This document shows, piece by piece, positions 1 through 64,000 of a DNA stretch of 64,000 bases. The DNA is from a virus. The position numbers were made by a program, and so were the translations under genes. The stretch lies in the IMG/VR virus record IMGVR_UViG_3300043688_000007; one strand, given 5' to 3'. The notes below the pieces were generated by a model. It searched no databases, had not been told where the DNA came from, and saw nothing but the letters and a program-made list of their open reading frames with translations. Numbering within the stretch: the first letter of the stretch is position 1; every line of letters starts with the position of its first letter.

Positions 1-2
1 GG

Positions 3-3000
3 GGTGGGGGTGGCGGTATCATCGCTGGCATTGGTGCCCTGATTAGATCGCTCCCCGGTGGTACGTCAGGTTCTATTGCAGCTGTTCCGACCTCAGTCGG
101 CATACCGGCTGGTATTATTGCTGCGTCGGCGCTACCATTCATCGGGCAAATGCTAGCTGGTGTACCTATCGCTGCCGGAGGCGGTGCTCTAGCTGGACTA
201 GGCATCGCGGGCGCGTTCGGGATAGGCGGGACGAGCCCGCAACAGGTACAACAGGCCCGGTTGGCAAATCAGGCCGCTAACGCGCGGGTAACGGCGGCTC
301 TTGCTAGGGTCGCCCAGGCAAGAGGCGGGGGTGCCGCCGCGAGCCCTCTACAGATTCAAGCCGCTCAGGATCGGCTAGCCGCTGCACAGGCCAGGTTGGC
401 CACAGCGCGCAGTAGTGGTACGTCTGCGGCTGCAATCCTGAGCGCGGAGGCGGGGGTTGCGAGCGCGCAGGATCGAATTAACAGGCTACGCGGTACTGGC
501 AAGGTGAACACCGCTCAGCTAGCGGCGGCGGAAGCTCAGTTGGCGGGCGCTCGGGCAGCTCAGTCAAAGGCGAGTACCGCATACCATAAGGCGCAGCAGA
601 ACGAGATCACCAAGAACCAGATGGCGGCTCGCCAGGCGTTCATTGACCTGAAGAACACTGCCGTACAATCGCTGACGCAGATCGGCGCTCCTATGGCGCC
701 AGTAATGAAGCATATCGCTGATACAGCGCGGGGTGTGCTTCAAAAACTTACCCCCGTATTCAAAATAGTTGTTGCTGATATAGCCGGGCCATTCCAGACG
801 TTTGTCGATACTATTCTCAAAGCGTTTCAGGACCCGGCAACTCAGGCGGCGATCGAGGCTGTAGCAGGAGCTTTTGTAGATGTACTGAAGGCGTTTACCC
901 CTGATATCAAGGGGATAATGGATTCGTTCTCTGATGCAATCAGGCGCATCGCAGACTCTGTGGCTAAGAATCCGAAGGCGTTTGCCGACTTCTTGAACTT
1001 CGTGTTCCAGCTCGGCATTATGCTTCTAAACGCGGTCGCATACCTGTCAGACTTTGCATCGTACATCGAGCAACACTTCATTCCTGCGGTTCATCATGTC
1101 ATTAACTTCTTCAAGGGCATTGGCATTAACCTCGGAAAATTCTGGCACGCTGTCATCGACAACTTCAAACAGTCAATCGGCATCATCATCGACATACTGA
1201 AGTTTTTCCGCGACATATGGACAGGTCACTGGTCTGCGGCGGGACACGACATAGTAGACATCGGTAAGCGCTTTTGGCGTATCATTGTCAACGACTTCAA
1301 AGTTATTATCCCTGATCTACTACGCCTAATGGGCTATCTCGGTTCCCATTTGGTTAGTATTGCCAAGGGTGCGTTTGATCATCTATGGTGGCTGATCCTC
1401 AACATAGGTGACCGAGGACGTCACTCGGTAGCCAATCAGTGGGACCAGTTCCGGCATGATATGGCGACCATAGCTACCCATATTTGGCATGATATAACTG
1501 GGTTCTTTAGTTTGATGTGGCATCAAATACTCGGTGACTTCGATACGTTTAACAGAGCATATCTTGGTGCACTCAATAAGTTCAAAAACATGGTCCTGGG
1601 GTTTTTCAGGGATGCTATCAACTGGCTGTCAAGTGCTGGATCCAGTGTTATCCATGGTATGCTCAACGGTATCGACAATGCCATGAAAGATATCGGCAAC
1701 TGGGTCAAGAAGCATATCGTTAATCCGATCGTCAATTGGGTGAAGCATCACTTCGGCATCGCGTCGCCGTCGACAGTAATGATGGGGCTCGGCGTAAACC
1801 TCATCGAGGGCCTGCTTAGGGGCCTGATGAAGAACTCTGGTAACGTCGGCAAGATCGTGCTGAAGATATTCGGCTCCATCCCCAACGCGCTCGGGGCTAT
1901 TGTTGGTAAGGGCCTCATCGCCTTGGAGAAGCTACCTGCGAGCGCGATTAAGCTACTCGGTAGCGTAGGCGGCAAGATTGGCGGGTTCTTCTCGCACCTG
2001 TTCCACGGTGGCCCTGCCGGCCAAGGTGTTATGCGCTGGGCGGATCTTGTCAAGGTAGCCCTCATGCTGAACAACCTTCCCGACTCGCTCGCGGGCCGGG
2101 TACTATACCAGATGCAAACTGAAAGCGGTGGCAACCCGAACGCGATCAACCTCTGGGATATCAATGCTCAGCGTGGTGACCCGTCACGCGGATTGATGCA
2201 GGTTATTGGCTCGACGTTCGCGGCGTACCACGTACCAGGTACGTCGATGAATATCTATGATCCGCTCGCCAATATCGCTGCTGCCATCAACTACGCGAAG
2301 CATGTATACGGCCCTGGCCTTGGCGCGCTCGGCTCTGGTCACGGATATGCTGCTGGCACCGGCGGCGCTACACCTGGCTGGGCCTGGGTCGGAGAGCGTG
2401 GCCCAGAGCTAGTCAACTTTAGTGGCGGCGAGACCGTAATCCCAGCAATTAGGCTTGGAGGCTACGCTAGCGGAACATTGTCTGCGGCTGAGGCTATTGC
2501 CGCCCATAATAAGGCACTAGCTGAAGCAACGGCCGCTGCCCATCGATCGCAAGCCATGGCCATAGCGGCGGCTAACAAGATGGCTAATGCGGGCGCTACC
2601 CTCGCAGCGCGGATAGCAGCGATTACAGCCAAAACAACTCCCGCTACTTGGACAACGGACTTGAGGCTATTCTTCAAGGACCTGCGTCTCTACTTCAGCC
2701 CGAAGACTGCCGAAGCTCGGAGCAAGCTAGTCCAGTCGCAGATCAACCAGATGAAGTCGCTTCAGACGAGCATCACAAAGATGGATGCGAACATCACTAA
2801 CGCCATTGCATTCCAGAAGCAGCAGTACAGCCAGCTCCGCGCGCAGACGGGTATCGGTACGATCGGCATTCAAGGCGTCGGGGCCGCAGGCGGGCGCTCG
2901 ATCCTGGCCGGCCTACAGCGGAACCTGTCTTCGGCGCGGAGCTTCGGCCTGGCTATCCGCGACTTGTCAAGGGCTGGCGCCTCGCAGGCTGTGCTCAAGA

Positions 3001-3668
3001 CAGTAGCGGCAATGGACCCCGCGTCAGGCTCGGTCTACGCGCGCAAGATGATCAGCGCGCTGAACAAGATGCATTCGATGAAGCTCTCGCCCGAGATGAT
3101 CAACCAGCTCGTCGCGCTTGGGCCGGATGCCGCGCTCGCATATATCAACGCGATTCAGGCGGGTGGGCCATCGCTCCTGAAGCAGGTCAAGTCGACTGAG
3201 GCTGCGCTCGAAGCCGCGCGGGTGTCGACCTCGCGTGGGATAACGTCGGTTGTCTCGGGTGGCGCGTACGTTACTGGTGTTAACTTTGTGGCTGGGCTCA
3301 AGTCGCAGCAGAAAGCACTGGAGAAGCAGTTCGCCCATCTAGGCAAGGTGCTAGGCGAGGAGGCAATCAAGTGGATGGGCGTACCGTATAGCAAGCGCCC
3401 GCGCGGGTACGCTAGCGGTGGCTGGCTCAACGAGCCTGTAACCGGGTACGGCCTCTATTCGGGAGCAACGTACACATTCGCTGAGCATGGCCGAGAATAT
3501 GTCATACCCGAAGGTGGCCCGACGCGCGGAGGCGATGGTGGTACGCAGTACATCGCTCACTTCGATGGTCTAACTCGTGAGGCGATTGAGTCTCATGTTC
3601 GTACGGCATTTAATGCTATGGCCTTGACACAGGGCGCGCTACAACGGAACGGTAGGAGGTCATTATGA
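3..3668 (+). CDS. Tape measure protein, 5' end outside window, with embedded lytic transglycosylase (SLT-like) domain
   Basis: Frame is open from nt 3 (GGGGGIIAGIGAL... precedes the listed ATG at 150), so the gene enters from upstream. More than 1170 aa, with an Ala-rich coiled N part and an aromatic/hydrophobic middle. YQMQTESGGNPNAINLWDINAQRGDPSRGLMQVIGSTF resembles the SLT catalytic region. Followed by tail-tip genes. Confidence 0.9.
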   Translation, partial: GGGGGIIAGIGALIRSLPGGTSGSIAAVPTSVGIPAGIIAASALPFIGQMLAGVPIAAGGGALAGLGIAGAFGIGGTSPQQVQQARLANQAANARVTAALARVAQARGGGAAASPLQIQAAQDRLAAAQARLATARSSGTSAAAILSAEAGVASAQDRINRLRGTGKVNTAQLAAAEAQLAGARAAQSKASTAYHKAQQNEITKNQMAARQAFIDLKNTAVQSLTQIGAPMAPVMKHIADTARGVLQKLTPVFKIVVADIAGPFQTFVDTILKAFQDPATQAAIEAVAGAFVDVLKAFTPDIKGIMDSFSDAIRRIADSVAKNPKAFADFLNFVFQLGIMLLNAVAYLSDFASYIEQHFIPAVHHVINFFKGIGINLGKFWHAVIDNFKQSIGIIIDILKFFRDIWTGHWSAAGHDIVDIGKRFWRIIVNDFKVIIPDLLRLMGYLGSHLVSIAKGAFDHLWWLILNIGDRGRHSVANQWDQFRHDMATIATHIWHDITGFFSLMWHQILGDFDTFNRAYLGALNKFKNMVLGFFRDAINWLSSAGSSVIHGMLNGIDNAMKDIGNWVKKHIVNPIVNWVKHHFGIASPSTVMMGLGVNLIEGLLRGLMKNSGNVGKIVLKIFGSIPNALGAIVGKGLIALEKLPASAIKLLGSVGGKIGGFFSHLFHGGPAGQGVMRWADLVKVALMLNNLPDSLAGRVLYQMQTESGGNPNAINLWDINAQRGDPSRGLMQVIGSTFAAYHVPGTSMNIYDPLANIAAAINYAKHVYGPGLGALGSGHGYAAGTGGATPGWAWVGERGPELVNFSGGETVIPAIRLGGYASGTLSAAEAIAAHNKALAEATAAAHRSQAMAIAAANKMANAGATLAARIAAITAKTTPATWTTDLRLFFKDLRLYFSPKTAEARSKLVQSQINQMKSLQTSITKMDANITNAIAFQKQQYSQLRAQTGIGTIGIQGVGAAGGRSILAGLQRNLSSARSFGLAIRDLSRAGASQAVLKTVAAMDPASGSVYARKMISALNKMHSMKLSPEMINQLVALGPDAALAYINAIQAGGPSLLKQVKSTEAALEAARVSTSRGITSVVSGGAYVTGVNFVAGLKSQQKALEKQFAHLGKVLGEEAIKWMGVPYSKRPRGYASGGWLNEPVTGYGLYSGATYTFAEHGREYVIPEGGPTRGGDGGTQYIAHFDGLTREAIESHVRTAFNAMALTQGALQRNGRRSL

Positions 3669-4564
3669 GTACGCCACCGACACCGCTCCAGATTGATTAC
3701 ATTGATCCGGATGGCTTCGACTGGGATCTCAGCGACCTGTCGATGTCCAAGGGATACGTCTGTTCGGTCATAAACGGCATCGAGGGTATGCCGGTAGCTA
3801 TGACTACGATTCCGCTACTCGACGGCACGGCTATTCCAAACACGTACCTTCCGCAGCCTGGCACAATAAACCTTGCTATACTAATTGGGCGTCCATCTAG
3901 CGATAATGAGAATGACTATTATACTCTGCTGGACCGGATTAACCGGGCATTCACTAACCGCAGGAATGATGCGCCAGCCCCGGGCTACATCCAGATCCAG
4001 AGGCCGGACGGTACGGTTAGGCAGATAGTCGTTTACACTACATCAGGTCTCAATACGCCGGATACTGTAGGCGTTACCAACTATACCGTGTATGTGTTTA
4101 CGCTCCAGACTCCAGATCCGTTCTGGCAGGACCTTACTCCGCAATCACTAACGTTCGGTATGCCTAATGCCGCCGGTATCCTACCTCTGCTGCCGGTTGG
4201 ATTCTCAGGCCAGGTTATCGGCAATAACACTATTGTGAACAATGGCCTGGCCTCGGCCTGGCCGCTCTGGACGATTACCGGACCCGGTACGCCTACTATC
4301 AAGAACATAACGACGGGCAGGCAGTGGTCGCTTAACACCCCTATACCGACCGGCAATGTTATACAGGTAGCAACCAAGCCTGGCACCCAGATGGCCGTGA
4401 ACACTACGACCTCGGCTAACATATGGGACCAGCTCGTCCTTTCGTCTCTCCGCGACCTCTGGCCACTAGTTCCTGGAACGAACCAGATCAATGTAACCAT
4501 GGCCGGTTCCTCAGCGAACTCAGCTATTGGCCTAACTTGGACCAACAGATGGCTGAGGGCTTAG
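3665..4564 (+). CDS. Distal tail protein (Dit-like) / minor tail protein
   Basis: ATGA overlap with the tape measure stop. 299-aa beta-rich protein in the canonical slot after the TMP. Assignment is positional. Confidence 0.6.
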   Translation: MSTPPTPLQIDYIDPDGFDWDLSDLSMSKGYVCSVINGIEGMPVAMTTIPLLDGTAIPNTYLPQPGTINLAILIGRPSSDNENDYYTLLDRINRAFTNRRNDAPAPGYIQIQRPDGTVRQIVVYTTSGLNTPDTVGVTNYTVYVFTLQTPDPFWQDLTPQSLTFGMPNAAGILPLLPVGFSGQVIGNNTIVNNGLASAWPLWTITGPGTPTIKNITTGRQWSLNTPIPTGNVIQVATKPGTQMAVNTTTSANIWDQLVLSSLRDLWPLVPGTNQINVTMAGSSANSAIGLTWTNRWLRA

Positions 4565-4588
4565 ACATGTACATAGAGGAGGTGTGAA

Positions 4589-6592
4589 TTGCCGATTCTC
4601 CCGCTTCTGCCTATAAGCCTTCCCGGTCAGGAGCTAGTAGGTTCATCATCCACTTCCTCCGGTGCTAATGGTGCCATAGTCTCGACACTTAGTATCTCTG
4701 GCTCCGCGTCGCCAGTATCGTCTGCAAGTGGCGTTCTCGGCCTGAATGCTATAGCATCCGGCTCGTCGTCTGCTGCATCAAGTGCTAATGGCAATCTCGC
4801 CGCTAAGCTTATCATTGCCGGTTCATCCTCGGCAGTATCCGCCGCTAACGGTGCTATGGCCCTTGTCGGTATACTGGCGGGATCGTCCTCTACCACGTCG
4901 AGCGCCAGCGGTTCAGTTACAAGAGTGACTCCGCTCGCGGGGTCGGCATCATCATCAAGCTCTGGCTCCGGCGCGGTAACCATACAGACCGGTCCGCAGA
5001 CATACCCTATAACTGGAACTTCGACCGCTACATCTGCGGCCAACGGCTCGGTAACGCAGATCATCATCATATCGGCTACGTCCGTACAGCTAGTGTCGGC
5101 GGCAGGGTTCATTGTTCAGTTTATCCTGATCTCCGCGTCGTCTAGCACGCCATCCTCGGCGGTCGGAAGCTTCGCCGCTGTCACCAGCATAGTTAGCGGT
5201 ACCGCGTCGAGCGCATCATCAGCGGCTGGGACCTTCAAGCCGACTGTCCTTCTCACCAGCGGTATATCTATATCTGCATCTTGGGCGCAGGGAGGTTTCA
5301 TGGGAGCTACTACCTATGACGTCAATTCACTGACGCGGAACTATTCAGCCGGTCTAGGCGCACTCCTGCCCGGTTCTGTATACGTGCCTCCATCCTCTGG
5401 TTCATACAATGAGGTATGGGTCGAGGTGCTCAACAGCAACCTTGTCAGCATGGGGCCAGTTCAGTTCATCAGTCTGACAGCCCAGCTCTATTACAATGCT
5501 GTCGGCTCCTGGACCGTAACCGTTCCGTACAGCGACGGGCTATGGAACCTTATGATGTCCGGAGATCTCATTGTCCATATAAACTGGCGCGGACTGTTTA
5601 CATTCGGCGGCAAGTGCGAGTCGCCTGGATATAATGACTCCGTACCGGGAGCGGCTAGCGGGTCCTCCGTTGCCGGACCCTATATAACCCTCTCGGGCGC
5701 GGACTATCTCGCCCTAATCGCGAACCGGATAGCTTACCCGAGCCCTGGCGCAGCATGGAACGCCCAGACGGCCGCCGCGTCGGACCCAGTTAGCAACGTT
5801 AAGCTAGAGACGGCTATCAAGCATTACGTCACTAACAACATAGGGTCCGGTACCGTAGTGGCCAGGCGTATGACGCTGCTAGATGTAGCCGCCGACCTTG
5901 GACGCGGAGTGAACGTTAGCTACACAGTCAAGTTTGGCAGCGGAGTCAACCTCAACTTGCTCGACGTTATCCGTGCTCTCATATCGCAGGCGAATACAAC
6001 GATGGGAGTCAAGATCACTCGGAACGCATCGACGCACAGGCTCACGTTCGATGTATACATTCCGCGCGACCTGACTGGCAAGGCCTGGTTCAGCGAATCA
6101 CTAGGCAACCTCACGGCTATCAATTTTAGCATACAGGACCCGACCGTGACCGACTCGCTAGTCCAGGGCTCCGGTACCACGTTTGTGCAGAGGACCGCAT
6201 CCGGACGGACGCAGTGGAACTCAGTCGAGGCGTACAGCGATAGCTCTAGCGAGACAGATATCAACAACATCAATACTACCGCGCAGGACTCGCTGCTACA
6301 AGGGGCGGCTGGGCCGACTATGAGCCTGACTGCTATCGACATACCATTCCTTACGTACGGCCGAGACTACGGACTGGGCGACAAGGTATCCGTGGAGGTC
6401 CGGCCAGGCGTAGTGTACAGCGACATAGTTACGGGCGTTACGCTAACTGCAGATCCGTCGCAGTCGCCGGAGATAACAGTCGTGCCTACTATAGGGCAAT
6501 CATCTAACCCGACCGCTACCGACCAGACCGCAATAGGCCAGCTTACCGCGAGGATTCGAAAGCTGGAGAAACTACTATCAACATCGATGTGA
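4589..6592 (+). CDS. Minor tail protein (tail-tip, Tal-like position) with N-terminal 20-residue Ser/Gly repeats
   Basis: TTG start shortly after GAGGAGG. Residues ~15-230 carry about 10 copies of h-x-G-S-S-x3-S-S-A-S/N-G-x-h, the same repeat as in 58615..62208. The C-terminal ~430 aa are globular. Confidence 0.7.
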   Translation: MPILPLLPISLPGQELVGSSSTSSGANGAIVSTLSISGSASPVSSASGVLGLNAIASGSSSAASSANGNLAAKLIIAGSSSAVSAANGAMALVGILAGSSSTTSSASGSVTRVTPLAGSASSSSSGSGAVTIQTGPQTYPITGTSTATSAANGSVTQIIIISATSVQLVSAAGFIVQFILISASSSTPSSAVGSFAAVTSIVSGTASSASSAAGTFKPTVLLTSGISISASWAQGGFMGATTYDVNSLTRNYSAGLGALLPGSVYVPPSSGSYNEVWVEVLNSNLVSMGPVQFISLTAQLYYNAVGSWTVTVPYSDGLWNLMMSGDLIVHINWRGLFTFGGKCESPGYNDSVPGAASGSSVAGPYITLSGADYLALIANRIAYPSPGAAWNAQTAAASDPVSNVKLETAIKHYVTNNIGSGTVVARRMTLLDVAADLGRGVNVSYTVKFGSGVNLNLLDVIRALISQANTTMGVKITRNASTHRLTFDVYIPRDLTGKAWFSESLGNLTAINFSIQDPTVTDSLVQGSGTTFVQRTASGRTQWNSVEAYSDSSSETDINNINTTAQDSLLQGAAGPTMSLTAIDIPFLTYGRDYGLGDKVSVEVRPGVVYSDIVTGVTLTADPSQSPEITVVPTIGQSSNPTATDQTAIGQLTARIRKLEKLLSTSM

Positions 6593-6598
6593 GGAATC

Positions 6599-7588
6599 AT
6601 GGCAGTTTACGATGCGCGACCCAGTGCTTTCACCCAGATGTCTACGACGGCTGAGTGGGAAAACTTCCTGTCTGGGATGGGTATCTTTGACGGAATTGAC
6701 CCCAGTCAGGGTAGTGCGATGGCGCCATCGCTTGATACTCCCGGACGTAACGCCGTGATAGCGGCAGGGAATGCACTGATAAAGGGACAGCTGTGGCGCT
6801 GCGATGCCTCTGTCTCTACGGCCATCCCGGCCGCCTCTGCACAGGACAGGATAGACAGGCTCGTTATCCGGCTTACCCGGACGGCCTCTACTTCACCGAC
6901 GGTAATCCAGCCAGTAATTATCACCGGTACTCCATCCGGCTCACCGGTAGAGCCTCCACTGGTTCAGACCACTACTGGTATCTTTGACATACCGGTAGCC
7001 CGTTGGACATCCACTGCGGCCGGGGCTATAACAAGCTTGGTCGATGAGCGGCAGTTCTCTAGGCAGCAATTGCTGGCCTATAAGGCTGCTAGCCTAGGCC
7101 GGGCTAGCCTTACCTCCCTGACGAATGACCCTGACCTACAGGTCATCGTGTCAGCTAATGCCGTATACATAGTAGAGGCATTCCTGTCATACAACACGCT
7201 CGCGGCCAGCGGCATAGGGTTTGCGTTCGGCTGGTTCGCGCCGTCTGGATTCGGCGGTCGTGTTGGTGTTACCTACAGGATGTCAGGGGATACTGCAACA
7301 GTAGGCGGTGGTGGTCCGGCGAGTACTGTCGATCTGCTATGGAACGAACATTGCGATAATGGCGGACCGTGGGGTGCAGGGGCAACCCCTGGCGATAACA
7401 AGAATCATTCCGTCATGGTAAATGGGCTCCTTACCCTCGGTGCAAACGGTGGGCCGTTCGGGCTCAGGTGGTGTCAGGATGCGTCAAATGTGACCGCACT
7501 TACCCTCAACCTGGGATCATGGCTAAGTCTTACGAGGGTGTCGTTATGGTGCATATTGATCTTGGCCCTAATACGCCTAGGATCATAA
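6599..7588 (+). CDS. Minor tail protein (possible receptor-binding protein)
   Basis: GAGGAA RBS. 329-aa Gly/Thr/Ser-rich beta protein, third in the tail-tip block. The last ~20 codons (VSLWCILILALIRLGS) look non-native and overlap the next ORF, so the 3' end is uncertain. Confidence 0.6.
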   Translation: MAVYDARPSAFTQMSTTAEWENFLSGMGIFDGIDPSQGSAMAPSLDTPGRNAVIAAGNALIKGQLWRCDASVSTAIPAASAQDRIDRLVIRLTRTASTSPTVIQPVIITGTPSGSPVEPPLVQTTTGIFDIPVARWTSTAAGAITSLVDERQFSRQQLLAYKAASLGRASLTSLTNDPDLQVIVSANAVYIVEAFLSYNTLAASGIGFAFGWFAPSGFGGRVGVTYRMSGDTATVGGGGPASTVDLLWNEHCDNGGPWGAGATPGDNKNHSVMVNGLLTLGANGGPFGLRWCQDASNVTALTLNLGSWLSLTRVSLWCILILALIRLGS

Positions 7589-7668
7589 TGATCCTTATCG
7601 GCATCGCTATCGTCGGGTGGATCATACTGGAACTAGCGACGACAGCATACGTAATCGATCACGTATAA
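7546..7668 (+). CDS. Small single-pass membrane protein (holin-like candidate)
   Basis: MVHIDLGPNTPRIIMILIGIAIVGWIILELATTAYVIDHV. GAGGGTG lies 5 nt upstream of ATG 7546. An alternative start at 7588 sits in a TAATG overlap with the upstream stop. Located just before the endolysin. Confidence 0.45.
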   Translation: MVHIDLGPNTPRIIMILIGIAIVGWIILELATTAYVIDHV

Positions 7669-7677
7669 GGAGGTCAC

Positions 7678-7896
7678 ATGCCTAAGCGACTGGTCAGATT
7701 CGGGGGCCGGTTCAGAAGCGACGAACTAGAGCGCGGGGAGATCGACCTAGAGCTACCCGAACCTAACCCTAATCCGCCGCCGGAAGACGAACGAGCTGAG
7801 CCCTGGGCTCTAGACGCGGGCTCTACCGAGCCGAAGCATCATAGACTACGCGACCGGCTAGAACATTACTGGAGGCATACCAGTGGTAACAATTAA
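7678..7896 (+). CDS. Hypothetical protein (charged, Pro-rich)
   Basis: AAGGAGG 4 nt upstream of the ATG. 72 aa, no recognisable domain. Confidence 0.5.
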   Translation: MPKRLVRFGGRFRSDELERGEIDLELPEPNPNPPPEDERAEPWALDAGSTEPKHHRLRDRLEHYWRHTSGNN

Positions 7897-7906
7897 GGAG
7901 AAGTGG

Positions 7907-8707
7907 ATGCCTTCTCCGAACTACTCTACATCTCGGAGTGGGTATAACAAGATCGTACTTCACACCACTGAAGGCGCGATGGATATCACGTCTCTCGGCA
8001 ACTGGTTTGCCAATCCGTCGGCAGGATGCTCATCCCATCATGGCGCGGATAACAGCGGCGATGTGTTCGGCGCGTACGTGTACGAGAATCACAAAGCCTG
8101 GACACAGGGCAATGCGAACCCGTATTGCCTTTCGCTGGAGATGTGCGCCTACGCTTCCTGGTCACGGAGTACATGGATCAATTCCAAGGGCAGGCTCCTC
8201 GATAACGCCGCGCTCTGGATACGGTACTGTGTTGACAAGTACGGCGTACCGTGGACGGTTCTAAACAACACGCAGGCTCAAGACCCGAATGTACGCGGTA
8301 TCTGTGAGCATGTCAATTTCGGTTCATGGGGCTCTGGGCATCACGACTGTGGCTCTGGTTTCCCCATGGATGTCGTTATCGATAAGGCCAAGAAATTGGG
8401 CAGCTCCGGTAGCGCGCCCAGTACGGAGGAGTACATGAGTACTGTCGCAATTGACTATGACCCATCCGGCGCGGCTCACATGGCCTGCATCGGAGACAAT
8501 CACCGAGTCTACTACAAGCCGCCTGACTCCACGTCCTGGCGCTCATGCGATGACGGTTCATACTCAATTCATGGAGTGGGCATCTCAGTCAAGGAGGGGC
8601 GTATCACTATAGTATACACAAACAAGGGCCACAACGCCTGTTCATACCAGAGTACCGATAATGGGGCTTCATGGACATGGCATAATCACGGCGGTAATCT
8701 ACTGTAG
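7907..8707 (+). CDS. Endolysin: N-acetylmuramoyl-L-alanine amidase (amidase_2/PGRP-like) with C-terminal Asp-box-containing domain
   Basis: ATG 7907 is preceded by AAGGAG (the listed ORF start 7883 lacks an RBS). YNKIVLHTTEG...CSSHHGADNSGDVFGAYVYENHKAWTQGNANPYCLSLEM is typical of amidase_2. The C terminus carries QSTDNGASWTW (S-x-D-x-G-x-x-W Asp-box). Confidence 0.85.
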   Translation: MPSPNYSTSRSGYNKIVLHTTEGAMDITSLGNWFANPSAGCSSHHGADNSGDVFGAYVYENHKAWTQGNANPYCLSLEMCAYASWSRSTWINSKGRLLDNAALWIRYCVDKYGVPWTVLNNTQAQDPNVRGICEHVNFGSWGSGHHDCGSGFPMDVVIDKAKKLGSSGSAPSTEEYMSTVAIDYDPSGAAHMACIGDNHRVYYKPPDSTSWRSCDDGSYSIHGVGISVKEGRITIVYTNKGHNACSYQSTDNGASWTWHNHGGNLL

Positions 8708-8740
8708 CTATCGGCGAGGCGAATAACTACAAATACTTAG

Positions 8741-8774
8741 CTCGTTTAGATAGTAACCCTACTATCTAAACGAG
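8741..8774 (+). terminator. Perfect 15-bp-stem hairpin after endolysin; arms are copies of the 17-mer operator-like motif
   Basis: ctcgtttagatagta-accc-tactatctaaacgag. The arms match the GATAGTTTAGATAGTAC family found at 26984, 27033, 28401, 41137 and 41224. Confidence 0.6.
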
Positions 8775-8791
8775 GAAAACGGAGAGAACAA

Positions 8792-9070
8792 ATGGCAGTA
8801 TCGGTCGACTGTAATGTCGATAACGCAACGCCCGGACACGGCGACACAATCAAGTTCACCTACGTAGTGAACGGCAACGACACCATCGACCCGGCGCAAG
8901 ACACCATCTCCGGTGTGGCTACGATCGGCGGGCAGGACTTCGTCTGTACTACTACGATCACGCTACCCGGTACACCGGCCGCGTCAGAGAGCTTCGCGCA
9001 GCCGACAAGCGACAAGTTGTCGTTCACCTCGACCTCGGACCCGGCAGTCTTTACCGCTGTCGTGCCGTGA
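8792..9070 (+). CDS. Hypothetical protein, beta-sandwich-looking; first ORF carrying the I-x-GVATI-x-G...I-x-LP-x-T module
   Basis: GGAGAG RBS region. 92 aa. The motif ISGVATIGGQDFVCTTTITLPGT is repeated downstream in other frames. Confidence 0.6.
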   Translation: MAVSVDCNVDNATPGHGDTIKFTYVVNGNDTIDPAQDTISGVATIGGQDFVCTTTITLPGTPAASESFAQPTSDKLSFTSTSDPAVFTAVVP

Positions 9071-9160
9071 TCGAAGTCATCCACGGCGTAGCCACTATCG
9101 ACGGCGTGGAATATCCAGTCCAAGCAGAAATCGAACTACCAGACACGAAGGAGAACGAGG

Positions 9161-9382
9161 ATGACGTACGTGCCCGTGACACTCTGGGTTCCCGACACGG
9201 CCGACGCAAGCGGCACGACCCCGATGGTTGAGGAGATCAAGCTCAAGCTCTGCCCTACCTGCCATGTCCCTGTACCGCAGAAGCTCCTGTCCGACCACGA
9301 GGCCAAGCAGCACCCAGAGGCACCTCCCAGCGAGCCAGCCAACCCGATCGCTGAGCCGCCACCCGTAGCAGAACAACACTAG
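9161..9382 (+). CDS. Hypothetical protein with CPTCH motif and Pro-rich tail
   Basis: GAAGGAG RBS 7 nt upstream. The N terminus TYVPVTLWVPDT repeats the tail of the upstream module. Confidence 0.6.
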   Translation: MTYVPVTLWVPDTADASGTTPMVEEIKLKLCPTCHVPVPQKLLSDHEAKQHPEAPPSEPANPIAEPPPVAEQH

Positions 9383-9390
9383 GAGGCGCC

Positions 9391-9546
9391 ATGCCGGACA
9401 TCCTGATCAGGCTCCATCCGTTCGCAGATCTGGAGCATGCAACTACGGTCGCGGACGATATTCGTGAGGCTGGGAAAATCAGGTACATCAACGCTGAGAA
9501 CGCCGACGTTGAAGTCAACGTCGGGGATGTGACGGTGGAAGCATGA
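9391..9546 (+). CDS. Hypothetical small acidic protein (51 aa; below the ORF-track cutoff)
   Basis: AGGAGG 5 nt upstream. MPDILIRLHPFADLEHATTVADDIREAGKIRYINAENADVEVNVGDVTVEA. Its stop overlaps the next start (ATGA). Confidence 0.55.
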   Translation: MPDILIRLHPFADLEHATTVADDIREAGKIRYINAENADVEVNVGDVTVEA

Positions 9547-9728
9547 CACCCGCGCGGGCTGCCTGGCTGTTCGGCCTCATCGCCGTAGTGTTCCTGTTCC
9601 TCGCCACCCTCAAGGTGAGCGGCGTCGGCGGTCTAGCCAACTGGTTCGGCTGGGCTGGGCTCTGCTCACTGGCGGTTGGGTTCGTCTGCTGGACGTTCCC
9701 GTACCAGCCCCGGCCACCTGCCGTCTAG
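9543..9728 (+). CDS. Two-TM membrane protein, holin candidate
   Basis: AWLFGLIAVVFLFLATL and FGWAGLCSLAVGFVCWTF hydrophobic spans. Last gene of the + strand late block near the endolysin. ATGA coupling. Confidence 0.6.
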   Translation: MTPARAAWLFGLIAVVFLFLATLKVSGVGGLANWFGWAGLCSLAVGFVCWTFPYQPRPPAV

Positions 9729-9734
9729 CGATGG

Positions 9735-9779
9735 GAACGGCCGGCCAGACCTGTCTCGGGGGAATCTGACCGGCCGTTC
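9735..9779. terminator. Bidirectional hairpin between convergent late (+) and early (-) blocks
   Basis: gaacggccgg ... ccggccgttc, a 10-bp perfect stem with a ~25-nt loop, lying between the stops at 9728 (+) and 9782 (-). Confidence 0.5.
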
Positions 9780-9781
9780 GC

Positions 9782-10165
9782 TTATATGTCGTCTGGCCTG
9801 GAGCCGGGCTTAGCCCACATCTGCCAGACGTCACCATATCTGTCAGTCTTCTCGACCAGTACGAGTCCACGCCGCGCGGGGTTGCGGCAACGGTCTCGGA
9901 CGCGATGGGTGTCGAATCCCGATCTGGACTTGAATAGCTCGCCGCAGCTTGAGCACAGGCATACGGCCAGCCAGCGGGGCGGTAGATCGCCATGGTCCTC
10001 GGTCGCGTGCCACGAGCTATGGCACTTCGCGCATAGTCCGCGCTCGCCGCCGCTGTAGGCGCAGAACTGGTGGTAAGGGCAAATGCCGTCCTCGCCGGTT
10101 CTGTACAGCACCCAGCCACCGCGAGAGCGCTTCAGCTTTGGTAGCTCGACCGTTGCGCCCCTCAC
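9782..10165 (-). CDS. FDXHR-type putative zinc-binding protein
   Basis: Cys/His-rich, with the motif SGFDTHR that names the FDXHR family (recalled from memory). Confidence 0.55.
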   Translation of the reverse strand: MRGATVELPKLKRSRGGWVLYRTGEDGICPYHQFCAYSGGERGLCAKCHSSWHATEDHGDLPPRWLAVCLCSSCGELFKSRSGFDTHRVRDRCRNPARRGLVLVEKTDRYGDVWQMWAKPGSRPDDI

Positions 10166-10368
10166 CGAGAGAGCCTGACTGAGGAGTCGCTAAATGTTTT
10201 GATCTCGAAACCATCGTCGACGGTAGCCGTGATCCTGACCACGTTGCCCTGGTAGTGCTCGAAGCCGGTAACGACTGCCGTGTACTCTTCCGTACCGATC
10301 CACGTCTTGATCTTCGTGCCGACGCGGATCATATCGCCGTTCATGTCGCTACAGTAAGTGATTTGCAT
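10162..10368 (-). CDS. Hypothetical protein
   Basis: 68 aa, coding-like composition, 4-nt overlap with the downstream gene. Confidence 0.55.
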   Translation of the reverse strand: MQITYCSDMNGDMIRVGTKIKTWIGTEEYTAVVTGFEHYQGNVVRITATVDDGFEIKTFSDSSVRLSR

Positions 10369-10387
10369 GCTGCCCTGCCTTGGCTAG

Positions 10388-10852
10388 CTAGTGGACTAGG
10401 AGGCCGAGTAGTGCATCCGTGGCCTCGTCGATCTCGTCGAAGTACCTGGGCTTGCGTACGCCGGTGAACTTGACGGCAATCTGCCCGTTCGGGAAGACGG
10501 CTACAAGCTTGTCTGGGACGCCGGCCAGCTGCTTCCACCCCCAGTTGTGGTTCTCGAAGAGGCATTCGAGTGCTCTATCAATGCCGACCTCGGGTGCGTC
10601 GGGCTCGTGCTCGTGACGGTATGTACGCAGGCTGTGTAGGCGAGAGTGAAACGCCCTGTAGCTCTGCTCGGTCCCGAAGTCGATGTTGGATGGTAGCTCG
10701 GCCGCACCGGCCAGGCTACTCTTGTGCCGCTTCGTGAAGTGGAGAGCGAACTGTTCCGTGTCCATGTCGCTCGCCGCGATGATCAGTACTGGTTGTCTTC
10801 CGTTGGACGACGCCGTTGCCGTCCTCGCTCCTGCCATGTTACTCGCCTCCAT
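10388..10852 (-). CDS. Hypothetical protein
   Basis: 154-aa ORF. ATG at 10837 (MAGAR...) would avoid overlap with the upstream stop. No domain recognised. Confidence 0.55.
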   Translation of the reverse strand: MEASNMAGARTATASSNGRQPVLIIAASDMDTEQFALHFTKRHKSSLAGAAELPSNIDFGTEQSYRAFHSRLHSLRTYRHEHEPDAPEVGIDRALECLFENHNWGWKQLAGVPDKLVAVFPNGQIAVKFTGVRKPRYFDEIDEATDALLGLLVH

Positions 10853-11159
10853 TGACGCGATAGGTTGCTTGCCTCCCGGCTTCGCTGAATATACAGCTGA
10901 TGACGTCGTACGTGTTGATCCTTGACGGGTCCAGGTTCATCGACGCGACGCGGATGCCGAACCCGAGGAACGAGATTTGATGTACGTGGTACGTCAAATG
11001 CATGAAGTTGATGTCCTTGACCGGGTCCTGCGGAACCGGCCTCGATGATGACATGATAGGCCCGCCGTATGCACCGAAGTGCGGTTCTGCGCTGGATACT
11101 AGCCTACCACGCATTGGGCCGTCGACGCATACGCACATGCTCGGCTCGCCTATCGCCAT
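10839..11159 (-). CDS. Hypothetical protein (106 aa)
   Basis: Internal start MAIGEPSM... of the listed 268-aa ORF. TGATG 1-nt overlap with the stop of 11159..11470. The upstream part of the long ORF is R/S/P-rich out-of-frame junk. Confidence 0.5.
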   Translation of the reverse strand: MAIGEPSMCVCVDGPMRGRLVSSAEPHFGAYGGPIMSSSRPVPQDPVKDINFMHLTYHVHQISFLGFGIRVASMNLDPSRINTYDVISCIFSEAGRQATYRVNGGE

Positions 11160-11470
11160 CAGTTCATACCTCGCTTGTTCTCTTCGCTCATTCGTTCGAC
11201 TTGGACTATGAATGCGGCATCGATCTTGTTGGATTCGTACCGGCCTATCGCTATGATGCCCGCGTGGACGAAGATGAAGGCGAACATCAGCAGTAGCATC
11301 CACCATGGCGGCCTCCACCAAGGTAGAGCTATCATGCAACCGAACCCTACGGCGCTGGCGAACCCGAAGTATGCTATGCTGACTGGGCTGAAGTACCTCA
11401 TCCGCATTGCCCTGGCCGTAGCATCTTCGCGCGAGGGCATTTCGCTTGGTAGGCCGTCCATGTTGTTCAT
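11159..11470 (-). CDS. Membrane protein (2 TM)
   Basis: YFSPVSIAYFGFASAVGFGCMIAL and WWMLLLMFAFIFVHAGIIAI spans. Confidence 0.6.
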   Translation of the reverse strand: MNNMDGLPSEMPSREDATARAMRMRYFSPVSIAYFGFASAVGFGCMIALPWWRPPWWMLLLMFAFIFVHAGIIAIGRYESNKIDAAFIVQVERMSEENKRGMN

Positions 11471-11706
11471 TTCTTGGGCTCCTGTACCAGCGGATCGGAG
11501 CCGGTCGTGTTGCGGCTGACCATGGCTCGGTATTCGCGTTCGGTTGGCTGTTGGCCGGGGAAGCTGAAGTGGAAGTCATTGCGATCGCACCCCGACTGAG
11601 GCTTACCCGACCTCGGGCCTCCACAGCTGAGGCAGTCATCCACATTCGGTGGATATGACTTTGTGGCCCATCGTGTGTCAGGTTCGCTTGACGATGTATG
11701 GCACAC
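11467..11706 (-). CDS. Hypothetical Cys-containing protein
   Basis: 79 aa with 4-nt overlap downstream. Start uncertain (overlaps the upstream gene by 29 nt). Confidence 0.4.
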   Translation of the reverse strand: MCHTSSSEPDTRWATKSYPPNVDDCLSCGGPRSGKPQSGCDRNDFHFSFPGQQPTEREYRAMVSRNTTGSDPLVQEPKK

Positions 11707-11989
11707 CTGGATACATCTCCCCTATGTGGTTGACTTGTTCGACGACTTCGTCAGTCTTGCCGTCAGGCGCTTGGTACTTGACCTTGAAGTGCGGGCCTCC
11801 GCAGATGCGAGCGGGCGCGGCGTCGACCCAGCACCAGGAGTCATCCATCCACCCGCGTAGTATGTCAACCATGTCTTTGAACAGGTCACTTTCCTCGCCA
11901 GGCTTTCTCCTGTTTCCCGGCGTGTGAATGAGCCTTTCGTAGCGATCAAGTAGCTGACGTGAAGCCGGGCCGAGGTCGAGGTCCTTCAT
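11678..11989 (-). CDS. Hypothetical protein
   Basis: Start MKDLDLG... in ATGA overlap with the upstream stop. Confidence 0.55.
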   Translation of the reverse strand: MKDLDLGPASRQLLDRYERLIHTPGNRRKPGEESDLFKDMVDILRGWMDDSWCWVDAAPARICGGPHFKVKYQAPDGKTDEVVEQVNHIGEMYPGVPYIVKRT

Positions 11990-12222
11990 ATTGTGACGAA
12001 CCTTTCCCTGATGACCATGATATTCCACTTGAGTTCAGGGTCGAGTCGTAGCATGTCGCCGTGCGTCTTGCAGACGGGCAGCTCCTGCGAGCTACCATTC
12101 ATACCGGACCTTGCGATGTAACCGGCGCTGTTCTTGCATTGGGTTCCGCGCTGCGTGTCGACCTCGCACTGGTCCTTCTTGACATGGTAGTACGGTACGA
12201 GTTTTGCTCTGCGTTGAGTCAT
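11986..12222 (-). CDS. Hypothetical Cys-rich protein
   Basis: Start MTQRRAKL... after AGAGGGA. First gene downstream of the promoter-like element at 12288. Confidence 0.55.
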   Translation of the reverse strand: MTQRRAKLVPYYHVKKDQCEVDTQRGTQCKNSAGYIARSGMNGSSQELPVCKTHGDMLRLDPELKWNIMVIRERFVTI

Positions 12223-12287
12223 TTCCAATGTCCCTCTTGAATCCTGCCTAGGATGCATTCGGCCGCGCGTCCCGCGCGCCTACGCTA

Positions 12288-12317
12288 AGTCTACCCGATA
12301 ACGTACGAAAACGCGAA
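12288..12317 (-). promoter_or_regulatory. Promoter-like element TTCGCG-N18-TAGACT (class I)
   Basis: On the - strand: ...TTCGCGTTTTCGTACGTTATCGGGTAGACT. Lies between the dnaE stop and the next gene. Confidence 0.4.
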
Positions 12318-12331
12318 TCGACGGATCATCA

Positions 12332-15300
12332 TCAATCCGGGTCGATAACCCACAGATCGTCGATAGCGATACTGTTACCGAAGTATGGGGTCTTCCGGCC
12401 GCGCATAACTACGACATCATGCCCGACCTCAATCATCTCAAGAATGTCCTTGAGCCTGGGATATGCATACCTTGTAATGCGTCCATAAACCTCCTCGATT
12501 CCATGGTCGTAGCACTGTAGCTTACAGTATTTCCGCAGGTGAGGGTCCTTGAGTTCTTCGAGAATCTGTTCGGTGTCATTCCCAGTCCGGGAGTGAATGT
12601 TCTCGACAATGTCCTGGTAGGCGCGGTCCTTGACGATACCTGCATACACGACCGTAATGCCCCTGTTATGCGTCATCCACTTCGGCGGTACAATCCTGGC
12701 GACATCATCACCGTCGTGCGTCGGGATCGGGCACTTGATCTTCTTACGAACAATCGCGTCCTTGACACCGTCGAGAATCCTCCGCGCCCGGTCAAGCCCA
12801 AACGGGTCGTCGTCGGCTGCGAACTGCTTCATATTCTCGACAGTGACCGGCCCGACACCGTTCGCCCGGATCATGTCCTCCCAGCGAGTGAACGGCTCTT
12901 GCTCGCGAGCGCGGACGATAGCGGTAGCTGTCTTCTCTGCTATGCCCGGTACGACGGTCAGGCCCGCAGTCAGGTACGGAGTCTTCTTGTCATAGAACGG
13001 CTTCCATGTTATGTCACTGTTCCATGTCGGCGCGCGGAGTGGGACGCCGTGAGCTATCGCGTCGCGCATCAGCTTGAACTCTGGCTCCTTGCCGGGCTCG
13101 GACTTTGAGAGCCATGAGGCGTAGAACTCTACTGGGTAGTGCGTCTTGAGGTAGGCGCACCACCATGAGACGACGGAGTAGCTGACTGCGTGAGCGATGT
13201 TGAAAGCGTAAGTCCCTGATGTGACTAGATGCTTCCATATTTCCTCAGCAGTTTTCGCGTCCATTCCATGCAGTCTCTTTGCGCCGTCGATGAAGTTGTC
13301 CATGCTGACTTGGAACGCAGCCTGGCCAATCTTCTTCGCAATGATGCGCCGAATCTCATTGAGGTCTGTCCATTCGAAGCCGCCGATCACCTGTAGAATC
13401 TTCAGGATTTGCTCCTGATAGATTATCTGATAATAAGTCCCGCGCGTGATCTCATCAACGATGGGATGGTAGTGCGTAGGCTTTTCCTTCTTGTGCTTGA
13501 CATCACAGTAGCGCGCCGTCGTACCTGAAAACAGTGGTCCTGGCCTCGACAGCGCGTTGATATCTGCAACCTCGGCGAAAGAGTCTGGACATACATCCCC
13601 ACAGACGATCCGAGTAGCCCGGCCCTCAAACTGGAATACCCCGATGACGTCATTACGTCGAAAGACAGATAGCGTGTCTTCATCGTCATCTGGAATAGCA
13701 TAGAGGTCCTCCAGAGTGAGCCCGGTTAGCTCTAGGCACCGGTCGATCTTACCCATCGTTGTCAGGCCGAGGAAGTCCATCTTCAACATGCCCGCGTACT
13801 CCGCGTCGTACTTGTCGATAGACAGCACCTGGCGGCCGTCCCTCTCGTACGTAGCGCATACGTCCGTGATCGGGCTGTTCGCTACGACCAGTCCTGCCGC
13901 ATGAACGGACATCCCACGCACGTTGCCTTCGAGCCGGGTGGCAAGCCACAGCTTAGGAAAGTTGTCGAAGACTTCCTTAGCGTTCGGGAACATAGCCGCC
14001 GTATCAGCCAGAGAGGCGTCAAACCGGGAGTCTCCACCACTACGTTCAACGATGAGATTGGAAACGATGCTCCTGGCAAGGGCTGGTACCTCATGTACCT
14101 TGGCCACATCATTGAGTGCGTTCTTGCCCCGATAACGTATGACATTAGCGATAGTCCCCACACAGTCTTGTCCATACTTATCCTCCAGGTAGATGCGTAC
14201 CTCGTGGCGCCTGTCGTCTGAGAAGTCGAGGTCTATGTCAGGAGGGTCGACTCGTGTCGTGTCGATAAACCGCTCAAAAATCATGCCGGGATACCGACGC
14301 GGATCAATCTCGGTGATCTCTAGCAGCCAGCAGACGACACTTGCGGCCGCGCTCCCTCGCCCAGGCCCGACCGGAATGGGAACGCCGTTACCGTCGTGCT
14401 TGCACCATTTGACTACGTCCGAGGTCGCCAGGAAGAAGTCGATGAAGTCCTTGTCCGAGATATGCTTCATCTCGTACTGGACCTGCTTAGCGAACCAGTC
14501 CTGGTCTTCCCGCGAGCGGTTGCCGACGTTGCGGAATCTCCAGCCCTCGCGGAGCCACTCCCAGATCAGCTCTTCAGCTGTCCAGCCGTCTGGGCACGGG
14601 AACTTCAAGCGCTCAGCCTTCGGCAGCGTCACGTTGCAGCGACGAGCGATGTCCGCGGTCATCATGACAGCTTCCCATGCCTGCTGGCGCGGGATGCCGG
14701 AGTCGATTAGCTTCTTGACGATCACCTTGTCGGACTCGGGGAGCGTGAGCAGTACGTCATAGTTCCAGCGCCGCAGCATCTCGTCGGCGGTAGCATTGCC
14801 TCGGCCCTGAGGACCGCATGCATGGAGGATAACCTGCATCTCGTTGTCGGTCGGCAGGACGTAGTGGCAGTCGAGCGTCATTGCGAGCGGGATACCGGTA
14901 ACCTTGCTCAGCTTGGAGTACGCCCTGTTTATCTTACGCGTGCCCTCAAGCTCGGGGAATGCCTGGACTTCGAGGAAGAACCTGTCGCCGTATATGTTGG
15001 CGAACCGGGTAGCGATACCAGCACACTTGTCGAACGCCGCCCACTTCTGCTCCGTCGTCTCGGGAGCGGGGATGCCCTTGCCGCCGACCATCTCGCAGGC
15101 GAGCCGACTACCGTTGCAACCGGACAAGACGATGATGCCGTCATTGAACTCGGTGATGTCGTCGCCAGTCATTGTCGGGTGCCACTTATGCTGCTTCCAG
15201 CTCCGCGTGACGGCGAGGTTCATGTTGCGATAGCCGGTCTGGTTCATCGCCAACATGGTGAGGTGATACTTAGTCTGGCGCTCCATGTCCTCGGCCGGGG

Positions 15301-15511
15301 CCGTGTATGCTTCAATCCCGAAGATGGGTACAACGGAGCCGACCTTCTTGGCTGCCTTCTCCGCGCGGAAGTGACTCGACGTGTTGCCATGCTCGGTGAC
15401 CGCGAGGTGTGTATAGCCTAGTTCAGCTGCGCGCTGAAAGTGTTGCTCTGGCGTACCGTGACCGTCCAGGAATGAGTACGTCGTGTGGTGATGTAGGGAT
15501 ACTGCTTTCAC
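12332..15511 (-). CDS. dnaE: DNA polymerase III alpha subunit (DnaE-type, PHP domain N-terminal)
   Basis: 1059 aa, GTG start. The N terminus LHHHTTYSFLDGHGTP...AVTEHGN is a PHP domain. Length and overall pattern are typical of DnaE. Confidence 0.95.
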   Translation of the reverse strand: MKAVSLHHHTTYSFLDGHGTPEQHFQRAAELGYTHLAVTEHGNTSSHFRAEKAAKKVGSVVPIFGIEAYTAPAEDMERQTKYHLTMLAMNQTGYRNMNLAVTRSWKQHKWHPTMTGDDITEFNDGIIVLSGCNGSRLACEMVGGKGIPAPETTEQKWAAFDKCAGIATRFANIYGDRFFLEVQAFPELEGTRKINRAYSKLSKVTGIPLAMTLDCHYVLPTDNEMQVILHACGPQGRGNATADEMLRRWNYDVLLTLPESDKVIVKKLIDSGIPRQQAWEAVMMTADIARRCNVTLPKAERLKFPCPDGWTAEELIWEWLREGWRFRNVGNRSREDQDWFAKQVQYEMKHISDKDFIDFFLATSDVVKWCKHDGNGVPIPVGPGRGSAAASVVCWLLEITEIDPRRYPGMIFERFIDTTRVDPPDIDLDFSDDRRHEVRIYLEDKYGQDCVGTIANVIRYRGKNALNDVAKVHEVPALARSIVSNLIVERSGGDSRFDASLADTAAMFPNAKEVFDNFPKLWLATRLEGNVRGMSVHAAGLVVANSPITDVCATYERDGRQVLSIDKYDAEYAGMLKMDFLGLTTMGKIDRCLELTGLTLEDLYAIPDDDEDTLSVFRRNDVIGVFQFEGRATRIVCGDVCPDSFAEVADINALSRPGPLFSGTTARYCDVKHKKEKPTHYHPIVDEITRGTYYQIIYQEQILKILQVIGGFEWTDLNEIRRIIAKKIGQAAFQVSMDNFIDGAKRLHGMDAKTAEEIWKHLVTSGTYAFNIAHAVSYSVVSWWCAYLKTHYPVEFYASWLSKSEPGKEPEFKLMRDAIAHGVPLRAPTWNSDITWKPFYDKKTPYLTAGLTVVPGIAEKTATAIVRAREQEPFTRWEDMIRANGVGPVTVENMKQFAADDDPFGLDRARRILDGVKDAIVRKKIKCPIPTHDGDDVARIVPPKWMTHNRGITVVYAGIVKDRAYQDIVENIHSRTGNDTEQILEELKDPHLRKYCKLQCYDHGIEEVYGRITRYAYPRLKDILEMIEVGHDVVVMRGRKTPYFGNSIAIDDLWVIDPD

Positions 15512-15605
15512 TTTTGCACCCGCCTGCCTTTCGGGGCTCCCTCGTATCGTACCGCGCCGCGAGCGCGAGCGCTACCTTTGCAAACTCTCGGGTAGCTACT
15601 CCTAG

Positions 15606-15632
15606 GCGATAACCTCCCGGCTAGGTTATCGC
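15606..15632 (-). terminator. 10-bp perfect hairpin upstream of dnaE
   Basis: gcgataacct-cccggct-aggttatcgc, between the stop at 15683 and the dnaE start. Confidence 0.45.
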
Positions 15633-15682
15633 GCTAAGGGTAGCGGTTCGGAGCGCTTAGAGACGATCCTAGCGCGTTGTAC

Positions 15683-15910
15683 CTAGAGCCCGGTCCACTT
15701 ACCGACAGTGAAGGTCGGCTGCCAGTGGCTGAACGGCCAGAGCATGATCGAGATGCCGTACTGGACGAACGAGTGCGCGATCATGCCTCCGCTGAATGGA
15801 GCGTTCCACGTCGGGTAGTGCGGCGGGGCAGTGTTGGTTCCGATGCCGATGAGTACGTACACGATTACGAGCGCTGTCCTGAACCATGTACTGTTGATTA
15901 GGCGTAGCAT
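15683..15910 (-). CDS. Membrane protein
   Basis: WFRTALVIVYVLIGIG and GISIMLWPF hydrophobic spans. 75 aa. Confidence 0.55.
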   Translation of the reverse strand: MLRLINSTWFRTALVIVYVLIGIGTNTAPPHYPTWNAPFSGGMIAHSFVQYGISIMLWPFSHWQPTFTVGKWTGL

Positions 15911-15920
15911 GTCGCGCGCC

Positions 15921-16067
15921 TTACAGCCCGAACGCCCAGAGGATCGCGCGCAATGCGACGCCGAGGAAGAAGATGATGAGGGCGAGGTAGACGTGCTCTC
16001 TGCCCTTCATGTTCTTGTGCTGCCATAGCTCGATGGCGAGGAAGTTTACCACCATGACGTAGATCAT
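15921..16067 (-). CDS. Small membrane protein (48 aa)
   Basis: Start MIYVMVVNFLAI... in ATGA overlap with the upstream stop. Confidence 0.45.
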   Translation of the reverse strand: MIYVMVVNFLAIELWQHKNMKGREHVYLALIIFFLGVALRAILWAFGL

Positions 16068-16330
16068 CCCTTGTCTCCTGTCTGGAAGCCGGTGTTGGTA
16101 GGGATGGGGTCGCAAGGCGAGTAACCCTGCGGGATTGGGGTAGAGGTAGAACAGGCCGACTGGCTGGTCCCCACTCGCGCGGGGTGGGGTCGGTCACCGT
16201 ACGCGCGGACCACGATCCAGACGCCAACCGCTATCACCAAGAGGTGGATAGCGACAAGCGCTAGCACCGTCCGGGCAGGGGCGGGGTGCTCTCTGGTTCG
16301 TTGCTGGAGGACCAGCCAGCCGGTTCTCAC
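16064..16330 (-). CDS. Membrane protein
   Basis: TVLALVAIHLLVIAVGVWIVV span. 88 aa. Confidence 0.5.
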   Translation of the reverse strand: MRTGWLVLQQRTREHPAPARTVLALVAIHLLVIAVGVWIVVRAYGDRPHPARVGTSQSACSTSTPIPQGYSPCDPIPTNTGFQTGDKG

Positions 16331-16554
16331 CGGTAGTCGCTTGTTAGCTTAGCGATTACCTGAGCTAGAGACTGCATGTCGGTGAGGAACCGGATGATGA
16401 TGGCCTCCGCTGCCTCGTCGCCGTCGTAGGACGGAGGGATCAGTTCCGTGCACTGAATGACGAAGTCCTCGTACAGCTTGTTGTCCTCGCGCAGGGCCGC
16501 GATAGTTTTCCGCGCTAGCTCCAGCGCGTCCTCTTTGTTGCTGTCCTTAACCAT
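16327..16554 (-). CDS. Hypothetical acidic protein (75 aa)
   Basis: Start MVKDSNKEDALELARK... after GGAGGCGAG. The upstream part of the listed 167-aa ORF overlaps the methyltransferase gene and looks non-coding. Confidence 0.55.
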   Translation of the reverse strand: MVKDSNKEDALELARKTIAALREDNKLYEDFVIQCTELIPPSYDGDEAAEAIIIRFLTDMQSLAQVIAKLTSDYR

Positions 16555-17290
16555 CTCGCCTCCAGTACACTGAGTGGCCGTCGATATCGATGTATGGTTC
16601 CGTGATGTGCATCTTCTGCCGGTACTCCATGACCGCTTCCCTGCACATCGGGACATTCCAGTCGTCGATGATGCAGAAGCCGCCCGGCTGGAGCAGAGGG
16701 TAGAGCTTGTCGAGGGCGTCCATGGTCGAGACGTACAGGTCGGCGTCGAGCCGTAGCACCGCGAGCTTCTTGACTGGGCCGGGTAGGCTGTCCTTGAACC
16801 AGCCCGGTATGACTCCGACCTGATCATCAAGCAGGCCGTACAGCTCGAAGTTGTGCCTGACCTCGTCGAGCGGTACTGCTAGATGCGCCTGTTCTGGCTG
16901 AGCTATCAGTGCCCGATCGCCCTCGCTGATGCTAGTCGGCGGGAAGCCGTCGAACGAGTCAGCGAGCCAGACGGTACGGCCGAGCACGTTGTGAGCGCTT
17001 AGTACGCCACGCATGAAGATGCACGCACCTCCGCGCCAGACTCCGCACTCGATGAGGTCGCCACGAATGCGGTCTTCTATGACCTGCTCGATACACATCT
17101 GCAGGTTGTCGAGCCGCTTGAGCCCGATCATGGTGTGGGAGTACATTGGCCAGTCCCGCCCGTTCTCGCGCGTCGTCTCGCTGTAGACGCTGAGCTGGCG
17201 CCACGGGACAGGTATGGACGGGTCTTCGAACGTCATGCCGCAAACCGTGCGCTTGAGCAGTTCGAGATACCTGTCGAGGTTACCTCTCAT
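16547..17290 (-). CDS. TylF/MycF-family (macrocin-type) O-methyltransferase-like protein
   Basis: WPMYSHTMIGLKRLDNLQMCIEQVIEDRIRGDLIECGVWRGGACIFMRGVL...LRLDADLYVST matches the TylF-family pattern as I recall it. Confidence 0.75.
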   Translation of the reverse strand: MRGNLDRYLELLKRTVCGMTFEDPSIPVPWRQLSVYSETTRENGRDWPMYSHTMIGLKRLDNLQMCIEQVIEDRIRGDLIECGVWRGGACIFMRGVLSAHNVLGRTVWLADSFDGFPPTSISEGDRALIAQPEQAHLAVPLDEVRHNFELYGLLDDQVGVIPGWFKDSLPGPVKKLAVLRLDADLYVSTMDALDKLYPLLQPGGFCIIDDWNVPMCREAVMEYRQKMHITEPYIDIDGHSVYWRRDG

Positions 17291-17670
17291 CTAGATGACC
17301 TCCTGCCTATGTCGCGTCCCTCTTCGTATCGTTGTATGACCCACCTGAGGTAGATAACCAGGTCAAGGGCCTCGCGGTAGGCCTGATGTATTGGACCTCC
17401 CTCGATTGGATCATCAGGCGTGCTGCTGGTATAGATGCCGGCACCGTACCGCTCTATGCCGATACGCTCGCGCTCCTGGATGTCCTCGACCACGAGTTCC
17501 TGGACACTCTTCTCGGCCGCTTCTGGATCGTCACCAGTGATCGGGTAGAGGTCGGGATGACGCCAGGCGTCGTCACCGCGTAGTGTTGCCTGAGCTTCCC
17601 GCTTAAACTGCGCGATAGCCTCTTGCATGTCAGCCATATCATCTGGCTCTGGGTCGGGTAGTCCAGACAT
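17287..17670 (-). CDS. Possible MazG-like / dNTP pyrophosphohydrolase-like protein
   Basis: Start MSGLPDPEPDD. ERERIGIERYG...HQAYREALDLVIYLRWVI resembles phage dATP/dGTP diphosphohydrolase N-domain proteins. Weak call. Confidence 0.4.
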   Translation of the reverse strand: MSGLPDPEPDDMADMQEAIAQFKREAQATLRGDDAWRHPDLYPITGDDPEAAEKSVQELVVEDIQERERIGIERYGAGIYTSSTPDDPIEGGPIHQAYREALDLVIYLRWVIQRYEEGRDIGRRSSR

Positions 17671-17699
17671 CGGAACTTTCCGCAGACTACTATACTCGC

Positions 17700-18665
17700 T
17701 CACTTGTCGAACCCGCTTCGGCTCTGCCTGTACGTCCGGTTGTCTTCGCGCGCCCAGGGGAAGCTGCAGGATTCCTCGACGCGCTCTGGGCCCTGGAACG
17801 TGCACTTATGAATCTTCTCGCAGCTGATCTTGATATACGGTTCGAGGTACGGGTGCGACTCGACCAGGAGCCTGCCCATTTCTCGGGTGACCCAGACCAG
17901 TTCCTCTTGGAACATGACGCAGGCCCGGTAGTTGTACATTTCGATGAATGTCTTGAGCGGGTACTCGCAGATGATGAAATTGGTAGTGCCCTCCGGCAGG
18001 ATGTAGCGAGCGTCCTTGTACTGGATGTCGGAGTCGATCGCCGCGTTGTACGCCTTGTGCGCATCGATGAGGACGCGAATCCACTGCGCGCGGAGTTCGG
18101 GATACTGCCAGACAGTTTCCGGCATCCTGAACTCCGGCATTTCACCCTGCCAGGTGTCCTGCTGCGACTGCTGCTTGTACGCCGCCCCCTTGCGGGTACG
18201 GACGAGCTGGTGCGTACAGACCCGAGAGACTCCGCGCACAGCGAATACGACCACGAAGTCATCGAGGCTCTGCATCGCGAGCCCGCCCTCAAGGAACTCG
18301 TTGGGGTCCTTCTGCTCCATTAGCTCGCGCGGTGCCCCCGAACCGGCCGACTGTACCCAGCGCGAGAGTTCCGCGAACTTGTCGTCTTCGAAGTCCATGA
18401 TGAGTGAGACCTCGATCATGTCCGTACCGATTTGGACCATGCCGTTGTCGCTGGGGCTCCGCGTCCGGCGCATGTCCTGCGAAAGCCGACGGCTGTTGGC
18501 GTTGTACGTGCCGTGGATCTTCTTGTCGATGATGCTCCGCGAGGTCTGCCGTCCGTCGGGCCACGGCTCGACATCGGGGCCGAACTCAGGGTCCTTGGTT
18601 TCGATCTGCGGAACGAGCTGCGTCTGCATCTTCGCGGTGTCTGACTTACTTGAAGTGTCCGTCAT
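17700..18665 (-). CDS. thyX: Flavin-dependent thymidylate synthase (ThyX)-like protein with divergent signature
   Basis: SRVCTHQLVRTRKGAAYKQQSQQD aligns with the ThyX signature (..QL.RHR-X7-S..SQRY) but reads RTR...SQQD. 321 aa with an N-terminal extension. Confidence 0.65.
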   Translation of the reverse strand: MTDTSSKSDTAKMQTQLVPQIETKDPEFGPDVEPWPDGRQTSRSIIDKKIHGTYNANSRRLSQDMRRTRSPSDNGMVQIGTDMIEVSLIMDFEDDKFAELSRWVQSAGSGAPRELMEQKDPNEFLEGGLAMQSLDDFVVVFAVRGVSRVCTHQLVRTRKGAAYKQQSQQDTWQGEMPEFRMPETVWQYPELRAQWIRVLIDAHKAYNAAIDSDIQYKDARYILPEGTTNFIICEYPLKTFIEMYNYRACVMFQEELVWVTREMGRLLVESHPYLEPYIKISCEKIHKCTFQGPERVEESCSFPWAREDNRTYRQSRSGFDK

Positions 18666-18676
18666 TTCCTGCCTGC

Positions 18677-19096
18677 CTATCTACATCGATTTGACTCTGC
18701 TATGGCCTTAGACATCTTAGCCCTGTACTCGGGGTCCTCCCACTTTCTCCGCAGAGCTTCAGCGGCATTTTTCTTTCGCTTGTCCTGATCCTGAGAGGCG
18801 TTCACTCTCGACATAACTGCTGACTGACTGATCCTACTTTCCGGCTTAGCCCATCTTGCCTCTCTAGCTGATGCAGCTACTTCGGCCATGTATTCGATTC
18901 TGTCGTACGCTATATGGCATCTACGACACATTGGCATATAATGGATAGGATTTGTGCCATCGGTATCATGTATCTGAGACCAGTCCCTCGCCTTGCCGAA
19001 ACACATCACGCATTCGTAATTGGACGCCGAACCCCTTGATCTGCGAAGTCTAGCGTGGTTAGCGCGATGAGTGTAGGAAGTTACTGGTCTGCTCAT
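18677..19096 (-). CDS. HNH homing-type endonuclease
   Basis: Start MSRPVTSY in ATGA overlap. YECVMCFGKARDWSQIHDTDG...MCRRCHIAYD is an HNH core. The basic C-terminal tail resembles a DNA-binding module. Confidence 0.75.
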   Translation of the reverse strand: MSRPVTSYTHRANHARLRRSRGSASNYECVMCFGKARDWSQIHDTDGTNPIHYMPMCRRCHIAYDRIEYMAEVAASAREARWAKPESRISQSAVMSRVNASQDQDKRKKNAAEALRRKWEDPEYRAKMSKAIAESNRCR

Positions 19097-19893
19097 CTTA
19101 CTCGTGCCCAACCGTCTCGTCGTAGCATGGACACGATTGCGTCTCGCGTATCGTAATAAGCAGTATCGACCCACACCTCATTTTCCCAACAGCCGAACCG
19201 TCCGGTCAATAGCATGTCCGGGTAGCAGTTACAGTTATGGCTGATCGGCTTGTGGATGGTTAGCGGCTCTAGCTCGGGCGGTGCCTCGCCCGACAGCCAT
19301 TCGGTGCACGAGTTGCCGAGTAGCCACGCCGACCGTACCCATGGATACCGATGTCCCGCATTGAAGATAGTAGTATCCTCGGGCTGGTTTGGGTACGAGT
19401 GCCCCATCGTGATCTCGACTGCCTTCGACCGGAACGTATGTCCTTGGTAGCAGAGCTTGTCGAGTGGAGCGGTGTTGATGACTAGGTCGAACTCTTGTAC
19501 CATTATGCTGATGACCTGGGGCGTAACCTCGCCCGTGACATGCGCAGCCCGCCCAGCGCCAGGCTCCATGTATAGCTCCCAGAGCCGGTCGTACGTCTCG
19601 ATCATCTTCCAGCAGTGGTAGCCCTCCTTGAGGATGTTGCCCTGGATGCTGATGTTGATGTCGCCGTACAGCTTGTAGCGGTAGTCGAGGATGGAGCCGT
19701 CGACTACGATCTGCTTGATGTAGCCGTCTGGGTGATCCTGAGTGATAGCCGGGATCGGTCGCTGCAGAACTAGTGGACCACGTTGCGGCGACTTGATGGC
19801 AGGCGAGTAGATAGTAACACCCGCGCAGAGGCCATGCGCTGCATGCGCTGCTGCTAGTCCGGCTGGTCCACAACCGATCACGGCTATCCTCAT
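19093..19893 (-). CDS. FAD/NAD(P)-binding oxidoreductase-like protein
   Basis: N-terminal Rossmann motif MRIAVIGCGPAGLAAAHAA. 266 aa, no closer family recognised. Confidence 0.6.
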   Translation of the reverse strand: MRIAVIGCGPAGLAAAHAAHGLCAGVTIYSPAIKSPQRGPLVLQRPIPAITQDHPDGYIKQIVVDGSILDYRYKLYGDINISIQGNILKEGYHCWKMIETYDRLWELYMEPGAGRAAHVTGEVTPQVISIMVQEFDLVINTAPLDKLCYQGHTFRSKAVEITMGHSYPNQPEDTTIFNAGHRYPWVRSAWLLGNSCTEWLSGEAPPELEPLTIHKPISHNCNCYPDMLLTGRFGCWENEVWVDTAYYDTRDAIVSMLRRDGWARVR

Positions 19894-19978
19894 GATTGAC
19901 CTCTCTGTTGTCTAGCTCGTAGTTCCTGCGCTACCTGATATCGGAGCTTGAGGATCAGAGCCTCGATCCGCAGCTCTG

Positions 19979-21040
19979 CTAGAACGGAGGGTCTTCTCGC
20001 GATCCTCCATCGCGGCCCTTACTGCCGCGCGGACCTGGGGTGCGCTCGGTGGTAGCTGTAGAGCGGCGCGTCCGAGAGCGTTCGCCATCTGCTCGATCGG
20101 TAGCAGCAGGTCGCGTACGACTGGTTCGAGTTGACCGTGAAGAGCTTGAAGACCGGGAGGAAGTGTGGCCACTTCCCTTGCGGGCTGGACGCGCGGGTGG
20201 TTCTTCATCTTCTTCTTGGTCGTCTTCCTCTTCCTCTTCTGCTTCGTCGTCTTCCTCTTCGTCATCTTCGTCCTCGTCTATGTCTTCGTCGTCTTCATCT
20301 TCCTCGGGCTCCGTCTCACGACGGCGGCCAGCCTGGGATGAGCGTCCACGCGCTGACCGTGTAGGGCGAGCTGGCGGCTCGTCCTCTTCATCTTCCTCGT
20401 CCTCGACCTCATCCTCGTCGTCATCTTCGGGCTCTGCACGACGACGGCGCGATGACGTAGGCCGGTTGCCCTCACGCGACGGACGAGCGCGACGGGATGG
20501 ACGCTCATCCTCATCCTCGTCGTCCTCATCTTCGTCCTCTTCATTAAGAGGCATCCAGCCTTCGCGGTCTGGCTTGGCCCTCAGCTCGTCCGGGTCGTAG
20601 CGGTCGCGGACGACGGCGACCCTGCAGAGAGCGTCGTCGCTGCCGACCTCCCATGGACCGATCGAATTGATGACATCGCCGATCTTGTCGGGGTCAGGTT
20701 CGACATCGATTCTCTTGAACACGTCATCGACCGTAAGGCCGAATGTCTGGAGGAAGTTTTGGTACCGGAATGCGGCGTCCGGGTTGAACGTGAGGTAATC
20801 GCGGATCGGCAGCCCGTTGAACTGAGCGAGCTGCCCCTTGTTCTGCTCTGCGATGGCGACGACGAGAATCTGCGGGTCGCCCTGGTTGGACTGCTTCCAC
20901 CACATCCTCGTGACGCGGAAGATGAGGACGGTGCCGTTGCGAGGAATCTCGCCGGTGTACCTCTTGAACTTGCTGGGCTCGACCTTGACGTCAAGCTTCC
21001 TGGTGTTGAACTCGTCCTTGGTGAGCTTGAGTCGGACCAT
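19979..21040 (-). CDS. ssDNA-binding protein-like (phage gp2.5-type position) with long alternating acidic/Arg-rich tail
   Basis: Sits next to the Sak4-like ATPase and Cas4-like exonuclease (recombination module). ~170-aa globular N domain, then poly-D/E blocks alternating with PPARP-R-rich blocks. Ends ...EDPPF (acidic tip with terminal aromatic residue, as in SSB tails). Confidence 0.5.
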   Translation of the reverse strand: MVRLKLTKDEFNTRKLDVKVEPSKFKRYTGEIPRNGTVLIFRVTRMWWKQSNQGDPQILVVAIAEQNKGQLAQFNGLPIRDYLTFNPDAAFRYQNFLQTFGLTVDDVFKRIDVEPDPDKIGDVINSIGPWEVGSDDALCRVAVVRDRYDPDELRAKPDREGWMPLNEEDEDEDDEDEDERPSRRARPSREGNRPTSSRRRRAEPEDDDEDEVEDEEDEEDEPPARPTRSARGRSSQAGRRRETEPEEDEDDEDIDEDEDDEEEDDEAEEEEEDDQEEDEEPPARPARKGSGHTSSRSSSSSRSTRTSRTRPAATDRADGERSRTRRSTATTERTPGPRGSKGRDGGSREDPPF

Positions 21041-21058
21041 TGTCCGTGTCCCTCCTAG

Positions 21059-21940
21059 TTACTTGCCTGCCTTCGCTGCCTTGCGATCCTCGGGCGCTGT
21101 GGCCTCGATGGACTCGATCATGTCTACGATTGCGTCGTAATAGCCGTCATCCTCCTCACCGTCTGGTATGGTCTCCCACCGAGGCAGGACGTTGAACCTG
21201 TCCTTGGCGAAGTACGGCGGGAACGTGTCGTTGTAGATGATGACCTCGCGCGGATCGTCCGGGCTGGTGCGCTTCTTGGCCTTCAGATACGACACGATGT
21301 CGAGGTCCGCGCAGAAGTTCTGCGCCATGGCGTAGTCCTTGCCGACGATGTTCGGCAGAACAAGGTCTTCTCCCTCTTCGTCTTCCTTGCGCATGGCCGT
21401 GGCGACGAAGAGAGTGTTGTACGGAGCGTCGACGAGGTGGTTGACGAACCGCAGGAACATACGCTGCCACTTCTGGTAGTCCTGCAGCTGCATGATGTCG
21501 ATGTCCCGCGCGGCGTTATCGTCATGCTGGATGCCGAGCCACCAGTACGCGAGCAGCTCCTGCATCTTCGTGATGCTGTCGATGACGAGCGTGTCTTTCG
21601 GCTTCAAGTTTGCATCGGCCCACTCGATGCTGGCCTCGACGTGATCCCAGTTGGGTGCTCGGAGTAGCTTGGCTCTGGCGCCGACTCGCCTTGCAGACAC
21701 GACGCCCTTCTCGGTACTGAGGATATAAGCGCGCGGGGCGAATGCCGATAGTACCGTCTTGCCGACTCCGCTGTTACCGTACAGACACCAGTTCCACGAC
21801 TCGTTGAAGTCGCTGAGTTCCTCGACCTTGACTGTGATTCTAGGCCGTTCACGCACCGCCCGCAGCTGCGTCACGTTATCGCTACTCTGCCTCGGCTTGC
21901 GCTGTGTTTGCCGTGGCGCTGACGGTCGCCTTGCTGCCAT
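21059..21940 (-). CDS. RecA-fold AAA ATPase (Sak4-like recombination protein)
   Basis: Walker A GNSGVGKT, DSITK Walker B-like region. Position between exonuclease and SSB. Confidence 0.7.
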   Translation of the reverse strand: MAARRPSAPRQTQRKPRQSSDNVTQLRAVRERPRITVKVEELSDFNESWNWCLYGNSGVGKTVLSAFAPRAYILSTEKGVVSARRVGARAKLLRAPNWDHVEASIEWADANLKPKDTLVIDSITKMQELLAYWWLGIQHDDNAARDIDIMQLQDYQKWQRMFLRFVNHLVDAPYNTLFVATAMRKEDEEGEDLVLPNIVGKDYAMAQNFCADLDIVSYLKAKKRTSPDDPREVIIYNDTFPPYFAKDRFNVLPRWETIPDGEEDDGYYDAIVDMIESIEATAPEDRKAAKAGK

Positions 21941-21955
21941 GTCCTGCCTGCCTTC

Positions 21956-22945
21956 CTATTCTGCCGCCGACTTGCGGAGTGGTGACGGCTCGGATACTGT
22001 GTACATCGCTCTGAGGTATTCTTTCCATGCGCTACCTCCGCGCTCATGCATAGTGCACGGAGTGAAGAACGGGCAGTATGGGCACATGTCAGTCTCGACC
22101 TTGGTGACTGGTAGCTCGCCGTTGCGTACCTTGTTCATGATGTACACCTTGTCGGCAATCTTCCGCAGCTGGTTATTAACCTCGCGCGGAGTACGGTCAA
22201 CGAACTCACGGAGGAATCGCCTGGAGCCCTGGCTCTTGCTTACGCCACCGTCCTTGTTGAGATAGCGGCCCGCATAATCTCGCTCGCGAGTATCGGGCAT
22301 AGCCTTGCGCAGGAAGTTATACATGACGGCGTCGATCGCGTCCTTGCTGCCGATTATGCCCTGGTGCCTAAGTACAATTGTTGCGGCCGCGAAGTAGGAG
22401 CCCGCCTGATTGTCGAGCCCGAGGTGCATGGTCTTGATCGCCCCGGCCGTCTTGTGCTCTAGGAGGATCATCATGTTGTGAAAATGATGAATGCCGACGC
22501 CATCGAAGATACCGATGAAAATCGCAATGACTCTGCCATCGCGTATTATCTCTAGCTCAAACGGCTGCTCGATGGCTAGTATCTCTATGTCCTGATCTTG
22601 GCCGTATTCTTCGACATAGCCAATCAGCATGGCCTCGCCTAGCTCGCCAGCCTCCTCATAGACGGGCTGCTCAAACCAGTCCCGGTCATGGTCAGCGTAG
22701 TTAGCCTTGATGTACCTGATCTCGTTGCCGACCCATTCTCGCCATGTCTTGTCAGGACGCGGCCCACGCTCGAAACCCTCGTCATACCAGAGCGCGAGGG
22801 CCTCATGGATACCCTGCCCGAACCATAGCGCGTCCGCTGGCTTGGCCCTGGGACGGTAGCCATCAACGTACGCCCATTTCCAACGCCAGGGACAACGCGC
22901 AAACGTATTCAGCTCACTGTTGCTGACTATAGGTACATCACTCAA
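21956..22945 (-). CDS. PD-(D/E)XK exonuclease, Cas4/RecB-like with Fe-S cysteines
   Basis: N-terminal ELNTFARCPWRWKW plus C-terminal CPYCPFFTPC give the four-Cys pattern of Cas4/AddB-type nucleases. Confidence 0.8.
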   Translation of the reverse strand: MSDVPIVSNSELNTFARCPWRWKWAYVDGYRPRAKPADALWFGQGIHEALALWYDEGFERGPRPDKTWREWVGNEIRYIKANYADHDRDWFEQPVYEEAGELGEAMLIGYVEEYGQDQDIEILAIEQPFELEIIRDGRVIAIFIGIFDGVGIHHFHNMMILLEHKTAGAIKTMHLGLDNQAGSYFAAATIVLRHQGIIGSKDAIDAVMYNFLRKAMPDTRERDYAGRYLNKDGGVSKSQGSRRFLREFVDRTPREVNNQLRKIADKVYIMNKVRNGELPVTKVETDMCPYCPFFTPCTMHERGGSAWKEYLRAMYTVSEPSPLRKSAAE

Positions 22946-22981
22946 CTGCTTAACTCCTGCCTGATAATCCGCCCTATCCCT

Positions 22982-23011
22982 AGTCTACCGTACGGACGCG
23001 CGAAAGTCTAC
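22982..23011 (-). promoter_or_regulatory. Promoter-like element GTAGAC-N18-TAGACT with CGTACGG extended -10 (class I)
   Basis: On the - strand: GGTAGACTTTCGCGCGTCCGTACGGTAGACT, upstream of the exonuclease operon. Confidence 0.45.
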
Positions 23012-23029
23012 CCGTTTCTAGAAATGCGG

Positions 23030-23066
23030 ATGGGCCCGGTGCATCCCCACGTAGCACCGGGCCCAT
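23030..23066 (-). terminator. 13-bp perfect hairpin downstream of secreted-protein gene
   Basis: atgggcccggtgc-(11 nt)-gcaccgggcccat. Confidence 0.6.
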
Positions 23067-23100
23067 GCCCCCGAGACAGGTCTCATAAATAGGGCGCGGA

Positions 23101-23126
23101 GCGGACAGGCAGGTCGAGCTGTCCGC
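23101..23126 (-). terminator. 8-bp GC hairpin downstream of secreted-protein gene
   Basis: gcggacag-(10 nt)-ctgtccgc. Confidence 0.45.
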
Positions 23127-23156
23127 CCCGCGCGTACGGGAGCTGATCGAGCTAGA

Positions 23157-23912
23157 TCAGCTGGTGGTAGGCGCCACGGTTACGGGCGCGGTCGGGCTGA
23201 CGGTGTCACCGTTGGTTGGGTTGACAGTTGGCGCCCACGGCTTGACGACGGGCAAGGTTCGCACCAGGTTGGCGCGGCCCTGAACGTTGAAGTCGACCAG
23301 GGTAGGCGTGCACGGCAGCAGGTTGAGGTTGCCATTCAGGATGCGCTGGAGCCTCAGGAATGGGACGAACTGGAATGGGCAGACCTGGTGGAATCCGCGC
23401 CCGAGGAACGGCAGGGAGATCATCGCGTTGAGGGTGTAGTGGCCGGGGTTGAAGAGACGGGTGCGCAGTCCGGTCGCGATGCCGGTGCCGTTGATGACGG
23501 CGAACCTGCTGTGCTGCTCGACCGTGAGTGTGCAGGAGCGGAGATCGACGTTGATGTCACCTGCTGGGATTAGCGGGTGCCGGAGCGTGATGCTGTTGCC
23601 GCCGAGGAAGAACCTGCTGATGAACGGGTTGGTCAGGGTGTCGTCGTTCCTCCACGCCTGGAATGCCAGTACGCCGGAGCCGTCGACACGATTGACGAGC
23701 GTCGGGGTGGCTGTGCCGATGCTCGACTCCTGCAGGTCAAAGCTCCAGGGCGCGGCGACCGGCCTGGGATTGGGCTGACAGTTCTGCCAGCAGGTGTTGG
23801 TAGGAGTAGGCGTTGGATTCCCGCCCGTGGTGGCGGCGCTAGCTGTAGCCGCACCTCCCGCGAGAAACAGCCCTGTCGCGAGCGCTACTCCCGCAACGAT
23901 GCGCTTGGACAT
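23157..23912 (-). CDS. Secreted protein (signal peptide, Pro/Thr linkers), moron-like
   Basis: Start MSKRIVAGVALATGLFLAGGAATASA (Sec-type signal, AxA site) after GGAAGGGA. PT-rich segments at both ends. Own promoter-like box and two downstream hairpins. Confidence 0.65.
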   Translation of the reverse strand: MSKRIVAGVALATGLFLAGGAATASAATTGGNPTPTPTNTCWQNCQPNPRPVAAPWSFDLQESSIGTATPTLVNRVDGSGVLAFQAWRNDDTLTNPFISRFFLGGNSITLRHPLIPAGDINVDLRSCTLTVEQHSRFAVINGTGIATGLRTRLFNPGHYTLNAMISLPFLGRGFHQVCPFQFVPFLRLQRILNGNLNLLPCTPTLVDFNVQGRANLVRTLPVVKPWAPTVNPTNGDTVSPTAPVTVAPTTS

Positions 23913-24010
23913 GATAGTCCCTTCCGTGCAGGCGAGGGAGACTTTCCCCCACATGGGATTACGACGCCTAGCCTACCTGGGAGGTTTACCCGGCAGAGAA
24001 ACCGTAAGGA

Positions 24011-24619
24011 CTATAACGGTCGGGTAACGGCCATAGCCTTTGCGGGCTCACGGGTACTGCGGCCGTAGTCGCATGGCTTAATCCATACGCCCCGGAAGCC
24101 TGCGCGGAATAGGCACGGCCAACCGTATGGCTTGCGCGCCGTGAACGTCGACATTAGCACTGCGCCGGGTCGCATCTGTTCCTGGACGAGCTGCTCCCAT
24201 TGACGTTCCTTGATGTCATTCTTGAACGGACGCGCAGTGAACACGATGTCAGGGACGACCCAGCTGGGCTGGTTATCGAAGTCGCTGAGGTCGCGCTTCT
24301 CGCAGTGGACACCTAGCTTGGTCGCGGCCTCGATGTACTCATCGAATAGCTCGAAGCCGTATGCTGCTAGTCCGTGCTGCTCGGCCCACTTGAGCTTGGT
24401 GCCGATGCCGCTACCGGCCTCCCAGATTGAGAGTGGCTCATGGATGTTAGAGTCGATAGTCCTGTAGTAGTTGATCGCAATGTCAAGCATCTGCGCCCAG
24501 TCATAGATATCGGACGGGCTCCAGCGCCATACATCAGGATCGGGCGTGCGGCCATGCTCCCGCTTGAGCTGGATGTCTTCCAGGCGGAACAGCTCATCCA
24601 GGGTATAAGTCCTCGTCAA
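24011..24619 (-). CDS. Class I SAM-dependent methyltransferase
   Basis: TTG start after GAAGGGGA (the long listed ORF overlaps the upstream gene). Motif I IWEAGSGIGTK...GFELFDEY. Confidence 0.65.
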   Translation of the reverse strand: MTRTYTLDELFRLEDIQLKREHGRTPDPDVWRWSPSDIYDWAQMLDIAINYYRTIDSNIHEPLSIWEAGSGIGTKLKWAEQHGLAAYGFELFDEYIEAATKLGVHCEKRDLSDFDNQPSWVVPDIVFTARPFKNDIKERQWEQLVQEQMRPGAVLMSTFTARKPYGWPCLFRAGFRGVWIKPCDYGRSTREPAKAMAVTRPL

Positions 24620-24881
24620 TGCAGTCGTCCCCTTCTTTTGACGGTATCCACGGCTTGAATACTGCGGTCGGTTCGATAACGTCGGGCTCCAATCTATCGG
24701 GCGGCGCGTAGGACGCGGGGATAACGACGCGGCCGGATAGGATAACCCCGCTAGGATCGGACGCGTCAGGCTCGCATCCGAAGAGTATGAACGTGGAGTC
24801 GGGGTGGTCCGCGCCGGCATCCTCCGCGCGACGCTTTGGCCGGTCTGACCAGCTAAGCATAATGACTCTTTCGCTTGGCAT
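24594..24881 (-). CDS. Hypothetical protein
   Basis: 95 aa, coding-like composition. First gene after the long-range inverted repeat at 24892-24959. Confidence 0.5.
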   Translation of the reverse strand: MPSERVIMLSWSDRPKRRAEDAGADHPDSTFILFGCEPDASDPSGVILSGRVVIPASYAPPDRLEPDVIEPTAVFKPWIPSKEGDDCIDEDLYPG

Positions 24882-24891
24882 CTAGAAATGG

Positions 24892-24959
24892 GGAACCCCG
24901 GCCCAGCAGTTCTTCGGGAGGCGCGAATTCAGAGAGCCTCACCACTGGACCGGGGTTCC
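24892..24959 (-). other. 10-bp inverted repeat with 48-nt loop downstream of 25019 gene
   Basis: ggaaccccgg ... ccggggttcc. Preceded by TCTAGAAATG, which also precedes the hairpin at 23030. Confidence 0.35.
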
Positions 24960-25018
24960 GGCATTGCGGCCCGCGCTAGCGGGTAGGTGTGCGCTTGGCG
25001 CGGGCCGCTGGACTACCG

Positions 25019-25711
25019 CTAGTAGGGAGCGGCACCGCCCGAGGCAGCGGCCGACTTGCCGCCGCGCCGCGAACGACGCGGGGGTGCAGGGGCCTCTTCC
25101 TCGATGTCGGCGTCGGATTCCGCGTTCCTCTTGGCGGCAGCCCCGCCTCGACGTGACCGGCGCGCGGGCTTGGCAGGAGCCTCTTCAGGCTCTTCCTCAA
25201 CCTCGACGTCAGCCTCGTCCTCGATGTCCTCGTCCTCTTCCTCGTCGATGTCCTCCGGCTCGGGCTCGGGCTTGGCCTTACGCCCGCCACGACGGCCGCT
25301 GCGCGGAGCCGGAGTCTCTTCGGCCTGTGCAGCCGCTCGCCTTGACGCCCGACCGGAGCGTCGCGGAGCTGGTGCCTCCTCTTCCTCATCCTCTTCCTCC
25401 GCGACCTTGTTCTTGCGGTTGCGGGGGTCCTCGGCCCAGAACTTCGACCGCTGGAAGTCCATCCGGATGGAGCCGCCGAGAGCAATCCCCTTGCGAAGGG
25501 ACTCCTCATCGAGGTCACCGATGTCGCCTTCGTACACCTCTTCGATGATGAAGTCGCCGAAGGCGTCCATCGTGCCGGTGATCTCCTTGTCGGCATACGC
25601 CGTGAAGTCCTTGCCCTCGCCGTTCTGGCTGGCGCGGGTTGCCTGCTCTTCCTCTTCGGGCTCGGGTGCTGAGCGGCGGGTGGACCTCGTGGCACGGGCT
25701 CGTGCTGGCAT
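25019..25711 (-). CDS. Paralog A of a two-member family (N-terminal conserved domain + alternating acidic/basic disordered tail)
   Basis: FTAYADKEITGTMDAFGDFIIEEVYEGDIGDLDEESLRKGIALGGSIRMDFQRSKFWAEDPRN is roughly 50% identical by eye to residues of 48198..48599. The tail has four [acidic run]-APAP-RR-rich units. Confidence 0.6.
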   Translation of the reverse strand: MPARARATRSTRRSAPEPEEEEQATRASQNGEGKDFTAYADKEITGTMDAFGDFIIEEVYEGDIGDLDEESLRKGIALGGSIRMDFQRSKFWAEDPRNRKNKVAEEEDEEEEAPAPRRSGRASRRAAAQAEETPAPRSGRRGGRKAKPEPEPEDIDEEEDEDIEDEADVEVEEEPEEAPAKPARRSRRGGAAAKRNAESDADIEEEAPAPPRRSRRGGKSAAASGGAAPY

Positions 25712-25750
25712 TTTCCCTCCTTGGTGGGTTTTCCTCTGCCTATAGTTCGG

Positions 25751-25780
25751 AGTCTAGCGTACGTTCGGGCAGAACGCTAG
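25751..25780 (-). promoter_or_regulatory. Promoter-like element TCTAGC-N18-TAGACT (class I)
   Basis: On the - strand: GGTCTAGCGTTCTGCCCGAACGTACGCTAGACT. Flanked by the 8-bp inverted repeat GTCTAGCG/CGCTAGAC. Confidence 0.4.
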
Positions 25781-25783
25781 ACC

Positions 25784-26047
25784 TCATTCGTAGAAATCTT
25801 CGACGGCGCGATGCAGGATGCGAGCTGCCTGCTTGAGGTAGCCCGGCTTGGGGACAGCGATCCCGGCCATCCAGCGTCCGACCGCCTCGTGGCTAGCGCC
25901 CATCACGTTCGCCAGCTTCTCGGGAGTCATCCCGTTGGCGTCGTGCTCGTCGAGCATGGCTTCGCAGAACGCGACCCATGAGAACGACTCGACGCCACCC
26001 TCATCGAGGTCGCGGTGCGCCCGCCTGGTTTGAGTAGGCACGGTCAT
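25784..26047 (-). CDS. Helix-turn-helix DNA-binding protein (XRE-like)
   Basis: MTPEKLANVMGASHEAVGRWMAG has an HTH pattern. 87 aa. Confidence 0.7.
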   Translation of the reverse strand: MTVPTQTRRAHRDLDEGGVESFSWVAFCEAMLDEHDANGMTPEKLANVMGASHEAVGRWMAGIAVPKPGYLKQAARILHRAVEDFYE

Positions 26048-26814
26048 TCGTCACCTCCCTCCTTGTCATCTTCGTCCTTGTCCTCTTCCTTGTCCTTGTT
26101 CTCATCGTCCGAGAACAGGCTGGCAAGGAACTGGTCGGCTTCATCGCCGACGGACCCGATCTTGTCATCAGACACCGCCGGCATCTGGCCGATGGCCTCG
26201 CGGTAGTCCTCGGGGTTGATCGAGTGAGGCTTGAGCAGCGGCACCTGGTATAGCTCAGCGATCTGCTCCAGGTGCGCGTGCGATAGTGAGAACACTTCGT
26301 CGATAGCGAGGATAGCCGCAACCCGCGCGTAGCGGGCGCGGAACCCCTGAGTTGCGGGAATGACCCTGCCACCCATCTCGACAATGCCGAGGACCGGGCC
26401 GCGAATGGCCACGCCGAGGTAGACCTCGTTGCCGAGATAGCTGTTGATGACCTTGAGTTCGGTCGTCGCGTAGATACCGCAGGTGCAGTCCTGCCCCGGA
26501 ATCTTGCCGTGCTCCGGGATAGCCTCCGCGCCAGCTCCGCGTACGCCGCAGTGAGCGACGAGCGGCGTTGCGATCGGCCAGCCATTCTGGCCTTCCTCAT
26601 CGGCAAGGTGCCGGTGAATCCAGCCGATCTTCCTGACGTTCTGGCCGCTACCTCCGGCCTTGCCGGTAAGGTTCGGCGCGTTGATGCTGAGGAGCTTGTT
26701 GCCCTCGCTCAGGCGCCAGGTGCGGAACGCGAGCGCCGTCTGCGGTACGTCCGGCACCACGATGCCGTCAGGACCGATGTCGTCGCCCGGCCCATCTCCG
26801 ATGTGGTCAGCCAC
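26044..26814 (-). CDS. Hypothetical protein with acidic C-terminal tail
   Basis: GTG start. 256 aa, globular. No family recognised. Confidence 0.6.
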   Translation of the reverse strand: MADHIGDGPGDDIGPDGIVVPDVPQTALAFRTWRLSEGNKLLSINAPNLTGKAGGSGQNVRKIGWIHRHLADEEGQNGWPIATPLVAHCGVRGAGAEAIPEHGKIPGQDCTCGIYATTELKVINSYLGNEVYLGVAIRGPVLGIVEMGGRVIPATQGFRARYARVAAILAIDEVFSLSHAHLEQIAELYQVPLLKPHSINPEDYREAIGQMPAVSDDKIGSVGDEADQFLASLFSDDENKDKEEDKDEDDKEGGDE

Positions 26815-26959
26815 GGATGATCAGCACCTTCTCGTACTCGGCGTGCGCGGGCTCCTTGACGGGCTCGACCACGGGCGCGGGCTCACGGATGGGCTGCTCC
26901 TTGCCGGGAGCGAGCGGCATTGGCATCTCGACAGCTTCCTCTTCTTCCCCAATATTCAT
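26807..26959 (-). CDS. Small acidic protein (50 aa; below ORF-track cutoff)
   Basis: MNIGEEEEAVEMPMPLAPGKEQPIREPAPVVEPVKEPAHAEYEKVLIIRG. AAGGGGA RBS. 8-nt overlap with the downstream GTG start. Confidence 0.45.
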   Translation of the reverse strand: MNIGEEEEAVEMPMPLAPGKEQPIREPAPVVEPVKEPAHAEYEKVLIIRG

Positions 26960-26983
26960 CTTACGATTTCCCCTTGAACTATT

Positions 26984-27048
26984 CGATAGTTTAGATAGTA
27001 CGTTCGGCCGTTAGACCGTACCCGCCGCGCGGGTACTATCTTAACGAG
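26984..27048. promoter_or_regulatory. Inverted pair of 17-mer operator-like motifs
   Basis: cgatagtttagatagtac (26984-27001) and gtactatcttaacgag (27033-27048) face each other across ~31 bp, in the leader of the 26959 operon. Confidence 0.5.
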
Positions 27049-28373
27049 CTAATTATGGCGCGGTACTCGATACGCGGCTTGCCCTTCGCGCCGGTACGAA
27101 CCTTGCGGTGCATGATGAGTCCCTGCTCCTCAAGGTCGTCGAGGATCGGAGCCGACGGGGTGTTGTTGCTGAGTACGTCGGCAGTGATCTCCGCGCCAGA
27201 TGCCCAGGCATCGTCTTCGGCCTCAAGGTCGCCAGCAGCAACCTTCTCGTCGGCCTCGGTAGCGATCTGTAGCAGGAAGTCGTACACCTTGCCTTCCTGG
27301 AGCGGGCTGATACGCGGCTTGGGGTCGTCCGGCACCGAGAAGATACGCCGCGCGGAGAACATACAGAACTCCACCAGAGCCATCGCCGCCTTGACGTGAG
27401 GCCAGCCGATTTCCGGTGCGCAGTCCGCGAGTGCGTAGAGCAGAGCTAGCCTGATGACTTGAGTCTGCGCTCGGGCCGTGTACCGCGCGTAGTCCTCGCC
27501 TACAGCGTCGGCTATCTCTTCGATCTCAGGACCGATCTCATCCATCCAGCGATCCGCGACGTCATCGGCGATCGGGAACTTGGTCTTGGGAGCGATCCCG
27601 CGCATCTCCGCGAGGGCAGCGCTGATCGGGTCGGTGTTCAGCAGGATGCTATCCCACGCGTGGTTGATAGCTTCCTTGACCTCATCGGCCAGATGCTTCT
27701 TGCTGTTGTCGACCGCGAACGGATCGGTCCTGGTGACCCGCGCGGGCGCGGAGTAGAAATACAGCATCCGGCTTTCGAGCCCGCCCGTTAGCTTCTGTAG
27801 CGCGAGTAGCTCGCCCGGCGTGATCATGCCGACGAGGCTAATCATGTACTGGGTAGCGATCAACGGGGCCTGCTTGACCCTCTTGGCTGACAACGTCGAG
27901 CCGTCGTACGCGGTACGCATGCGCGGGCCGAACTTGCGCTGAGCCGACATGGCCGAAATGAACCTGCCGAACTCTTCCTCCAGGATCAGCATACGCGGGT
28001 CACCGTTTGGTGAGTCCGACACCTGCTCGATCATTGCCTCTGACGACTGGAGCCCGGACTCGATGTCATTCGCTGCCCACTCCGGTTCGGCTAGGCCCAG
28101 CAAAGCCTTGACTGCGTTCCATGCTGTACCCTTACGACCGCGAGCCCACTTGCCGACGATTAGCGTGAACAGCGCGCCAGGCTCGTCGTGCTCAAAGAAC
28201 TGGACGTGCGGCTGCCTGCCTATCGCGTTGCCGAAGCCCGTCATGAACATACCGAGGATCGAGGCCGGATCAGCGCCGGTCGTCTCGGAGAGCTTCAGCG
28301 CGACCTTGCCCGGAAGACCGTACAGCGCGTCGTCCGGGAGAACTGGCCTCAGAAGCTCGTCTCTAGTTGGCAT
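27036..28373 (-). CDS. DUF3987-like NTPase (helicase/loader-like), paralog 1
   Basis: IVGKWARGRKGTAW P-loop-like segment and LILEEEFGRF Walker-B-like segment. General resemblance to DUF3987 proteins and to 36395..37690. Confidence 0.55.
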   Translation of the reverse strand: MPTRDELLRPVLPDDALYGLPGKVALKLSETTGADPASILGMFMTGFGNAIGRQPHVQFFEHDEPGALFTLIVGKWARGRKGTAWNAVKALLGLAEPEWAANDIESGLQSSEAMIEQVSDSPNGDPRMLILEEEFGRFISAMSAQRKFGPRMRTAYDGSTLSAKRVKQAPLIATQYMISLVGMITPGELLALQKLTGGLESRMLYFYSAPARVTRTDPFAVDNSKKHLADEVKEAINHAWDSILLNTDPISAALAEMRGIAPKTKFPIADDVADRWMDEIGPEIEEIADAVGEDYARYTARAQTQVIRLALLYALADCAPEIGWPHVKAAMALVEFCMFSARRIFSVPDDPKPRISPLQEGKVYDFLLQIATEADEKVAAGDLEAEDDAWASGAEITADVLSNNTPSAPILDDLEEQGLIMHRKVRTGAKGKPRIEYRAIISSLR

Positions 28374-28400
28374 TTACCCTCCCTCCGAGGTTTGCCTTTT

Positions 28401-28453
28401 CGATAGTTTCGATAGTACCCTCTATTCTACCGTACGGACGGCCGAAAGTCGAA
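28401..28453 (-). promoter_or_regulatory. Class I promoter TTCGAC-N18-TAGAAT followed by operator-like 17-mer
   Basis: On the - strand: CGATTCGACTTTCGGCCGTCCGTACGGTAGAATAGAGGGTACTATCGAAACTATCG, then the RBS GGAGGGAGGG. Confidence 0.55.
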
Positions 28454-28471
28454 TCGTACGGGCAACCATTT

Positions 28472-28594
28472 TTACGGCTTCCACTGGCGGTAGAATATCA
28501 CGAGCCAGAGGAACAAGCCGACGCATATCACCGCAGCTCCGAGCCCGAGTAGCTCTGGCCATAGAGGCCTGGTCTTTCCGTGCTTGCCCATCAT
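28472..28594 (-). CDS. Small membrane protein (40 aa)
   Basis: MMGKHGKTRPLWPELLGLGAAVICVGLFLWLVIFYRQWKP. ATGATG overlap with the endonuclease VII stop. Confidence 0.45.
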   Translation of the reverse strand: MMGKHGKTRPLWPELLGLGAAVICVGLFLWLVIFYRQWKP

Positions 28595-29490
28595 GCATCC
28601 GTTCTCTCGATCGAGTACGTATATGACTGATCTTTGCCCCGGCCGTGGTAGAGGATTCGGACCACGCCGGTCGGGGTGGTCATGCGGGCCTTGCCGTTCT
28701 CCCATGCCTTATTCAGTGCGGACTTAGACCTGCGCTCGCTGATGCCGTACTCGTCCATCAGGAGCTTGAGCGCTACGTCTTGTGCGAAGCGCGGATCGGA
28801 CTCTGTTACCTCGAACAGCCCGGTCTGATTGCGCGGCTCACGGAGGTAGCGGACGATGATCGTTGCACCCTTCACCTGCCTTGGTACCTGGCCTACTCCG
28901 CGCGCCTGTTCAAGTATTCTCTGGGCGCGCTTCACGCTCATGCTGTACTCAGTCACGAGGAACGTGGCCACGTCATATCCCGGTCCCTTGAACACGACCT
29001 CGCTATACATTAGTGCCTCTCTTGCTGGTGGTTCCAGTAGGTAGCTGGCTATGGACTCGAAGACCTCAGGATCATCGCCTGCGCGGCCGATCCACTCATT
29101 GTGCATAGCGCAGGTGAGCCCGCGTACGCAGGCCCTGCACCACTTGCGCGGATCATGATTGCGACTACACTTGTGGTCGTGCTCGACCGTCAGGTGCTTG
29201 CTCTTCCCGGTAGCGCGGCAGTTATGGATACAGCACTTGCCGCCCTGCATCTTGTACAGGAACCAGTAGTCGTCGGATGTGAAGTCCTCGGACTCGATGC
29301 GCTTGTCGTGCGCTCGCCGCCTCCGCGCTGTGCGGTTAGTCTGCTCGCACCAACCGCACAGCCGCTTGTTAGCCTGGAGACGACCCTTGGACAGGTTGCG
29401 CTTGCACTGGATGCACTTGCGAGGCTTAGTCTTTGATGTACCTGACTGCATCGAACTCCCGACCCTTGTCATCCATGTGGTTGCCATCAT
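28591..29490 (-). CDS. Endonuclease VII-type Holliday junction resolvase with C-terminal extension
   Basis: GGKCCIHNCRATGKSKHLTVEHDHKC...VRGLTCAMHNEWIG matches the Endonuclease_7 pattern (C..C...DHDH..RGLLC..CN..G). Start uncertain (M1/M7/M14). Confidence 0.8.
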   Translation of the reverse strand: MMATTWMTRVGSSMQSGTSKTKPRKCIQCKRNLSKGRLQANKRLCGWCEQTNRTARRRRAHDKRIESEDFTSDDYWFLYKMQGGKCCIHNCRATGKSKHLTVEHDHKCSRNHDPRKWCRACVRGLTCAMHNEWIGRAGDDPEVFESIASYLLEPPAREALMYSEVVFKGPGYDVATFLVTEYSMSVKRAQRILEQARGVGQVPRQVKGATIIVRYLREPRNQTGLFEVTESDPRFAQDVALKLLMDEYGISERRSKSALNKAWENGKARMTTPTGVVRILYHGRGKDQSYTYSIERTDA

Positions 29491-29572
29491 GGTTCTTGAG
29501 CAGGATGCACATGTTGTGCTCGGTGTACGGCCAGGCGAAGTGTAGGCAGTACCTGATGTTGCTCTCCATCAT
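29426..29572 (-). CDS. Hypothetical small protein (48 aa)
   Basis: MMESNIRYCLHFAWPYTEHNMCILLKNHDG... ATGA coupling to the upstream ORF. Overlaps the listed endonuclease VII start. Confidence 0.35.
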   Translation of the reverse strand: MMESNIRYCLHFAWPYTEHNMCILLKNHDGNHMDDKGREFDAVRYIKD

Positions 29573-29739
29573 GGCCTCGTGAACAGTTGGTGCTCGTGGT
29601 CGGTCGGCATGCCCTCCGTGGTTCCGGTCCATGGCCAATACCACGCGCCAGTACCCTCCATGTGAGCGCAGCAGAGCTTGCAGTGCTTGATGTGGAGCCG
29701 GTCGTCGCCGCACAGCGGGCAAATGAACTCGTCGTTCAT
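29569..29739 (-). CDS. Small zinc-ribbon-like protein (56 aa; below ORF-track cutoff)
   Basis: MNDEFICPLCGDDRLHIKHCKLCCAHMEG... ATGA overlaps at both ends. Confidence 0.45.
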   Translation of the reverse strand: MNDEFICPLCGDDRLHIKHCKLCCAHMEGTGAWYWPWTGTTEGMPTDHEHQLFTRP

Positions 29740-30215
29740 AGCTCGATCAGCTCGAAGTCTTCGGTGGCGAGTATGTCCTTGTTGGGGCTGTCGTCGACCT
29801 CGTCAGCCAGACCGACGTAGCCCATGTACTGTTCCGTCTCGATGTCGACACCGTTGAAGTGGAGCCGAGCGGGGAACTGATAGTCGTGCGACGTGACCTC
29901 GTCCCTGATGATCCAGCGGAAGCCGGTCGTCTCGTTGCACTTGCCGCACCACGGCGGCCATGCTGGCGGCGGCTCGTACGAGAACATGTGGCCCTTCGGG
30001 CACTGCCACGCCCCGTCGGGCACCTTCCACGAGAGGTAACAGTGCTTGGTGCTGGTAATGTTGGTGACCATGAACCCAGCCTCAGCTGATGGGTCACGCC
30101 GAGCGCGGATTGATTCTAGCAGTATCCACTCGATGTCCATTGTTCGTCCTCTCGGGCATTCTGGCGTCAGGTCGTGGGCAACGTAGATGTCGGCCTCACA
30201 TAGTTTACAGCTCAT
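29736..30215 (-). CDS. Hypothetical Cys-rich protein
   Basis: Start MSCKLCEADIYV after AGGAGG. ATGA overlap with the upstream stop. Confidence 0.55.
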   Translation of the reverse strand: MSCKLCEADIYVAHDLTPECPRGRTMDIEWILLESIRARRDPSAEAGFMVTNITSTKHCYLSWKVPDGAWQCPKGHMFSYEPPPAWPPWCGKCNETTGFRWIIRDEVTSHDYQFPARLHFNGVDIETEQYMGYVGLADEVDDSPNKDILATEDFELIEL

Positions 30216-30955
30216 TCTGCTTCCCATCCTCCTGGGGCGTTGGCGTTGAGGGCATCCCACTCGTCGAGCTTGCCCTTTAGACTGGCGCAATGGCGGCCAA
30301 GCTTGAGCACGCTGGATGCGTAGAGCGTCAGGCTCCTGTTACAGTTGTAGCAGGTCTTGAATCGCATGGAGTACATGATGCCGGCGTTCTCGATGCCGAA
30401 GTCCTTGATGGCGTTGATCGCCTCGATCGCGGGACGGCCGTTGAGTGGCTCATCGGCATGGCCGCCGACTACGCTGTCGATGAAGGTCCAGCCTGCGTAG
30501 GGGCCGTGACCCTTCTTGACCTTGACCCAGTAGAACAGCAGCTCGCCGGGCCGCTCGGGGTCAGGCACTGCGTAGTAGCCTGGTTCGCAGTCTGGGAGCC
30601 GCTTCCGCGTTGGCTCGCGGACCTTGCCGGGCATGTTCTTCTTGCTGGGGTCGAGCAGTACGCCGTCGGGCAGGGAGTAAGGCTTGTTGGTAGCCTTGAG
30701 CCTCCGCGCGTCGATCAGCCCGGACAGGATTTTCTTGCCTTCCCTGTAGCTGATCTTGTTGATCTCGGTCTGGCTATCTGCGAAGACCAAGCCGAACTGC
30801 CGCATCAGGTCACCGAGAAACTTCTGCTGTCCCATCGACAGGAACTCGTACACTTCCTGCTCTGGCTGTTTGCCATCTTGCTGCTGCTCTGCGCACTCGC
30901 GAGCTTCCGCTACCTTGTTGTGGGTCTTTCCGCAATGGCCGCATTTAAATGCCAT
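30212..30955 (-). CDS. Hypothetical protein with N- and C-terminal zinc-ribbon motifs (DUF6011-like C terminus)
   Basis: MAFKCGHCGKTH... and ...CYNCNRSLTLYASSVLKLGRHCA resemble the C-x2-C-G-R-x-L-T...G-x-G-P-x-C motif recalled for DUF6011. Confidence 0.5.
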   Translation of the reverse strand: MAFKCGHCGKTHNKVAEARECAEQQQDGKQPEQEVYEFLSMGQQKFLGDLMRQFGLVFADSQTEINKISYREGKKILSGLIDARRLKATNKPYSLPDGVLLDPSKKNMPGKVREPTRKRLPDCEPGYYAVPDPERPGELLFYWVKVKKGHGPYAGWTFIDSVVGGHADEPLNGRPAIEAINAIKDFGIENAGIMYSMRFKTCYNCNRSLTLYASSVLKLGRHCASLKGKLDEWDALNANAPGGWEAE

Positions 30956-31021
30956 CGTCGCCTCTTCTAGACTTGTACTCCCGCCGGTCTTTCCGGCCGC
31001 GTAGGAGCGTACGCCTACGCT

Positions 31022-31053
31022 AGTATAACGTACGAAACGCCGGATTTATTCCC
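31022..31053 (-). promoter_or_regulatory. Class II 32-nt promoter-like block
   Basis: On the - strand: GGGAATAAATCCGGCGTTTCGTACGTTATACT. Near-identical blocks at 45207-45238 and 47426-47457. Confidence 0.5.
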
Positions 31054-31064
31054 GGCCCCTGCAG

Positions 31065-31250
31065 TTACGTCAACTCGTTCCGAGCGAGGGTAGCCATGTC
31101 TATGATCTCGTCGAGTAGGCGTGAAGCCTTTTTGCCGTTCTCCTCGGTGTCCCAGCCCTCGGCGTTGAAGTGATCACGCACCAAGAGAAGGAGGTTCTTG
31201 GCCTTGATGTTCATGGCGCGCAACAGCTTGGCCTTCTGCTCCTTGTTCAT
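31065..31250 (-). CDS. Hypothetical protein (61 aa)
   Basis: MNKEQKAKLLRAMNIKAKNLLLL... ATGA overlap with the upstream stop. Confidence 0.5.
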   Translation of the reverse strand: MNKEQKAKLLRAMNIKAKNLLLLVRDHFNAEGWDTEENGKKASRLLDEIIDMATLARNELT

Positions 31251-31621
31251 TCGGGGCCTAGTTCCTTGTTGATCTCCTGGTCGATGTAGTTTGCGATGGT
31301 GCGGTGCATCTCCGTGCCGTACGTGACGCGCGGGTCGGGCTCGTCCATAGGCCAGGTACGCGGGTCGCGTCTGAGCATGCTCTTGGCGAGCATACGCATC
31401 GGCCACTCTGCGAGCAGGGCCCAGATACCGTACCGCCATGTTGGTGCCGGGCGTCGGCCCCTGATGTTAGCGGTGCGATGGCCTCCGCACGATAGGCAGC
31501 GCGCGGGCGGGCGCCAGACATCGTGGGTGTCGTCGTTGTGCCATTCTTCGAATGACTCCTTGTGCGGGACGCGGCCGGATTCCAGATCATTGCTGGAGGC
31601 TGCGTCTCCCCATGTTGACAT
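31247..31621 (-). CDS. Hypothetical protein
   Basis: 124 aa, coding-like (MSTWGDAASSNDLESGRVPHKESFEEWHNDD...). Confidence 0.55.
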   Translation of the reverse strand: MSTWGDAASSNDLESGRVPHKESFEEWHNDDTHDVWRPPARCLSCGGHRTANIRGRRPAPTWRYGIWALLAEWPMRMLAKSMLRRDPRTWPMDEPDPRVTYGTEMHRTIANYIDQEINKELGPE

Positions 31622-31854
31622 AACATGTTCTCCCGGATTTTGATAGTAAAGTTGCGGGTGCCGCGATTATGCGTCTTAACGCGGAGCATTGTCTCGGTCG
31701 GGCTGATGACGTGGGCCTCGATGTAGTCGATGTTCATGGACGTATTTGCCTGACTCGGCGCGTACTTGACGAGATGGTCTTGCACGAAACGGGAGAGCAT
31801 GTTCTTGATCGGGTCGAGAGTGCGCGGCCTAGGTCCGCGATTGCGGTAGACCAT
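31258..31854 (-). CDS. ORF whose first ~77 codons look coding but which has no stop before running out of frame through 31247..31621
   Basis: MVYRNRGPRPRTLDPIKNMLSRFVQDHLVKYAPSQ...FTIKIREN is protein-like. The remainder is R/S/T/P-rich junk. See findings. Confidence 0.3.
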   Translation of the reverse strand: MVYRNRGPRPRTLDPIKNMLSRFVQDHLVKYAPSQANTSMNIDYIEAHVISPTETMLRVKTHNRGTRNFTIKIRENMLCQHGETQPPAMIWNPAASRTRSHSKNGTTTTPTMSGARPRAAYRAEAIAPLTSGADARHQHGGTVSGPCSQSGRCVCSPRACSDATRVPGLWTSPTRASRTARRCTAPSQTTSTRRSTRN

Positions 31855-32066
31855 TATGGCTTCTCTCCGAGCGGTGGTGCAGGCTCTAGCTTCGTGACTG
31901 GGTGATAGCTTGTCAAGGCCGCGAGAGAGACCATGTCGATCATTGAGTTCGGCGGCACCGGATCGGGTAGATGAGTGACGCGGAGAAGGACTGTCGAGTT
32001 GGGCGATGTCGTGAAGATGGCGGTGCCGTCATCCTCGTTGATGGTGAGTATGCCGTGGTACTGCAT
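31854..32066 (-). CDS. Hypothetical protein
   Basis: 70 aa. TAATG overlap with the downstream start. Confidence 0.45.
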   Translation of the reverse strand: MQYHGILTINEDDGTAIFTTSPNSTVLLRVTHLPDPVPPNSMIDMVSLAALTSYHPVTKLEPAPPLGEKP

Positions 32067-32299
32067 AAGTGGTGGGCTCCTGCCGTGTACTGATGTGAGT
32101 AGGCTTCGGTTCGCGAGTTGGGTAGGCGACTGATGGTGATGGTTTGCCCGACGTGTTCCCGGTCGCAGTGGACGTGCATGACCGTGATGATGTCCTTAGC
32201 TGAGCTGACCTCCTCATGTAGTTGCTTCGGGTCGTGGGCGTAGCAGACGAGGTACCATCTGCTCTTGCCCTGGTACTTGGCCGTGATGAGGTTCTCCAT
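31940..32299 (-). CDS. Hypothetical protein; 3' ~127 nt overlap next gene out of frame
   Basis: MENLITAKYQGKSRWYLVCYAHDPKQLHEEV... is coding-like. The tail is junk-like. Confidence 0.4.
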   Translation of the reverse strand: MENLITAKYQGKSRWYLVCYAHDPKQLHEEVSSAKDIITVMHVHCDREHVGQTITISRLPNSRTEAYSHQYTAGAHHLCSTTAYSPSTRMTAPPSSRHRPTRQSFSASLIYPIRCRRTQ

Positions 32300-32300
32300 G

Positions 32301-32435
32301 TCACCCCGCGATAGCTGCCGTGACCTGACAGATGCCCCAGCCGATGATTAGGCCGCGAGTGTTAGGGCTGACAGCGAACGCTAGGACGCCAGCCCAGTAG
32401 CCGATCATGGCCCACTTCTGACATCGCCAGTCCAT
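32301..32435 (-). CDS. Small membrane protein (44 aa)
   Basis: MDWRCQKWAMIGYWAGVLAFAVSPNTRGLIIGWGICQVTAAIAG. TGATG overlap with the upstream stop. Confidence 0.45.
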   Translation of the reverse strand: MDWRCQKWAMIGYWAGVLAFAVSPNTRGLIIGWGICQVTAAIAG

Positions 32436-33628
32436 CAGAACCTCGCACTTGCTATCTGGTGGTCGGTCATCTGCGTCTGGCGAACGTACTGGGCGAGGGC
32501 GTGCTGGAGAATCGACATGATGTCTTCGCACACACCGTAGTTCGTGTTGGGGATGGTGATGTGGACGGTAGCGAGCCCGGCCTGGTCTATGGTGACGCCG
32601 CCTTCGCCGGTGATGGCGATGGACTGCATGCCCATCTCTCGGGCGCGCTGGAGCGCTGCTATAATGTTGCGGCTCTCGCCGCTGACGGAGAACACGACGA
32701 GCACGTCATCCTTGTGGCCGAACTGTTCGAGCTGCCAACTGAAGATGCCGTTGTATCCGATGTCGTTTGCGAGCGCGGTAGTGAGAGCGTGGTTAGCGCA
32801 GAGGCTATGAACGTTGCGGTAGAGCGTGTCGACCGCGGCCATGTGCTTGGCGTGGTCGGTCGCCATGTGATCCGCGATGGCGGCGGCTCCACCGTTGCCG
32901 GCGGCGAAGACATAGCTGCCGTCGCTGTACGCCTTGTACAGGATGTCGGCGGCGTGCTCGACGAGCTTCTTGTCGACACGGCTAAGCGAGAGCGTAACCT
33001 CATCCGAGTAGTGGAGTAGGTAGCTGAGGATGCCTGAGTAGTTGTTGATCGGGAACTCGCTTGTGGACACGCCTGTGATCCTCTCGATGATATGAGTTGC
33101 GGCTTCGGCTAGGCTGTGGAAGTGGGGGACGACGGGGTGTAGCGCTGGGGGAGGTTCCGCGCCGAGGTATGCGCAACGCATGCCGCATCGGCGGGCCATC
33201 TCGACGTCAGTGATGCGGTCGCCTACCACCCAGCTGTCGTGCTGTTCTAGGTGCAGGTCCCTGATTGCGGCCAGGGCCATGCCCGGATTCGGTTTGTGGT
33301 CGTAGCTCTCCCGGGCGAATTCAGGATCGGAGCCTTCGGGGTGATGCGGGCTGAAGTAGAACGCATCAACGTGCGCTCCGTGTCTGGCTAGTTCTTGGTT
33401 GATGTAGCGGTTGACGGCATAGACCTCGTGGAGCGTGTAGAAGCCCCGCGCAACGCCACCTTGATTCGTGACGATAGCGACGGGGATGCCAGCCTGGTTG
33501 AAGCGACGGATCGCATCGATGGCGCCCGGTATGAATTGGACGCGCTCGATCCTGCCGACGTAGTGATAGTCCTCGACAATGGTGCCATCACGGTCGAGCA
33601 GGACGCCAGGCTTGCTACGAGTCGACAT
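32435..33628 (-). CDS. Bifunctional GmhB-like HAD phosphatase / GmhA-like SIS sedoheptulose-7-phosphate isomerase fusion
   Basis: N half: LLDRDGTIVED...VTNQGGVARG...HKPNPGM...VGDRITD (HAD-IIIA, heptose-1,7-bisphosphate phosphatase pattern). C half: VFAAGNGGAAAIADHMATD...VLVVFSVSGESRNIIAALQRAREMGMQSIAITG (SIS/GmhA pattern). Confidence 0.85.
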   Translation of the reverse strand: MSTRSKPGVLLDRDGTIVEDYHYVGRIERVQFIPGAIDAIRRFNQAGIPVAIVTNQGGVARGFYTLHEVYAVNRYINQELARHGAHVDAFYFSPHHPEGSDPEFARESYDHKPNPGMALAAIRDLHLEQHDSWVVGDRITDVEMARRCGMRCAYLGAEPPPALHPVVPHFHSLAEAATHIIERITGVSTSEFPINNYSGILSYLLHYSDEVTLSLSRVDKKLVEHAADILYKAYSDGSYVFAAGNGGAAAIADHMATDHAKHMAAVDTLYRNVHSLCANHALTTALANDIGYNGIFSWQLEQFGHKDDVLVVFSVSGESRNIIAALQRAREMGMQSIAITGEGGVTIDQAGLATVHITIPNTNYGVCEDIMSILQHALAQYVRQTQMTDHQIASARF

Positions 33629-33992
33629 TCACGTACTCCTGTATCTCTGCGATCGGGCCGTGGCTGGTACGGTCGCCGATGTAGATTGGCTCGTCGTTGT
33701 CGATGGCCTTGTCTATTGCTTCGATGGTTGTCTGGTCTGCGACCGTGACTAGGTATATCTTCATTCGGGTGGACCGCCTTGGCTGCCAGGTGGTTCGACC
33801 GGGTAGTTGGGGACTAGGTGCAGGTACCATAGAGCTATATACACGTCCTCCGATACGTGCCGCTTGATCCATAGGTCCAGCTTCATTGGGTACAACGGGA
33901 TGCCTCCTGACTTCGCGTCGTACGTACATGGCCATGAGCATGATGGCGGCGAGTGCGATGCTGGTAACGATGATTGGCCAGTCAGGTTGCAT
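33615..33992 (-). CDS. Membrane protein; possibly two fused or adjacent products
   Basis: N-terminal TM WPIIVTSIALAAIMLMAMYV. An in-frame internal start MKIYLVTVADQ... could give a separate 49-aa product. Confidence 0.45.
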   Translation of the reverse strand: MQPDWPIIVTSIALAAIMLMAMYVRREVRRHPVVPNEAGPMDQAARIGGRVYSSMVPAPSPQLPGRTTWQPRRSTRMKIYLVTVADQTTIEAIDKAIDNDEPIYIGDRTSHGPIAEIQEYVNVDS

Positions 33993-33994
33993 GG

Positions 33995-34204
33995 CTACAG
34001 CCTCTCGTCGCCCGTGCCGAAGGAGCTTGGGAGGTTGAGCACGGGTATCTCTTCGAGCTGCCAGTCCGGATGCTGAGCGACCTTGTCAGCGAACTTCTGG
34101 GCGTCCTCTTCCGTTATGAATGGGCCGAACAGATGGAGCCCAGCATTCTTGATACGCCGGTTCCTCTTGTAGGCGGTTACGACGTATGGTCCATCGCTCA
34201 TCAT
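33995..34204 (-). CDS. Hypothetical protein (69 aa)
   Basis: MMSDGPYVVTAYKRNRRIKNAGLHLFGPFITEEDAQKF... ATGA overlap with the upstream stop. Confidence 0.55.
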   Translation of the reverse strand: MMSDGPYVVTAYKRNRRIKNAGLHLFGPFITEEDAQKFADKVAQHPDWQLEEIPVLNLPSSFGTGDERL

Positions 34205-34473
34205 TGCGGCACGCCTTCCTCGCTGAAGAAGACTGATAGCTGGCCGGGGATGACGTGAGCGTCGATCAATGTCTGGTAGCTCGCCTGGCTTAGCCAGACA
34301 CGACGGTATCCGCGTGGGGCGTCGGCGGTCACTGCGAACGAGGAACCGTTGGGGTGTCCAGGCCCGGCTTTGACCAGCATGCTGATGATGTTCTGTGCCG
34401 TGTGAGATGGAGCCTGAATGTAGTAGGGGAAACACTCGGGTAGTGTCGTTATGTATGGCCGAACCATTTGCAA
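34201..34473 (-). CDS. Hypothetical protein
   Basis: 90 aa. First gene after the promoter-like box at 34499. Confidence 0.55.
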   Translation of the reverse strand: MQMVRPYITTLPECFPYYIQAPSHTAQNIISMLVKAGPGHPNGSSFAVTADAPRGYRRVWLSQASYQTLIDAHVIPGQLSVFFSEEGVPQ

Positions 34474-34497
34474 CCTGCCTTTCGCGCGTTCGTACGT

Positions 34498-35037
34498 CTA
34501 TCTTACCGTACGAATCGCCCGCGCGGAAGCCCCCTTTGCAGCTCGTTCGGGCGCGCCCCATGCAGAGTCGCGGAGCTTATCATCTGCATTCGCCCGTCGT
34601 ATGAATGCGAGCGCGTGACGTTCGGACATGGGCATGTCCGGGTCGCCTTTGAGATTGGTGACAGTCTTGTACGCGAGGGTACTGGATTGGCGGAAGAACT
34701 TACAGAGGACGTAGCTCGTCTCGCAGCAGAACATGATGCGTTCGGCGGTAGGCGAAACGTTTTCAGAGTTGGTGAGAGGTATGATCAATGCTACTGGGAA
34801 AAATTCTCGGGAAGCATCTGCTACTGCCAGGGCTTGCGCTGTGAAGCTGCCCTCTTCCGTGAATGTCTCCTTGTATACGATCCGCGCTGCGGTCGCGCCG
34901 TAGATGGACGAGCGCGGGATGCCTAGGATGGTGATTTCTGATGCGCCGTCTGGAGCGCTGTTTGACCCGGTTGATGTATCGCCCGGGACTATGCCCATGA
35001 CGTAGAGAGTGTTGCCGCTCACAATGCCTGCCTTCAT
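34498..35037 (-). CDS. Hypothetical protein
   Basis: 179 aa. First gene of the leftward unit diverging from the PrimPol island. Confidence 0.55.
   Translation of the reverse strand: MKAGIVSGNTLYVMGIVPGDTSTGSNSAPDGASEITILGIPRSSIYGATAARIVYKETFTEEGSFTAQALAVADASREFFPVALIIPLTNSENVSPTAERIMFCCETSYVLCKFFRQSSTLAYKTVTNLKGDPDMPMSERHALAFIRRANADDKLRDSAWGAPERAAKGASARAIRTVR
34499..34528 (-). promoter_or_regulatory. Class I-like promoter (CGTACGG-TAAGAT)
   Basis: On the - strand: GCGATTCGTACGGTAAGAT. Confidence 0.4.
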
Positions 35038-35183
35038 CGTGATTGATAACTGCTATATTCTGTTGGGCTAGCGTTCGGCTCCCTCCCGTAGTAGACTCGT
35101 ACGAATCGACTCTTCGCCCGATGATTCGATATGTACTTCAGCTTGCTGGACCCGGGCCTTTTTGCAACCTGGTCTGCGACCGA

Positions 35184-35216
35184 GGGCCACCAGGGGAACG
35201 CGACACCTGGTGGCCC
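35184..35216. other. 11-bp perfect hairpin in the 335-bp divergent intergenic region
   Basis: gggccaccagg-(11 nt)-cctggtggccc. Lies downstream of the leftward TAGAAT box at 35290-35295. Confidence 0.45.
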
Positions 35217-35372
35217 CTACGGTGCAGTCGCGCGGAGGCAGGGTTCCGGCAGACTGGAGCCTACTTTAGGAGGGAGGCCCACACTCGTGATTCTACCGTA
35301 CTTTTTCGGATCGCGCTACCCCCGAGTAATAGGGGGTTCTGCAATGGCATTCTGCAAAGGCTGGGGTAACAA

Positions 35373-36395
35373 GTGAATAGTCTCGGAGAAAGGACAGGCC
35401 CATACGGGAACACCGCCCTCAAATATATCAAGGCCGGATGGCCAGAGGCGATGCCCATATGGCAAGGCGGGGCCAAGGATAAGCAGCCGATGGTACGAGG
35501 GTATCACGGCCGTGATGGTACCTGGCCTGACGAAACAACAAGCACGATGTGGGCTGGCAGGTACGCCCGCGCGAACATAGCCCTGCGGCTGCCGCGGTGG
35601 ATCGTTGGGCTCGATGTCGACCACTACTCGGAGAAGTATGGCGGGGATTCCCTGGCCGAACTGCAGGACGAGCTGGGCCCGCTACCTGGGACGTTCGTCT
35701 CTACCTCGCGCGACGACGGCGTGAGCGGTATCAGGCTCTTCATGGTGCCTGGCGACTTCGCCGGGGCTGCGTGGCCGTCTCAGGCTTCGGTCGACATCGA
35801 CATGATTACCTGGTACGAGCGCTACGTGATCGTATCCGCGTCGGTGCACAAGAGTGGCCGGCCGTATCGCTGGCTGCTGCAAGATGAGTACGGCCACAGT
35901 ATGAAGCCGCTGCGCAATGATCGTGTCGTTCCTGCGCCGAGCGACATGGAGATGCTGCCGATCGAGTGGTGCGAGTACCTGACCGGGCTGGCCGGGAATG
36001 GTTCCGAGAAGTGGAATGATTCCAGTTTCGACGGCTCCGCGCGGCAATGGCTCATCGACTATGGCGGCGGCGAGCCGTGCAGGTACATCGAGGGCCGAGC
36101 CGTGCGTATGCTGGAGCGCATGAACGACGGTGGTTCGCTTCACGAAACTACGAAGCTTGCCGTGGCTCAGCTGGTGAAGGCTGCAGCCGAGGGGCATACC
36201 GGAATCAACTCTGCGCTCGCGCCGATACGTGAGCTGTTCATCTATAAGCTCGGCGCGCGGGGTGCGGGCGAGCGTAGGCGCGGGGAGGCCAAGGCAGTAC
36301 AGGAGTGGCGCGCCATGGTGAGCGGTGCCGTCGCGAAGTATGGGGGTGAGGTCGAGGACGAGGACACTGTCTGCAACGAGCTGGCGGGCTTCTGA
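35373..36395 (+). CDS. Bifunctional DNA primase/polymerase (PrimPol, N-terminal Prim-Pol domain)
   Basis: GTG start. ALKYIKAGWPEAMPI...ANIALRLPRWIVGLDVDHY...GGDSLAELQDELGPLPGTFVSTSR...SGIRLF is the typical Prim-Pol pattern. Confidence 0.8.
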   Translation: MNSLGERTGPYGNTALKYIKAGWPEAMPIWQGGAKDKQPMVRGYHGRDGTWPDETTSTMWAGRYARANIALRLPRWIVGLDVDHYSEKYGGDSLAELQDELGPLPGTFVSTSRDDGVSGIRLFMVPGDFAGAAWPSQASVDIDMITWYERYVIVSASVHKSGRPYRWLLQDEYGHSMKPLRNDRVVPAPSDMEMLPIEWCEYLTGLAGNGSEKWNDSSFDGSARQWLIDYGGGEPCRYIEGRAVRMLERMNDGGSLHETTKLAVAQLVKAAAEGHTGINSALAPIRELFIYKLGARGAGERRRGEAKAVQEWRAMVSGAVAKYGGEVEDEDTVCNELAGF

Positions 36396-37690
36396 TGGCG
36401 GCGGACGAGGAGTTTTGGGGCAGCTGCAAGGAGCTACGCCTGATACGTCAGTTCGCGCACTATCATGTAGGCAGTCCGTGGTCATACCTCGGATCGTGTA
36501 TGGCGCGCGCAGTTACTGCTGTGCCGTATAATGTGGTGATACCTGACATCATCGGCAACTACGTGTCGACTGGGATATACATAGCACTGGTAGGCGATCC
36601 CGGTCACGGGAAGGGCAGTTCTGACGGTGCGGCTGCCCGGCTGATGCCGTGCGATATATACTCATCAAAGCTAGGCAGCGGCGAGGGTATCACGCATCAG
36701 TTCGCCTACCGCGACAAGGCTGATGGGGAGCTACAGTGGCGTGAGCGCTCTATCCTGTTCGAGTCATCAGAGGCTGAGACTATGCGCGCCCTAGCTGGGC
36801 GCAAGGACACGACGCTGATGGGAGAGCTACGTAGCGCGTGGATGGGAGAGTCACTAGGCTTCGCGTACTCTGACGTCAGGAAGCGTCTAGTGCTTCCCTC
36901 ACTTAGCTACCGGCTTAGTGTCCTGGCATCATTCACTCCGAGTGTTAGCGATGTGCTTCTGGATGGGGTATATGAGGGCACGCCACAACGGTTCCTCTAT
37001 CTGCCAGTGAGTGAGCCCGAGCTACCCGACGAGGATGCCATCAAAAGGCCGAGGACGCAGCTACACCTGAATGTTCCTCCAGTTAGTGAACTAGACCTGG
37101 TCCAGGTTGAGGTGCCAAGCTGGGTGCGGTATGAGCTACGAGAGGATCACAGGGCAAAGGTGCGCCGTGAGTTCGGGCAGATGAGTGAGGGTGAACTTCT
37201 CGACACTCATATCAATCTGGTACGGCTGAAGGCTGCTTTCGCCCTTGGTCTAGTAACCAACCCCCATCGCCATGATTACTACATCTCTGAGGAGGACTGG
37301 GAGCTATCTGGGTTTGTTATGAACAAATCGCGCGAGACGCGTAATAGGATGATCGAAGCGGCAGAATCCGCGCGGCTGTCAAAGAACAAGAAGGAGGGCA
37401 AAGACCTCGGCGTTAGGTATGAGGCCGCTGATGAGCGTCGCAGGCTAGGTCCAGCAATGGAGCGTATCGAGGTGATACTCAGGGCCGCGAGAAAAGACGG
37501 CAATCCCATAATGAGTCCGGGTCACATTCGCCAGAAAATGAGTCCCAATCAGCGCAAGCTATTTGACGAGGCAGTCCAGCCTCTTATCAGAGACGGAAAG
37601 GTGGAAGAAGTGAAGGGAGTCATTGCTACTTCGGCGCAGGGCAGGCGGGCTCTTAGCGTTAGATTCCGGTGGGCGAAGCGAGCGATCTAA
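36395..37690 (+). CDS. DUF3987-like NTPase (primase-associated helicase/loader-like), paralog 2
   Basis: TGATG coupling to PrimPol. IALVGDPGHGKGSS P-loop. ILFESSEAE Walker-B-like segment. Confidence 0.6.
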   Translation: MAADEEFWGSCKELRLIRQFAHYHVGSPWSYLGSCMARAVTAVPYNVVIPDIIGNYVSTGIYIALVGDPGHGKGSSDGAAARLMPCDIYSSKLGSGEGITHQFAYRDKADGELQWRERSILFESSEAETMRALAGRKDTTLMGELRSAWMGESLGFAYSDVRKRLVLPSLSYRLSVLASFTPSVSDVLLDGVYEGTPQRFLYLPVSEPELPDEDAIKRPRTQLHLNVPPVSELDLVQVEVPSWVRYELREDHRAKVRREFGQMSEGELLDTHINLVRLKAAFALGLVTNPHRHDYYISEEDWELSGFVMNKSRETRNRMIEAAESARLSKNKKEGKDLGVRYEAADERRRLGPAMERIEVILRAARKDGNPIMSPGHIRQKMSPNQRKLFDEAVQPLIRDGKVEEVKGVIATSAQGRRALSVRFRWAKRAI

Positions 37691-37977
37691 CCCATGGCAG
37701 CAAATCTAACCCTAAATCTAACCCACCTAACCCTTTCGACCTGCGGCGATACCGCTAAAATCGGTGGGTTAGATGGGTTAGATGGCATCGGGAGAGAAAA
37801 AGGGAAAAAGTATCAAAGAGAAAACTACAGGGAGAAGATAGCAAACATAGTCTGACCAGGTATTATATATAATATACAAACAAAAAGTGTTCACGTATTA
37901 TAAAGAGTTTGATATGTATTTCGAGAGTCGATTTTTTCCCGGATACGATCTAACCCATCTAACCCATCTAACCCACC
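37685..37977. repeat. Ori-like locus: ATCTAACCC iterons in direct and inverted orientation flanking a very AT-rich core
   Basis: Direct copies at 37685, 37704, 37716 (plus acctaaccc at 37725). Inverted gggttagat x2 at 37766-37783. Three tandem copies at 37948-37974. The core includes tattatatataatatacaaacaaaaag. Confidence 0.65.
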
Positions 37978-38047
37978 GCACGCGGAGGTACGAACTGGCG
38001 AAAAATATCGGCGGCAAAATCTGGCAATCAGACTGCAAGGAGGGACC

Positions 38048-38224
38048 ATGAGTTCAGACCCTTATATATGGTTTCTGACGGGAATGTCGGAAAATGAGTG
38101 GAAGGAGATTTATCATTGTTACGAAGAATGCTGTCACGTATCGACAGTGAAGAGTCTAGGCGCACGTGTCCCGTGTGGACCTCACTGCGAGGTCGACCTA
38201 GACTGGTCGTTCTTCCACGGGTAG
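38048..38224 (+). CDS. Small Cys-rich protein (58 aa; below ORF-track cutoff)
   Basis: AAGGAGGG 3 nt upstream. MSSDPYIWFLTGMSENEWKEIYHCYEECCHVSTVKSLGARVPCGPHCEVDLDWSFFHG. Visibly lower GC than its surroundings. Confidence 0.5.
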   Translation: MSSDPYIWFLTGMSENEWKEIYHCYEECCHVSTVKSLGARVPCGPHCEVDLDWSFFHG

Positions 38225-38233
38225 AATACCCTT

Positions 38234-38671
38234 ATGGCAGATCACAGGAAGCACACTACATTCCCCTTTATACGCAAGCGGGTGCCGCTACCAACTGCGC
38301 GTACGAACGCGCGGAGATCACTACTGCTCATCTCGCCCATCGAGGACGCATTCTGGCGTGCACATGAAAAGCTACGTCTGCGGCCGCTAACCGGGCTACA
38401 GCGTCAATATCGCGTCGGCCCATATCGGCTCGACTTTGCGTTGCCAAGGCAGATGGTTGGCATTGAGCTAGACGGTCACCGTACGCATAGCAGTACGCAG
38501 GCTATTGCGGCCGACCGGATACGGCAACGCTGGTTCGAGGCCAATGGCTGGTACATCATTAGGTTCGGCGGCTTGGAGATACACCAGGATGCTGAAGCCT
38601 GCGTACGCGAGGCAGCAGCAATGGTGCAGGGCCACAAGTACAGGACAAGACACAGAACAGGGAGACGTTGA
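38234..38671 (+). CDS. DUF559 / Vsr-like endonuclease-domain protein
   Basis: YRVGPYRLDFALPRQMVGIELDGHRTHSS...RIRQRWFEANGWYIIRF is the DUF559 pattern. Confidence 0.7.
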   Translation: MADHRKHTTFPFIRKRVPLPTARTNARRSLLLISPIEDAFWRAHEKLRLRPLTGLQRQYRVGPYRLDFALPRQMVGIELDGHRTHSSTQAIAADRIRQRWFEANGWYIIRFGGLEIHQDAEACVREAAAMVQGHKYRTRHRTGRR

Positions 38672-38686
38672 CGCTATGGCAGGGAA

Positions 38687-39082
38687 TTGCAGCATTCCTG
38701 GCAATCGGAGCGATATGCGCTATCTACGCCTGGATCGCAATACACCTATACGAAGGGACGTGGTTCCGTGACTTATACAGGCAGGCGTCGAATCCCATTG
38801 CCGCCGGATTGGCCTCAAATCCGGGCATTCGTCCTCAGGCGCGATCCGGTATGCACCTGGGGCAGCCTCGATGAGGACATGGCAGAGCCCGGGCGCTGTC
38901 CCAACCGATCGACCGACGCGGATCACATAGGCGAGCCCTGGGACCATCGTCCAGCCCAACTCCGAGGCCTATGTACTAACCATCACGCGACTCGCACAGG
39001 CCGGCAGGGCGCGGCAGGTGCAGCTCGAGTTGCACGTTCCCGTAAGCGCCCACCGGAACCACACCCAGGATATGTAAAATGA
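38687..39082 (+). CDS. HNH endonuclease
   Basis: WPQIRAFVLRRDPVCTW...STDADHIGEP...LRGLCTNHHATRTG. The N-terminal extent is uncertain. Confidence 0.7.
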   Translation: MQHSWQSERYALSTPGSQYTYTKGRGSVTYTGRRRIPLPPDWPQIRAFVLRRDPVCTWGSLDEDMAEPGRCPNRSTDADHIGEPWDHRPAQLRGLCTNHHATRTGRQGAAGAARVARSRKRPPEPHPGYVK

Positions 39083-39174
39083 GTGACAGAGTTCTCTTCA
39101 TACTTGCAGCAGTGCTGGCAGTGGCAATTATCGTGATCATCGCCTTGTTCTATCGCGATATCAACGTCGTGTAG
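39079..39174 (+). CDS. 31-aa hydrophobic peptide
   Basis: MSDRVLFILAAVLAVAIIVIIALFYRDINVV. ATGA overlap with the HNH stop. Confidence 0.4.
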   Translation: MSDRVLFILAAVLAVAIIVIIALFYRDINVV

Positions 39175-39191
39175 TCGACCGTAGTCGACCC
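39169..39191 (+). repeat. Two tandem GTAGTCGACC decamers (same motif as the 49-kb array)
   Basis: gtGTAGTCGACCGTAGTCGACCc, ~115 bp upstream of the DUF2637/Lsr2-like gene. Confidence 0.6.
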
Positions 39192-39306
39192 TCGTCGAGC
39201 TGCAGGGCCCATCTCCGCGACTCGCCGGTGCGACCTGGGGTTTATCGCTTTTCGGCCGTCCCAGCGTTAGGCTTAAACCCTGTTCGTACCAACGAAAGGC
39301 AGGAAA

Positions 39307-40146
39307 GTGGACAGAGCGCGAAAGATAGTGGCTGCAGTAACTGGAGGGTCGCTGTGGCTGGTCATCCTCGTGCCCGTGCTAGCTATCAGCTGGGTCGGGT
39401 TCTACACGATTGCCCGGGCTGTGGGCGTGCCGCCGCTATTCGCTATGGGCATGTCAGCAGCCTTCGACGGTGTAGCGATCTTCGCTGCACGGACGGGCCT
39501 AAAGCACAGGCGCAAGGGCTTCAGCGGTTACCTTGCACGTATCACCGTCCTCATGTTCGTAGCGCTCGGCGTGTTCGTGCAGAGCTTCCACAGCGATACG
39601 ACCACGTGGGTGCACAACCACGCCTGGGTAGTCTGGGCAGTCGCCCCGATCGCTGCAGCGATATGCTACGAGCTGCACCTCGGCTGGATTCATCGCAAGC
39701 AACTCATCAAGCACGGCTATACCCATCCCTCTGCAAAGAGCGGCTACGGCCCTGCAACATGGCTCATGATCGGCGGTACGCTCCGTGAGTATCGCAACGG
39801 CCTGCGCGCGCGGAGGGACTTCATCTCTGCAACGAACCTTGCACGGTTCCGCATCGAAGAGGATGAGCAGCCCGTGATACCCCCTGCAGTGCCGCCGAAG
39901 CCTGCGCTGAAGCCGCGTCCTCGTCCAAGGCCGCAGCCGAAACCAGAGCTGCAGGGACCTCCCGGTCCACGGCTCGTACATTCCACAAGGCCAGCTTCCA
40001 AGCGTCGTGCAGTTACCGAGAACATGAAGATCGCTGCATGGTGCCGCGAGCAGGGCATCCAACTGGGCTACCGAGATCGAGTGCCTGCAGAGGGACTGCG
40101 CCGTTACCGTGCAGCACACCCTTCAACCAGTCGTGCAGCAGCCTGA
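39307..40146 (+). CDS. DUF2637-like multi-pass membrane protein fused to Lsr2-type C-terminal DNA-binding domain
   Basis: GTG start. 4-5 TM spans in the first ~170 aa. Pro-rich linker. C terminus KIAAWCREQGIQLGYRDRVPAEGLRRYRAAH aligns with Lsr2 [29 protein letters not shown]. Confidence 0.7.
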   Translation: MDRARKIVAAVTGGSLWLVILVPVLAISWVGFYTIARAVGVPPLFAMGMSAAFDGVAIFAARTGLKHRRKGFSGYLARITVLMFVALGVFVQSFHSDTTTWVHNHAWVVWAVAPIAAAICYELHLGWIHRKQLIKHGYTHPSAKSGYGPATWLMIGGTLREYRNGLRARRDFISATNLARFRIEEDEQPVIPPAVPPKPALKPRPRPRPQPKPELQGPPGPRLVHSTRPASKRRAVTENMKIAAWCREQGIQLGYRDRVPAEGLRRYRAAHPSTSRAAA

Positions 40147-40226
40147 TTCGTTGGGCTAGACCTCGATAGCGTTTTCGGGTAGGCTACCCGCTAAGCTCGC
40201 ATCGGCCGGTGCGGGTGGAGGCAACG

Positions 40227-40261
40227 CCCAGTCCTGCGCGAGCGATCGTTGCGGGACTGGG
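40227..40261 (+). other. Hairpin downstream of the Lsr2-like gene
   Basis: cccagtcctgc-(13 nt)-gcgggactggg (one G-U pair). Confidence 0.35.
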
Positions 40262-40286
40262 TAAGCTACAGTACAGGAGGCAGGAC

Positions 40287-40436
40287 ATGAGCAAGGAAGC
40301 CATGGTCGAGGAGCAGATGCTGCTTGGCCTGGATGATCGCACGGCCGAGGCCATAGCCGACGAGAATGCAGGTCTGCAGAGTGAGGCCAAGGTCCTCGCC
40401 CGCATCGAGCTGGCTCAGGAGCTAAACGCTGCATAG
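40287..40436 (+). CDS. Small acidic protein (49 aa)
   Basis: Start MSKEAMVEEQ after AGGAGGCAGG. Confidence 0.45.
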   Translation: MSKEAMVEEQMLLGLDDRTAEAIADENAGLQSEAKVLARIELAQELNAA

Positions 40437-40471
40437 CCATATCAACTAGCGCCGGGGTGAGGAGAGGCATC

Positions 40472-40840
40472 ATGGGGCTTTTGTTTGGCGGCAATGGCAA
40501 TCCAAAGAAGCGTGGCAACACCGGCAGGAATGACGCTGCCAACAACACCAGGAAGTCATGGTGGAATTCTGGCCATGTCATCTCGAATGATGATCACCAC
40601 AATTCCATGTTCAACCTTGGCCTGAGTGGCCGAGAGCGTCGTGCCCTTGCCAGGGAGAACTCCAGGCCATGGGGACAGTCGACGTTCGCATCGAAGTCTG
40701 TATCAGACCGGGCGAAAGAAGCGCAACGCCGGGCGAAGTCCAAGGCAAAGGGTAGAAAGCCTGTTGAGAAGCGCGAAGGTCCGTTCGGCATGCAACGCGT
40801 GACCAAGCAGAACAAAGGCTGGTTTAGCTTATGGAAGTGA
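40472..40840 (+). CDS. Basic (Lys/Arg/Asn-rich) hypothetical protein
   Basis: Start MGLLFGGNGNPKKRG after GAGGAGAGG. Confidence 0.5.
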   Translation: MGLLFGGNGNPKKRGNTGRNDAANNTRKSWWNSGHVISNDDHHNSMFNLGLSGRERRALARENSRPWGQSTFASKSVSDRAKEAQRRAKSKAKGRKPVEKREGPFGMQRVTKQNKGWFSLWK

Positions 40841-41121
40841 TCCTTGACCGCGACACTGGACGTGTCTATGTCAAGCGTGAGCGTACGCCAGAAGGTGTTA
40901 CGCCGAAGCACACCCACCAGTACGCCAAGTTTGGGGTGACGCTGGTCTGGGATGGCCGGGGTGAGTTGCTTGGCATCGAGTTCGACAGCGACAGCCATGA
41001 GCTCGCTACCATTCGCACGCTCAGCAGTGAGGAATTGCGCGAGCGCGAGCGTGGACCTGAAATGCCTAGCGGGATGCTGTTACAAGACGCGCAAAAAGGG
41101 CAACAGAGTGGCGGCAATTGA
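40831..41121 (+). CDS. DUF2283-like small protein
   Basis: VILDRDTGRVYVKR...GELLGIEFDS resembles the DUF2283 pattern. Confidence 0.5.
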   Translation: MEVILDRDTGRVYVKRERTPEGVTPKHTHQYAKFGVTLVWDGRGELLGIEFDSDSHELATIRTLSSEELRERERGPEMPSGMLLQDAQKGQQSGGN

Positions 41122-41130
41122 AGCTACTAG

Positions 41131-41159
41131 TTGACCTACTATCTTAACTATCAAAATAT
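41131..41159 (+). promoter_or_regulatory. TTGACC-N17-AAATAT promoter-like element whose spacer is an operator-like 17-mer
   Basis: TTGACCTACTATCTTAACTATCAAAATAT. An inverted partner 17-mer lies at 41224-41240. Confidence 0.4.
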
Positions 41160-41496
41160 GTGCAGAGCCGGGGAGACTTGGAGGCTATCATGCGTGTTCA
41201 GTGGCAGTAGGGGCAAAGTTTTACGTAGTTTAGATAGTACGCTCGTCGGTTCGGACGCTTCCCGGTCTGTAGCTCGGGTCGGGGTGGCGGCCGGCTGCAG
41301 GCCATCGGCGTAGGCTGATATCAAGGTCGAAGGCGGTGTGATATGAGAAACACCTGGATATAGCTTGCTAGAGGTCGGAGTTGTTCTCGTCCCTCTGAGA
41401 GGTCACGTTCACAGAAGGGAGATCAGCGAGAGCACCATGGTAGCCAGCGCGAACGCCGTGCTCCCGGCTTGGATTGAATCCTTGGCTACCTCCAAT

Positions 41497-41537
41497 GCGA
41501 ACACCCCGTGTCAGCCCGCACTGACCGGGGTGTTCGC
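41497..41537. terminator. Strong 12+5-bp hairpin at convergence of + island and - block
   Basis: gcgaacaccccg-t-gtcag-cccgca-ctgac-cggggtgttcgc. Confidence 0.65.
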
Positions 41538-41549
41538 GTTCGGCGCAGA

Positions 41550-41825
41550 TCAGCAGACCAGCAGTCCTCCGTCGTACATGGATGCCGTGATCTTCAGCGA
41601 TTCTGGGTCCTCGTTCCTGGCCTCGATCCACTTCATAATCGCCTTGACCACGGTGGGCGGGGCGTCAAGGATCACGATACCGTTGCTGAGCACCGTGTTG
41701 CTTTCCCTGGCGATGAACCCGATCTGGATTTTCACCGGTGCGGTAATGTTGTTACTGGTGCCGTCACCAGCCTGCACCCGGGCGATCTCCCCGAGTAGGC
41801 TGGTCTTGCTGCTGTTGCTGATCAT
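41550..41825 (-). CDS. Hypothetical protein
   Basis: 91 aa. GGGAGGGA RBS and ATGA overlap with the upstream stop. Confidence 0.5.
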   Translation of the reverse strand: MISNSSKTSLLGEIARVQAGDGTSNNITAPVKIQIGFIARESNTVLSNGIVILDAPPTVVKAIMKWIEARNEDPESLKITASMYDGGLLVC

Positions 41826-42223
41826 GATCCCTCCCGGGGATAGTCGATCACGGCCATGGGCTGGTCCGTGCCGTGGTTGCCGTTGACTGCGTTGTCGAGT
41901 GCGTCGAGCACTTCCTCGACCTTGATCCAGCGCTCCGTGAACCCGGAGAACCAGATGTAGGCGTCGCGTACGTCATCCTGCTCGCTGAGGAACGTACCGT
42001 CCTTGTGCGTGAACGCCCGCATGACCAGGTCCATCTGCCGAGGCACATTCGAGCCCGGGTCATGCCCTACCGGATACCAGCGCATCTTGACGCCGCTCTG
42101 GTGGCTGCTCGCCTGCACCGCGCGGAGTAGGTCGGAGAGCAGCTGCAGCTTGTACAGCGATAGCACGCGCTCCTTGGGCGGTGGCCCAGCTGCAGCCTCG
42201 ATGATTCTGCTCCGGTCAGCCAC
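41822..42223 (-). CDS. Hypothetical protein (133 aa)
   Basis: GTG start in GTGGCTGA overlap with the upstream stop. The rest of the listed 199-aa ORF overlaps 42216..42533 out of frame. Confidence 0.5.
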   Translation of the reverse strand: MADRSRIIEAAAGPPPKERVLSLYKLQLLSDLLRAVQASSHQSGVKMRWYPVGHDPGSNVPRQMDLVMRAFTHKDGTFLSEQDDVRDAYIWFSGFTERWIKVEEVLDALDNAVNGNHGTDQPMAVIDYPREGS

Positions 42224-42533
42224 GGCACACCGCCTTGAGCTGGTAGCGCCAGTTGATCTCGCCTGCAGGAATCCCGTCCGGCAGAGTCTGTGGCGGCATC
42301 CCTTCGCTGTTGAGTTGCTGGGGCTCCAGCTGTGCGACCGCCGACCCGTACGAGACGATCTTGCAGTGACCCAGCTCGGGGTGACCCAGCTCGGCGTTCT
42401 CGTACACGGCCACGCCGTCACCGCGCGTCAGCCAGCGCTCGATCAGATTCCTTGTATCGAGCGCGTCTTGCCCGTATTGCTCCTGCACGTACGCGAACAG
42501 TTCGTCACGTGTCCAGGTGTCCGTTCCTGCCAT
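42216..42533 (-). CDS. Hypothetical protein
   Basis: ATG at 42533 (MAGTDTWTRDELFAYV...). Confidence 0.55.
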   Translation of the reverse strand: MAGTDTWTRDELFAYVQEQYGQDALDTRNLIERWLTRGDGVAVYENAELGHPELGHCKIVSYGSAVAQLEPQQLNSEGMPPQTLPDGIPAGEINWRYQLKAVCRG

Positions 42534-42535
42534 GT

Positions 42536-42790
42536 TTACCAATGCCCCTTCGCCGGGTGAACGATGCGGCCGTGCGACCGCTGAATTGAGTAGTGCCAGT
42601 AGCTGACGTGGTCGGTGTCATTGTAGTGCTCACTCTGCAGGTTGTAGACAGCTACCTCGCCATCTCTGTCCTTGTACAGCTCGGTCAGCCAGTCACACTC
42701 ACGGCATTCGATTGCGTGATATGTGACCAGCGTGTCAGGCGTCTTTTCTGACGTCTTCGGCATGCCTAGGTTGACTACCTCGCCCTTCAT
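42536..42790 (-). CDS. Hypothetical protein (CxxC, 84 aa)
   Basis: Start MKGEVVNLG after AAGGAGG. ATGA overlap. Confidence 0.55.
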   Translation of the reverse strand: MKGEVVNLGMPKTSEKTPDTLVTYHAIECRECDWLTELYKDRDGEVAVYNLQSEHYNDTDHVSYWHYSIQRSHGRIVHPAKGHW

Positions 42791-42975
42791 GCCCTTGCCT
42801 CCTTGACTACGGCCCACCGGACCCATTCAGTCCCGTGGTCATACGCATAGTTGATGTGAAGCTGGTCGGCTATTACCAGCAACAACCTTCTTGGTACGCT
42901 ACGCGCGACCGCGTAAGCTGCACCTGCCGTCTCAGCCTCCGTGATCCGCGTGATGATGTCGTTGACGGTTGCCAT
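42787..42975 (-). CDS. Hypothetical protein
   Basis: 62 aa. Stop/start coupling on both sides. Confidence 0.5.
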   Translation of the reverse strand: MATVNDIITRITEAETAGAAYAVARSVPRRLLLVIADQLHINYAYDHGTEWVRWAVVKEARA

Positions 42976-43235
42976 TACCGTGCCGCAGCTACGTCCCTGG
43001 ACTCATCCGCATCAACGCAGCCGCATGCGAGAGTCGCGTACCAGCAACGACCGCCTGCGAATCCGATGTAGTCGCCGGTCTCGACGATTTCCTGCATCCC
43101 GTGCTCTGCCGGATTGCGAGGGCAGATCGTAACGGAGTCGATCTTGTTGCAGGACTCGTGTACACAGACACGGAGGAAGTCCTGCTCGTCATAGCAGGTT
43201 GGCCCGGCCATGATGTTGTCCTTGGTGACGCTCAC
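42975..43235 (-). CDS. Hypothetical Cys-rich protein
   Basis: 86 aa. 1-nt and 4-nt overlaps with neighbours. Confidence 0.5.
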   Translation of the reverse strand: MSVTKDNIMAGPTCYDEQDFLRVCVHESCNKIDSVTICPRNPAEHGMQEIVETGDYIGFAGGRCWYATLACGCVDADESRDVAAAR

Positions 43236-43471
43236 AGGTAGTTCACCCCGTTGAACAGCGCGGCCACAGCCGGGGCCTGACCCCAGCCGTATCCGATCGC
43301 GCCTGGAACAGCGGCTCCATCATCGGAGTCGGCAGGGAAGTACGCGCCATAGACGATCGGCCCAGCTGACGTGCTGCCGTCAGCCTCATCACGCTTGCCG
43401 TAGAGCCTCCCGACCGCGACCCTGATGCCTCCGAACTTGAATTCCTCGACTTCATCGAATTCGATGTCCAT
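43232..43471 (-). CDS. Hypothetical protein (79 aa)
   Basis: Start MDIEFDEVEEFKFGG after GGAAAGG. The upstream part of the listed ORF covers the promoter. Confidence 0.55.
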   Translation of the reverse strand: MDIEFDEVEEFKFGGIRVAVGRLYGKRDEADGSTSAGPIVYGAYFPADSDDGAAVPGAIGYGWGQAPAVAALFNGVNYL

Positions 43472-43520
43472 CTTGCTGCCTTTCCTGCCTTGCCGGGCTG
43501 CCTCGCCCGCGCCTACGTCG

Positions 43521-43550
43521 AGTATATCGTACTTTCGTTCGAACGTCGAA
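43521..43550 (-). promoter_or_regulatory. Class I promoter TTCGAC-N18-TATACT
   Basis: On the - strand: CGATTCGACGTTCGAACGAAAGTACGATATACT. Confidence 0.5.
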
Positions 43551-43617
43551 TCGTCGCCGTGCAAACGGGAGAGCCGGGGCGGCTCTGCACCACCCCGACC
43601 GACCTGGCCGCGCGGAG

Positions 43618-43857
43618 TCATGCGTCCGTGTCACCTTGGATTGGAGCCTCACCCGGCACGAGGCCCCAGACATCATCCCAGTGCACCTTCGTGTGCTCGT
43701 GCGGAGTACCGACGTTGAAGAGCGCGCAGTCAAACTCCTCGTTGCCGTCCTCGTCCGTCTCGATGTCATCGATCTCGCTGCCAGTCCCGAGGATGCAGTT
43801 GTCGCATGGGCATGGGCAGTTGGGACCCGAGCATGGTATTCCTTCGTGCATGCACAT
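43618..43857 (-). CDS. Hypothetical Cys-rich acidic protein
   Basis: MCMHEGIPCSGPNCPCPCDNC... 79 aa. Confidence 0.5.
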   Translation of the reverse strand: MCMHEGIPCSGPNCPCPCDNCILGTGSEIDDIETDEDGNEEFDCALFNVGTPHEHTKVHWDDVWGLVPGEAPIQGDTDA

Positions 43858-43868
43858 TGTTTGACCTC

Positions 43869-44231
43869 CTAGATTGAATCCGCTAGCGTGTTGTGCGTGC
43901 CCCAGCGCAGCACCTTGACCGGCTGGAGCATCCCGACCGAATCGAAGACGCCAGACGTCGTGATGAAGCCGACGCGGATCGAGTTCATGGTCGGCTGCTT
44001 GAAGCTCGCCATCTCCACGACCTCGACGTCAGCGAACTTGTTGCAGCCCGCCTCCTTATCCTGCCAGCCGATCATCAGCAGGTCACCGGGCCGGATGTCG
44101 ATCGCCCGCGCGCCCCATACTGGCCACCAGCCCTCCATGCCTGGCTGCAGGACTCCCTTCGTCGCTTCCTGCTCCGCCAGCTTGGTGTGGGCTGGGCCAT
44201 ACGGTCCATAGCCCTCGTAGATGTCGCTCAC
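43869..44231 (-). CDS. Hypothetical protein
   Basis: GTG start in GTGA overlap. 120 aa. Confidence 0.55.
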   Translation of the reverse strand: MSDIYEGYGPYGPAHTKLAEQEATKGVLQPGMEGWWPVWGARAIDIRPGDLLMIGWQDKEAGCNKFADVEVVEMASFKQPTMNSIRVGFITTSGVFDSVGMLQPVKVLRWGTHNTLADSI

Positions 44232-44353
44232 TTGTTCAGCTCCTCCTTGGTAGCTGCGTCCACCTCGGCATCTGCCGCGAGGACGTCTTCAGTTGTGCCT
44301 TCGATCAGCGCTGTGCAGTACCAGCGTAGCGCGGCATCGCAACGAGCACTCAT
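44228..44353 (-). CDS. Small protein (41 aa; below cutoff)
   Basis: AAGGAGG RBS. MSARCDAALRWYCTALIEGTTEDVLAADAEVDAATKEELNK. ATGA/GTGA coupling. Confidence 0.45.
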   Translation of the reverse strand: MSARCDAALRWYCTALIEGTTEDVLAADAEVDAATKEELNK

Positions 44354-44508
44354 GCCGTTGCCTCCTTGACCTCATCGATCGTTACCGGCTCGAAGGCACC
44401 GCCGGTCTCCAGCCAGCCCTCGATGTCCTCGCGGTCAGGCTCCCAGCCAGCCATCGTTGTAACCCGGAGCGTCACCCTGACGTCCCAAGTCTTGTCCTGC
44501 ATCGGCAT
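44350..44508 (-). CDS. Small protein (52 aa)
   Basis: MPMQDKTWDVRVTLRVTTMAGWEPDREDIEGW... TGATG overlap upstream. Confidence 0.45.
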   Translation of the reverse strand: MPMQDKTWDVRVTLRVTTMAGWEPDREDIEGWLETGGAFEPVTIDEVKEATA

Positions 44509-44855
44509 CACACACGCTCCAGATTTGCAGCCGGAACGCCGACGACCTGCGCAAAGCGCTCGGTGATCCGGCCTCTGTAGTACCGGTCGTCGATCCGCAC
44601 CATGATGTCGCCGCGACGCCGCGAAATCCGGTCCTTGACCACAGTCCCGGTCCTGCCATTCATGTACTTGGGGCTCAGGTTGTGCAGCCGAACCGCATCG
44701 CCGTGCTTGAACTCCAGCATGTTCCTCGCGCCGCGCTCGCTCTTGAGCCACTCGCGCCTAGCGCGGATTGCCTCCGCGAGTGCTTCGAGACCTTCATCCC
44801 AGTAACCTGCCTGGATGTCGTCAAAGATACTCGCGCTTCCGAGAGCACCTGCCAT
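44508..44855 (-). CDS. Hypothetical protein
   Basis: Start MAGALGSASIFDD 7 nt after GGAGGG. Confidence 0.5.
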   Translation of the reverse strand: MAGALGSASIFDDIQAGYWDEGLEALAEAIRARREWLKSERGARNMLEFKHGDAVRLHNLSPKYMNGRTGTVVKDRISRRRGDIMVRIDDRYYRGRITERFAQVVGVPAANLERV

Positions 44856-44954
44856 TGTCATTCCCTCCTGCATTTCCGCCTGCCTTCCTACCGGCAAGTC
44901 TAGCCGGAATCGCGCTCGCGGTCGAGATCAAGCGCGACTCCAGCTAGGCCGTCG

Positions 44955-45155
44955 CTAGGCGTTTGCACCTCGGAGTAGTTCGGCCGTTTCCTCCGAGGAG
45001 ACGTCACGCGACTCCGTTTCGACTTGACTCACGAGCATAACGATCTGTCCTTCACGGAGGAATGCATCGCCGGGCTTTGCATTCGCCGCGCTAAGGACGA
45101 TTTCGCCGAGGCTTGCACCGTCGAGGAACGTAACTCGCTTCGGGTCGATCTGCAT
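44955..45155 (-). CDS. Hypothetical protein
   Basis: GAAGGAG RBS. 66 aa. First gene after the class II block at 45207. Confidence 0.55.
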   Translation of the reverse strand: MQIDPKRVTFLDGASLGEIVLSAANAKPGDAFLREGQIVMLVSQVETESRDVSSEETAELLRGANA

Positions 45156-45190
45156 CTCGCGTTCTCCTTCGTTCTTGACCCGCCGTTCGG

Positions 45191-45238
45191 CGGACGTTAC
45201 TACTAACGTAGTAACGTCCTAACGGCCGGATTTATTCC
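45191..45238 (-). promoter_or_regulatory. Class II 32-nt promoter-like block plus 11-bp inverted repeat
   Basis: On the - strand: GGGAATAAATCCGGCCGTTAGGACGTTACTAC. Overlaps the inverted repeat ggacgttacta-(6 nt)-tagtaacgtcc (45191-45218). Confidence 0.5.
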
Positions 45239-45302
45239 CGCCCGCTGCAACGCGCCCCGGGTCGAAGGGCTTGCACCACCCGACCGGGCTGCACGCTGAC
45301 GT

Positions 45303-45569
45303 TCAGCGAATGCCGAACAGCCACGCGGGCCACGGGTAGTACCAGGTGCGGCCGAAGAACTCGTGGTTGAAGATCGTTACGACTGCAGCCACAATCAGCC
45401 ATGCCAGCCATGCCTGCAGGAGAACGCCCCACCAGAACGGCAGCAGCCACCCGAAGAACACGAACATCAGGACGGTGCCTGCACCTCGGCTTGACTGTCC
45501 AACGTTGTTGTTGACAACCACCACAACGTTGCCGTCGCCGCTTGCCTCTACGGCCTTGTCATTCATCAT
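45303..45569 (-). CDS. Membrane protein (Trp-rich TMs)
   Basis: VLMFVFFGWLLPFWWGVLLQAWLAWLIVAAVV. Confidence 0.55.
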   Translation of the reverse strand: MMNDKAVEASGDGNVVVVVNNNVGQSSRGAGTVLMFVFFGWLLPFWWGVLLQAWLAWLIVAAVVTIFNHEFFGRTWYYPWPAWLFGIR

Positions 45570-45668
45570 TGTACCTCTCTGTTGTGCCTCGCGCCTTCCG
45601 CAAGACTAGCCCGGGCCGGGATGGTGCAAGCCTCGACCACCCCGACCCCAGCTGGCCTAGCGAATTTG

Positions 45669-45890
45669 CTAGCTGGCGTGCTCGCAGGTGACCACCGGGA
45701 GCTTGTCCTCGATGCTGCAGTAGTTCGAGTCCGTACCGATGCTGAAGCCGTGCACGCCGAGCACGTCATCGATCCTGATCAGGTGCGAGGTCATCACGAA
45801 GATGACAACGCCGACGATCACGAGCGCGATCAACCACGCCCATGCGAATCGCCTGTCGTAGACGGTTGACCTGACGTAGTGCGGGGTCAC
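45669..45890 (-). CDS. Membrane protein
   Basis: FAWAWLIALVIVGVVIFVM span. Confidence 0.5.
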   Translation of the reverse strand: MTPHYVRSTVYDRRFAWAWLIALVIVGVVIFVMTSHLIRIDDVLGVHGFSIGTDSNYCSIEDKLPVVTCEHAS

Positions 45891-46087
45891 TTGTCCTCCT
45901 CCACTTGCGGCTTGAGCTGGAGCCAGTAGGCGACACCGTCAACGGTCAACGCCATGGTTGCTGTCTCCGGGTCATAGGCGTCGTACACCGCGCCTGGGAA
46001 CGACGAGTCACGGCGGATTGCTTCCGCGACTCTGGCCAGCGCGTCATATGTCATCGACCACTGCTTGATGATCTTCCGGTTCATCAT
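45887..46087 (-). CDS. Hypothetical protein
   Basis: 66 aa. ATGA coupling on both sides. Confidence 0.5.
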   Translation of the reverse strand: MMNRKIIKQWSMTYDALARVAEAIRRDSSFPGAVYDAYDPETATMALTVDGVAYWLQLKPQVEEDK

Positions 46088-46200
46088 TCCTCCTTGTTGC
46101 TGTCTTCGTTGTCGTAGTCATTGCTGTGATAGTGAGCATGAGCGAAGGCGCACTCCCAGAGTGCGACCTTCCACTCAGCGACCGTCATGTGGTCTGGCAT
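46084..46200 (-). CDS. Small His-rich protein (38 aa; below cutoff)
   Basis: MPDHMTVAEWKVALWECAFAHAHYHSNDYDNEDSNKEE. Its stop overlaps the next ATG. Confidence 0.4.
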   Translation of the reverse strand: MPDHMTVAEWKVALWECAFAHAHYHSNDYDNEDSNKEE

Positions 46201-46201
46201 G

Positions 46202-46318
46202 TCAGCGGTCGACCCACCAACCGAGAGGCAGCTCAGCCTCCAGCTGCTCGATGTCGTCCGGGTGCACGTCGAGCATTGCCTGCTCGTTGTCAGCGTCGTC
46301 TCGCACGATGATGGTCAT
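46202..46318 (-). CDS. Small acidic protein (38 aa; below cutoff)
   Basis: AAGGGAG RBS. MTIIVRDDADNEQAMLDVHPDDIEQLEAELPLGWWVDR. Confidence 0.4.
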   Translation of the reverse strand: MTIIVRDDADNEQAMLDVHPDDIEQLEAELPLGWWVDR

Positions 46319-46335
46319 AGTGATCTTGATCTCCC

Positions 46336-46692
46336 TTACTTGCCCAGGGCGGCCAGCGCCGCCTTTGCCTTCTCGATAGCAGCTAGCGCTCGGTCTAGGT
46401 CACGCTGAGCCGCCGCGCGCTCTTGATCCGGCGTCCGCGTCGGACGCGGGGTGACAACCGGTCGGCGCGCTCGGGGTGGTGCAGCGCTACCGGCCGACGT
46501 ACCGGCTAGCAACCTCTCCGCGTACCCCGCGCCGTTGTCAGCCGACGCCGCTATCGCGTCGCGATGCACGACCGCCCGGGGGACGCGCCGATCTAGGACG
46601 TTCATCCGCCGGTTGCCCGCGCGGAACACATACCGGAACGGCACCTCGGCGGGCCATTCCTTCTCGTGACGGTCAGTCATGCTCCATAGCAT
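46336..46692 (-). CDS. Hypothetical protein
   Basis: Start MLWSMTDRHEKEW after GGGAGGA. Confidence 0.5.
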   Translation of the reverse strand: MLWSMTDRHEKEWPAEVPFRYVFRAGNRRMNVLDRRVPRAVVHRDAIAASADNGAGYAERLLAGTSAGSAAPPRARRPVVTPRPTRTPDQERAAAQRDLDRALAAIEKAKAALAALGK

Positions 46693-46702
46693 GGCATCCT
46701 CC

Positions 46703-46876
46703 CTACCACGGCGCGAGGTAGCCCCGCGCCTCACTCATCTTCTTGGCGTTACGCTCTGCACGTTCCCGGATTGGCGCGAATTTGCGCTCGACCCGAGTCC
46801 GCGCCTCGTCGCGGATAGCTGCAACGCGCTCGTTATCGCGGACGAGCGCCTCTGCATCCGCGTATCGGTTCTTCAT
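46703..46876 (-). CDS. Small basic helical protein (57 aa; below cutoff)
   Basis: MKNRYADAEALVRDNERVAAIRDEARTRVERKFAPIRERAERNAKK... Confidence 0.45.
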   Translation of the reverse strand: MKNRYADAEALVRDNERVAAIRDEARTRVERKFAPIRERAERNAKKMSEARGYLAPW

Positions 46877-46884
46877 CTGCATCC

Positions 46885-47028
46885 TTACCGGAACGTCGCG
46901 AGGATAAGTGCAGCGCCCTCTGCACTTAGCGCGGGCATTGGCTGCATGCGCCGGTACTCCTGCATTTCCTCGATCAGCTCAAGAATGGCGTGGAACGGAA
47001 CCGCGCCGTATTCGTAGAGGTGCTGCAT
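46885..47028 (-). CDS. Small protein (47 aa; below cutoff)
   Basis: AGGGAG RBS. MQHLYEYGAVPFHAILELIEEMQEYRRMQPMP... Confidence 0.45.
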   Translation of the reverse strand: MQHLYEYGAVPFHAILELIEEMQEYRRMQPMPALSAEGAALILATFR

Positions 47029-47038
47029 CACGGACTCC

Positions 47039-47371
47039 CTATCCGACGAGGGCAGGCACGCGAACGCCGCCCCGCTTCTGCATCATCGCGGCTACCCGCG
47101 TCCGAATATCTGCAACCGTTAGGTCGCCGTCGTCGCTACGCGCGAGATTGCAATCTCGGCACGCAGGTACGATGTTGTCCCTTCGGTAGCTACCGCCCGG
47201 GACGATCCGGTCAGCCTCAACCGTCGCCTCGGTTAGCTCGGTACCACACTCCCAGTAGCACGCGACTTTGACGCCGTCGCCGCCGAACCCCGACGCGGGG
47301 GATACCAACCACTCCCGCCTACGCCGACGGTCGGCGCTTGACCCTCGCCTATCGCCTCCGGCCCTAGCCAT
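47039..47371 (-). CDS. HNH endonuclease (small)
   Basis: CYWECGTELTEATVEADRIVPGGSYRRDNIVPACRDCNLARSD. First gene of the leftward early unit. Confidence 0.7.
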   Translation of the reverse strand: MARAGGDRRGSSADRRRRREWLVSPASGFGGDGVKVACYWECGTELTEATVEADRIVPGGSYRRDNIVPACRDCNLARSDDGDLTVADIRTRVAAMMQKRGGVRVPALVG

Positions 47372-47405
47372 CCCGCTACCTCCCGCGCCTAGTTGACGCT
47401 TCGAA

Positions 47406-47457
47406 CTTTCGTACTCCGTACGAAAGTACTAACGTACGAAACCCCGGAAAAATTCCC
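47406..47457 (-). promoter_or_regulatory. Class II 32-nt promoter-like block plus 9-bp inverted repeat, start of the leftward early transcription unit
   Basis: On the - strand: GGGAATTTTTCCGGGGTTTCGTACGTTAGTAC, followed by the palindrome ctttcgtac-tcc-gtacgaaag (47406-47426). Confidence 0.5.
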
Positions 47458-47639
47458 GAAATTTGCTTAGTTCGCGTAACGATTTAGTAACGGCCAAAAC
47501 CAACCTCGCCGGGCGCGAAAAGGATCAATCGCTCGATACCGAACGACATGATGCCCGGGGCCCAGCTAGGCTCGTGCTCACAGCTATGCGACGCGCGGAT
47601 GTGCTCGACCTAGGTCGGCGTTCGTGATGCCACGAGGGT

Positions 47640-48060
47640 CAAAGCGGTCGAGTGTAGTCGAGTACCAACTAGGCCGGGCCCGGCTAACCTACAAGTCCTA
47701 CCGGATCACTAGGCAATGATCTCGAAACCGTCAATCCCGACCGTCAAGCTAGGGAATGCACTTCCCCGACCGCGACCGGTCGAGTGTAGTCGACCTCCCG
47801 GCCCGGGGCCTCATGTAGTCGACCTTACTCGACTACAACCCTCGCTCGGGATCGAAGCGTCAACCGGTCGACTAGGGTCGACTACATGACCGCCCGGCCC
47901 GGGCGAAAGACGTCAATCCCGACCGGTTCGGTAGACTACATTCCCGACCGGTTCGGTAGGTTTGACGTTCGGGCCCCGGACGCGCGCCGCGCCGCCGAGA
48001 TGTAGTCGACCCTAGTTGACCCTAGGCTTGTGTAGTCTAGGGTAGTCGGGGGACCTAACT
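47640..48060. repeat. Dispersed GTAGTCGAC motifs in both orientations, paired with GGCCCGGGCC-type GC palindromes and other short direct repeats
   Basis: gtgtagtcga at 47652, 47784, 47814 and 48001. Inverted gtcgactac at 47829 and 47877. gtcaatcccgaccg x2. tcccgaccggttcggtag x2. ccgggcccgg-like palindromes after several copies. Confidence 0.7.
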
Positions 48061-48197
48061 TAAAAAAGTTCGTCTTTTCGGCCGAAACCGGGAACTTACG
48101 GCGGAAGGGAAGCGTTATAGGTAGTAGTTCGGTTAGTTCGGTTCGGGAGGTTAGCGCGAGCGGTTCGCGCGCCCGTACCGTGGAAGGTAGGTTTACG

Positions 48198-48599
48198 ATG
48201 AAAGCTCTTACGGAGTACGCGCGAGAGTCCGCTAGCCCGACGATGGAAGCGTTTGCCGACTTCCTTATCTCGGAGGTCTACGGCGGGACCCTCCCGAGGG
48301 GGATTGACGAAAAGGCGTTCCGCGAGGGGGTCCGCCTCGGCGGCTCGACGCGCGGTTTCTTCCAGAAGTCGGAGTACTGGAAGAACGACGCGCGTAACTA
48401 CCTCGCGAACGTCGACGCGCGACGCGCGGAGCGGGCGGCAGAGCGCGCCGAGAAGGCTAAGGCGTCGGCCGAGAAGGCGCGCCTACGGGCCGAGAAGGCG
48501 ATCGCGGACGCCGAGGCGATCGCCGAGGCGGCCCGCGCGAAGCTCGCCGCGCTAGCGGACGACGCGGACGACGCGGACGACGCGGAGGACGCCGCGTAG
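48198..48599 (+). CDS. Paralog B of the 25019..25711 family (conserved N domain + Ala/Glu/Arg coiled coil + poly-Asp tail)
   Basis: Start MKALTEYARE after GGAAGG. LTEYARESASPTMEAFADFLISEVYGGTLPRGIDEKAFREGVRLGGSTRGFFQKSEYWKNDARN. It is the only gene inside the repeat hub. Confidence 0.6.
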   Translation: MKALTEYARESASPTMEAFADFLISEVYGGTLPRGIDEKAFREGVRLGGSTRGFFQKSEYWKNDARNYLANVDARRAERAAERAEKAKASAEKARLRAEKAIADAEAIAEAARAKLAALADDADDADDAEDAA

Positions 48600-48615
48600 T
48601 TCGAACGTTCGAACG

Positions 48616-48643
48616 AAACCCGGCCGGGAAACCGGCCGGGTTT
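48616..48643 (+). terminator. Rho-independent-type terminator
   Basis: aaacccggccgg-gaaa-ccggccgggttt, followed by a T-rich stretch. Confidence 0.7.
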
Positions 48644-48700
48644 TCGTATTTTCGGACGCCCGGATTTTCGAATATTAGTACGTATCGCCTAACGATATAT

Positions 48701-48957
48701 CGCGTTCGTTCGTACGTTCGTTCGATCGCTCGTTCGTTCGAACCCTCCCGGATCGCGGCCGGATTTTCGAACGTTCGTTCGTTCGCTCGTTCGTTCGAAT
48801 CGTCCTCGGAATCTGGGCGCGGTTCGAACGTTCGTTCGTTCGCTCGTTCGTTCGAACCGGCCCCGGGGAAAGTCCATCTTTTCGAACGGCCGTTCGATCG
48901 AACGTACGAACGTATCGTAGCACGATATACCGCGTCCGTTCGAACGTTCGTTCTAGC
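48701..48957. repeat. (CGTT)n / TTCGAA-rich blocks
   Basis: Three ~35-43-bp blocks (48701-48743, 48766-48800, 48823-48857). The last two are identical over ~34 nt: ttcgaacgttcgttcgttcgctcgttcgttcgaa. Flanked by CGTATCG..CGATATA.CGCG direct repeats. Confidence 0.7.
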
Positions 48958-49437
48958 GTACGGTCGACTAGGGTCAACTCTAGCCGGGTACGGTCGAGCG
49001 TAGTCGACTAGGGTCAACTACGCTCGGGTAGGGTAGAGTGTAGTCGAGTAGGTACTACCCTAGTTGACGCTAGACGGGTGTAGTCGACTAGGTACTACCC
49101 TAGTTGACGCTAGACGGGTGTAGTCGACTAGGTACTACCCTAGTTGAGACTAGACGGGTGTAGCCGAGGCTAGACGGGCGTAGGTGACTATAGGCGGGTG
49201 TAGTCGACCCCGGGCGAGTGTAGTTGACCTTACCCTAGTGTACTCTAGCCTAGTCGAGTGTAGTCGACCCCAGGCGGGTGTAGTCGACCCTAGCCGACCA
49301 TAGTTGAGGCTAGACGAGTGTAGTCGACCCTAGCCGGGCGCGCTTGACCCTAGTCGAGTGTAGTCGACCCCGGTCGAGTGTAGTTGACCCCACTCGACTA
49401 CAGTCGAGCCCACTCGGTGGGGGTCGACCCCCTTGCA
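48958..49437. repeat. Helically phased array of about 45 TAGTCGAC-type decamers (with 20-bp and 40-bp super-periods)
   Basis: Nearly every 10th base from 48961 to 49430 starts a decamer such as tagtcgaccc, tagttgacgc or tagacgggtg. GTGTAGT[C/T]GAC at 49038, 49078, 49118, 49198, 49218, 49258, 49278, 49318, 49358 and 49378. Confidence 0.9.
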
Positions 49438-49740
49438 CCCGCGATGCCAGACCGGCGAAGCTGCCGCTGTGGCAAATCGGAAGCAATTGCCATGCCATGG
49501 TGATGCACTTCCCAGATGCCCCAGCGCGGGGGTATACTCGGTACTAGGCACCATCACGCATTCTGATGGGCGGGCGGCATTGTGATATATGTGTCTGCGA
49601 GACTCAGGTGGTGGTGCCCTAGCGCGCAAGCGAAGCGCGGGGTATAATCGCTTCATGCCACCATCATCAGCAGCGGGGCCAAGCCCAGCAGCACAGGGCG
49701 AAGTGGTAGGAGACCGGCTGGCGACAGCGTAGACAGATCA

Positions 49741-50430
49741 TCACACATACTCCCTCAGCTGGAGCCCGAGATGGAACGTATACAGCGGAGGGATGGCTTG
49801 CGACATTTCATCGGTCGACATCCAGTCGATGCCCATCGCGTGGGCCCATATCTCGCGCTGCGTCTGGCCCTTGAAGTGTGAGCCATCACCGCGGCCATAC
49901 ACGTACACGATGCCGCGTCGGACCTCACTGCCCCGTCCGTTCGGCCGCTGGATGTAGCGGAGGTCCAGGTCTTGCCACGTATGCCAGCAAGGCACTCCCT
50001 CCAGCTCGCAGTTGCTCTCGAACAGCCTGTGCCGTTGGACGCGGAGCCCGAGCCCACTCCCGCAAATCTGCACCGGCTTGATCATCGGAGCGCCGGGCAC
50101 GTTCTCAATGATGTACGGCAGCCCAGTCTCCTCAAACACCCAGCGCGTGTATTCAACCAGCTTCGGGTGCGCCTTCGTGGTGAGCGTCTTCGAGATGCTG
50201 TAGCCCTTGCACGGAGGGCTCCCAGCGATGGCGTCGAAGTTGCGCCCGATCCGCGCAATCTGCTTGTCGCTGAGCTTCGTGATGTCATACTGGTAGAATC
50301 GCTTGGGCCAAGGGAAGCTGGGCTGCGGCTCGATGTCGGACCCCCACACCTCGAATCCTGCCATATGGTAGCCCATCGAGGTGCCACCTGCCTTACAGCA
50401 CCAGTCGAGCAATTTAAGCCGTCGCCTCAT
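49741..50430 (-). CDS. Compact DNA (cytosine-5)-methyltransferase
   Basis: Motif I-like CCKAGGTSMGY, motif IV GSPPCKGYS, motif VI IIENVPG, motif VIII RVQRHRLF, motif X-like MSQAIPP. Only 229 aa, so the target-recognition domain is very short. Confidence 0.8.
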   Translation of the reverse strand: MRRRLKLLDWCCKAGGTSMGYHMAGFEVWGSDIEPQPSFPWPKRFYQYDITKLSDKQIARIGRNFDAIAGSPPCKGYSISKTLTTKAHPKLVEYTRWVFEETGLPYIIENVPGAPMIKPVQICGSGLGLRVQRHRLFESNCELEGVPCWHTWQDLDLRYIQRPNGRGSEVRRGIVYVYGRGDGSHFKGQTQREIWAHAMGIDWMSTDEMSQAIPPLYTFHLGLQLREYV

Positions 50431-50435
50431 ACCCC

Positions 50436-50464
50436 TAGTCTACCGCGTCCGCGTCCGCTATACT
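50436..50464. promoter_or_regulatory. Symmetric back-to-back promoter pair for two apparently leaderless genes
   Basis: + strand: TAGTCT-N17-TATACT, then 6 nt, then ATG 50471. - strand: TAGTAT-N17-TAGACT, then 6 nt, then ATG 50430. Confidence 0.5.
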
Positions 50465-50470
50465 AGCGCT

Positions 50471-50755
50471 ATGCCACCTTCACAAGCAGCAGGCCCGGGG
50501 CCATCTCTGCCTCAGATCAACGCCATGATCGCCGCCGCGCGGAGCTACATCCATTTCACTACGCCACCTGCGAGCGGACACAATGATCACCAGGTCCTAT
50601 TCTGGGCCGTCGGCAGTGACAATGCCACGGTGGTTCCGTATATCGCCAGCACTGATGATGCCAAGACGGTCATCCCGGCCAATTCCGTCTCTGCCGACTA
50701 CATCATCCTCAACCCATACAGCGAGTGCGAAATCTGCGTTAGGCCACCACAATGA
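50471..50755 (+). CDS. Hypothetical protein (94 aa)
   Basis: ATG 6 nt after the TATACT box. ATGA overlap with the next gene. Confidence 0.5.
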   Translation: MPPSQAAGPGPSLPQINAMIAAARSYIHFTTPPASGHNDHQVLFWAVGSDNATVVPYIASTDDAKTVIPANSVSADYIILNPYSECEICVRPPQ

Positions 50756-51333
50756 CGCCATGGCTCGATATAGCCAATAACGCTATCGACGCATACCGAG
50801 CTCAGCAGCAGGCTCCCGAGCTAGCTGTGCTACTCGCGTTCATAGACTCTACAGAGCCCAGGTCCGTTCTCGAAATTGGATCAGCAGACGGAGGGCTCGC
50901 CTGGGCCATCATGCAGATTGCGTCGGTATCAATGCTCGTAACGATCGACAAGACGGTAACTAGAGGGCATCAGCAAGTATGCGATCTTTTCCCCGCTCGG
51001 ATTCTGGCTATCTATGGAGACTCCACGGACGAGAAGATCATCCACCATGCAATGGCAGAGGGCGATTACGATGTCGTGATCATCGACGGAGGTCATGATT
51101 GGAGGACGGCATCATCAGACTGGAATAGCTACGCATCAATGGCCAAGTCAGGAGGGCTGGTAGTAGTCCATGACACGCAAGGGTATCACAACTTCAGGGA
51201 CTTTGATGTTCCTACGATGTGGGCGACTGTCAGGAAGCGAGCTAAGTCAGTGGACCTGGTATCAATGCCGGGGGTCGAAGCAGGCACCGGCATTGTATGG
51301 GCTGGTGAAGGCGAATGGTGGGATGTTCTATGA
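50752..51333 (+). CDS. Class I SAM-dependent methyltransferase (O-methyltransferase-like)
   Basis: SVLEIGSADGGLAWAI...VTIDK...IYGDSTD...YDVVIIDGGHDW pattern. Confidence 0.75.
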   Translation: MTPWLDIANNAIDAYRAQQQAPELAVLLAFIDSTEPRSVLEIGSADGGLAWAIMQIASVSMLVTIDKTVTRGHQQVCDLFPARILAIYGDSTDEKIIHHAMAEGDYDVVIIDGGHDWRTASSDWNSYASMAKSGGLVVVHDTQGYHNFRDFDVPTMWATVRKRAKSVDLVSMPGVEAGTGIVWAGEGEWWDVL

Positions 51334-51941
51334 GCAAGCATGAAGGCGTCATGATCGGCTACGTCAGGCCATTGATGGTTCATGGCGAATTCATGGAGGC
51401 TCTCTTCGTTGAGGCCAACCGAGCTAAGGCTAAGGTCCACGGCATGTGGTCCGAACCATACGTGGACGCCGCGCGGAACAGGGTTGTGGAGTTCTTCATG
51501 GCCAGCGACTGCGAATGGTTCCTCTCGGTCGATACCGACATCATCCTGCCTGACCTAGTGGTTCAGAGGCTAATGGCGCGGAGGCAGTCTCTTGTAGGCG
51601 CGCTCATCTATGTAGATGCAGACCCCATTTTCCCGCAGATATACAGCAAGATAGCTGACTTCGGATTCGGTGGGATGGGCCAGTACGTTGTCAATGAGGC
51701 GTGGAACCCCGGCGAGCTGGTCAAGGCTGACGCGACCGGCGCGGGGTGTCTGCTTATCCATCGCGAGGTATTCGACAAGATACCGGAGGGTTCGCAGTAT
51801 CGCTGGTTCGAGCACGAACGTGAAGGCCAGCAGATGTTTGGCGAAGACTTCACGTTCTGCCGAAGAGCGCGCCAGGTCGGCTTCCAGCTATACATAGACA
51901 CGGCGGTACATGCGAAGCATATCAAGACCAGGTATATCTAG
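51330..51941 (+). CDS. Family-2-like glycosyltransferase
   Basis: Start MSKHEG in ATGA overlap. FLSVDTDII (DxD) and GEDFTFCRRA (ED) motifs. Confidence 0.7.
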   Translation: MSKHEGVMIGYVRPLMVHGEFMEALFVEANRAKAKVHGMWSEPYVDAARNRVVEFFMASDCEWFLSVDTDIILPDLVVQRLMARRQSLVGALIYVDADPIFPQIYSKIADFGFGGMGQYVVNEAWNPGELVKADATGAGCLLIHREVFDKIPEGSQYRWFEHEREGQQMFGEDFTFCRRARQVGFQLYIDTAVHAKHIKTRYI

Positions 51942-51978
51942 CGCGCGGGCGCGATAACGCGCGGGCGTACAGGCTGCA

Positions 51979-52008
51979 CTAGACGGTCACGCTCGCGTAC
52001 GGTAGACT
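51979..52008 (+). promoter_or_regulatory. Promoter-like CTAGAC-N18-TAGACT with CGTACGG extended -10
   Basis: CACTAGACGGTCACGCTCGCGTACGGTAGACT, upstream of terS. Confidence 0.45.
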
Positions 52009-52108
52009 ACCCGTGTGCTGGTCCAGAAAACAGTGGTCCCGTTGCCCCCAAGCTTCAGACCGACTCTTGCCCTGGGCCAGCACACGGAGAGGAAGCCGGA
52101 GTAATTCC

Positions 52109-52627
52109 ATGCCAGCGCACACCAAACCTCCTGCCCGCCGTACGGGGGCAGGAACTGGACGAGGCGACGACCCACGCTTTATCAGGGTCAGTACCGGTGT
52201 TGCGTCTGACAAGAGCTTCCCAATACCCACTGCGGACCCGAAGTGGCACCCGAAGGCCAGGAGCTGGTACAACTCGCTCAGGCGTTCTGGCCACTCGCAG
52301 TGGTTTGAGCCGTCGGACTGGGCAACAGCTGTCGCTGCGGCTGACGCCTATAATGTGTTCCTACGGTCGTACAATGCTAGTATTCTAGCCCAGTTCGTTC
52401 GGCTCAGTGAGCGTCTTGGAGCGACACTCACTGATCGCAAGCGCAGCCGTATTGAGCTGGAGGAGCCCGTGCTGGAAGATGAGGATGAAAAAGCAGCTGA
52501 CGAGGCAGTCCAAGGATGGCAAGGCCGTCTGCATTCTGTCCAGTTAGCTATTACCGACCAGGTTGGCGAAACAGCCTGGCGTAAGGTGGTAGACGGGCAT
52601 GTCCAGCATTACAGCAGCAATTGTTAG
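52109..52627 (+). CDS. Terminase small subunit (actinophage type)
   Basis: Internal ATG after GGAGAGGAAG. KWHPKARSWYNSLRRSGHSQWFEPSDWATAV...LGATLTDRKRSRIELE pattern. Position before terL. Confidence 0.6.
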   Translation: MPAHTKPPARRTGAGTGRGDDPRFIRVSTGVASDKSFPIPTADPKWHPKARSWYNSLRRSGHSQWFEPSDWATAVAAADAYNVFLRSYNASILAQFVRLSERLGATLTDRKRSRIELEEPVLEDEDEKAADEAVQGWQGRLHSVQLAITDQVGETAWRKVVDGHVQHYSSNC

Positions 52628-52768
52628 CGTAACTCGAAATTCCACGGGAACTGTCACCTAGCACGCCCTTCACTGTGCATAAGTGAGGTTATCGAACTAG
52701 CCTAACTTGTACCGTGGGGGTACTGCGTGCTTAGCGTGTTCTGGGGCGATTCGTTTATTCAGTGCGTC

Positions 52769-52900
52769 ATGGTCGCATATGGCACCTTGATGCTGTTTTC
52801 GTTCTCGATATTCTTTGGCCTGGGCATACTTCTCGCGCGCTACTTCAAGCCGCGCGGAGAACATCGTTTGTGCCGTGTTGATCGTTGGGGTGACCGCTGA
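52769..52900 (+). CDS. Candidate 43-aa hydrophobic peptide between terS and terL
   Basis: MVAYGTLMLFSFSIFFGLGILLARYFKPRGEHRLCRVDRWGDR. TGATG overlap with the terL start (GTG at 52727 also possible). A mirror ORF exists on the - strand. Confidence 0.35.
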   Translation: MVAYGTLMLFSFSIFFGLGILLARYFKPRGEHRLCRVDRWGDR

Positions 52901-54561
52901 TGGCACCCCACAGCACAGTCGCGCCCCGCGACCGTACCGTGACAATACCGGACGGTATTCCCAAGTTGACTCTCGGCTGGGAAGCCATTCATTGGGCATC
53001 CAAGTATCTAAGGCAGCCAGATGGTCCTAACACTGGTGAGCGGTGGGAGTTCATTGAGAGTCAGGTACGTTTCATTCTGTGGTGGTACGCTCTCGATGAT
53101 CGCGGCAGATGGCTTTTTTATCATGGTGTCCGTCGATACCCCAAAGGCGCGGGTAAGAGTCCTTTTGCCGCTGTCCTATCCCTGATCGAGCTATTGGCAC
53201 CAGTACGCCTCAAGGACTTCGACAAGCGGGTCATAGGAGGATGTGTTGGTCGGCCAGTGGGTATGCCCTTGGTGCAAATTGCAGCAACAAGCCACGATCA
53301 GGCTAATGTCAATACGATGCGGATGGTGCGTGCGCTCCTCCCACCCAAATCACGGATACGTGGTGATTATGACGTTGAGACTGGGAAGACTGTTTTCCAC
53401 ATCCCCGGTGGCGGACAGCTCATGGTCATCACTTCAAGTCCTGTATCAGAAGAGGGCGCGCTCGTAACATTCGCAATCCTTGACCAGACAGAGAGCTTCT
53501 ACCCTGTTAATGGTGGTGTCGCGCTCGCGGAGGTTCTCGACCGTAACGTCGGCAAGTCAGGTTCACGACTACTGGAGACGAGTAATGCCTGGACTCCCGG
53601 TCTGGAATCAGTTGCAGAGAATACCTTTGACGCCTGGGTCGCTCAAGAAGAGGGCAGACTACGCGGTCGCGGACGTATCCTCTATGATAGCAGGATGGCT
53701 CCACCAGACATTGACTTCGAGGACGACGAATCAATCCTCAGAGGTGTACAGTATGCTTATGGCGATGCATTTTGGGTTGATGCCGACGACATCGTCCAGA
53801 ACCGCATCCTCAGCCCAAAAAATCCGCTCGATGTTTCTAAGCGGTATTATCTGAACTGGCCTGAGGCCGCAGAGGATGCTTGGTGTACACAGCAGCAGTG
53901 GTCGAAGATGGCGGACCCTGCGTTCTACATCGAGGACGGCTCCGACATTACAATGGGCTTCGACGGTAGCCGAGTCAATGACGCTACGGCCTTGATAGGA
54001 TGTCATGTCAAGACAGGCTTCACGTTCAGCCTAGGCATCTGGGAGACTGATGATGGCCGGGTGCCGATTCCCGTATATGAGGTCGACGCGGCAGTCAAGG
54101 CAGCCAAGGAGCGGTGGAACGTCGTTGCGTTCTTCGCCGATGTCAACGAGTGGGAAGAGCACACCAAGATAACCTGGCGAGATATGTTTGAGGAAGACTT
54201 GCCAGTCTGGTCGGTCCCCGCAGGACGCGACCCTCAGCCCGTGGCCTGGGATATGCGCTCGCACATCGCGGAGTTTACCATGGCGTGCGAAATGGTGCTA
54301 GGCGAGATTGAGAGCGGGACGTTTGTGCACGACGGCGACAGCTTCCTCGGTCGCCATGTTACGAACGCTCGGCGACGCCCCAATAGGTGGGGAACCAGTA
54401 TCGCCAAGGAGAGCCCGAAGTCATCACGCAAGATTGACGCGTGTGTGGCGATGATAATGGCCCGCCACGCGCGGAGGCTGGCCCTATCGAGCAAGACGCT
54501 CAAGGAACAGCAGAAGGAAGCTGAGCGCGTTCACAAGCGAGTTGTCTGGAGCTTCTCATGA
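52900..54561 (+). CDS. Terminase large subunit
   Basis: 553 aa. Walker A-like RRYPKGAGKSPFAA. Typical order terS-terL-portal. Confidence 0.9.
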   Translation: MAPHSTVAPRDRTVTIPDGIPKLTLGWEAIHWASKYLRQPDGPNTGERWEFIESQVRFILWWYALDDRGRWLFYHGVRRYPKGAGKSPFAAVLSLIELLAPVRLKDFDKRVIGGCVGRPVGMPLVQIAATSHDQANVNTMRMVRALLPPKSRIRGDYDVETGKTVFHIPGGGQLMVITSSPVSEEGALVTFAILDQTESFYPVNGGVALAEVLDRNVGKSGSRLLETSNAWTPGLESVAENTFDAWVAQEEGRLRGRGRILYDSRMAPPDIDFEDDESILRGVQYAYGDAFWVDADDIVQNRILSPKNPLDVSKRYYLNWPEAAEDAWCTQQQWSKMADPAFYIEDGSDITMGFDGSRVNDATALIGCHVKTGFTFSLGIWETDDGRVPIPVYEVDAAVKAAKERWNVVAFFADVNEWEEHTKITWRDMFEEDLPVWSVPAGRDPQPVAWDMRSHIAEFTMACEMVLGEIESGTFVHDGDSFLGRHVTNARRRPNRWGTSIAKESPKSSRKIDACVAMIMARHARRLALSSKTLKEQQKEAERVHKRVVWSFS

Positions 54562-56186
54562 TAGTCGACCTTGCGGATGTGACCGAACTCGGTCAGCAGA
54601 TGCTACAGCTCCGAGCAATGGAGCAGACAAGACTTGACAAGATTGCCCGCTACATGCGCGGAAAGCATCAGCAGCCGTACGCGCCCAAGGGAGTCAATGC
54701 TGAGTATCGTTGGATCATGTCGAAGGCCAAGCGCAACTTTCTGCCGCTTGTGGTATCCGTGATCTCGGAGAACTTGCACGTAGATGGTTACAAGCCATCC
54801 GGCACCACGACTGTCGAGACGGCATCCAGTACTGATCCCGACGACGCCTGGGATGCGTTCCGCGCGAACCGTATGATCTCTCGTCAGCACGGTGTTCACC
54901 GGTCTGTTTGCAAGTATGGCTCGGCTTACACCGTGGTTCTCCCGGGCACGATGGCACGGGATGAAGAGCTGGAGGCTGACGATGTGCCAGTTATGCGTCC
55001 GGTTAGTCCTCGGCGGATGACAGCCTTCTACGCCGATGACATTGACGACGAATGGCCGCAGGTGGCTATTGAGGTCCGCGTCACCGGTAACCCGATGCAG
55101 TATAACGAACAGCGCGTGATAGTGACGCTCTACGATGATATGACTCGTTACATCCTTGTTAGCAATACGACTGGCGTTGTGTCGAATGTCCAGCAGATTA
55201 GTCTTCGGATAGCTGACCCCAGCGATCCGTTCATCAATGGCCAGGCCCCCATCATGAACCACGGGCTTGGAGTTTGCCCTGTCGTCCGCTTCCTGTATGA
55301 GGCCGACCTCGATGGCGAGACTGACTGCTCGGGCGAGGTCGAGCCGCTCATCCCAGTTCAGGACCAGATCAACGCTACAACGTTCAATCTAATGATGGCC
55401 GAGCAATACCAAGCATTCAAGCAGCGTTGGGTCACTGGTATGGCCCCGTCAGACGAGTCAGGCCGTCCCAAGCCTCCATTCCAGCCCGGTGTCGACAGAG
55501 TGTGGGCAGCCGAGGACGCGGCAACCAAGTTTGGAGAATTCACCGAGACGCACCTACAGCCATATATCGACAGCCGCGAAGCCGGTATCAGGCACATGTC
55601 AACAATCTCCCAGGTTCCTCCGTACCACCTACTGGGCCAGATTGCAAACCTATCAGCCGAAGCGCTGGCCGCCGCGCGGGATGGACTTGACCGTAAGATC
55701 GAGGAACTCCAGGCAATCCTGACTGATCCATGGCGGAACTGCTTCCGGCTTAATGCGCTAGCTTCAGGCGACAAGAAGGGATGGAATGATCTCAATGGAG
55801 AAGTCGTCTGGCGTGACACCTCGGCTCGCGCCTTCAGCGCAACTATTGACGGCCTTGGCAAGGCTGCTCAAATGCTTGGCATCCCTGTTGAGGAGCTATG
55901 GCGACTCATTCCGGGCGCAACCGCAGACGATGTCAATGCTTGGGTGCGTGCAAAGCAGGAGTACACCGCGAAGGATGTCGTCAAGGATGCTGTCGCCGCA
56001 GCTATGCAGAGTCAGCCTCAGTACGCCAACGTTCAGCAGCAGGTCGGCGGAGGTTCCGGCGGTGGCGGTGTTCAGACGTCAGTTCCCGTACAGGTGCCGG
56101 CTGGGACAGTTGGCAAGGTAATCGGGACGAACAAGGCCAAGGAGAGCAAGCTGGCTACGGGTGGCGGTGGCGTGAATGTCCATTGA
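54558..56186 (+). CDS. Portal protein (SPP1 gp6-like)
   Basis: 542 aa. ATGA overlap with terL. Composition and position typical of portals. Confidence 0.85.
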   Translation: MIVDLADVTELGQQMLQLRAMEQTRLDKIARYMRGKHQQPYAPKGVNAEYRWIMSKAKRNFLPLVVSVISENLHVDGYKPSGTTTVETASSTDPDDAWDAFRANRMISRQHGVHRSVCKYGSAYTVVLPGTMARDEELEADDVPVMRPVSPRRMTAFYADDIDDEWPQVAIEVRVTGNPMQYNEQRVIVTLYDDMTRYILVSNTTGVVSNVQQISLRIADPSDPFINGQAPIMNHGLGVCPVVRFLYEADLDGETDCSGEVEPLIPVQDQINATTFNLMMAEQYQAFKQRWVTGMAPSDESGRPKPPFQPGVDRVWAAEDAATKFGEFTETHLQPYIDSREAGIRHMSTISQVPPYHLLGQIANLSAEALAAARDGLDRKIEELQAILTDPWRNCFRLNALASGDKKGWNDLNGEVVWRDTSARAFSATIDGLGKAAQMLGIPVEELWRLIPGATADDVNAWVRAKQEYTAKDVVKDAVAAAMQSQPQYANVQQQVGGGSGGGGVQTSVPVQVPAGTVGKVIGTNKAKESKLATGGGGVNVH

Positions 56187-57081
56187 TACGACTTTCGACC
56201 GCCGACCGCAAACAGACCGGGACGCGATTAGGGGCCGCGAAAAGGCCGACCCTACCCGAGTTAGCCGAAACCGTAGTTCAAAGCCTCAGCGTGCCAGCCG
56301 TTTCGTATTCAGTGGCACGTCCGGTCCTCTCGCCGCTATCTCGCCCGACCCACCACTAGCACTAGATGCACACTTCGAGGCTGATCAGGGATCAGTCAGC
56401 GATTACGTCAAGAACGCCATCCGGGCGATGTGGGATGCGCATATAGACCCCGAGCGGTTTTCGGCAAGCTGGAAGGATCTTGGGCCGATCATCAAGATCC
56501 TTATTGCCCAGGCATATGCAGGCAGTGCCGCGAACGCTGCGGAGTATTATCGCAATCTACATGTAGTGCACGGCCTCGACTATCCAGTGGTGCGGCCTGC
56601 TGGGTTCGGGGCCGCGCACCTCAACCGGATGGCTGGTTCCGTTGCAAACGGGACCTTCTACCATCACCTGAACACGAAGGGAGAGGAACCGGGCATGGCA
56701 TCGGAAGTAGCGCGCAACACAATGTCCGGTGCCGGTGCCCGGTTCGCCCTGAACGGCGCGCGGAATACGATCACTGGCGCCGTCGCTCGGGACCCTGATG
56801 CACTAGGCTGGGAACGGCTACTCTGTCCTGGTGCGTGTTCATATTGCGCTAGTCAGGCAGCGAAGGGTCCATTCAAGCCTGGCAACACCAGCTTCCGCGC
56901 GCACGACTACTGTAGCTGTCTCGCTAAACCTGTGTTGCGCGGAGCTAACGATAGGCCGAACGCAGAACTGCGAGACCAGTGGAACCGCATAACAGAAACA
57001 TTCACCGGCAAGGAAGCGAGAGCTGCCTGGGACAAGTACTGGAGAGAACATGGCCGGGACGACGAAGACACCTCACACTGA
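56176..57081 (+). CDS. MuF-like minor capsid / head morphogenesis protein
   Basis: Follows the portal. C-terminal W-x-R...CPGACSYCAS...RAHDYCSCLAKPV Cys/His motif is typical of gp7/MuF-like proteins. Confidence 0.65.
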   Translation: MSIDTTFDRRPQTDRDAIRGREKADPTRVSRNRSSKPQRASRFVFSGTSGPLAAISPDPPLALDAHFEADQGSVSDYVKNAIRAMWDAHIDPERFSASWKDLGPIIKILIAQAYAGSAANAAEYYRNLHVVHGLDYPVVRPAGFGAAHLNRMAGSVANGTFYHHLNTKGEEPGMASEVARNTMSGAGARFALNGARNTITGAVARDPDALGWERLLCPGACSYCASQAAKGPFKPGNTSFRAHDYCSCLAKPVLRGANDRPNAELRDQWNRITETFTGKEARAAWDKYWREHGRDDEDTSH

Positions 57082-57316
57082 GACAGCGGCAGGACGCCGA
57101 GAGGCTGCTGCGAAAGGCGCGGCTCTACCGAGCAAGAGCGGTGGGGCTCCGCGTTATCCAACGCCGAACAGGGCGTACCTAGCCAAGGCCATCAAGGCCG
57201 TTGGCCGGGGAAAGGGTGATCACGCCACTATCCGGCGCTACCTGATCCGTCGTGCCAAGGCCCTGGGCGCCATGGACATGATACCCGACAGCTGGAAGTC
57301 AGATGGGAGTAACTGA
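57050..57316 (+). CDS. Hypothetical head-module protein
   Basis: PRYPTPNRAYLAKAIKAVGRGKGDHATIRRYLIRRAKALGAMDMIPDSW is a motif common in actinophage head modules (from memory). Confidence 0.5.
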   Translation: MAGTTKTPHTETAAGRREAAAKGAALPSKSGGAPRYPTPNRAYLAKAIKAVGRGKGDHATIRRYLIRRAKALGAMDMIPDSWKSDGSN

Positions 57317-57328
57317 TGGGAGGAACTG

Positions 57329-57532
57329 ATGGCGACTAGCCAGAGCAAGAGCAAGACCAAGCAGCAGGCCCAAGAGGCCAAGTCCGACGACAACGATGAT
57401 GACGAGGACGAGGAGGACGACAACGACGAGGACGACACCAGCAATATGACCCCAGCGGAGAAGCGTGAAGCAGCATTCCGGCAGCTGCTCTCGCGAAGGA
57501 AGGGAGCCAAGAAGTTATGGCAGCTCAAGTAG
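57329..57532 (+). CDS. Highly acidic small protein
   Basis: DDNDDDEDEEDDNDEDD run. 67 aa. Confidence 0.5.
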   Translation: MATSQSKSKTKQQAQEAKSDDNDDDEDEEDDNDEDDTSNMTPAEKREAAFRQLLSRRKGAKKLWQLK

Positions 57533-57768
57533 GTGCCGATTACACATATCAGCCACAGCATGGATCTGGCTTTGGGCACAATGCGCTCGGCCAGCCGCTG
57601 AGCGCGGAGATGATCGAGCTGGACCTGAAACCGGGTACCCCAGTGACGGTCCACTCCCTTGACGAGGACTCCGGCTGGCCCATCGTCGAATGGACAGACG
57701 ATAAGGGCCTGGGCCGGATGACTACGATCGAGCCGACAGAATTCGACAACGACTTCGCACCTGTTTAG
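57517..57768 (+). CDS. Hypothetical protein
   Basis: 83 aa. Overlaps the previous gene by 16 nt. Confidence 0.5.
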   Translation: MAAQVGADYTYQPQHGSGFGHNALGQPLSAEMIELDLKPGTPVTVHSLDEDSGWPIVEWTDDKGLGRMTTIEPTEFDNDFAPV

Positions 57769-57776
57769 GAGGAACA

Positions 57777-58241
57777 ATGGCACTTCTATCAGCTGGCCAA
57801 CTATTCCAGTACGCGGAACAGCAGGCCCTCAACGCTGTATTCCTGAAGGCACAAAGTCCTGCTGCCGCAGCCACGTATATGGCGCTTGACACGTCGGCTA
57901 CGTCCGGTGTGCTCAACTCGACGGCCACTACCATGGCAGACGCATCCATTCACGAGTACGCTACCGCGAGCGGGTACGCGCGTCAGAGCTATGGCCCCGT
58001 TAGCGCTACGGCAGCCAGCCCATCGCTGATCTACAATACCGGCATCCTAACCTGGGGTCCGTTCACGTCCGCGCCCGGCACATGCAACTGGGGCATTTGC
58101 TGCACGCTGGCAAGCGGTACGGCCGCGAACACCATCGCCGCCTTCCTGCTAGCGTCGAGCCGTACCCCGGCCATCGGCGACTCGCTCCAGGCTGCGGCTG
58201 GTACTGGTTCGGCGGGTGTGGGCTTCCTCTGCCAGGTCTAG
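57777..58241 (+). CDS. Hypothetical structural-module protein
   Basis: GGAGGAACA RBS. YMALDTSATSG...EYATASGYARQSY resembles a family seen near phage fiber genes (weak recall). Confidence 0.5.
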   Translation: MALLSAGQLFQYAEQQALNAVFLKAQSPAAAATYMALDTSATSGVLNSTATTMADASIHEYATASGYARQSYGPVSATAASPSLIYNTGILTWGPFTSAPGTCNWGICCTLASGTAANTIAAFLLASSRTPAIGDSLQAAAGTGSAGVGFLCQV

Positions 58242-58538
58242 ATGGCGACCATCGATATAGGTCTGGCGATCCCAGACCTCAAGATATTCGCCACCTATCC
58301 ATGCAGCGCTGTGGTGGCCCCGCCGGCACACGGTTTCGCGATTGAGTGTGGGGCCACCCCGGCTAGCATGTACCGGCGTTATTGCACGACGCCGAGTCAC
58401 GAGCGCGTGATCTGGCTGTGCCCGGTGCATGCATCGGTCGTTGCTGCCAACGCATCAATCTGTCGCGAGTGCGCGGAGATGGGAGGCGTGAGTCCTGTAA
58501 TGTTGTTCCGCCTAACAGAGCCAGTTAGGATTCCGTAA
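58242..58538 (+). CDS. Hypothetical Cys-rich protein
   Basis: 98 aa. Start directly abuts the upstream stop. Confidence 0.5.
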   Translation: MATIDIGLAIPDLKIFATYPCSAVVAPPAHGFAIECGATPASMYRRYCTTPSHERVIWLCPVHASVVAANASICRECAEMGGVSPVMLFRLTEPVRIP

Positions 58539-58614
58539 TTCTGGGAGGAGGTGAGAGCCAGTGGCATACACAATTACCGCGACTAACTCTGATGGTTCCG
58601 GTTAGGTTGCCGAA

Positions 58615-61600
58615 ATGACTAGCCCAGTAGTCACTTTCTTGAATAATGCGTCCTCGAAGGTTGCGAATACCGGCATTACTACCAATGCCGCCTCTAGGAC
58701 GTGGAGTGTTGGCGACTTCCTGGTTGCGCACGTTGCCATGGACCCTACTTCTGGGACTGTGTCCTTTGGGGCAGTGTCTAATTTTGGTGCGTGGGCCACA
58801 AGCATTGACATAGCTCAGGGATCGGGCACGTCTGGGGTACGCAGTATCGTGTCTTACTGCCAGTGCACGACTGGGTTTACTGGCACCGTGTCCGTTACCG
58901 CTACGATACCGTCAACGACTGCTAAGTCAATGAATTTGTTCGTCGCTACTGGTTGCGACACCACGACTCCAGTACGTGGTACGCAACAAATAGCTAGCGC
59001 TACTAATGCTGGCATCTCGCAAACAGTGACCGCTGGGGCTAACATTGACGCTACTGCTATGGCGTTTGGTGGTTGTGAGGGTCCAGGCGGGTCATCTAAT
59101 ATTGTCGGGACCGGTGGCTGGCCTGTTACTGGACCCCAGTCGGCGTCGACTGCCGGCACCACGGGCTCGGGCTCGGCGTCCAATATATCCAATGCGTATC
59201 AAGGCGAGTCGAATACTAATGTCGCGGCTGGCACCTCTACCGGAACGATGCAGGCCTCCATAAGTGGCGCAGCTAATGCAGTAATTCTAGTCATATTCGC
59301 CTCACCTTCTGGTAGTCCCGTTACTTATCCAGTAGCAGGATCTAGCACTTCTGTTTCCTATGCGAATGGTACCGTTACGCAGCAGATGACATTGTCCGGC
59401 TCATCTGACACTACCGGAAGTGATTCTGCTAGCGGAACATTGTCGCTAAATGCACTGGTATCTGGTACATCTGACACTACAGGAATTGATTCTGCTAGTG
59501 GTACAGTAAGTATTGTTTCGCCGAGTGCCAATGTCACCCAGGTAGGCACTCCCGCTGCAGTTACGATTCAATCGGGAAGCAACACCGGCAGCGTTACTGG
59601 CGTCTGGGGTACGGGACAGAACCGGACGGCTGGTAACTTGCTAGTCGCTAACGTTACCGCGTATGGCACTACTACTTGCGGTGTTATATCGACTCCCTCC
59701 GGATGGACGCAGCAGTATCAGATTGCCTCGGCGAACGCGCACGCTCAGGTAGCACAGTTTACTAGAGTTGCAACGGGAGGGGACGCGGCGCCAACCTTTA
59801 CCGCGACCATGACTGGCACGGCGGCCAACGAGCGGATGTCATGTTCATTGTACGAACTAACTGGAGTAGGGTCAACTCCAGTATTCACGAATGGCAACGC
59901 TACGTCAGCCGCTACTCCGATGACGGTTACTTCCGGCGCAAATGTCCCTGCGTCCGGGTACTATGGATTGTCAGTCTGGCTTGCGTCCAATACGAGTGTT
60001 ACTACCACAACGATCGGAACTGGGACTGGCTGGACCAACGTATCGGATACCGGAGCCACCTCCGCGCGGACTCACTCGCATGAGGACATTATATCCAACC
60101 CCAGCACGGGTGCTGTCCTTTCCGAGCAGTCCTCGATGACAGGTACGGTCTCGGACTTCACTGGCGGCATGCTGGTCATCGCCCCGTCTGGTGGCACTAC
60201 ATATTCATTGTCTGGATCGTCACCTGCCTCATCTAGCGCCAATGGGACGCTTGGCCTTATCGGAGCTATTGCCGGATCTGCTCCGTCCTCTAGCGCAGCG
60301 AACGGAACCGTAACACTTTCTATTCTGATCAATGCCTGGTCTTCTACGGCTAGCGCGGGCAGCGGTGCTATAGTTTCTGCAATGTCGCTATCCGGCTCGT
60401 CTGCGGCCGCTAGCTCGGCTAGCGGTACTCTCGGAACACTTGGTGCTCTAGCCGGTTCATCTACCACTACTTCATCAGCTAGTGGTGCTGTTACCTTCCA
60501 GCCGATTGTCGGCTCATCTTCTACTGTCTCGTCCGCAGCAGGCACAGTAGTTCTGATCGGCGTGGTGGCGGGGAGTTCGGTTTCCGCGAGTACAGCATCC
60601 GGTGCTGTATCTCGGTTCTCTCCGTTGACTGGGCAATCCACCACCACGCCCCAGGCTTCAGGTTCTATAGTATTGGTCGGGCTGGTGTCTGGATCCAGCT
60701 CGGCCACGGCCACCGCGTCAGGCGCTTTGGGGGCAATATCACCCACAAGCGGAACCGCTGTTGCTACTCCCGGCCCAGCCACTGGCGCGGTGGCCATCCA
60801 AATGGTTGTTGCTGGGTCCTCGATTAGCGTTTCGAGCGCGAGCGGGGTACTATCGGCTACTGGCGCGGTGACGGGCTCGGCCATCGCAGCAACCTCAGCC
60901 GCTGGGGCCGTAGTCCAGACTCTGTCCCTGTCTGGTCAGTCCGTCACCGCGTCTCACGGGGACGGCGTATTTGGCTCCGCCCTCATTTCTGGTTCGGCAG
61001 TGAGCCAGACGTCGGCCAGCGGCGTAGTCACGCAAAGCCTGATTGTGGCGGGTTCAGCGACTAGTGTATCGAGTGCTAGTGGCTCGCTGGGCGCTGTCTC
61101 GCCGCTGGCCGGCTCATCATCAACCGTAAGCGCGGGGTTCGGAACAGTAACCGCCACGCTTGTTATCAATGGTTCATCAACCACAGTCTCCACCGCGTCG
61201 GGTGCCCTCGGCAGGCTTTCGCCCGTTGCTGGTTCGTCAACCGCAATCAGCTCTGCCACCGGCGCGGTGGTAATACAGGCTGGGGCCGTAACATACCCGC
61301 TTTCTGGTACGGCCCTGGCCCAAAGCGTCGCGAATGGATCCGTGTCCCTCTTCGCGGCGTTGACTGGCACATCAAGCAACGTGTCGGCAGCGAACGGCAC
61401 GTTGAGTCTGAAGGGCGTGCTAGTCGGCAGTGCGGCGTCGGTCAGCGGTGCAACGGGCTCCATCAGCCTGACCGGCGTCGTTGCTGGTAACGCCACCTCG
61501 GTCAGCACTGCTGCGGGCTCCATTGTGCTGGCCGGGGTGGTTACCGGATCTTCATTTACGCAGAGCCAGGGCTCAGGCTGGCTGGCCGGTGGGCCGATCT

Positions 61601-62208
61601 CCGGTACATCAAGTACAGCGTCTGTGGCGTCGGGCGCGATATCAGCCCGGCTAGTCCTAGCGGGTAGCAGCGCCAGCGTTAGCCAGGGCTCTGGTAGCCT
61701 GGCTATTGTTGGTCCGGCACCGCTAATCATATCTGGATTCTCGGCAACCGTTACGACCGCAAGCGGAGCGGTCGTAACGGTTATGGTGCTCTCGGGTAGC
61801 TCGCCTAACCTCTCGTCCGCGTCGGGTAGCCTCTCGTCCCACGGAGCCCTGACGGGGACCTCCTACGCTTACCCAGCGGGCTTGGGGACGGTCGTCCTGG
61901 TCGGCGTCGTCTCGGGGCGCGCGGATAATGTGGGCAAGGCGTACGGTAACCTGTCGCTGCTCGCCCGGCTATCCGGGTCGTCCGCGACACCGAGCCGGGG
62001 CGACGGCTGGATAGGGTTGCCCATCGTCGTAGGCTCACTACCCGACGAGGTAACTGCCATCGTATGGGTCAGTAACGAACTTGGCGCGGAGCTGAGCGTA
62101 AATGTCCTGTCGGCCGCGGTCATTGCGGATAGCGCGTCTGCGTCGATTGAGGTCGATTCCGCTGGGGCTACTATCGAAACTAACGAAATCCGTGCAACGG
62201 TAACGTAG
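58615..62208 (+). CDS. Giant (1197 aa) Ser/Thr/Gly/Ala/Val-rich repeat protein: two related N-terminal globular domains + about 30 copies of a 20-residue repeat
   Basis: Domains contain GDFLVAHVAMD... and GNLLVANVTAYG... From aa ~545 the repeats follow h-h-x-G-S-S-x3-S-x-A-x-G-x-h-x-h-x-x. The ATG has no good RBS. An in-frame GTG with a strong RBS lies 18 codons upstream, but a TAG intervenes. Confidence 0.8.
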   Translation: MTSPVVTFLNNASSKVANTGITTNAASRTWSVGDFLVAHVAMDPTSGTVSFGAVSNFGAWATSIDIAQGSGTSGVRSIVSYCQCTTGFTGTVSVTATIPSTTAKSMNLFVATGCDTTTPVRGTQQIASATNAGISQTVTAGANIDATAMAFGGCEGPGGSSNIVGTGGWPVTGPQSASTAGTTGSGSASNISNAYQGESNTNVAAGTSTGTMQASISGAANAVILVIFASPSGSPVTYPVAGSSTSVSYANGTVTQQMTLSGSSDTTGSDSASGTLSLNALVSGTSDTTGIDSASGTVSIVSPSANVTQVGTPAAVTIQSGSNTGSVTGVWGTGQNRTAGNLLVANVTAYGTTTCGVISTPSGWTQQYQIASANAHAQVAQFTRVATGGDAAPTFTATMTGTAANERMSCSLYELTGVGSTPVFTNGNATSAATPMTVTSGANVPASGYYGLSVWLASNTSVTTTTIGTGTGWTNVSDTGATSARTHSHEDIISNPSTGAVLSEQSSMTGTVSDFTGGMLVIAPSGGTTYSLSGSSPASSSANGTLGLIGAIAGSAPSSSAANGTVTLSILINAWSSTASAGSGAIVSAMSLSGSSAAASSASGTLGTLGALAGSSTTTSSASGAVTFQPIVGSSSTVSSAAGTVVLIGVVAGSSVSASTASGAVSRFSPLTGQSTTTPQASGSIVLVGLVSGSSSATATASGALGAISPTSGTAVATPGPATGAVAIQMVVAGSSISVSSASGVLSATGAVTGSAIAATSAAGAVVQTLSLSGQSVTASHGDGVFGSALISGSAVSQTSASGVVTQSLIVAGSATSVSSASGSLGAVSPLAGSSSTVSAGFGTVTATLVINGSSTTVSTASGALGRLSPVAGSSTAISSATGAVVIQAGAVTYPLSGTALAQSVANGSVSLFAALTGTSSNVSAANGTLSLKGVLVGSAASVSGATGSISLTGVVAGNATSVSTAAGSIVLAGVVTGSSFTQSQGSGWLAGGPISGTSSTASVASGAISARLVLAGSSASVSQGSGSLAIVGPAPLIISGFSATVTTASGAVVTVMVLSGSSPNLSSASGSLSSHGALTGTSYAYPAGLGTVVLVGVVSGRADNVGKAYGNLSLLARLSGSSATPSRGDGWIGLPIVVGSLPDEVTAIVWVSNELGAELSVNVLSAAVIADSASASIEVDSAGATIETNEIRATVT

Positions 62209-62218
62209 GAGTGACATA

Positions 62219-62545
62219 ATGGATATGGTGGCGCTATTCTTTAAGCAGGGAGACGACATTGTCGTTACTGCTCGGTACGCTCAGATACCAGATGGGACCG
62301 GCATGACGGCCTCGTTCTACATCAAGGATGACAAGACGACGTCAGACATAGACCCGAGCGTTCTGGTATACGATAGCGATGTAGTAGCTGACCCTGAAAA
62401 CGCGGGCGCTACCTTGTCGAAGTTCACGATCCCATCCGAGGACACCCAGGTAACTGGAGCATGGTGGTGGAAGATCAGGGTCTTCGATCCATTTAGCAAT
62501 GTGAGGACCGCTAATCAAGGTCCACTTCTCATCGAGGCGGTGTAA
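62219..62545 (+). CDS. Hypothetical protein (Ig-like-looking)
   Basis: AGGAG RBS. 108 aa. Confidence 0.55.
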   Translation: MDMVALFFKQGDDIVVTARYAQIPDGTGMTASFYIKDDKTTSDIDPSVLVYDSDVVADPENAGATLSKFTIPSEDTQVTGAWWWKIRVFDPFSNVRTANQGPLLIEAV

Positions 62546-62546
62546 C

Positions 62547-62786
62547 ATGGTAGCTGGACGCGAGGTATCGCCAGAGGACGTAGAGAATACAGAACGTCTG
62601 ATGCACTACTGGGCCGAGGGTAAGGGCGCAGCCAAGATACGCTGGGGCGTTCCCGGCGACTTCGACAGATGTCGTACGCATTTGAGCAAGTACGTCGGCC
62701 CTGAGGTTATCGACGGGCTCTGCTCGAATCTACACCAGCGAGCTACCGGCGCCAGGCCAGGGCACGCACCGTCAGAGCAAAGGTGA
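62547..62786 (+). CDS. Hypothetical head-module protein
   Basis: RLMHYWAEGKGAAKIRWGVPGDFDRCRTHLSKYV...GLCSNLHQRATG is a motif common near actinophage capsid genes (from memory). Confidence 0.55.
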   Translation: MVAGREVSPEDVENTERLMHYWAEGKGAAKIRWGVPGDFDRCRTHLSKYVGPEVIDGLCSNLHQRATGARPGHAPSEQR

Positions 62787-62818
62787 CCCGCGCGGATATA
62801 GAGCGTTTTAGCTAGGGC

Positions 62819-62847
62819 TAGACGTATCCGCGCAGGGGCGCTATAAT
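62819..62847 (+). promoter_or_regulatory. Promoter-like TAGACG-N17-TATAAT before scaffold/capsid genes
   Basis: GGCTAGACGTATCCGCGCAGGGGCGCTATAAT. Overlaps the inverted repeat gcgcggata...tatccgcgc. Confidence 0.5.
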
Positions 62848-62862
62848 CTACGCGAGCAAGGA

Positions 62863-63489
62863 ATGGGAATGAGCGAATCTGCAGTCGAAGGACAAGTTGG
62901 CGACACCGGAGTGGCTGAGTCTACCGGTGTTGATGCTGCAGGCCACCCTGAAGACCAGGAGGCCGAAGAGCAGCTTCACGAGGTCATGCAAGCTGAGGAC
63001 CCCGACGAACTGAAGAAGCAGCTAAACCACTGGCGCAAGACAGCCCAGCGGCACGAGAAGACCGCTCGGGAGAATGCTGCCGCAGCCAAAAGTTGGCGCG
63101 AGCAGGAGGATGCCAACAAGTCCGAACTACAGAAGGCGCAAGAGGCCCGGCTAGCTGCTGAACAAGAGCGAGATGCCTTGGCAACTCAGCAGAACCGGAT
63201 GCTCGCTGCCGCCGCGAATGACCTGTCACCCGACCTGATCGAGTACCTTGGCGATGGAAACGCTGAGGAGATCAATGATCGGGCAGCAACACTGGCCAGG
63301 CTCATTGAGGAAGAAGTCACCAGCAGGATCGAATCGCGCTCGAAGTCAACAGCGGGAAATGGTCGTCCGACCGTGCGTCAGCAGACACCTGTCGGCTCCC
63401 TCCGGGCTGGAGCGCAACCGTCCACTGGCGCCAACCTTTTGGGTCCTGAGCAGTTGTTCCGGCAGCTCGTTACCGGAGACGACAGCTAG
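62863..63489 (+). CDS. Capsid scaffolding protein
   Basis: Acidic N part, long coiled-coil (QKAQEARLAAEQERDALATQQNRM). Directly upstream of the capsid gene. ATG 62869 has better RBS spacing. Confidence 0.7.
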   Translation: MGMSESAVEGQVGDTGVAESTGVDAAGHPEDQEAEEQLHEVMQAEDPDELKKQLNHWRKTAQRHEKTARENAAAAKSWREQEDANKSELQKAQEARLAAEQERDALATQQNRMLAAAANDLSPDLIEYLGDGNAEEINDRAATLARLIEEEVTSRIESRSKSTAGNGRPTVRQQTPVGSLRAGAQPSTGANLLGPEQLFRQLVTGDDS

Positions 63490-63549
63490 CGCGAGCGCCA
63501 AAAATTAGCTAGTTTAGTTAGTATCCGCGCCCGCGCGGAAAGAGCAATA

Positions 63550-64000
63550 ATGCCCACGTACAACACGCATGTTGCGCGTACTACGACGGGCTCGGACCCG
63601 CTTATTCCTGAGCCGCTGGCAGCCAGCATCATCCAGGAAGCTCCCACGCAAAGCGCGGCCCTGAGCCTGATGAACAAGACAACCCTTTCGGCCAAGACCC
63701 AGCGCATGCCCGTTCTCGACGTGCTCCCTGTTGCGTACTGGGTCGGTGGCGACACCGGCATGAAGCAGACGACCATGGAACAGTGGAAGAACGTTGTCAT
63801 GGTCGTCGAGGAACTCGCCTGCATCGTACCGATCCCTGAGGCGTACCTAGACGACGCGGATGTTCCGCTGTGGGGCCAGATTCAGCCGCGTATCACCGAG
63901 GCCGTCGGCCAGCTGATCGACCTCGCCGTTCTCTGGGGGATCAACAAGCCCGTCACCTGGGGCGAGTCCGTGTTCGCGGGTGCCACCAAGTCGGCCCACA
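63550..64000 (+). CDS. Major capsid protein, HK97-fold type (3' end outside window)
   Basis: MPTYNTHVARTTTGSDPLIPEPLAASIIQEAPTQSAALSLM...LPVAYWVGGDTGMKQTT...LACIVPIPEAYLDDADVPLW is the typical HK97-family N-terminal pattern. Confidence 0.85.
   Translation, partial: MPTYNTHVARTTTGSDPLIPEPLAASIIQEAPTQSAALSLMNKTTLSAKTQRMPVLDVLPVAYWVGGDTGMKQTTMEQWKNVVMVVEELACIVPIPEAYLDDADVPLWGQIQPRITEAVGQLIDLAVLWGINKPVTWGESVFAGATKSAH

Follow-up and report, generated by a model that had tools for sequence, protein, structure and literature searches.

A paralogue pair sharing a small helical domain in an uncultured actinophage, with one copy encoded in a phased repeat hub next to an inferred cos site

Iteron and centromere systems, such as P1 RepA with incC/incA and ParR with parC, carry tandem repeats of 10-11 or 20 bp. 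In E. coli, SSB ends in the acidic tip DDDIPF. The last six residues of the HK620 SSB, NDYPPF, are needed for the stimulation of Sak4 (PMC5928155). At phage genome ends, lambda cosB spans ~120 bp, contains three R sites, and lies on the same side of cos as the terminase genes (PMC4669245), and the lambdoid phages LLS and MD8 carry right-end, top-strand Chi clusters (PMC12315714). The locus described here resembles each of these systems in part. It was studied in a stretch of viral DNA of 64,000 nucleotides (IMG/VR record IMGVR_UViG_3300043688_000007; hereafter the window), in which two genes 23 kb apart encode products with a common domain, and one of these genes is embedded in a hub of repeats. 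Coordinates of the genes and sites are collected in Table 1.

Table 1. Positions in the window of the two paralogous genes, their parts, and the sites around them
Feature	Position	Strand	Description and basis
353-aa open reading frame (putative SSB)	19979-21040		Right after the AAA_24 gene; acidic/Arg-rich tail as in the long type; ends in REDPPF
Long-type paralogue gene	25019..25711	-	230 aa; open reading frame, BLASTP, PHROG matches
Long copy, basic/acidic N-terminal leader		-	Ahead of the shared domain
Long copy, shared domain	25400-25612	-	Residues 34-104
Long copy, disordered tail		-	Acidic blocks plus four P-R-R-S-(G)-R-R-G-G-like Arg motifs; ends in -GAAPY
Loose GTAGTCGA / TCGAC cluster	47646..48049	.	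Direct and inverted copies; e.g. TGTAGTCGA-N6-TCGACTACA at 47814-47837
Promoter-proximal block GTAGTCGGGGGACCTAACTTAAAAAAG (putative)	48042..48068	+	Last array unit plus an A-tract resembling an UP element
TANNNT-like -10 (putative)	near 48116-48121		~50 nt past the GTAGTCGGGGGACCTAACTTAAAAAAG block; read from sequence
GGAAGG ribosome-binding site	48182-48187		Read from sequence
Short-type paralogue gene	48198..48599	+	133 aa; open reading frame and translation, homologues, AF2
Short copy, shared helical domain	48198-48413	+	Residues 1-72; open reading frame translation
Short copy, charged Ala/Arg/Glu/Lys helix		+	Residues 73-117
Short copy, acidic tail		+	Residues 118-133; ends in -DAA
Intrinsic terminator	48615..48644	+	13-bp G+C-rich stem, then a T-run; directly after the short gene; terminator scan
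Second repeat family, CGTTCG-type	48697..48960	.	57-bp period (TTCGAACGTTCGTTCGTTCGCTCGTTCGTTCGAA), with flanking inverted copies
Phased array	48958..49437	+	48 consecutive 10-bp units without an indel; consensus (G/C)(T/C)(C/G)TAGTCGA
Inferred cos overhang CGGCGAAGCTG	49453..49463	.	11 nt; right end 49452, left end 49464; contig ends

The short and the long product were shown to come from real genes and to be true paralogues. The sequence-only reading had put their shared domain at ~65 residues with about half of the positions identical; BLASTP bore this out, aligning residues 2-72 of the short protein with residues 34-103 of the long protein over 71 residues with 32/71 identities (45%), 63% positives, one gap, and an E value of 4e-18. 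The tails differ as it had claimed, since the translations gave an Ala/Arg/Glu/Lys helix for the short copy, followed by the C-terminal end DDADDADDAEDAA, and acidic blocks alternating with Arg-rich blocks for the long copy. Its description of a two-member family was right within the window, where a family HMM run over all six-frame open reading frames returned exactly two matches (E=1.7e-28 and 2.6e-26), but too narrow beyond it, as the shared domain family comprises >200 sequence clusters, all of them metagenomic. The likely start of the short gene is ATG 48198 and not GTG 48180, because the N-termini of the homologues are conserved (MKDL.., MSKDY..) and GGAAGG lies ahead of it. Furthermore, the domain of the short copy was 64% identical to that of the long-type protein P0001, versus 45% for the long copy of its own genome, and a duplication within the clade of the short copy is therefore suggested.

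A word-indexed search with both domains retrieved 16 close relatives, and an exhaustive HMM search of 1.84 billion representatives at a cut-off of E<=0.001 matched 134. Seven of these (P0017, P0088, P0091, P0099, P0103, P0124, and P0132) were dismissed as repetitive-protein artefacts; they are large and repetitive, match many unrelated Pfam families, and contain zero significant stretches. A broader second profile search collected 160 proteins. The family falls into two architectures with mutually exclusive C-terminal motifs. The short type (n=20) consists of the N-terminal domain, an invariant RNYLANV, an Ala/Lys/Arg/Glu helix, and an acidic tail, and all 20 proteins end in -AA. The long type (n=119) carries the domain followed by alternating acidic and Arg-rich blocks; its last residue is aromatic in 115 proteins, and the end reads x-P-[F/Y/W] in 96, with D/E just ahead in 66 of these 96, most commonly as EAPY or EAPF. 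The four exceptions to the aromatic end are short products of 103-152 aa with tails that stop early, and are most likely truncated. Supportively, an aromatic last residue was found in 104 of 107 proteins of the second search set. Some long-type proteins possess an extra N-terminal domain of ~100 residues. The long type is the widespread form and the short type is confined to one clade, and both keep the same invariant residues: R, Q, and S are nearly invariant throughout the family, and R, Q, S, and W in the closer subfamily. A domain with these same invariant residues occurs in >100 other phage lineages.

Profiles of PHROG 20596 and 34140 matched 97/138 and 93/138 family members, with best E values of 7e-16 and 2e-19, respectively. 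The long copy matched 34140 at E=7.5e-6 and 20596 at E=0.0042; the short copy had no direct match to either profile, and is linked to them only via the shared domain. Both PHROGs are phage families of unknown function for which neither a coiled-helix/-AA architecture nor a genome-end position has been described. The family is one of uncharacterised actinophage proteins, in which the long copy belongs to an existing PHROG family and the short copy represents a variant whose architecture and genomic setting are both new. A tblastn search of 50,697 phage records with five members (both window copies, P0147, P0037, and P0229) gave no match, a scan of GTDB genomes for prophage or host copies gave one partial hit to a non-member, and the syntenic region of Gordonia phage Bonum contained no family member.

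The domain had not been recognised in the sequence-only reading, and searches of the family against Pfam and NCBIfam agreed with this, with no match and in particular none to an SSB or bZIP family of Pfam; a profile search of PDB sequences gave no match either. AF2 produced confident models. For the short copy, modelled from a 17-sequence alignment (pLDDT 86.8), short helices were predicted in residues 2-62 and one long helix over residues 72-132; for the domain alone, modelled from 72 diverse sequences (pLDDT 90.6, pTM 0.72), helices were predicted at 17-29 and 40-59. The shared domain is all-helical in both models, with no beta strand predicted. Foldseek comparison of both models with the PDB gave nothing below E=1 and no DNA-binding fold, and a BFVD fold search gave only weak hits, at ~30% identity, to uncharacterised Arthrobacter and Gordonia phage proteins. 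A helix-turn-helix was hinted at in the first AF2 model, but the model from the deeper alignment has one continuous helix there. A bZIP-like reading of RNYLANV(D/E)A(R/N)R and the helix behind it was likewise set aside, given the lack of a bZIP match in Pfam and a region that is not strongly basic. In composition, the domain is acidic across the family, with a median pI of 4.8 and a median net charge of -4; it carries -6 in the long copy and 0 in the short copy, whose whole protein has a pI of 4.95. The mean net charge of the domain is -2.2 in the short type versus -5.2 in the long type (p=2e-4, indicative only, as the sequences are related).

The window is a circular permutation of the ~70-kb linear genome of an uncultured soil actinophage. 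Its TerL is closest to that of Corynebacterium phage Juicebox, at 50% identity, and >2,000 actinophage records match it. A minus-strand block from ~12 to 34 kb forms the replication/recombination module, with genes for a DnaE-like polymerase (12332-15511), ThyX, an AAA_24 ATPase (21059-21940), a PD-(D/E)XK nuclease (21956-22945), endonuclease VII, and a DUF3987 protein (27036-28373). Further on, at 35-38 kb, come the genes for a Prim-Pol (35373-36395) and another DUF3987 protein (36395-37690), and from 52 kb onwards those for TerS, TerL, and the portal. Scans of the window for Rfam families and tRNAs gave no hit.

The termini were derived from contig ends in independent samples and divergent relatives. 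The right end is marked by contigs L009, L011, and L014/L044, which terminate at the homologue of 49452 (..CAGAC), and the left end by contigs L067, L070, L071, L077, and L078, which begin at the homologue of 49464; the starts of L068 and L069 lie 7 and 6 nt before it, respectively. Furthermore, a 70,172-bp contig has both of its ends at this point, where they abut, and in the window, L006, and L073 the sequence runs on across the junction. From these ends we infer a cos site with an 11-nt overhang. With cos at this position, the hub (47400-49452) is therefore the right-terminal 2 kb and the short gene the last gene, transcribed towards the genome end with its stop codon 853 bp from the terminus. 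The hub sits between an HNH endonuclease gene (47039-47371) and cos, across which a C5-methylase gene follows (49741-50430), and TerS (52013-52627) lies 2.5 kb from cos. This genome-end position had been missed in the sequence-only reading. As the hub lies next to cos, terminase and end-processing factors come in as rival binders of the arrays. In the TerL relatives Juicebox and MalagasyRose, the right end carries an HNH gene; the arrays and the family gene are absent from it.

The placement of the short gene between two repeat arrays, as first described, held for the loose cluster upstream and the strict array downstream, and also in 11/12 related loci. Exact GTAGTCGAC occurs in 15 copies in the window versus 0.65 expected, 12 of them in the hub region, and is strongly biased in strand, with 8:0 on the + strand in the strict array and 11:1 on the top strand near the right end. 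The strict array covers 480 bp and has a strong GTGTAGTCGA unit every 20 bp, TRF periods of 10, 20, and 40, and a last unit that stops 15 bp short of the right genome end. Its 10-bp register has been kept through sequence drift, which argues for selection on helical phasing and for a binder on one DNA face. On the terminase side of cos, TAGTCGA occurs at background (0.14 per kb), as two isolated copies with no cluster.

The same hub layout was found in L001 and L044, which carry shorter versions of the CGTTCG-type repeats, and GTAGTCGA-rich flanks surround the gene in 11 of the 12 short-type loci. L015 and L016 keep the gene, its promoter block, and ~six GTAGTCGA sites, with other tandem repeats in place of the long TAGTCGA array. 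Co-occurrence of the domain with the arrays was thus found in part: it stood for repeat-rich flanks of the short-type loci, but L015 and L016 largely lack the array, and the long-type loci have no TAGTCGA cluster in flanks of up to 10 kb. The array pattern and the promoter block turned up again in IMG/VR only in one contig, which also has the short gene, and other matches to either were rejected as low-GC chance matches; megablast of the hub against deposited phages gave no match. Since all related sequences come from one clade, the conserved co-location does not separate function from shared ancestry.

Within the hub, the short gene has the make-up of a transcription unit of its own, and no further gene follows it before the inferred end of the linear genome. 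The GTAGTCGGGGGACCTAACTTAAAAAAG block upstream, near-invariant in 10/11 aligned loci, has one array unit abutting its A-tract, and its sequence points to a promoter function. A small GC hairpin is conserved in the leader of the gene, and hairpins equivalent to the terminator follow the gene in L001 and L044.

The long copy lies in a different setting. In the window it is flanked upstream by the genes of a DUF3987 protein and an 87-aa HTH protein (25784-26047), and on its downstream side by those of the PD-(D/E)XK and AAA_24 proteins. The order helicase, long type, PD-(D/E)XK, AAA_24 was found in the window, in L002/L003, and in L043, and the helicase that heads it in the latter two, unrelated, contig families is an SNF2 protein. 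The nuclease is a Cas4-like exonuclease and the AAA_24 protein a Sak4-like ATPase. The long type belongs to the recombination module. The putative SSB of this module is the 353-aa protein ending in ..EDPPF, which is a better SSB candidate than the long copy. Because the REDPPF reading frame adjoins AAA_24, and given the precedent of the SSB tip and Sak4, the long type looks like a second tip-bearing accessory protein of the module.

We tentatively favour, at somewhat less than an even chance, the reading that the shared domain docks a conserved partner and that the short copy holds, blocks, or relocates this partner at the free right end. The domain would be a docking module for one conserved ligand, because both types, and lineages with as well as without arrays, have the same invariant residues. 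The ligand would most likely be a recombination or replication protein and not the TAGTCGA repeats; a protein partner is somewhat likelier than the repeats because the domain is acidic, has no match to a DNA-binding fold, and is linked to peptide-tip tails. The long copy may act as an accessory hub, with its Arg motifs holding DNA and its SSB-like tip recruiting proteins that recognise such tips. In the short copy the docking domain is retained but the Arg hooks and the tip are both missing, so that at the right genome end, where the DNA is exposed, the same partner would be held, blocked, or relocated by it. The docking role is suggested by composition, synteny, and terminal motifs. Several observations speak against it. 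The near-invariant R, Q, and S, with W in the subfamily, could equally contact nucleic acid; a small gene between iterated sites, one of them at its promoter, is the arrangement classically seen for DNA-binding proteins that regulate themselves; the domain is less acidic in the short type than in the long type; and the invariant RNYLANV of the short type, which runs into a basic helix, might serve to read DNA.

A serious rival, somewhat less probable than the docking reading, builds on the proposal of the sequence-only reading that this copy is the prime candidate for the array-binding or nucleating protein: the short copy would be a sequence-specific binder that polymerises along the TAGTCGA arrays in 20-bp units and a 10-bp register, forming a filament or wrap at the genome end and autoregulating its own promoter. 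At the DNA level, the gene lies between arrays in 11/12 loci, an array unit stands directly upstream of the conserved A-tract and -10, and the 48 units stay in perfect 10-bp register despite drift, as for a one-face binder; however, L015 and L016 keep the gene with other tandem repeats and ~six GTAGTCGA sites, and the core of the repeat does not change although the proteins have diverged to ~50% identity, so that co-variation is absent. At the protein level, the predicted 60-residue helix would suit oligomerisation, RNYLANV and the basic helix after it are invariant in the short type, and its domain is the less acidic one (-2.2 vs -5.2). Against such a binder speak the whole-protein pI of 4.95, a domain of net charge 0 within an acidic family, the lack of any DNA-binding domain among matches in Pfam, NCBIfam, or the PDB fold search, and the continuous helix that replaced the hinted helix-turn-helix in the deeper AF2 model. 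The invariant residues are, moreover, common to >100 lineages in which the inspected flanks have no arrays and the genes lie in recombination modules.

A less probable reading, which we consider unlikely, separates the arrays from the gene: the arrays would be cos/end-processing or transcription-control sites for TerS, for a phage or host factor, or orientation-specific, Chi-like signals for a host nuclease that processes ends, and the short gene would be autonomous and moron-like and act elsewhere. Its product could for instance be an acidic decoy, an anti-nuclease, or a short-lived regulator removed via its -AA end, by analogy with ssrA-type tags. The acidic tail and universal -AA end of the short type, and the gene's own promoter-like block and strong terminator, fit such a product, but no match to an anti-defence or DNA-mimic family was found. 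As for the arrays, the hub abuts cos, the HNH gene beside cos and TerS 2.5 kb off mark a cos packaging module, and the 11:1 top-strand bias of GTAGTCGAC near the right end is like that of lambdoid Chi clusters (PMC12315714). They lie, however, on the non-terminase side of cos, unlike lambda cosB (PMC4669245), Chi-like signals need no strict 10-bp phasing, and the phage has its own recombination module.

More improbable still is a telomere-like module, in which the short protein would polymerise on the 48-unit array and, via the shared domain, recruit or exclude the exonuclease, Sak4, and SSB at the free right end, which is exposed during packaging and, by analogy with lambda, would enter the cell first. 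If true, the short protein would represent a novel class of DNA-end binders, and its fold would likewise be new. That the similarity between the two products is chance or low-complexity noise, or that one reading frame is no gene, is refuted: both proteins do have low-complexity tails and other-frame open reading frames do overlap within 24976-25745, but the BLASTP alignment lies in the non-repetitive domain (E=4e-18), the homologue sets show both frames conserved as protein across dozens to hundreds of metagenomic homologues, and the six-frame HMM search picked out these two frames.

If the favoured docking reading is right and the partner is a recombination or replication protein, the family would be an unnoticed, widespread part of actinophage Cas4-exonuclease/Sak4/SSB modules, in which an SSB-like recruiting tip is carried on a non-OB-fold core. 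The short variant is a natural experiment, with the same domain, another tail, and a position at the genome terminus, and offers a testable handle on the exposed cos end. The 480-bp array, with its exact 10-bp phasing and its distance of 15 bp from cos, offers an uncommon and clearly delimited target in the search for a binder, and the inferred cos fixes the genome ends and the gene order of an uncultured phage group.

Compared with the RepA and ParR systems, the locus is alike in having a small gene beside or between phased direct repeats, with a repeat at the promoter. It differs in that the short protein has no match to a winged-helix or ribbon-helix-helix fold by Pfam, Foldseek, or AF2, that the adjacent genes encode no ParM, ParA, or TubZ-type NTPase and no Rep-sized protein, and that it occupies a phage genome terminus and not a plasmid origin or centromere. 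With lambda cos (cosQ-cosN-cosB, with the R sites of TerS) it has in common that binding-like repeats adjoin cos and that HNH and terminase genes are near, whereas 48 units over 480 bp are present here, on the side of cos away from TerS. Like the lambdoid Chi clusters, it concentrates a short motif at the right end with a strong top-strand bias; those clusters, in contrast, are dispersed over kilobases and the units here are tandem and phased, the motif is not known to be a Chi, and the phage has its own recombination module. The comparison with SSB concerns the protein family. Its core is a small all-helical domain and not an OB fold, without a Pfam or NCBIfam SSB match, and the short copy lacks the aromatic tip, ending in ..EDAA where the long copy ends in ..GGAAPY. 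The likeness to SSB lies in the long type, the disordered acidic tail of which ends in x-P-[F/Y/W] and the gene of which stands in a module with a Sak4-like ATPase.

The genome was delimited by the ends of independent contigs: stops fall at the homologue of position 49452 and starts at that of 49464. The 11 nt in between were taken as the overhang of a putative cohesive-end site (cos). The window is therefore circularly permuted relative to a linear genome of about 70 kb. [quoted passage not shown] On the right side of cos, promoter elements lie at a distance of 70-190 nt, and joining of the cohesive ends would place the array just upstream of this promoter.

Features of the window and of related contigs (positions are those of the window unless a contig is named)
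Feature	Location	Strand	Description
Inferred cos	49453-49463		11-nt overhang CGGCGAAGCTG; from ends of independent contigs
Phased array	48958-49437		48 consecutive 10-bp units, register perfect; consensus ..TAGTCGA
Promoter elements	49533-49538; 49643-49660; starts of L067-L078		
Second repeat family	48697-48960		CGTTCG-rich 57-bp units and inverted copies
Candidate hairpin	48154-48172		Small, GC-rich, GCGCGA-GCGGT-TCGCGC; short-gene leader
Non-coding block	47555-47650; L001 5440-5520; L044 9440-9520		About 70 nt, CCCAGCTAG..GCGCGGATGTGC..GAGGTACAA
Replacement repeats	L016 1-1560 (and L015)		GCTAACGA units; 16-bp unit, 5 copies; GGGCCGCGCGGGCGAGGG, 4 copies
Tandem repeat	39171-39198		GTAGTCGACC, 2.8 copies; outside hub
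Three small tandem arrays	37702-37975		ATCTAACCC-type 9-12-bp units amid very small ORFs
353-aa ORF	19979-21040	-	Directly after the Sak4-like AAA_24 gene
Sugar- and methyl-transfer genes	16547-17290; 32435-33628; 50752-51941		

Within the hub, the repeat-rich terminal 2 kb around the short gene (the 133-aa ORF), the CGTTCG-rich repeats are placed between the terminator of this gene and the phased array, and shorter versions of them are present in related hubs. The non-coding block is kept in three hubs (the window and the related contigs L001 and L044) that differ elsewhere. The leader hairpin is also retained in relatives, and compensatory changes in two of its five pairs support it weakly. 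In the related contigs L016 and L015 the short gene is retained and the long TAGTCGA array is replaced by other tandem repeats; GACCTAAT-like elements come after each of the GATGTAGTCGAC sites left there.

Elsewhere in the window, the GTAGTCGACC repeat lies upstream of an ORF (39307-40146) that carries DUF2637 and weakly matches the Lsr2 DNA-binding domain. The sugar- and methyl-transfer set comprises TylF-like and CmcI-like methyltransferases, a SIS+HAD fusion and a glycosyltransferase-like ORF. The window also encodes two DUF3987 proteins and, separately, a Prim-Pol, and the combination may be a sign that DNA or virions are modified. The 353-aa ORF, which probably encodes a divergent phage SSB, returned no match in Pfam, PHROG or NCBIfam; its product has an N-terminal domain of ~170 aa, then a long acidic and Arg-rich tail, and ends in REDPPF, a tip of the SSB type.

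Follow-up and report, generated by a model that had tools for sequence, protein, structure and literature searches.

The window analysed here is a stretch of 64,000 nucleotides from a virus (IMG/VR record IMGVR_UViG_3300043688_000007). Within it, a long array of head-to-tail decamers follows a small conserved gene, and further copies of the decamer motif lie on the upstream side. The features up to the end of the array, in window coordinates, are the following.

39169–39191, + strand: GTGTAGTCGACCGTAGTCGACC, an isolated tandem pair that precedes the DUF2637 gene 39307–40146
47039–47371, − strand: gene for an HNH endonuclease, which opens the leftward operon adjoining the right end
47650–48075, no strand: scattered copies of the motif, in either orientation, upstream of the terminal gene (motif scan, relatives)
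48198–48599, + strand: conserved terminal gene, 133 amino acids from its ATG, next to motif arrays in every relative
48615–48644, + strand: intrinsic terminator of the terminal gene (terminator scan)
48708–48955, no strand: 57-bp repeats with GAAC-N4-GTTC boxes, between the terminal gene and the array (repeat finding)
48958–49437, + strand: terminal array of TAGTYGAC-type decamers (repeat finding, autocorrelation, decamer counts)

The array consists of 47 decamers (47–48 by the feature table) that span 480 bp without an indel, at the position where a sequence-only reading had placed it. In the frame 48961+10n, 28 of the 47 decamers start with an exact TAG, 30 with TA and 32 with at most one mismatch to TAG, while random 470-nt frames elsewhere in the window average 0.54 TAG starts and never exceed 4. 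The repeats keep a period of exactly 10.0 bp, power at 10.5 being absent, with sub-periods of 20, 40 and 5 bp; tandem repeat finding (TRF) gives periods of 10, 20, 40 and 80. The earlier proposal of 10-, 20- and 40-bp periodicity is upheld by autocorrelation against Markov shuffles (z-scores of 10, 14.5 and 20 at lags 10, 20 and 40, and of about 6 at lags 5, 15 and 25). The 20-mer consensus is GTGTAGTCGACCCTAGnCGA, and the 40-bp units that had been described from 49038 are recovered by TRF as 3.2 copies at 95% identity (49038–49167). Nine of the ten GTGTAGT[C/T]GAC starts listed in that reading are exact, while the one at 49038 ends in GAG instead of GAC; the perfect palindromic cores it mentioned are present as TAGTCGACTA at 49001, 49081 and 49121. 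The core motif of the array is TAGTYGAC, in which the TA step occupies a single fixed phase measured from the genome end. Counted on both strands, TAGT[CT]GA[CG] has 39 occurrences in the 64 kb, where 8.1 ± 2.5 would be expected, and 32 of these copies are located within 47370–49452, the terminal 2 kb.

Two independent assemblies from different samples (L030 and L031) match the hub that includes the array (47371–49740) base for base, and the array is therefore not an assembly artefact. The array is non-coding, and the ORFs over it are repeat artefacts, as the sequence-only reading had held and in agreement with the JGI gene calls; the hub as a whole, which it called gene-free, holds one conserved gene, 48198–48599. 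The array is not transcribed from this gene, because the terminator at 48615–48644 lies between them. A search of 47000–50500 against Rfam is empty. The suggestion that all sites point to the same side of the helix is valid only for DNA with a turn of 10.0 bp. On relaxed B-DNA the sites drift by about 17° per repeat, or about 2.3 turns across the array; overtwisting or wrapping of the DNA would be needed to bring them onto a common face. With the 5-bp sub-period, TA steps fall on opposite sides of the helix, an arrangement that speaks against simple curvature.

Two functions proposed from the repeats themselves find little in the composition of the array. An iteron-type replication origin would agree with many phased direct repeats in a non-coding region. 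However, the array has a G+C content of 58% without an AT-rich unwinding element and has no adjacent replication gene, and a textbook-like candidate exists at 37685–37985, where ATCTAACCC iterons, direct and inverted, surround a 150-bp AT-rich stretch directly after the primase/helicase gene; an origin in the array itself is thus hardly credible. Equally hard to credit is an RNA polymerase/sigma decoy or promoter cluster. This idea draws on the TTGAC found in a minority of the units and on the distant relative L034, in which a different decamer (TTGACATGAC) runs in the opposite sense, with 38 tandem TTGACA/T decamers. Most units of the array read TCGAC, not TTGAC, the unit spacing puts no −10 element 16–18 bp after a −35, and a sigma-70 consensus scan of 48958–49437 for −35/−10 hexamers at 16–18-bp spacing finds no promoter-like pair.

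From the last array unit onward, the sequence has the organization of a genome end, and the features on this side are listed below.

49421–49432, no strand: last array unit, the 12-bp palindrome GGGGTCGACCCC (decamer register; near-invariant in eight related phages)
49433–49452, no strand: variable spacer, 17–19 nt in relatives, ending in conserved (C/G)AGAC (seven contig stops)
49453–49463, no strand: CGGCGAAGCTG, probable cohesive-end overhang of 4–11 nt, probably 3′ in type (junction-spanning contigs)
49464–49520, + strand: conserved left-end block, GTGTGAAAAGTGATGCAATTTTGCATGC... in relatives (contig comparison, HK97 analogy)
49525–49660, + strand: two leaderless-type promoters of the left end, with TATACT at 49533–49538 and TATAAT at 49643–49648
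52013–54561, + strand: terminase small subunit (TerS, Terminase_7; 52013–52627) and large subunit (TerL; 52900–54561), 2.5 kb inside the left end

Seven independent metagenome contigs of related phages end at one homologous nucleotide, equivalent to 49452 in the window, with the shared end sequence ...GGGGGTCGACCCC-N17-19-(C/G)AGAC. Left-end contigs, which carry terS, begin 4–11 nt past this right-end stop. One contig of 70,172 bp has both termini at the site, and L028 and L050 are its two ends. The joined site is read through by three contigs, this window included, as ...GAC followed directly across the stop by CGGCGAAGC..., and CGGCGAAGCTG is seen only in such junction-spanning contigs, being missing between right-end and left-end contigs. 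Breakage of the assemblies at the repeat is rejected as the origin of these stops, since they lie in unique variable sequence 17–19 nt past the last unit and since seven assemblies stop at the same nucleotide, none of them including the conserved sequence beyond. With contig ends as a proxy for read pile-ups, the terminus mapping suggested earlier is positive. By the contig stops, left-end starts and read-throughs together, the array makes up the final ~0.5 kb at the right end of the linear, cos-type chromosome of an uncultured soil phage. We infer that 49452 is the last base pair of the right end, about 22 bp after the final unit of the array. Among the geometries that had been offered for phased decamers, the packaging site or terminus is the one favoured by the data.

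The terminase genes agree with this assignment. TerL homologues are all from actinophages and, among the matches listed, lie within a few kilobases of the record start, with one exception. HNH proteins are a common partner of HK97-type cos terminases. The TerS of HK97, the nearest cos system to have been studied, requires one 15-bp site downstream of the cut, at +15 to +29 (PMC11331095), and by analogy the left-end block 49464–49520 is the candidate TerS recognition site. The array is adjacent to the cohesive-end cut, as seven contig ends and three read-through junctions show, on the side opposite terS and not on the terS, first-packaged side where a cosB-type element would be expected. A role of the array in packaging initiation through TerS is, by the same HK97 analogy, unlikely. 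By position the array would fit a cosQ-type element, an upstream site needed for cutting when packaging ends: the palindrome GGGGTCGACCCC, conserved and some 20 bp before the cut, is here treated as a cosQ-like landmark. If the order of packaging is as in lambda, HK97 and SPP1, by analogy the array DNA would be packaged last and ejected first.

All relatives found carry a decamer array of 0.3–0.75 kb with the TAGTYGAC core and the same register to the end. The orientation of the array relative to the end is the same in eight of nine phages, L034 being the exception. The last 110 nt are 80% identical across eight phages and the units nearest the genome end are the best conserved, while the cut-proximal spacer has fully diverged. 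The neighbouring terminal protein has only 46–76% identity across these phages. The arrays vary in length and unit order, although the TA phase is free of indels over at least 40 repeats and the core motif is retained. Internal arrays of some relatives have units spaced by 18 or 28 bp, and an inserted palindrome moves the phase in L028 and L038; strict phasing of the whole array is therefore not universal.

The variability in length and unit order is what a neutral, slippage-prone satellite that persists in non-coding terminal DNA would produce. A purely mechanical role, in which TA steps at 10 bp ease the bending of the last-packaged DNA, would likewise involve no specific binder and would account for steps that are strictly 10-bp and partly 5-bp periodic. 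Such explanations are improbable. The core motif, orientation, register and terminal 80 bp are kept even though the adjacent spacer varies freely, and the motif is reused at promoter-proximal sites.

Among 50,697 phage records, BLASTN with the hub and with 7 kb of flanking sequence finds no relative, and tblastn with the terminal protein and distant family members gives nothing convincing, the best matches (E about 0.1) being 69-kb Streptomyces phages. A 16-mer motif scan of IMG/VR yields 27 loci, only one of which, the 70,172-bp relative, has an array, the others being chance matches. With an 18-mer block from the terminal palindrome, two loci are found in IMG/VR and 46 in GTDB, with no array except in the known relative.

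The terminal gene product has a small helical N-domain, a single coiled-coil-type helix of 60 residues and an acidic tail ending in -AA. By a hand count of charged residues, the N-domain is not basic. Searches with the whole protein and with the N-domain alone against Pfam, PHROGs, PDB sequences and, by Foldseek, PDB and BFVD give nothing significant, and no ribbon-helix-helix (RHH) or winged-helix (wHTH) match is found. A deep profile search recovers 140 relatives, and the extra regions of ten longer family members that were scanned contain no known domain. The gene and the arrays remain neighbours also in genomes in which the gene points the other way with respect to the end, and its product is the best candidate for the array-binding protein.

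The motif copies noted earlier outside the array are real, as the tandem pair at 39171/39181 and scattered copies in 47650–48050. The dispersed copies finish in a conserved composite element, TAGTCGGGGGACCTAACTTAAAAAAGTT, at 48040–48075, and in several relatives they occupy conserved positions upstream of both the terminal gene promoter and the early leftward operon; they are operator-like. As 32 of the 39 copies lie in the terminal 2 kb, they do not form a stoperator-type set, which would be spread over intergenic gaps throughout the genome, follow the direction of transcription and have an identifiable repressor. The sole clear helix-turn-helix protein is 25784–26047, and nothing ties it to the motif. 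The GAAC-N4-GTTC boxes between the terminal gene and the array, the only four in the window (48769, 48826, 48884 and 48942), are similar to LexA/Cheo boxes.

These sites, and the promoters just past cos, raise the possibility that the array acts in transcription. When the ends are joined, about 100 bp separates the array from the downstream left-end promoters, the second of which has TATAAT followed by 6 nt and then an ATG at 49655. A bound or titrated activator or silencer could then time late or left-arm expression, while the dispersed sites control right-end early promoters. Leaderless-type promoters just past cos, motif copies fused to the conserved element upstream of the terminal gene promoter, motif doublets that precede the early operon in L029, L034 and L039, and palindromic operator-like boxes (GAAC-N4-GTTC or GTTAGC-N3-GCTAAC) interleaved with arrays are all in keeping with such a role. 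Yet at least 45 sites far exceed any bacterial promoter-control region, and neither the register and orientation fixed to the cut nor the best conservation near the end is explained. We regard this transcriptional reading of the array as unlikely.

A cluster of oriented sites at an open end could also be directed against nucleases. In LLS and MD8, the Chi-clustered right end is the one that the terminase cut leaves open (PMC12315714), and a Chi-like array would switch a host helicase-nuclease of the RecBCD, AddAB or AdnAB type, entering from the right end, to recombination or arrest. The geometry resembles that of LLS and MD8, lambdoid cos phages with 20–32 oriented right-end octamers (PMC12315714). 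The orientation of the array is tied to the end and not to the neighbouring gene, and in eight of nine phages, L034 having the opposite sense, the motif is carried by the strand whose 3′ end lies at the open right end. The candidate host motif would be GTAGTCGAC. However, a Chi cluster would be expected in a phage that uses the host's Chi, a word over-represented and skewed in the host genome, and that lacks its own recombination module, and this phage encodes an exonuclease and a Sak4-like annealase; such a module accompanies few Chi sites (PMC12315714). The motif is restricted to the terminal 2 kb and is not genome-wide. A 10.0-bp phase is not required for Chi recognition, nor are in-phase decamers that lack the motif, such as CCCTACCCTA. 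Words that contain CTAG are rare in actinobacterial genomes, unlike a host's Chi. A Chi-like function is on balance quite improbable.

The remaining proposal is a partition centromere (parC- or tubC-like) of a plasmid-prophage, in which adaptor-coated repeats and a filament-forming NTPase would segregate the genome. The array does consist of tandem direct repeats in the 10–12-bp range, with a small gene beside it, and its 20-bp units of two head-to-tail 10-bp half-units are like those of type II centromeres such as pSK41 parC. No ParA, ParM or TubZ homologue, no operon of an NTPase with an RHH or wHTH adaptor, no integrase and no obvious lysogeny module occurs among the ~50 window ORFs scanned, with 5.6 kb of the genome lying outside the window. 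A protein-guided scan of 185,579 species genomes finds no prophage copy or other relative, and the array is bound to the cos cut and not to a partition operon. A centromere, one of the options listed in the sequence-only reading, is very improbable.

The location at the genome end and the upkeep in related phages probably make the array a protein-binding platform for end handling rather than an origin, a centromere or a cluster of promoters. Cooperative protein binding to a phased array, as a general idea, fits the data. With a probability of about 0.4, the array is a cooperative platform for an end-specific nucleoprotein structure that serves cos processing, end protection and local regulation. 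The units would be sites for a sequence-specific, self-associating phage protein, with the product of 48198–48599 as the best candidate, which would coat or wrap the array cooperatively; the exact 10.0-bp period would favour an overtwisted or solenoidal complex. The resulting structure would occupy DNA that enters the capsid last, leaves it first and is exposed when terminase cuts the concatemer. Its likeliest job would be to handle the end by cos, aiding recognition and cutting of the terminal cos by the motor and nuclease, in which the array would act as a greatly expanded cosQ-side element, and/or shielding the end. The same protein probably uses the few dispersed sites as operators of right-end promoters.

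The genome-end evidence, the HNH gene near the end, the conservation of the terminal units, the linkage of gene and array and the reuse of the motif near promoters are counted in favour of this platform. The Chi clusters at the right end of cos phages provide a precedent for clustered oriented sites at packaging ends (PMC12315714), and debate continues on a model in which DNA is wrapped in a TerS 'nucleosome' (PMC9611059). Counted against it are a terminal protein with no recognisable DNA-binding fold or family and an N-domain that is not basic, and the HK97 TerS site, which is across the cut from the array, and the size of the array, which is far larger than known cosB or cosQ. The 18- and 28-bp internal spacings, the phase shifts of L028 and L038 and the opposite sense of the L034 decamer also count against it.

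A more specific and rather doubtful possibility is that the array is a new, end-defining cis-element. Its exact repeat of 10.0 bp (and 5 bp), which stays in register with the cos cut for ~50 units, would act either as a track that phases or brakes the motor near the terminal cut or as a site that nucleates a telomere-like cap. The cap would cover the sole end that lies exposed both on entry and once a concatemer has been cut. For track and cap alike, the protein would have a new fold, encoded by the adjacent gene.

The array bears on how tailed phages recognize and finish chromosome ends, a problem that is only partly solved. To our knowledge, little has been described of the last-packaged side of cos apart from the cosQ of lambda, and the fate of the first-ejected, nuclease-exposed end is poorly understood except in E. 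coli phages. An uncultured actinophage clade retains a phased array of 0.3–0.75 kb locked to the end, with a conserved partner gene whose product matches no known fold in the searches above. Such an array is a natural, highly multivalent substrate that could reveal whether phages use end-specific nucleoprotein caps or motor-phasing tracks. A 2022 review found weaknesses in every proposed model of TerS–DNA binding (PMC9611059), and the HK97 TerS site has been solved since (PMC11331095). Since decamer arrays break or end metagenomic contigs, they are usable as markers of true termini in viromes.

Several known systems share part of these properties. The stoperators of Cluster A and the 17-bp palindromes of Cluster O are actinophage-specific short motifs that become denser toward the right end, but they are single sites found genome-wide, of unrelated sequence, and not a tandem phased array that abuts cos (PMC4351075). 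The Cluster O repeat was considered as a match for the array and dropped, being a different, dispersed palindrome. Type II and III centromeres (R1, pSK41 parC, tubC) have head-to-tail 10–12-bp repeats in 20-bp units, a small neighbouring gene and an expected cooperative superhelical coating; the array here, however, is 5–10 times longer, anchored at the packaging cut and without a partition NTPase among the ORFs scanned.

The p6 protein of phi29 is small, abundant and acidic-tailed, wraps an end-proximal periodic signal and also regulates early promoters. It reads bendability with a 24-bp period and not a sequence motif, and phi29 replicates by protein priming from its ends, whereas the phage here has cos ends and a replisome with DnaE and primase. 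The adenovirus A-repeats, the DR2 arrays of the HSV 'a' sequence, the SRL/SRR heptamers of T7 and the pac hexamers of P1 are short repeats within a few hundred base pairs of a terminus or cleavage site, redundant and dependent on position. Their motifs, periods, proteins and lineages are others, and we know of none among them that is a ~50-unit array phased at 10.0 bp.

In the Chi clusters of LLS and MD8 (PMC12315714), one oriented short motif is also found at the right cos end, on the strand that ends 3′. These sites are scattered over kilobases, whereas the units here are contiguous and phased within 0.5 kb, in a phage with its own recombination genes. The cos sites of lambda and HK97 have cis-acting recognition elements directly beside the cohesive-end cut, as here. 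The landmark conserved about 20 bp upstream of the cut recalls the cosQ of lambda, and HNH, TerS and TerL genes are all present. The array differs in its location on the upstream, last-packaged side and in its exact 10.0-bp period, and in having ~47 units over 480 bp where the lambda and HK97 accessory sites number one to three.

Read in the frame 48961+10n, the array at 48958-49437 is an unbroken series of 47 decamers. TAG begins 28 of the 47, and 32 lie within one mismatch of it, whereas random frames elsewhere in the window average 0.54 TAG starts and never exceed 4; the decamer run described by the sequence-only reading is therefore real. Its periodicity also holds against Markov shuffles, with base autocorrelation at z=10 for lag 10, z=14.5 for lag 20 and z=20 for lag 40, and a weaker yet clear signal (z about 6) at lags 5, 15 and 25. 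Tandem Repeats Finder returns periods of 10, 20, 40 and 80, with a 40-mer in 3.2 copies at 95% identity at 49038-49167. The 20-mer consensus is GTGTAGTCGACCCTAGnCGA and its information peaks at TAGTYGAS; the copy at 49038, earlier read as ending in GAC, ends in GAG. Two assemblies made independently from other samples match the surrounding hub (47371-49740) at every base, so the array does not stem from assembly error and does not vary between those samples. The hub, which had been called gene-free, contains one real gene, the conserved small terminal gene (48198-48599, plus strand; product gp48198). The repeat has a period of exactly 10.0 bp and almost no power at 10.5; sites on relaxed B-DNA would precess by about 17° per unit. 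Of the proposed helical phasing, the 10-bp period stands, while placement of all sites on one face requires the DNA to be overtwisted or wrapped. A solenoidal or overtwisted complex fits this period better than straight one-face binding.

At the DNA level, none of 50,697 deposited phages is related to the window, and no prophage copy was found in 185,579 species genomes. Assemblies about 69.6 kb long turn up repeatedly in JGI metagenomes. Placed genes include:

150-3668, tape measure
35373-37690, rightward, prim-pol pair
40.1-47.4 kb, leftward, run of small genes with an HNH endonuclease gene (47039-47371) first
52013-52627, TerS (Terminase_7)
52900-54561, TerL

Other structural and lysis genes encode an SPP1-type portal, scaffold, Dit, minor tail proteins and endolysin, and a leftward replication block encodes a DnaE-like polymerase, an exonuclease, a Sak4-like annealase and a DUF3987 primase/helicase-like protein. 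The head-assembly module also contains a 1,197-aa ORF (58615-62208) without a PHROG match, between the VG15/protease-like and scaffold genes. Thymidylate-synthase-like, P-loop kinase-like, truncated-looking C5 methylase, O-methyltransferase and glycosyltransferase-like genes at 17700-18665, 32435-33628 and 49741-51941 may serve DNA or virion modification. A 353-aa ORF (19979-21040) carries plus-strand TTCTTC/CTCGTC-type repeats (20201-20544); its predicted product is acidic, of low complexity and without a family match.

The array lacks features that define cosB, parC, iteron origins, stoperators and promoter clusters, and shares only its position with a cosQ-side element and a right-end Chi cluster. 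The iteron origin suggested from sequence is hardly credible, as 37685-37985 is a far better candidate and the probable replication origin. There, ATCTAACCC iterons (four direct at 37685-37735, two inverted at 37765-37785 and three direct at 37948-37975) border some 150 bp of AT-rich DNA that follows immediately after the prim-pol/helicase gene at 36395-37690. A parC-like centromere, also proposed, is very improbable, no partition NTPase having been found among about 50 ORFs scanned. Equally hard to sustain as the iteron origin is a sigma decoy or promoter cluster, for which no promoter-like sites were found in the array.

Loci were fetched for 33 metagenomic homologues of the terminal gene, and many of their contigs finish at or inside a similar array. 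Seven contigs from different phages (L028, L038, L041, L035, L037, L039 and L029) stop at the same homologous nucleotide, window position 49452, in a shared end made up of ...GGTGGGGGTCGACCCC, a variable stretch of 17-19 bases and a final (C/G)AGAC. Contigs bearing terS begin just past 49452; L049, L052 and L059 start with CGG(C/T)TGTG, at 49464, and L050 and L051 with (G)AAGCTGCGG, at 49457/8. L028 and L050 are opposite ends of a single contig of 70,172 bp. Three contigs (the window, L055 and L034) read through the junction, from ...GAC into CGGCGAAGC(T/A)G..., and the window's own contigs pass uninterrupted through the inferred genome end. Repeat-induced assembly breaks were rejected as the cause of the ends, because these sit in unique, non-conserved sequence and the conserved sequence beyond is absent from them. 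Right-end and left-end contigs alike lack 4-11 nt (49453-49463, CGGCGAAGCTG), the pattern expected of a 3' overhang trimmed in library preparation; such overhangs are usual in actinophages. The simplest reading of these sequences is a cos genome with its right end at 49452, and the HNH gene near the end is compatible with HK97-type cos machinery. The key finding is that the array adjoins the physical end of the genome.

Beyond the end, the region 49525-49735 has a TATACT at 49533, and a TATAAT at 49643 is followed after 6 nt by the ATG (49655) of a 25-codon ORF. The left ends of relatives share this layout of -10 element, six bases and ATG, and the promoters look leaderless. Since they do, and since all 1,735 TerL homologues are in actinobacteriophages, the host is likely, from sequence, to be actinobacterial. 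Among the top matches listed, TerL lies, with one exception, no more than a few kb from the record start. The array might instead be a transcriptional control region for these left-end promoters once cos is joined, which is rather unlikely.

Counted from the end, the TA dinucleotides of the array fall nearly all in one phase modulo 10 (8/8, 9/12 and 8/16 per 100 nt in the window), and those of L041 are in the same phase. The array closes with a palindromic unit, GGGGTCGACCCC (49421-49432), that keeps the register of the TAGTCGACCC units. Over eight phages the final 110 nt are 80% identical while the spacer beside the cut is fully diverged, and the neighbouring protein is only 59-76% identical. 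The arrays of L028 and L038 (0.6-0.75 kb) alternate TAGTYGAC decamers with in-phase CCCTA or GCCTA pentamers. In L034, whose neighbouring protein is 46% identical, the terminal array (3176-3554) consists of 38 tandem TTGACATGAC decamers opposite in sense to the units of the window; these are perfect -35-like TTGACA hexamers with a 10-bp period. Internal arrays of L039, L044 and L034 are spaced at 18 or 28 bp. Palindromes of the form GTTAGC-N3-GCTAAC are embedded in or beside the arrays of several relatives, in 1-9 copies (L034 3596-3626, L035 223-475, L043 52-212, L044 175-431; none in the window), the carriers being relatives in which the terminal gene faces inwards from the end. In L028 and L038 an inserted sequence, related to this palindrome but imperfect, shifts the phase by 7-8 bp. 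What is conserved is the core motif, orientation and register relative to the end, indel-free blocks and the terminal 80 bp or so. The array is a real, strongly non-random element conserved across the clade, and its place at the genome terminus gives it a concrete context. A neutral satellite or purely mechanical sequence is improbable.

The terminal gene adjoins arrays in all relatives, in variable orientation. In the window, L028, L038 and L041 it faces the end; in L029, L034, L035, L037, L039 and L044 it faces away, and oppositely oriented arrays lie on both sides of it; this arrangement suggests that the gene was flipped by recombination between arrays. The orientation of the terminal array relative to the end is constant in both layouts, which matches a Chi-like array facing a host helicase-nuclease, and right-end Chi clusters in cos phages are a real precedent (PMC12315714). 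Such an array leaves the phase, the in-phase non-motif units and the phage's own recombination genes unexplained, and is quite unlikely.

The motif is also used outside the array. TAGT[CT]GA[CG] occurs 39 times in the 64 kb, where about 8 are expected, and 32 of the 39 lie within 47370-49452. Copies in both orientations are scattered upstream of the terminal gene, and a composite element, TAGTYG(A/G)-GGGACCTAAYTTAAAAAGTT, is kept in every relative about 65 nt upstream of that gene's -10. Motif doublets precede a conserved block at the early operon start in L029, L034 and L039, and a tandem pair (39169-39191) lies upstream of a DUF2637 gene. Since these dispersed copies look like operator sites, a protein very probably recognises the motif. 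The composite element, TAGTCGGGGGACCTAACTTAAAAAAGTT at 48040-48075, contains the AT-rich inverted repeat AACTT-N4-AAGTT and was seen in all relatives examined. Other repeats occur nearby. In the non-coding DNA that separates the leftward operon from the terminal gene, 47908-47959 holds 2.1 copies of the 25-bp direct repeat AGACGACAATCCCGACCGGTTCGGT, to which 'caatcccgacc' copies near 47733 are related. The 57-bp repeats at 48708-48955, between the terminal gene and the array, carry the window's only four GAAC-N4-GTTC boxes (48769, 48826, 48884, 48942), three of them TCGAAC-N4-GTTCG; they resemble the actinobacterial LexA box, and similar ones occur in L028, L038 and L041.

On account of the linkage between gene and array, gp48198 is the best candidate for the array binder, a circumstantial assignment. 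Its predicted structure (pLDDT 84-86) has a small helical N-domain, a single helix of about 60 residues and an acidic tail ending in -AA. Comparison with PDB and BFVD structures gave no match for the full model or for the N-domain by itself, and Pfam, PHROGs and PDB sequence searches were empty. Charged residues counted by hand show that the N-domain is not basic, and its fold is not a known DNA-binding one. A full-library profile search gave 140 representative relatives, which fall in PHROGs of unknown function. The comparison covered gp48198 and proteins P0044-P0050. Nearly all close homologues end in -AA; among the six relatives whose sequences were read, the more distant ones are extended at the N-terminus and carry basic RGRGR/AKP-rich tails with acidic tips that finish in PF or PY, reminiscent of SSB C-terminal tips.

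As judged from lambda, HK97 and SPP1, packaging would begin at cos and proceed into the terS side. HK97 TerS requires one 15-bp A-tract site downstream of the cut, at +15..+29 (PMC11331095), and the conserved left-end block at 49464-49520 is its candidate counterpart; for this reason the array is probably not the packaging start site. In lambda the right end is the one left open on the concatemer following the terminase cut (PMC12315714). By analogy, the array would be packaged last, leave the capsid first and lie at the end open on the concatemer after cutting. Its units may be phased sites on which a phage protein that self-associates and reads a specific sequence assembles a nucleoprotein structure peculiar to this end, for end handling beside cos. 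This structure could act as a much enlarged cosQ-side element that helps the arriving motor or nuclease to locate the terminal cos and cut it, could protect the exposed end, or both, and the same protein would use the dispersed sites as operators. This combination of phased binding platform, end handling and operator reuse is the favoured explanation, with a confidence of about 0.4. The array's position, conservation and phase and the reuse of its motif are observed, whereas protein binding, the binder, the packaging direction and the function are inferred.

No description was found of about 50 units arrayed in exact 10-bp phase and fixed relative to a cos cut. A lesser possibility is that the array belongs to a new category, as a track that phases or brakes the motor or as a telomere-like cap with a protein of novel fold. 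Among known systems, the array would be most like, in its working, the cis-acting repeat sets beside packaging sites, such as lambda cosB/cosQ, the P1 pac hexamers, the adenovirus A-repeats and the HSV DR2 arrays, while its geometry resembles that of type II centromeres and of the phi29 p6 end complex.

Follow-up and report, generated by a model that had tools for sequence, protein, structure and literature searches.

The open reading frame (ORF) at 58615..62208 (+ strand) of the viral DNA analysed here (64,000 nucleotides, IMG/VR record IMGVR_UViG_3300043688_000007; the whole stretch is called the window below) encodes a giant protein, which our results support as a fibre-type virion protein built on a repeat family that has no Pfam, PHROG or PDB entry. 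We give an even chance to a more specific proposal, namely that the giant protein is the backbone of an accessory composite virion fibre, in which the repeat array would be the rope for Gp80-like beads, with the N-terminal domains lying distally and the C-terminus acting as the anchor. Such a fibre would most likely be a much enlarged, re-anchored version of a type known to date from phages GP4, Bas63 and Sf14 only. The link to these rope-and-beads fibres, and with it the more specific mechanism, comes from a neighbouring Gp80-family gene that a preliminary description of the window had missed.

We analysed the organization of the giant protein. The ORF is intact; it starts with ATG and encodes the 1197 aa described before, and homologues of the same architecture are present in metagenomes. 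Its N-terminal part contains two beta-sandwich domains, accompanied by 3 + 30 twenty-residue units and, at the C-terminus, a conserved tail. Among the sense-strand ORFs of the window, only this one and one other show periodicity at lag 20: identity autocorrelation has its maxima at lags 20 and 40 over aa 520-1130, and BLOSUM autocorrelation of aa 532-1138 against shuffled sequences gave z = 13.3 at lag 20. This main array (60208..62028, +) was parsed into 30 units, in agreement with the initial count of about 30 consecutive ones, and three more units, opening with the motif ...PVTYPVAGSS..., form a short array at aa 231-300 (59305..59514, +). Most units are exactly 20 aa long, a few have 19, 21 or 24, and one, at aa 871-895, is a 25-residue variant. 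The consensus is [LIV]-x-G-[ST]-[SA]-x-x-x-S-x-A-x-G-x-[LIV]-x-L-x-x-x, where Gly is near-invariant at positions 3 and 13 (4 and 14 in the register in which their conservation was originally noted). The giant protein is rich in Ser, Ala, Gly and Thr, and charged residues make up about 1.4% of the array.

The repeat was not recognised in the preliminary description, and our searches bore this out: there was no match in Pfam, PHROGs or PDB sequences, and a repeat profile run against the PDB found nothing at E≤10. The same profile matched only 69 clusters among 1.84 billion proteins; even if the rope proposal is wrong, the repeat is a rare family without a database entry. The solved repeats of trimeric fibres (triple beta-helix, triple beta-spiral and collagen) have periods of 8, 15 and 3 residues, rather than 20, and gave no sequence match; the AlphaFold2 model of the array was too poor for a fold search. 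Confidence in this monomer model is low (pLDDT 42.7); it contains only two strands per unit and yields no fold assignment. Thus, of the original suggestion of a regular beta-solenoid or fibre, the fibre part stands, whereas a self-standing beta-solenoid is unsupported.

The globular parts of the protein lack the repeat; no periodicity was found in domains A and B by BLOSUM autocorrelation against shuffles. Domain A (aa 1-230; 58615..59304, +), a globular all-beta module, is shared with three other proteins (P0004, P0002 and P0001) at 40-51% identity. The two N-terminal domains, reported as mutually similar, are indeed related but only weakly (31% over 117 aa, BLASTP E 2e-4). Domain B (aa 301-531; 59515..60207, +) is predicted by AlphaFold2 to be a 13-strand beta-sandwich (pLDDT 83.8). 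We found no fold match to it in the PDB below E 1e-3; in BFVD, a library of predicted viral structures, Foldseek returned 70 matches (E<1e-3, TM 0.55-0.74). These include actinophage ‘minor tail proteins', whose beta-sandwich has no Pfam family and is similar in fold to domain B; among the phages matched are the Mycobacterium phages Hawkeye, Shauna1, Tweety and PP and the Microbacterium phage ValentiniPuff. In relatives, domain B lies N-terminal to PhoD, pectate-lyase-like and Apiosidase modules. The C-terminal module (aa 1139-1197; 62029..62205, +), our proposed anchor, reads ...GSLPDEVTAIVWV... followed by short beta-strand repeats ending ...IRATVT. It is kept in at least 15 family members and is disordered in the AlphaFold2 monomer model.

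The repeat is not confined to the giant protein. The tail protein at 4589..6592 (+; 667 aa) had been noted to carry about 10 copies, and we located these at aa 16-221 (nt 4634-5251; z = 9.3 at lag 20, BLOSUM autocorrelation against shuffles), fused to a Sipho_Gp37 domain (PF14594; aa 278-636, nt 5420-6496; E 1e-29, 103.7 bits against a gathering cut-off of 26.2). The protein thus belongs to the Sipho_Gp37 minor tail proteins of the tail tip; phrog_538, ‘minor tail protein', also matches it (E 8e-37). Over 202 aa, its residues 16-216 align colinearly with aa 772-970 of the giant protein at 43.6% identity (E 4e-26). The interrupting motif said to be shared by the two proteins is in register in both (position 135 in the tail protein, 890 in the giant), but it is not private to them: it is a 25-residue variant unit found family-wide, which also marks the starts of arrays after globular domains. 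The nucleotide sequences are diverged, as stated before: the best alignment that blastn gave for the two genes covers 51 nt at 76%, and Tandem Repeats Finder detected no array in the DNA. These comparisons support an old, diverged module common to the two proteins. Most lineage relatives of the tail protein, which are about 430 aa long, lack the N-terminal extension. The giant protein, in turn, shows no similarity to Sipho_Gp37, either as a whole or in its conserved C-terminal part.

Two genes upstream of the giant lies an ORF for 154 aa (57777..58241, +) that we propose to encode the bead. Its match to Pfam PF23140 (E 6.5e-6, 26.9 bits) falls just under the gathering cut-off of 27. Orthologues in five related loci (L002, L004, L005, L008 and L009) match PF23140 as well, and in hhalign the lineage profile aligned to canonical Gp80 with a probability of 89.9% (E 1.7e-6, 118 columns). 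One protein, L023_117, bridges the two groups, being matched by both the canonical and the lineage HMMs. When run on 1464 six-frame ORFs, the canonical Gp80 HMM selected only ORFs beside giants; the lineage profile found no match in the PDB. Judged from these profile comparisons, the 154-aa protein is a member of the Gp80 family, which includes GP4 Fiber-I and the Bas63 whisker, and would be the bead gene of a rope-and-beads fibre. Between the window and L002 the Gp80-like protein is 79% identical, versus 36% for the giant, and its gene has a strong AGGAGG ribosome-binding site, much stronger than that of the giant. Relatives without the giant retain the Gp80-like gene, and in two such phages (L053/L104 and L069/L091) the tail protein has no array in the regions examined. 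The bead may therefore be independent of these ropes, or another rope may be encoded elsewhere.

We looked for the repeat together with Gp80, and with the collar or adaptor protein Gp77, in other phages. The repeat profile matched P0079 (E 6.4e-4 against 1.84e9 proteins), encoded on the contig of a Mu-like myophage. Its array of about 160 aa (about 8 unit lengths, with 6 core-motif matches) is followed by a C-terminal Gp77 domain (aa 198-280, E 1e-19), and the next gene encodes Gp80 (E 1e-29). By way of P0079, the repeat is homologous to a rope fused to a Gp77 collar domain. A third lineage is represented by P0036 (repeat profile E 9e-13), which has a Gp80 gene directly upstream, between the capsid and tail-tube genes; no adjoining Gp80 gene was detected for P0040. 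The order is the same, domains, units and then a C-terminal anchor, in P0079, in the window's tail protein and in L076, where two B-like domains precede 6-8 core-motif units and Sipho_Gp37 comes last.

The periodicity itself extends further than the sequence family. In 7/7 unrelated loci carrying Gp77 there is a single ORF periodic at lag 20, beside or one gene away from Gp77/Gp80: P0079, GP4 gp79, Gardann gp24, PBC5 orf12, the 625-aa protein of Mae-JY28, Aegeus gp25 and Itty13 gp15. Six of these ORFs had z values of 5.4-9.2 at lag 20 and that of Itty13 one of 3.9, against a 95th percentile of 2.5 among 260 ORFs. Several share the layout of the giant (N-terminal domain, array, short-strand C-terminal tail). 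The repeat profile showed no significant sequence similarity to GP4 gp79 or the other periodic ORFs, and the sequence-level links of the repeat to Gp77/Gp80 systems are P0079 and P0036 only. No Gp77 (PF23148) was matched in the six-frame translation of the window, which does not contain the connector and tail-tube genes, or in 11 related loci, including L023 and L009, the latter covering the head to the tape-measure genes.

In Bas63 and GP4, dimers of the Gp80 family are wrapped around an extended rope as beads are strung, and their incomplete sandwiches are completed by it; a longer rope holds more dimers (PMC12609058). On the model of the Bas63 collar rope with its whisker dimers and the GP4 rope with its Fiber-1 dimers, each unit of the giant, with its two predicted short strands, would be a docking site completing the open beta-sandwich of one Gp80-like subunit. 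At one subunit per unit, about 33 units would carry about 16 dimers, and the number of units would set the length of the fibre. The suggestion that the repeat number changes is borne out by relatives, which have about 15 to 37 units. The C-terminal module would anchor the fibre to the particle, probably at the head or neck because of the position of the gene, and, as no Gp77 adaptor is detectable, would take over the adaptor role. Domains A and B would form the distal, host-facing end, where relatives have glycosidase-, phosphoesterase- or lectin-like modules instead. The tail-tip protein may be a second, shorter rope using the same bead protein. We also counted as hints of a rope the low charge of the array, its low-confidence monomer fold and the higher conservation and stronger ribosome-binding site of the bead gene.

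The proposed fibre differs in several respects from those already known. The Fiber-I complex of the Ralstonia podophage GP4 (PDB 8JOU, with 10 gp80 chains) consists of the gp77 adaptor, a rope protein and gp80 Fiber-1 dimers. We infer that this rope is gp79, which is absent from PDB sequences; it is periodic at 20 residues (z 6.3 at lag 20) and, as in the window, is encoded near the Gp80-family gene. Scaling of bead number with rope length, a feature of GP4, would be common to both systems. However, the array of the giant is about 3 times longer (33 units versus about 11), has no detectable sequence similarity to that of GP4, is fused to two globular N-terminal domains and has no Gp77 adaptor that we could find; its phage is a siphophage, with the genes placed between those for the MuF-like and scaffold proteins. 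The collar-whisker assembly of the Felixounavirus myophages Bas63 and Sf14 (PMC12609058) likewise has the rope N-terminal to the anchor and beads of the Gp80 structural family, and the role proposed for the giant, accessory adhesion or anchoring, is the same. The Bas63 rope, however, is a short N-terminal extension of an Ig-like collar and carries 2 dimers, whereas the giant has a different C-terminal anchor module, 33 units and added distal domains. Also comparable are the trios of the cluster L mycobacteriophages, for example Gardann gp22 (Gp77), gp23 (Gp80, annotated ‘head protein') and gp24 (‘minor tail protein'), also from an actinophage and with the Gp80 gene adjoining a large protein. 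Like the giant, Gardann gp24 combines a domain at the N-terminus with an array, here of about 13 twenty-residue units, and ends in a short-strand tail, but neither its units nor its N-terminal domain (compared with domain B) show sequence similarity to those of the giant; this trio, unlike our system, includes Gp77 and sits among tail genes, and gp24 adds a Gly_rich_2 domain. The classical head and neck fibres and decorations (T4 Hoc and Wac, phi29 gp8.5, SPP1 gp12) are also accessory, dispensable surface appendages whose genes lie in or near the head module, and some uncultured members of the giant's lineage have lost its gene or keep a truncated one; the giant, however, has no Ig, coiled-coil or collagen repeats and no Pfam or PDB sequence match.

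Alternatively, though we think it less likely, the giant could be a self-sufficient homo-oligomeric (probably trimeric) beta fibre or head decoration with units stacked as beta-hairpins, and the Gp80-like protein merely a co-encoded whisker or adaptor. Phage fibre shafts typically have long beta repeats punctuated by Gly, and the two strands per unit of the model would fit such a shaft, as would the persistence of the Gp80-like gene in giant-less relatives with no array in the regions examined, the dissimilarity of the other candidate ropes to the repeat and the absence of Gp77. However, a nearly uncharged array would be odd for an exposed shaft, and the monomer model is of low confidence. Moreover, repeat and Gp80 are paired in three separate lineages, in one of which the repeat is fused to Gp77, and 20-residue periodicity accompanies the Gp77/Gp80 genes in all seven unrelated phages.

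The position of the gene bears on a second alternative, a side fibre or depolymerase-type ‘minor tail protein' that uses domains A/B or the C-terminus to attach to the baseplate or tail tip. The fold of domain B, the location of B-like domains N-terminal to enzyme modules (like the anchor domains of tailspikes), the same units in the tail-tip protein and the cluster L trio among tail genes all point that way. Yet in 8/8 lineage loci inspected one gene at a time (L002-L009), and in most IMG/VR loci that extend far enough downstream, the giant gene sits between the MuF-like and scaffold genes; conservation of the giant is in its C-terminal part, which does not resemble Sipho_Gp37; and the homologous system of GP4 and Bas63 sits at the neck. 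We therefore consider tail attachment improbable. Still more remote is a non-virion product made during infection, either a protein rich in Ser/Thr that is secreted or placed on the cell surface or a scaffold for glycosylation, as the composition and a methyltransferase-like gene inserted beside the giant of one relative might suggest, because the gene is embedded in a structural module, its domains and repeats are common to a bona fide tail-tip protein, and relatives carry fusions of the depolymerase or receptor-binding-protein type.

More tentatively than the rope itself, we suggest a general scheme in which one Gp80-like bead polymerises on interchangeable ropes of 20-residue units, grafted to varied anchors (the head-module C-terminal module, the tail-tip Sipho_Gp37 hub or the Gp77 collar) and distal payloads (beta-sandwich, glycosidase, phosphoesterase or lectin modules). 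The result would be length-programmable composite fibres, with the 20-residue period as the signature of the rope in sipho-, myo- and podophages; of the Gp77/Gp80 systems that we examined, the giant would have the longest rope, with 33 units. Should the rope reading be true, a fibre known from three structures (GP4, Bas63 and Sf14) would become a widespread modular system reaching actinophages, cyanophages and Mu-like phages, whose rope could be extended to about three times its length, joined to enzymatic or binding heads and anchored anew in the absence of the Gp77 collar. It could then be recognised from sequence as a 20-residue-periodic protein adjoining a PF23140 gene, an annotation rule applicable to many ‘hypothetical' or ‘minor tail' proteins, such as cluster L gp22-gp24, and would offer a way to test how host range is set by accessory fibres.

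The giant and Gp80-like genes are part of a larger cassette. The MuF-like and scaffold/capsid genes were said normally to abut, which is true of the cultured relatives: scaffold or capsid genes directly follow the post-portal gene in Arthrobacter phage Emotion and Streptomyces phage Shaeky, and the cassette is absent from cultured relatives. It is not, however, a sporadic insertion, as it is conserved across a large uncultured lineage, recurring in dozens of relatives from soil metagenomes. The cassette includes small conserved ORFs of 88 aa (57050-57316) and 83 aa (57517-57768; both +), which have orthologues in L002 and no Pfam or PHROG family match. A Cys-rich protein of 98 aa (58242..58538, +), for which a family match was sought and not found, has orthologues (46-53% identical) in L002, L003 and others. 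Directly after the giant there is always a 108-aa protein (62219..62545, +; conserved in 9 loci), which was negative against the Gp77 profile in hhalign. Between it and the scaffold gene lies a 79-aa protein of phrog_6439 (62547..62786, +; E 8e-29), whose orthologues are 73-80% identical.

The head-gene module of the window contains an intact ORF of 1197 aa with an ATG start (58615..62208, + strand; hereafter the giant). It is composed of domain A (aa 1-230), three 20-residue units (aa 231-300), domain B (aa 301-531), a main array of thirty units (aa 532-1138), mostly of 20 aa with a few of 19, 21 or 24, and a C-terminal tail (aa 1139-1197); a single 25-residue variant unit lies within the main array (aa 871-895). 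The unit consensus is [LIV]xG[ST][SA]xxxSxAxGx[LIV]xLxxx, with Gly near-invariant at positions 3 and 13. The preliminary description of a large 20-residue-repeat ORF in the head module was borne out, as lag-20 BLOSUM autocorrelation of the main array lay 13.3 SD above that of shuffled sequences. The same analysis revealed no lag-20 periodicity in domains A and B, and the mutual similarity attributed to these domains, though detectable, is weak (E 2e-4). Across 337 window ORFs, from either strand, periodicity was confined to the giant, a tail protein (4589..6592, 667 aa; +9.3 SD at aa 16-221) and their antisense shadows. The antisense ORFs opposite the arrays (60072..60884, 60954..61730 and 4627..5112, all on the - strand; 270, 258 and 161 aa) are 20-residue periodic too (z 5.5-9.6); we rejected them as genes, since they look like shadows of a stop-poor periodic coding strand.

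The N-terminus of the tail protein aligned colinearly with aa 772-970 of the giant (43.6% identity over 202 aa, E 4e-26), confirming that the repeat is common to the giant and a tail-tip protein. The 25-residue units of the two proteins fall in register in this alignment, as expected from the 'interrupting motif' they had been said to share; this motif is, however, a variant unit found family-wide (..(I/V)(Q/H)xGxxT(Y/W)P.xG(S/T)..), which also opens arrays immediately after globular domains. The nucleotide divergence of the two arrays likewise held: Tandem Repeats Finder detected no array, and blastn between the two genes gave at best 51 nt at 76%. Pfam assigns the tail protein's C-terminal two thirds to Sipho_Gp37 ('minor tail protein'). 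In related phages the tail-tip Sipho_Gp37 protein ranges from ~430 aa, with no N-terminal extension, up to 1445 aa (loci L076, L082, L100 and L102); in L076 (1851..4766) the extension comprises two domain-B-like modules and 6-8 core-motif units ahead of Sipho_Gp37. This variation in size and N-terminal extension makes the tail tip a second hot spot for module swapping. Most tail proteins of the lineage are without the array.

The giant and its repeat were without match in Pfam, PHROGs and PDB sequences, in agreement with the earlier failure to recognise the repeat. Megablast and tblastn of the giant against cultured phages also gave no match, possibly an effect of low-complexity filtering. A two-unit repeat profile run against 1.84 billion representative proteins returned 69 matches only, 29 of them below 1e-10; judged from these sequences, the repeat family is real but rare. 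Its members (P0015-P0081) carry Laminin_G_3, Apiosidase with collagen-binding, Metallophos or Sipho_Gp37 domains, and Gp77 (the PF23148 collar/adaptor family) once. At least 15 members conserve a C-terminal module with the motif ...GDGW..PPF.aGaLPd.ITAIV.V..., after which come short strands, varying in number and usually ending in AEVT. Domain B was confidently predicted to fold as a 13-strand beta-sandwich (pLDDT 83.8). A fold search of the PDB gave no significant neighbour for it (noise only, TM below 0.3); BFVD, a set of predicted viral structures, yielded 70 neighbours, including several actinophage 'minor tail proteins'. In repeat-free proteins domain B is N-terminal to PhoD-like, pectate-lyase-like or Apiosidase modules.

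The window is a permuted slice of a ~69.7-kb JGI/IMG metagenome contig from an uncultured phage, as it opens in the tape-measure gene (150..3668) and closes just past the scaffold gene (62863..63489), with the major capsid, connector and tail-tube genes falling outside it. No tRNA genes were found within its 64 kb. The portals of Curtobacterium, Arthrobacter and Streptomyces phages match that of the window with no more than 39% identity, and in these cultured relatives the MuF-like gene does abut the scaffold/capsid genes, as previously proposed. In the uncultured lineage the intervening block is kept whole, in the order portal, MuF-like (VG15), ~86 aa, ~80 aa, Gp80-like (~154 aa), Cys-rich (~95 aa), an optional 180-200-aa gene, giant, ~108 aa, ~80 aa, scaffold and major capsid protein; this order was read in related loci L002-L009 and in most of the 51 loci that the Gp80-like protein retrieved from IMG/VR. 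Identity between the window and L002 is 66% for the portal, 79% for the Gp80-like protein and 73% for a 79-aa protein; for the giant it is 36%, across half its length. Repeat number varies among relatives, orthologous giants having ~15 to ~37 units. One locus, L050 (7303..7662), keeps a 119-aa remnant with five units and without the C-terminal module, and six others (L053, L059, L063, L069, L072 and L073) lack the giant altogether. Repeated loss of the giant has thus left the Gp80-like gene in place, and these losses, together with the L050 remnant, mark the giant as an accessory gene. That it encodes a real fibre protein of the virion, accessory and made from a rare 20-residue repeat with no filed family, is very probable and, in our view, well supported.

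The preliminary description missed a lead next to the giant, the Gp80-like gene (57777..58241, 154 aa). Its product scores 26.9 bits against Pfam PF23140 ('Podophage GP4 fiber I protein gp80'; cut-off 27), and its orthologues also match this family. A profile of the lineage aligned end to end with a canonical Gp80 profile (GP4 gp80, Gardann gp23, L013, Aegeus gp24 and Itty13 gp16) with 89.9% probability and E 1.7e-6, and a bridging sequence, L023_117, matched both the canonical and lineage HMMs. When applied to 1464 six-frame ORFs, the canonical HMM picked the Gp80-like ORFs alone. PDB sequence searches with the Gp80-like protein, its lineage profile, the domain B profile and the repeat profile were all empty, and the Gp80-like gene had no prophage relatives among GTDB representative genomes.

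Gp80-family dimers are known to wrap an extended 'rope' polypeptide like beads on a string, the rope completing their incomplete sandwiches; in phage Bas63 the rope is an N-terminal extension of the Ig-like collar, and in GP4 it is a separate protein, the longer GP4 rope carrying five dimers and that of Bas63 two (PMC12609058). The five GP4 dimers agree with the 10 gp80 chains in PDB 8JOU. Neither GP4 gp78 nor gp79 is among the PDB sequences, and gp79 has no Pfam family; we infer that gp79 is the GP4 rope protein. The gp79 gene (L015 2206..3183, 325 aa) adjoins gp80 and encodes ~11 units of ~20 residues (lag-20 z 6.3, lag-10 z 4.7), a number that matches the 10 gp80 chains.

Two matches to our repeat profile link the giant's repeat to such ropes. 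In P0079, a ~160-aa array (~8 unit lengths) with 6 core-motif matches precedes a Gp77 collar domain at the C-terminus (E 1e-19), which is the layout of the Bas63 collar, and the gene that comes next on this Mu-like contig encodes Gp80 (E 1e-29). P0036 (E 9e-13), from a third kind of phage, is preceded by a Gp80 gene and lies between capsid and tail-tube genes. In addition, lag-20 periodicity was measured for all + strand ORFs of 80 aa or longer in seven loci from unrelated Gp77-carrying phages. One ORF stood out in each locus, with z 3.9 in Itty13 and 5.4-9.2 in the other six, against a 95th percentile of z 2.5 for 260 ORFs: P0079, GP4 gp79, Gardann gp24, PBC5 orf12, a 625-aa protein of Microcystis phage Mae-JY28, Aegeus gp25 and Itty13 gp15. 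All are next to Gp77/Gp80 or one gene away. Three of them, from Mae-JY28, Gardann and Aegeus, resemble the giant in having an N-terminal domain, an array and a short-strand C-terminal tail; domain B showed no similarity to the N-terminus of Gardann gp24. In cluster L mycobacteriophages the Gp77, Gp80 and periodic genes form a trio in the tail module (Gardann L016 6968..9997; Aegeus L019 5950..8361), consisting in Gardann of gp22 (Gp77, E 1e-28), gp23 (Gp80, E 8e-30; annotated 'head protein') and the periodic gp24 ('minor tail protein'); present annotations miss this trio.

The best-supported reading, to which we give an even chance on these sequence comparisons, is that the array acts as a rope for Gp80-like beads. 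The N-terminal domains would then form the distal end of the fibre and the C-terminal module would be an anchor independent of Gp77. The polarity is constant, units being N-terminal to the anchor in P0079, the window tail protein and L076. Other features hint at a segment that is buried and depends on a partner, and at a bead present in many copies: only ~1.4% of array residues are charged, the AlphaFold2 monomer of aa 995-1197 has low-confidence strand pairs (pLDDT 42.7), and the ribosome-binding site is AGGAGG for the Gp80-like gene and weak for the giant. Of the features defining the GP4/Bas63 fibres, two are present for the giant: a gene for the bead, and homology of its repeat to a rope fused to a collar. 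Two others, one rope segment per bead and physical threading of the rope, are predicted for the giant on the rope reading. As to a further one, the Gp77 adaptor, searches of the window and of related loci covering the head-to-tape-measure genes revealed no Gp77-like gene, which argues against a rope, as does the persistence of the Gp80-like gene in giant-less relatives. Moreover, the repeat profile had no significant similarity to GP4 gp79 or the other periodic ORFs, and, P0079 and P0036 excepted, the candidate ropes resemble the giant in periodicity and context alone. The 151-aa neighbour of another profile match, P0040, is not detectably Gp80. The main rival, that the giant is a self-standing oligomeric shaft, we consider less likely. 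A prediction that giant-less relatives carry the array on the tail protein was not supported in either of the two phages with a readable tail protein. The 108-aa neighbour of the giant was ruled out as a Gp77 analogue by hhalign (twice) and Pfam.

Several smaller genes accompany the giant. Every relative encodes, after the Gp80-like gene and before the giant, a Cys-rich protein (98 aa in the window, ...CPVHA...ICRECA...; 58242..58538, + strand) with 46-53% identity and no family match, possibly a small assembly factor that binds zinc. A putative 67-aa gene (57329..57532, + strand) encodes the extremely acidic run DDNDDDEDEEDDNDEDD and has no counterpart in L002 by tblastn. In some relatives a further gene follows the Cys-rich gene, ahead of the giant (L008 2261..2800, L004 2923..3525, L007 737..1339), and may modify the fibre; it is methyltransferase-like in L008 (Methyltransf_11, E 1e-5) and encodes a 200-aa protein with no family match in L004, L005 and L007. 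The 79-aa protein (62547..62786, + strand; phrog_6439, E 8e-29) is, at 73-80% identity, the most conserved in the block after the Gp80-like protein. It also matches positions 1215-1283 of the 1668-position profile phrog_21406, which places its motif within much larger phage proteins as well.
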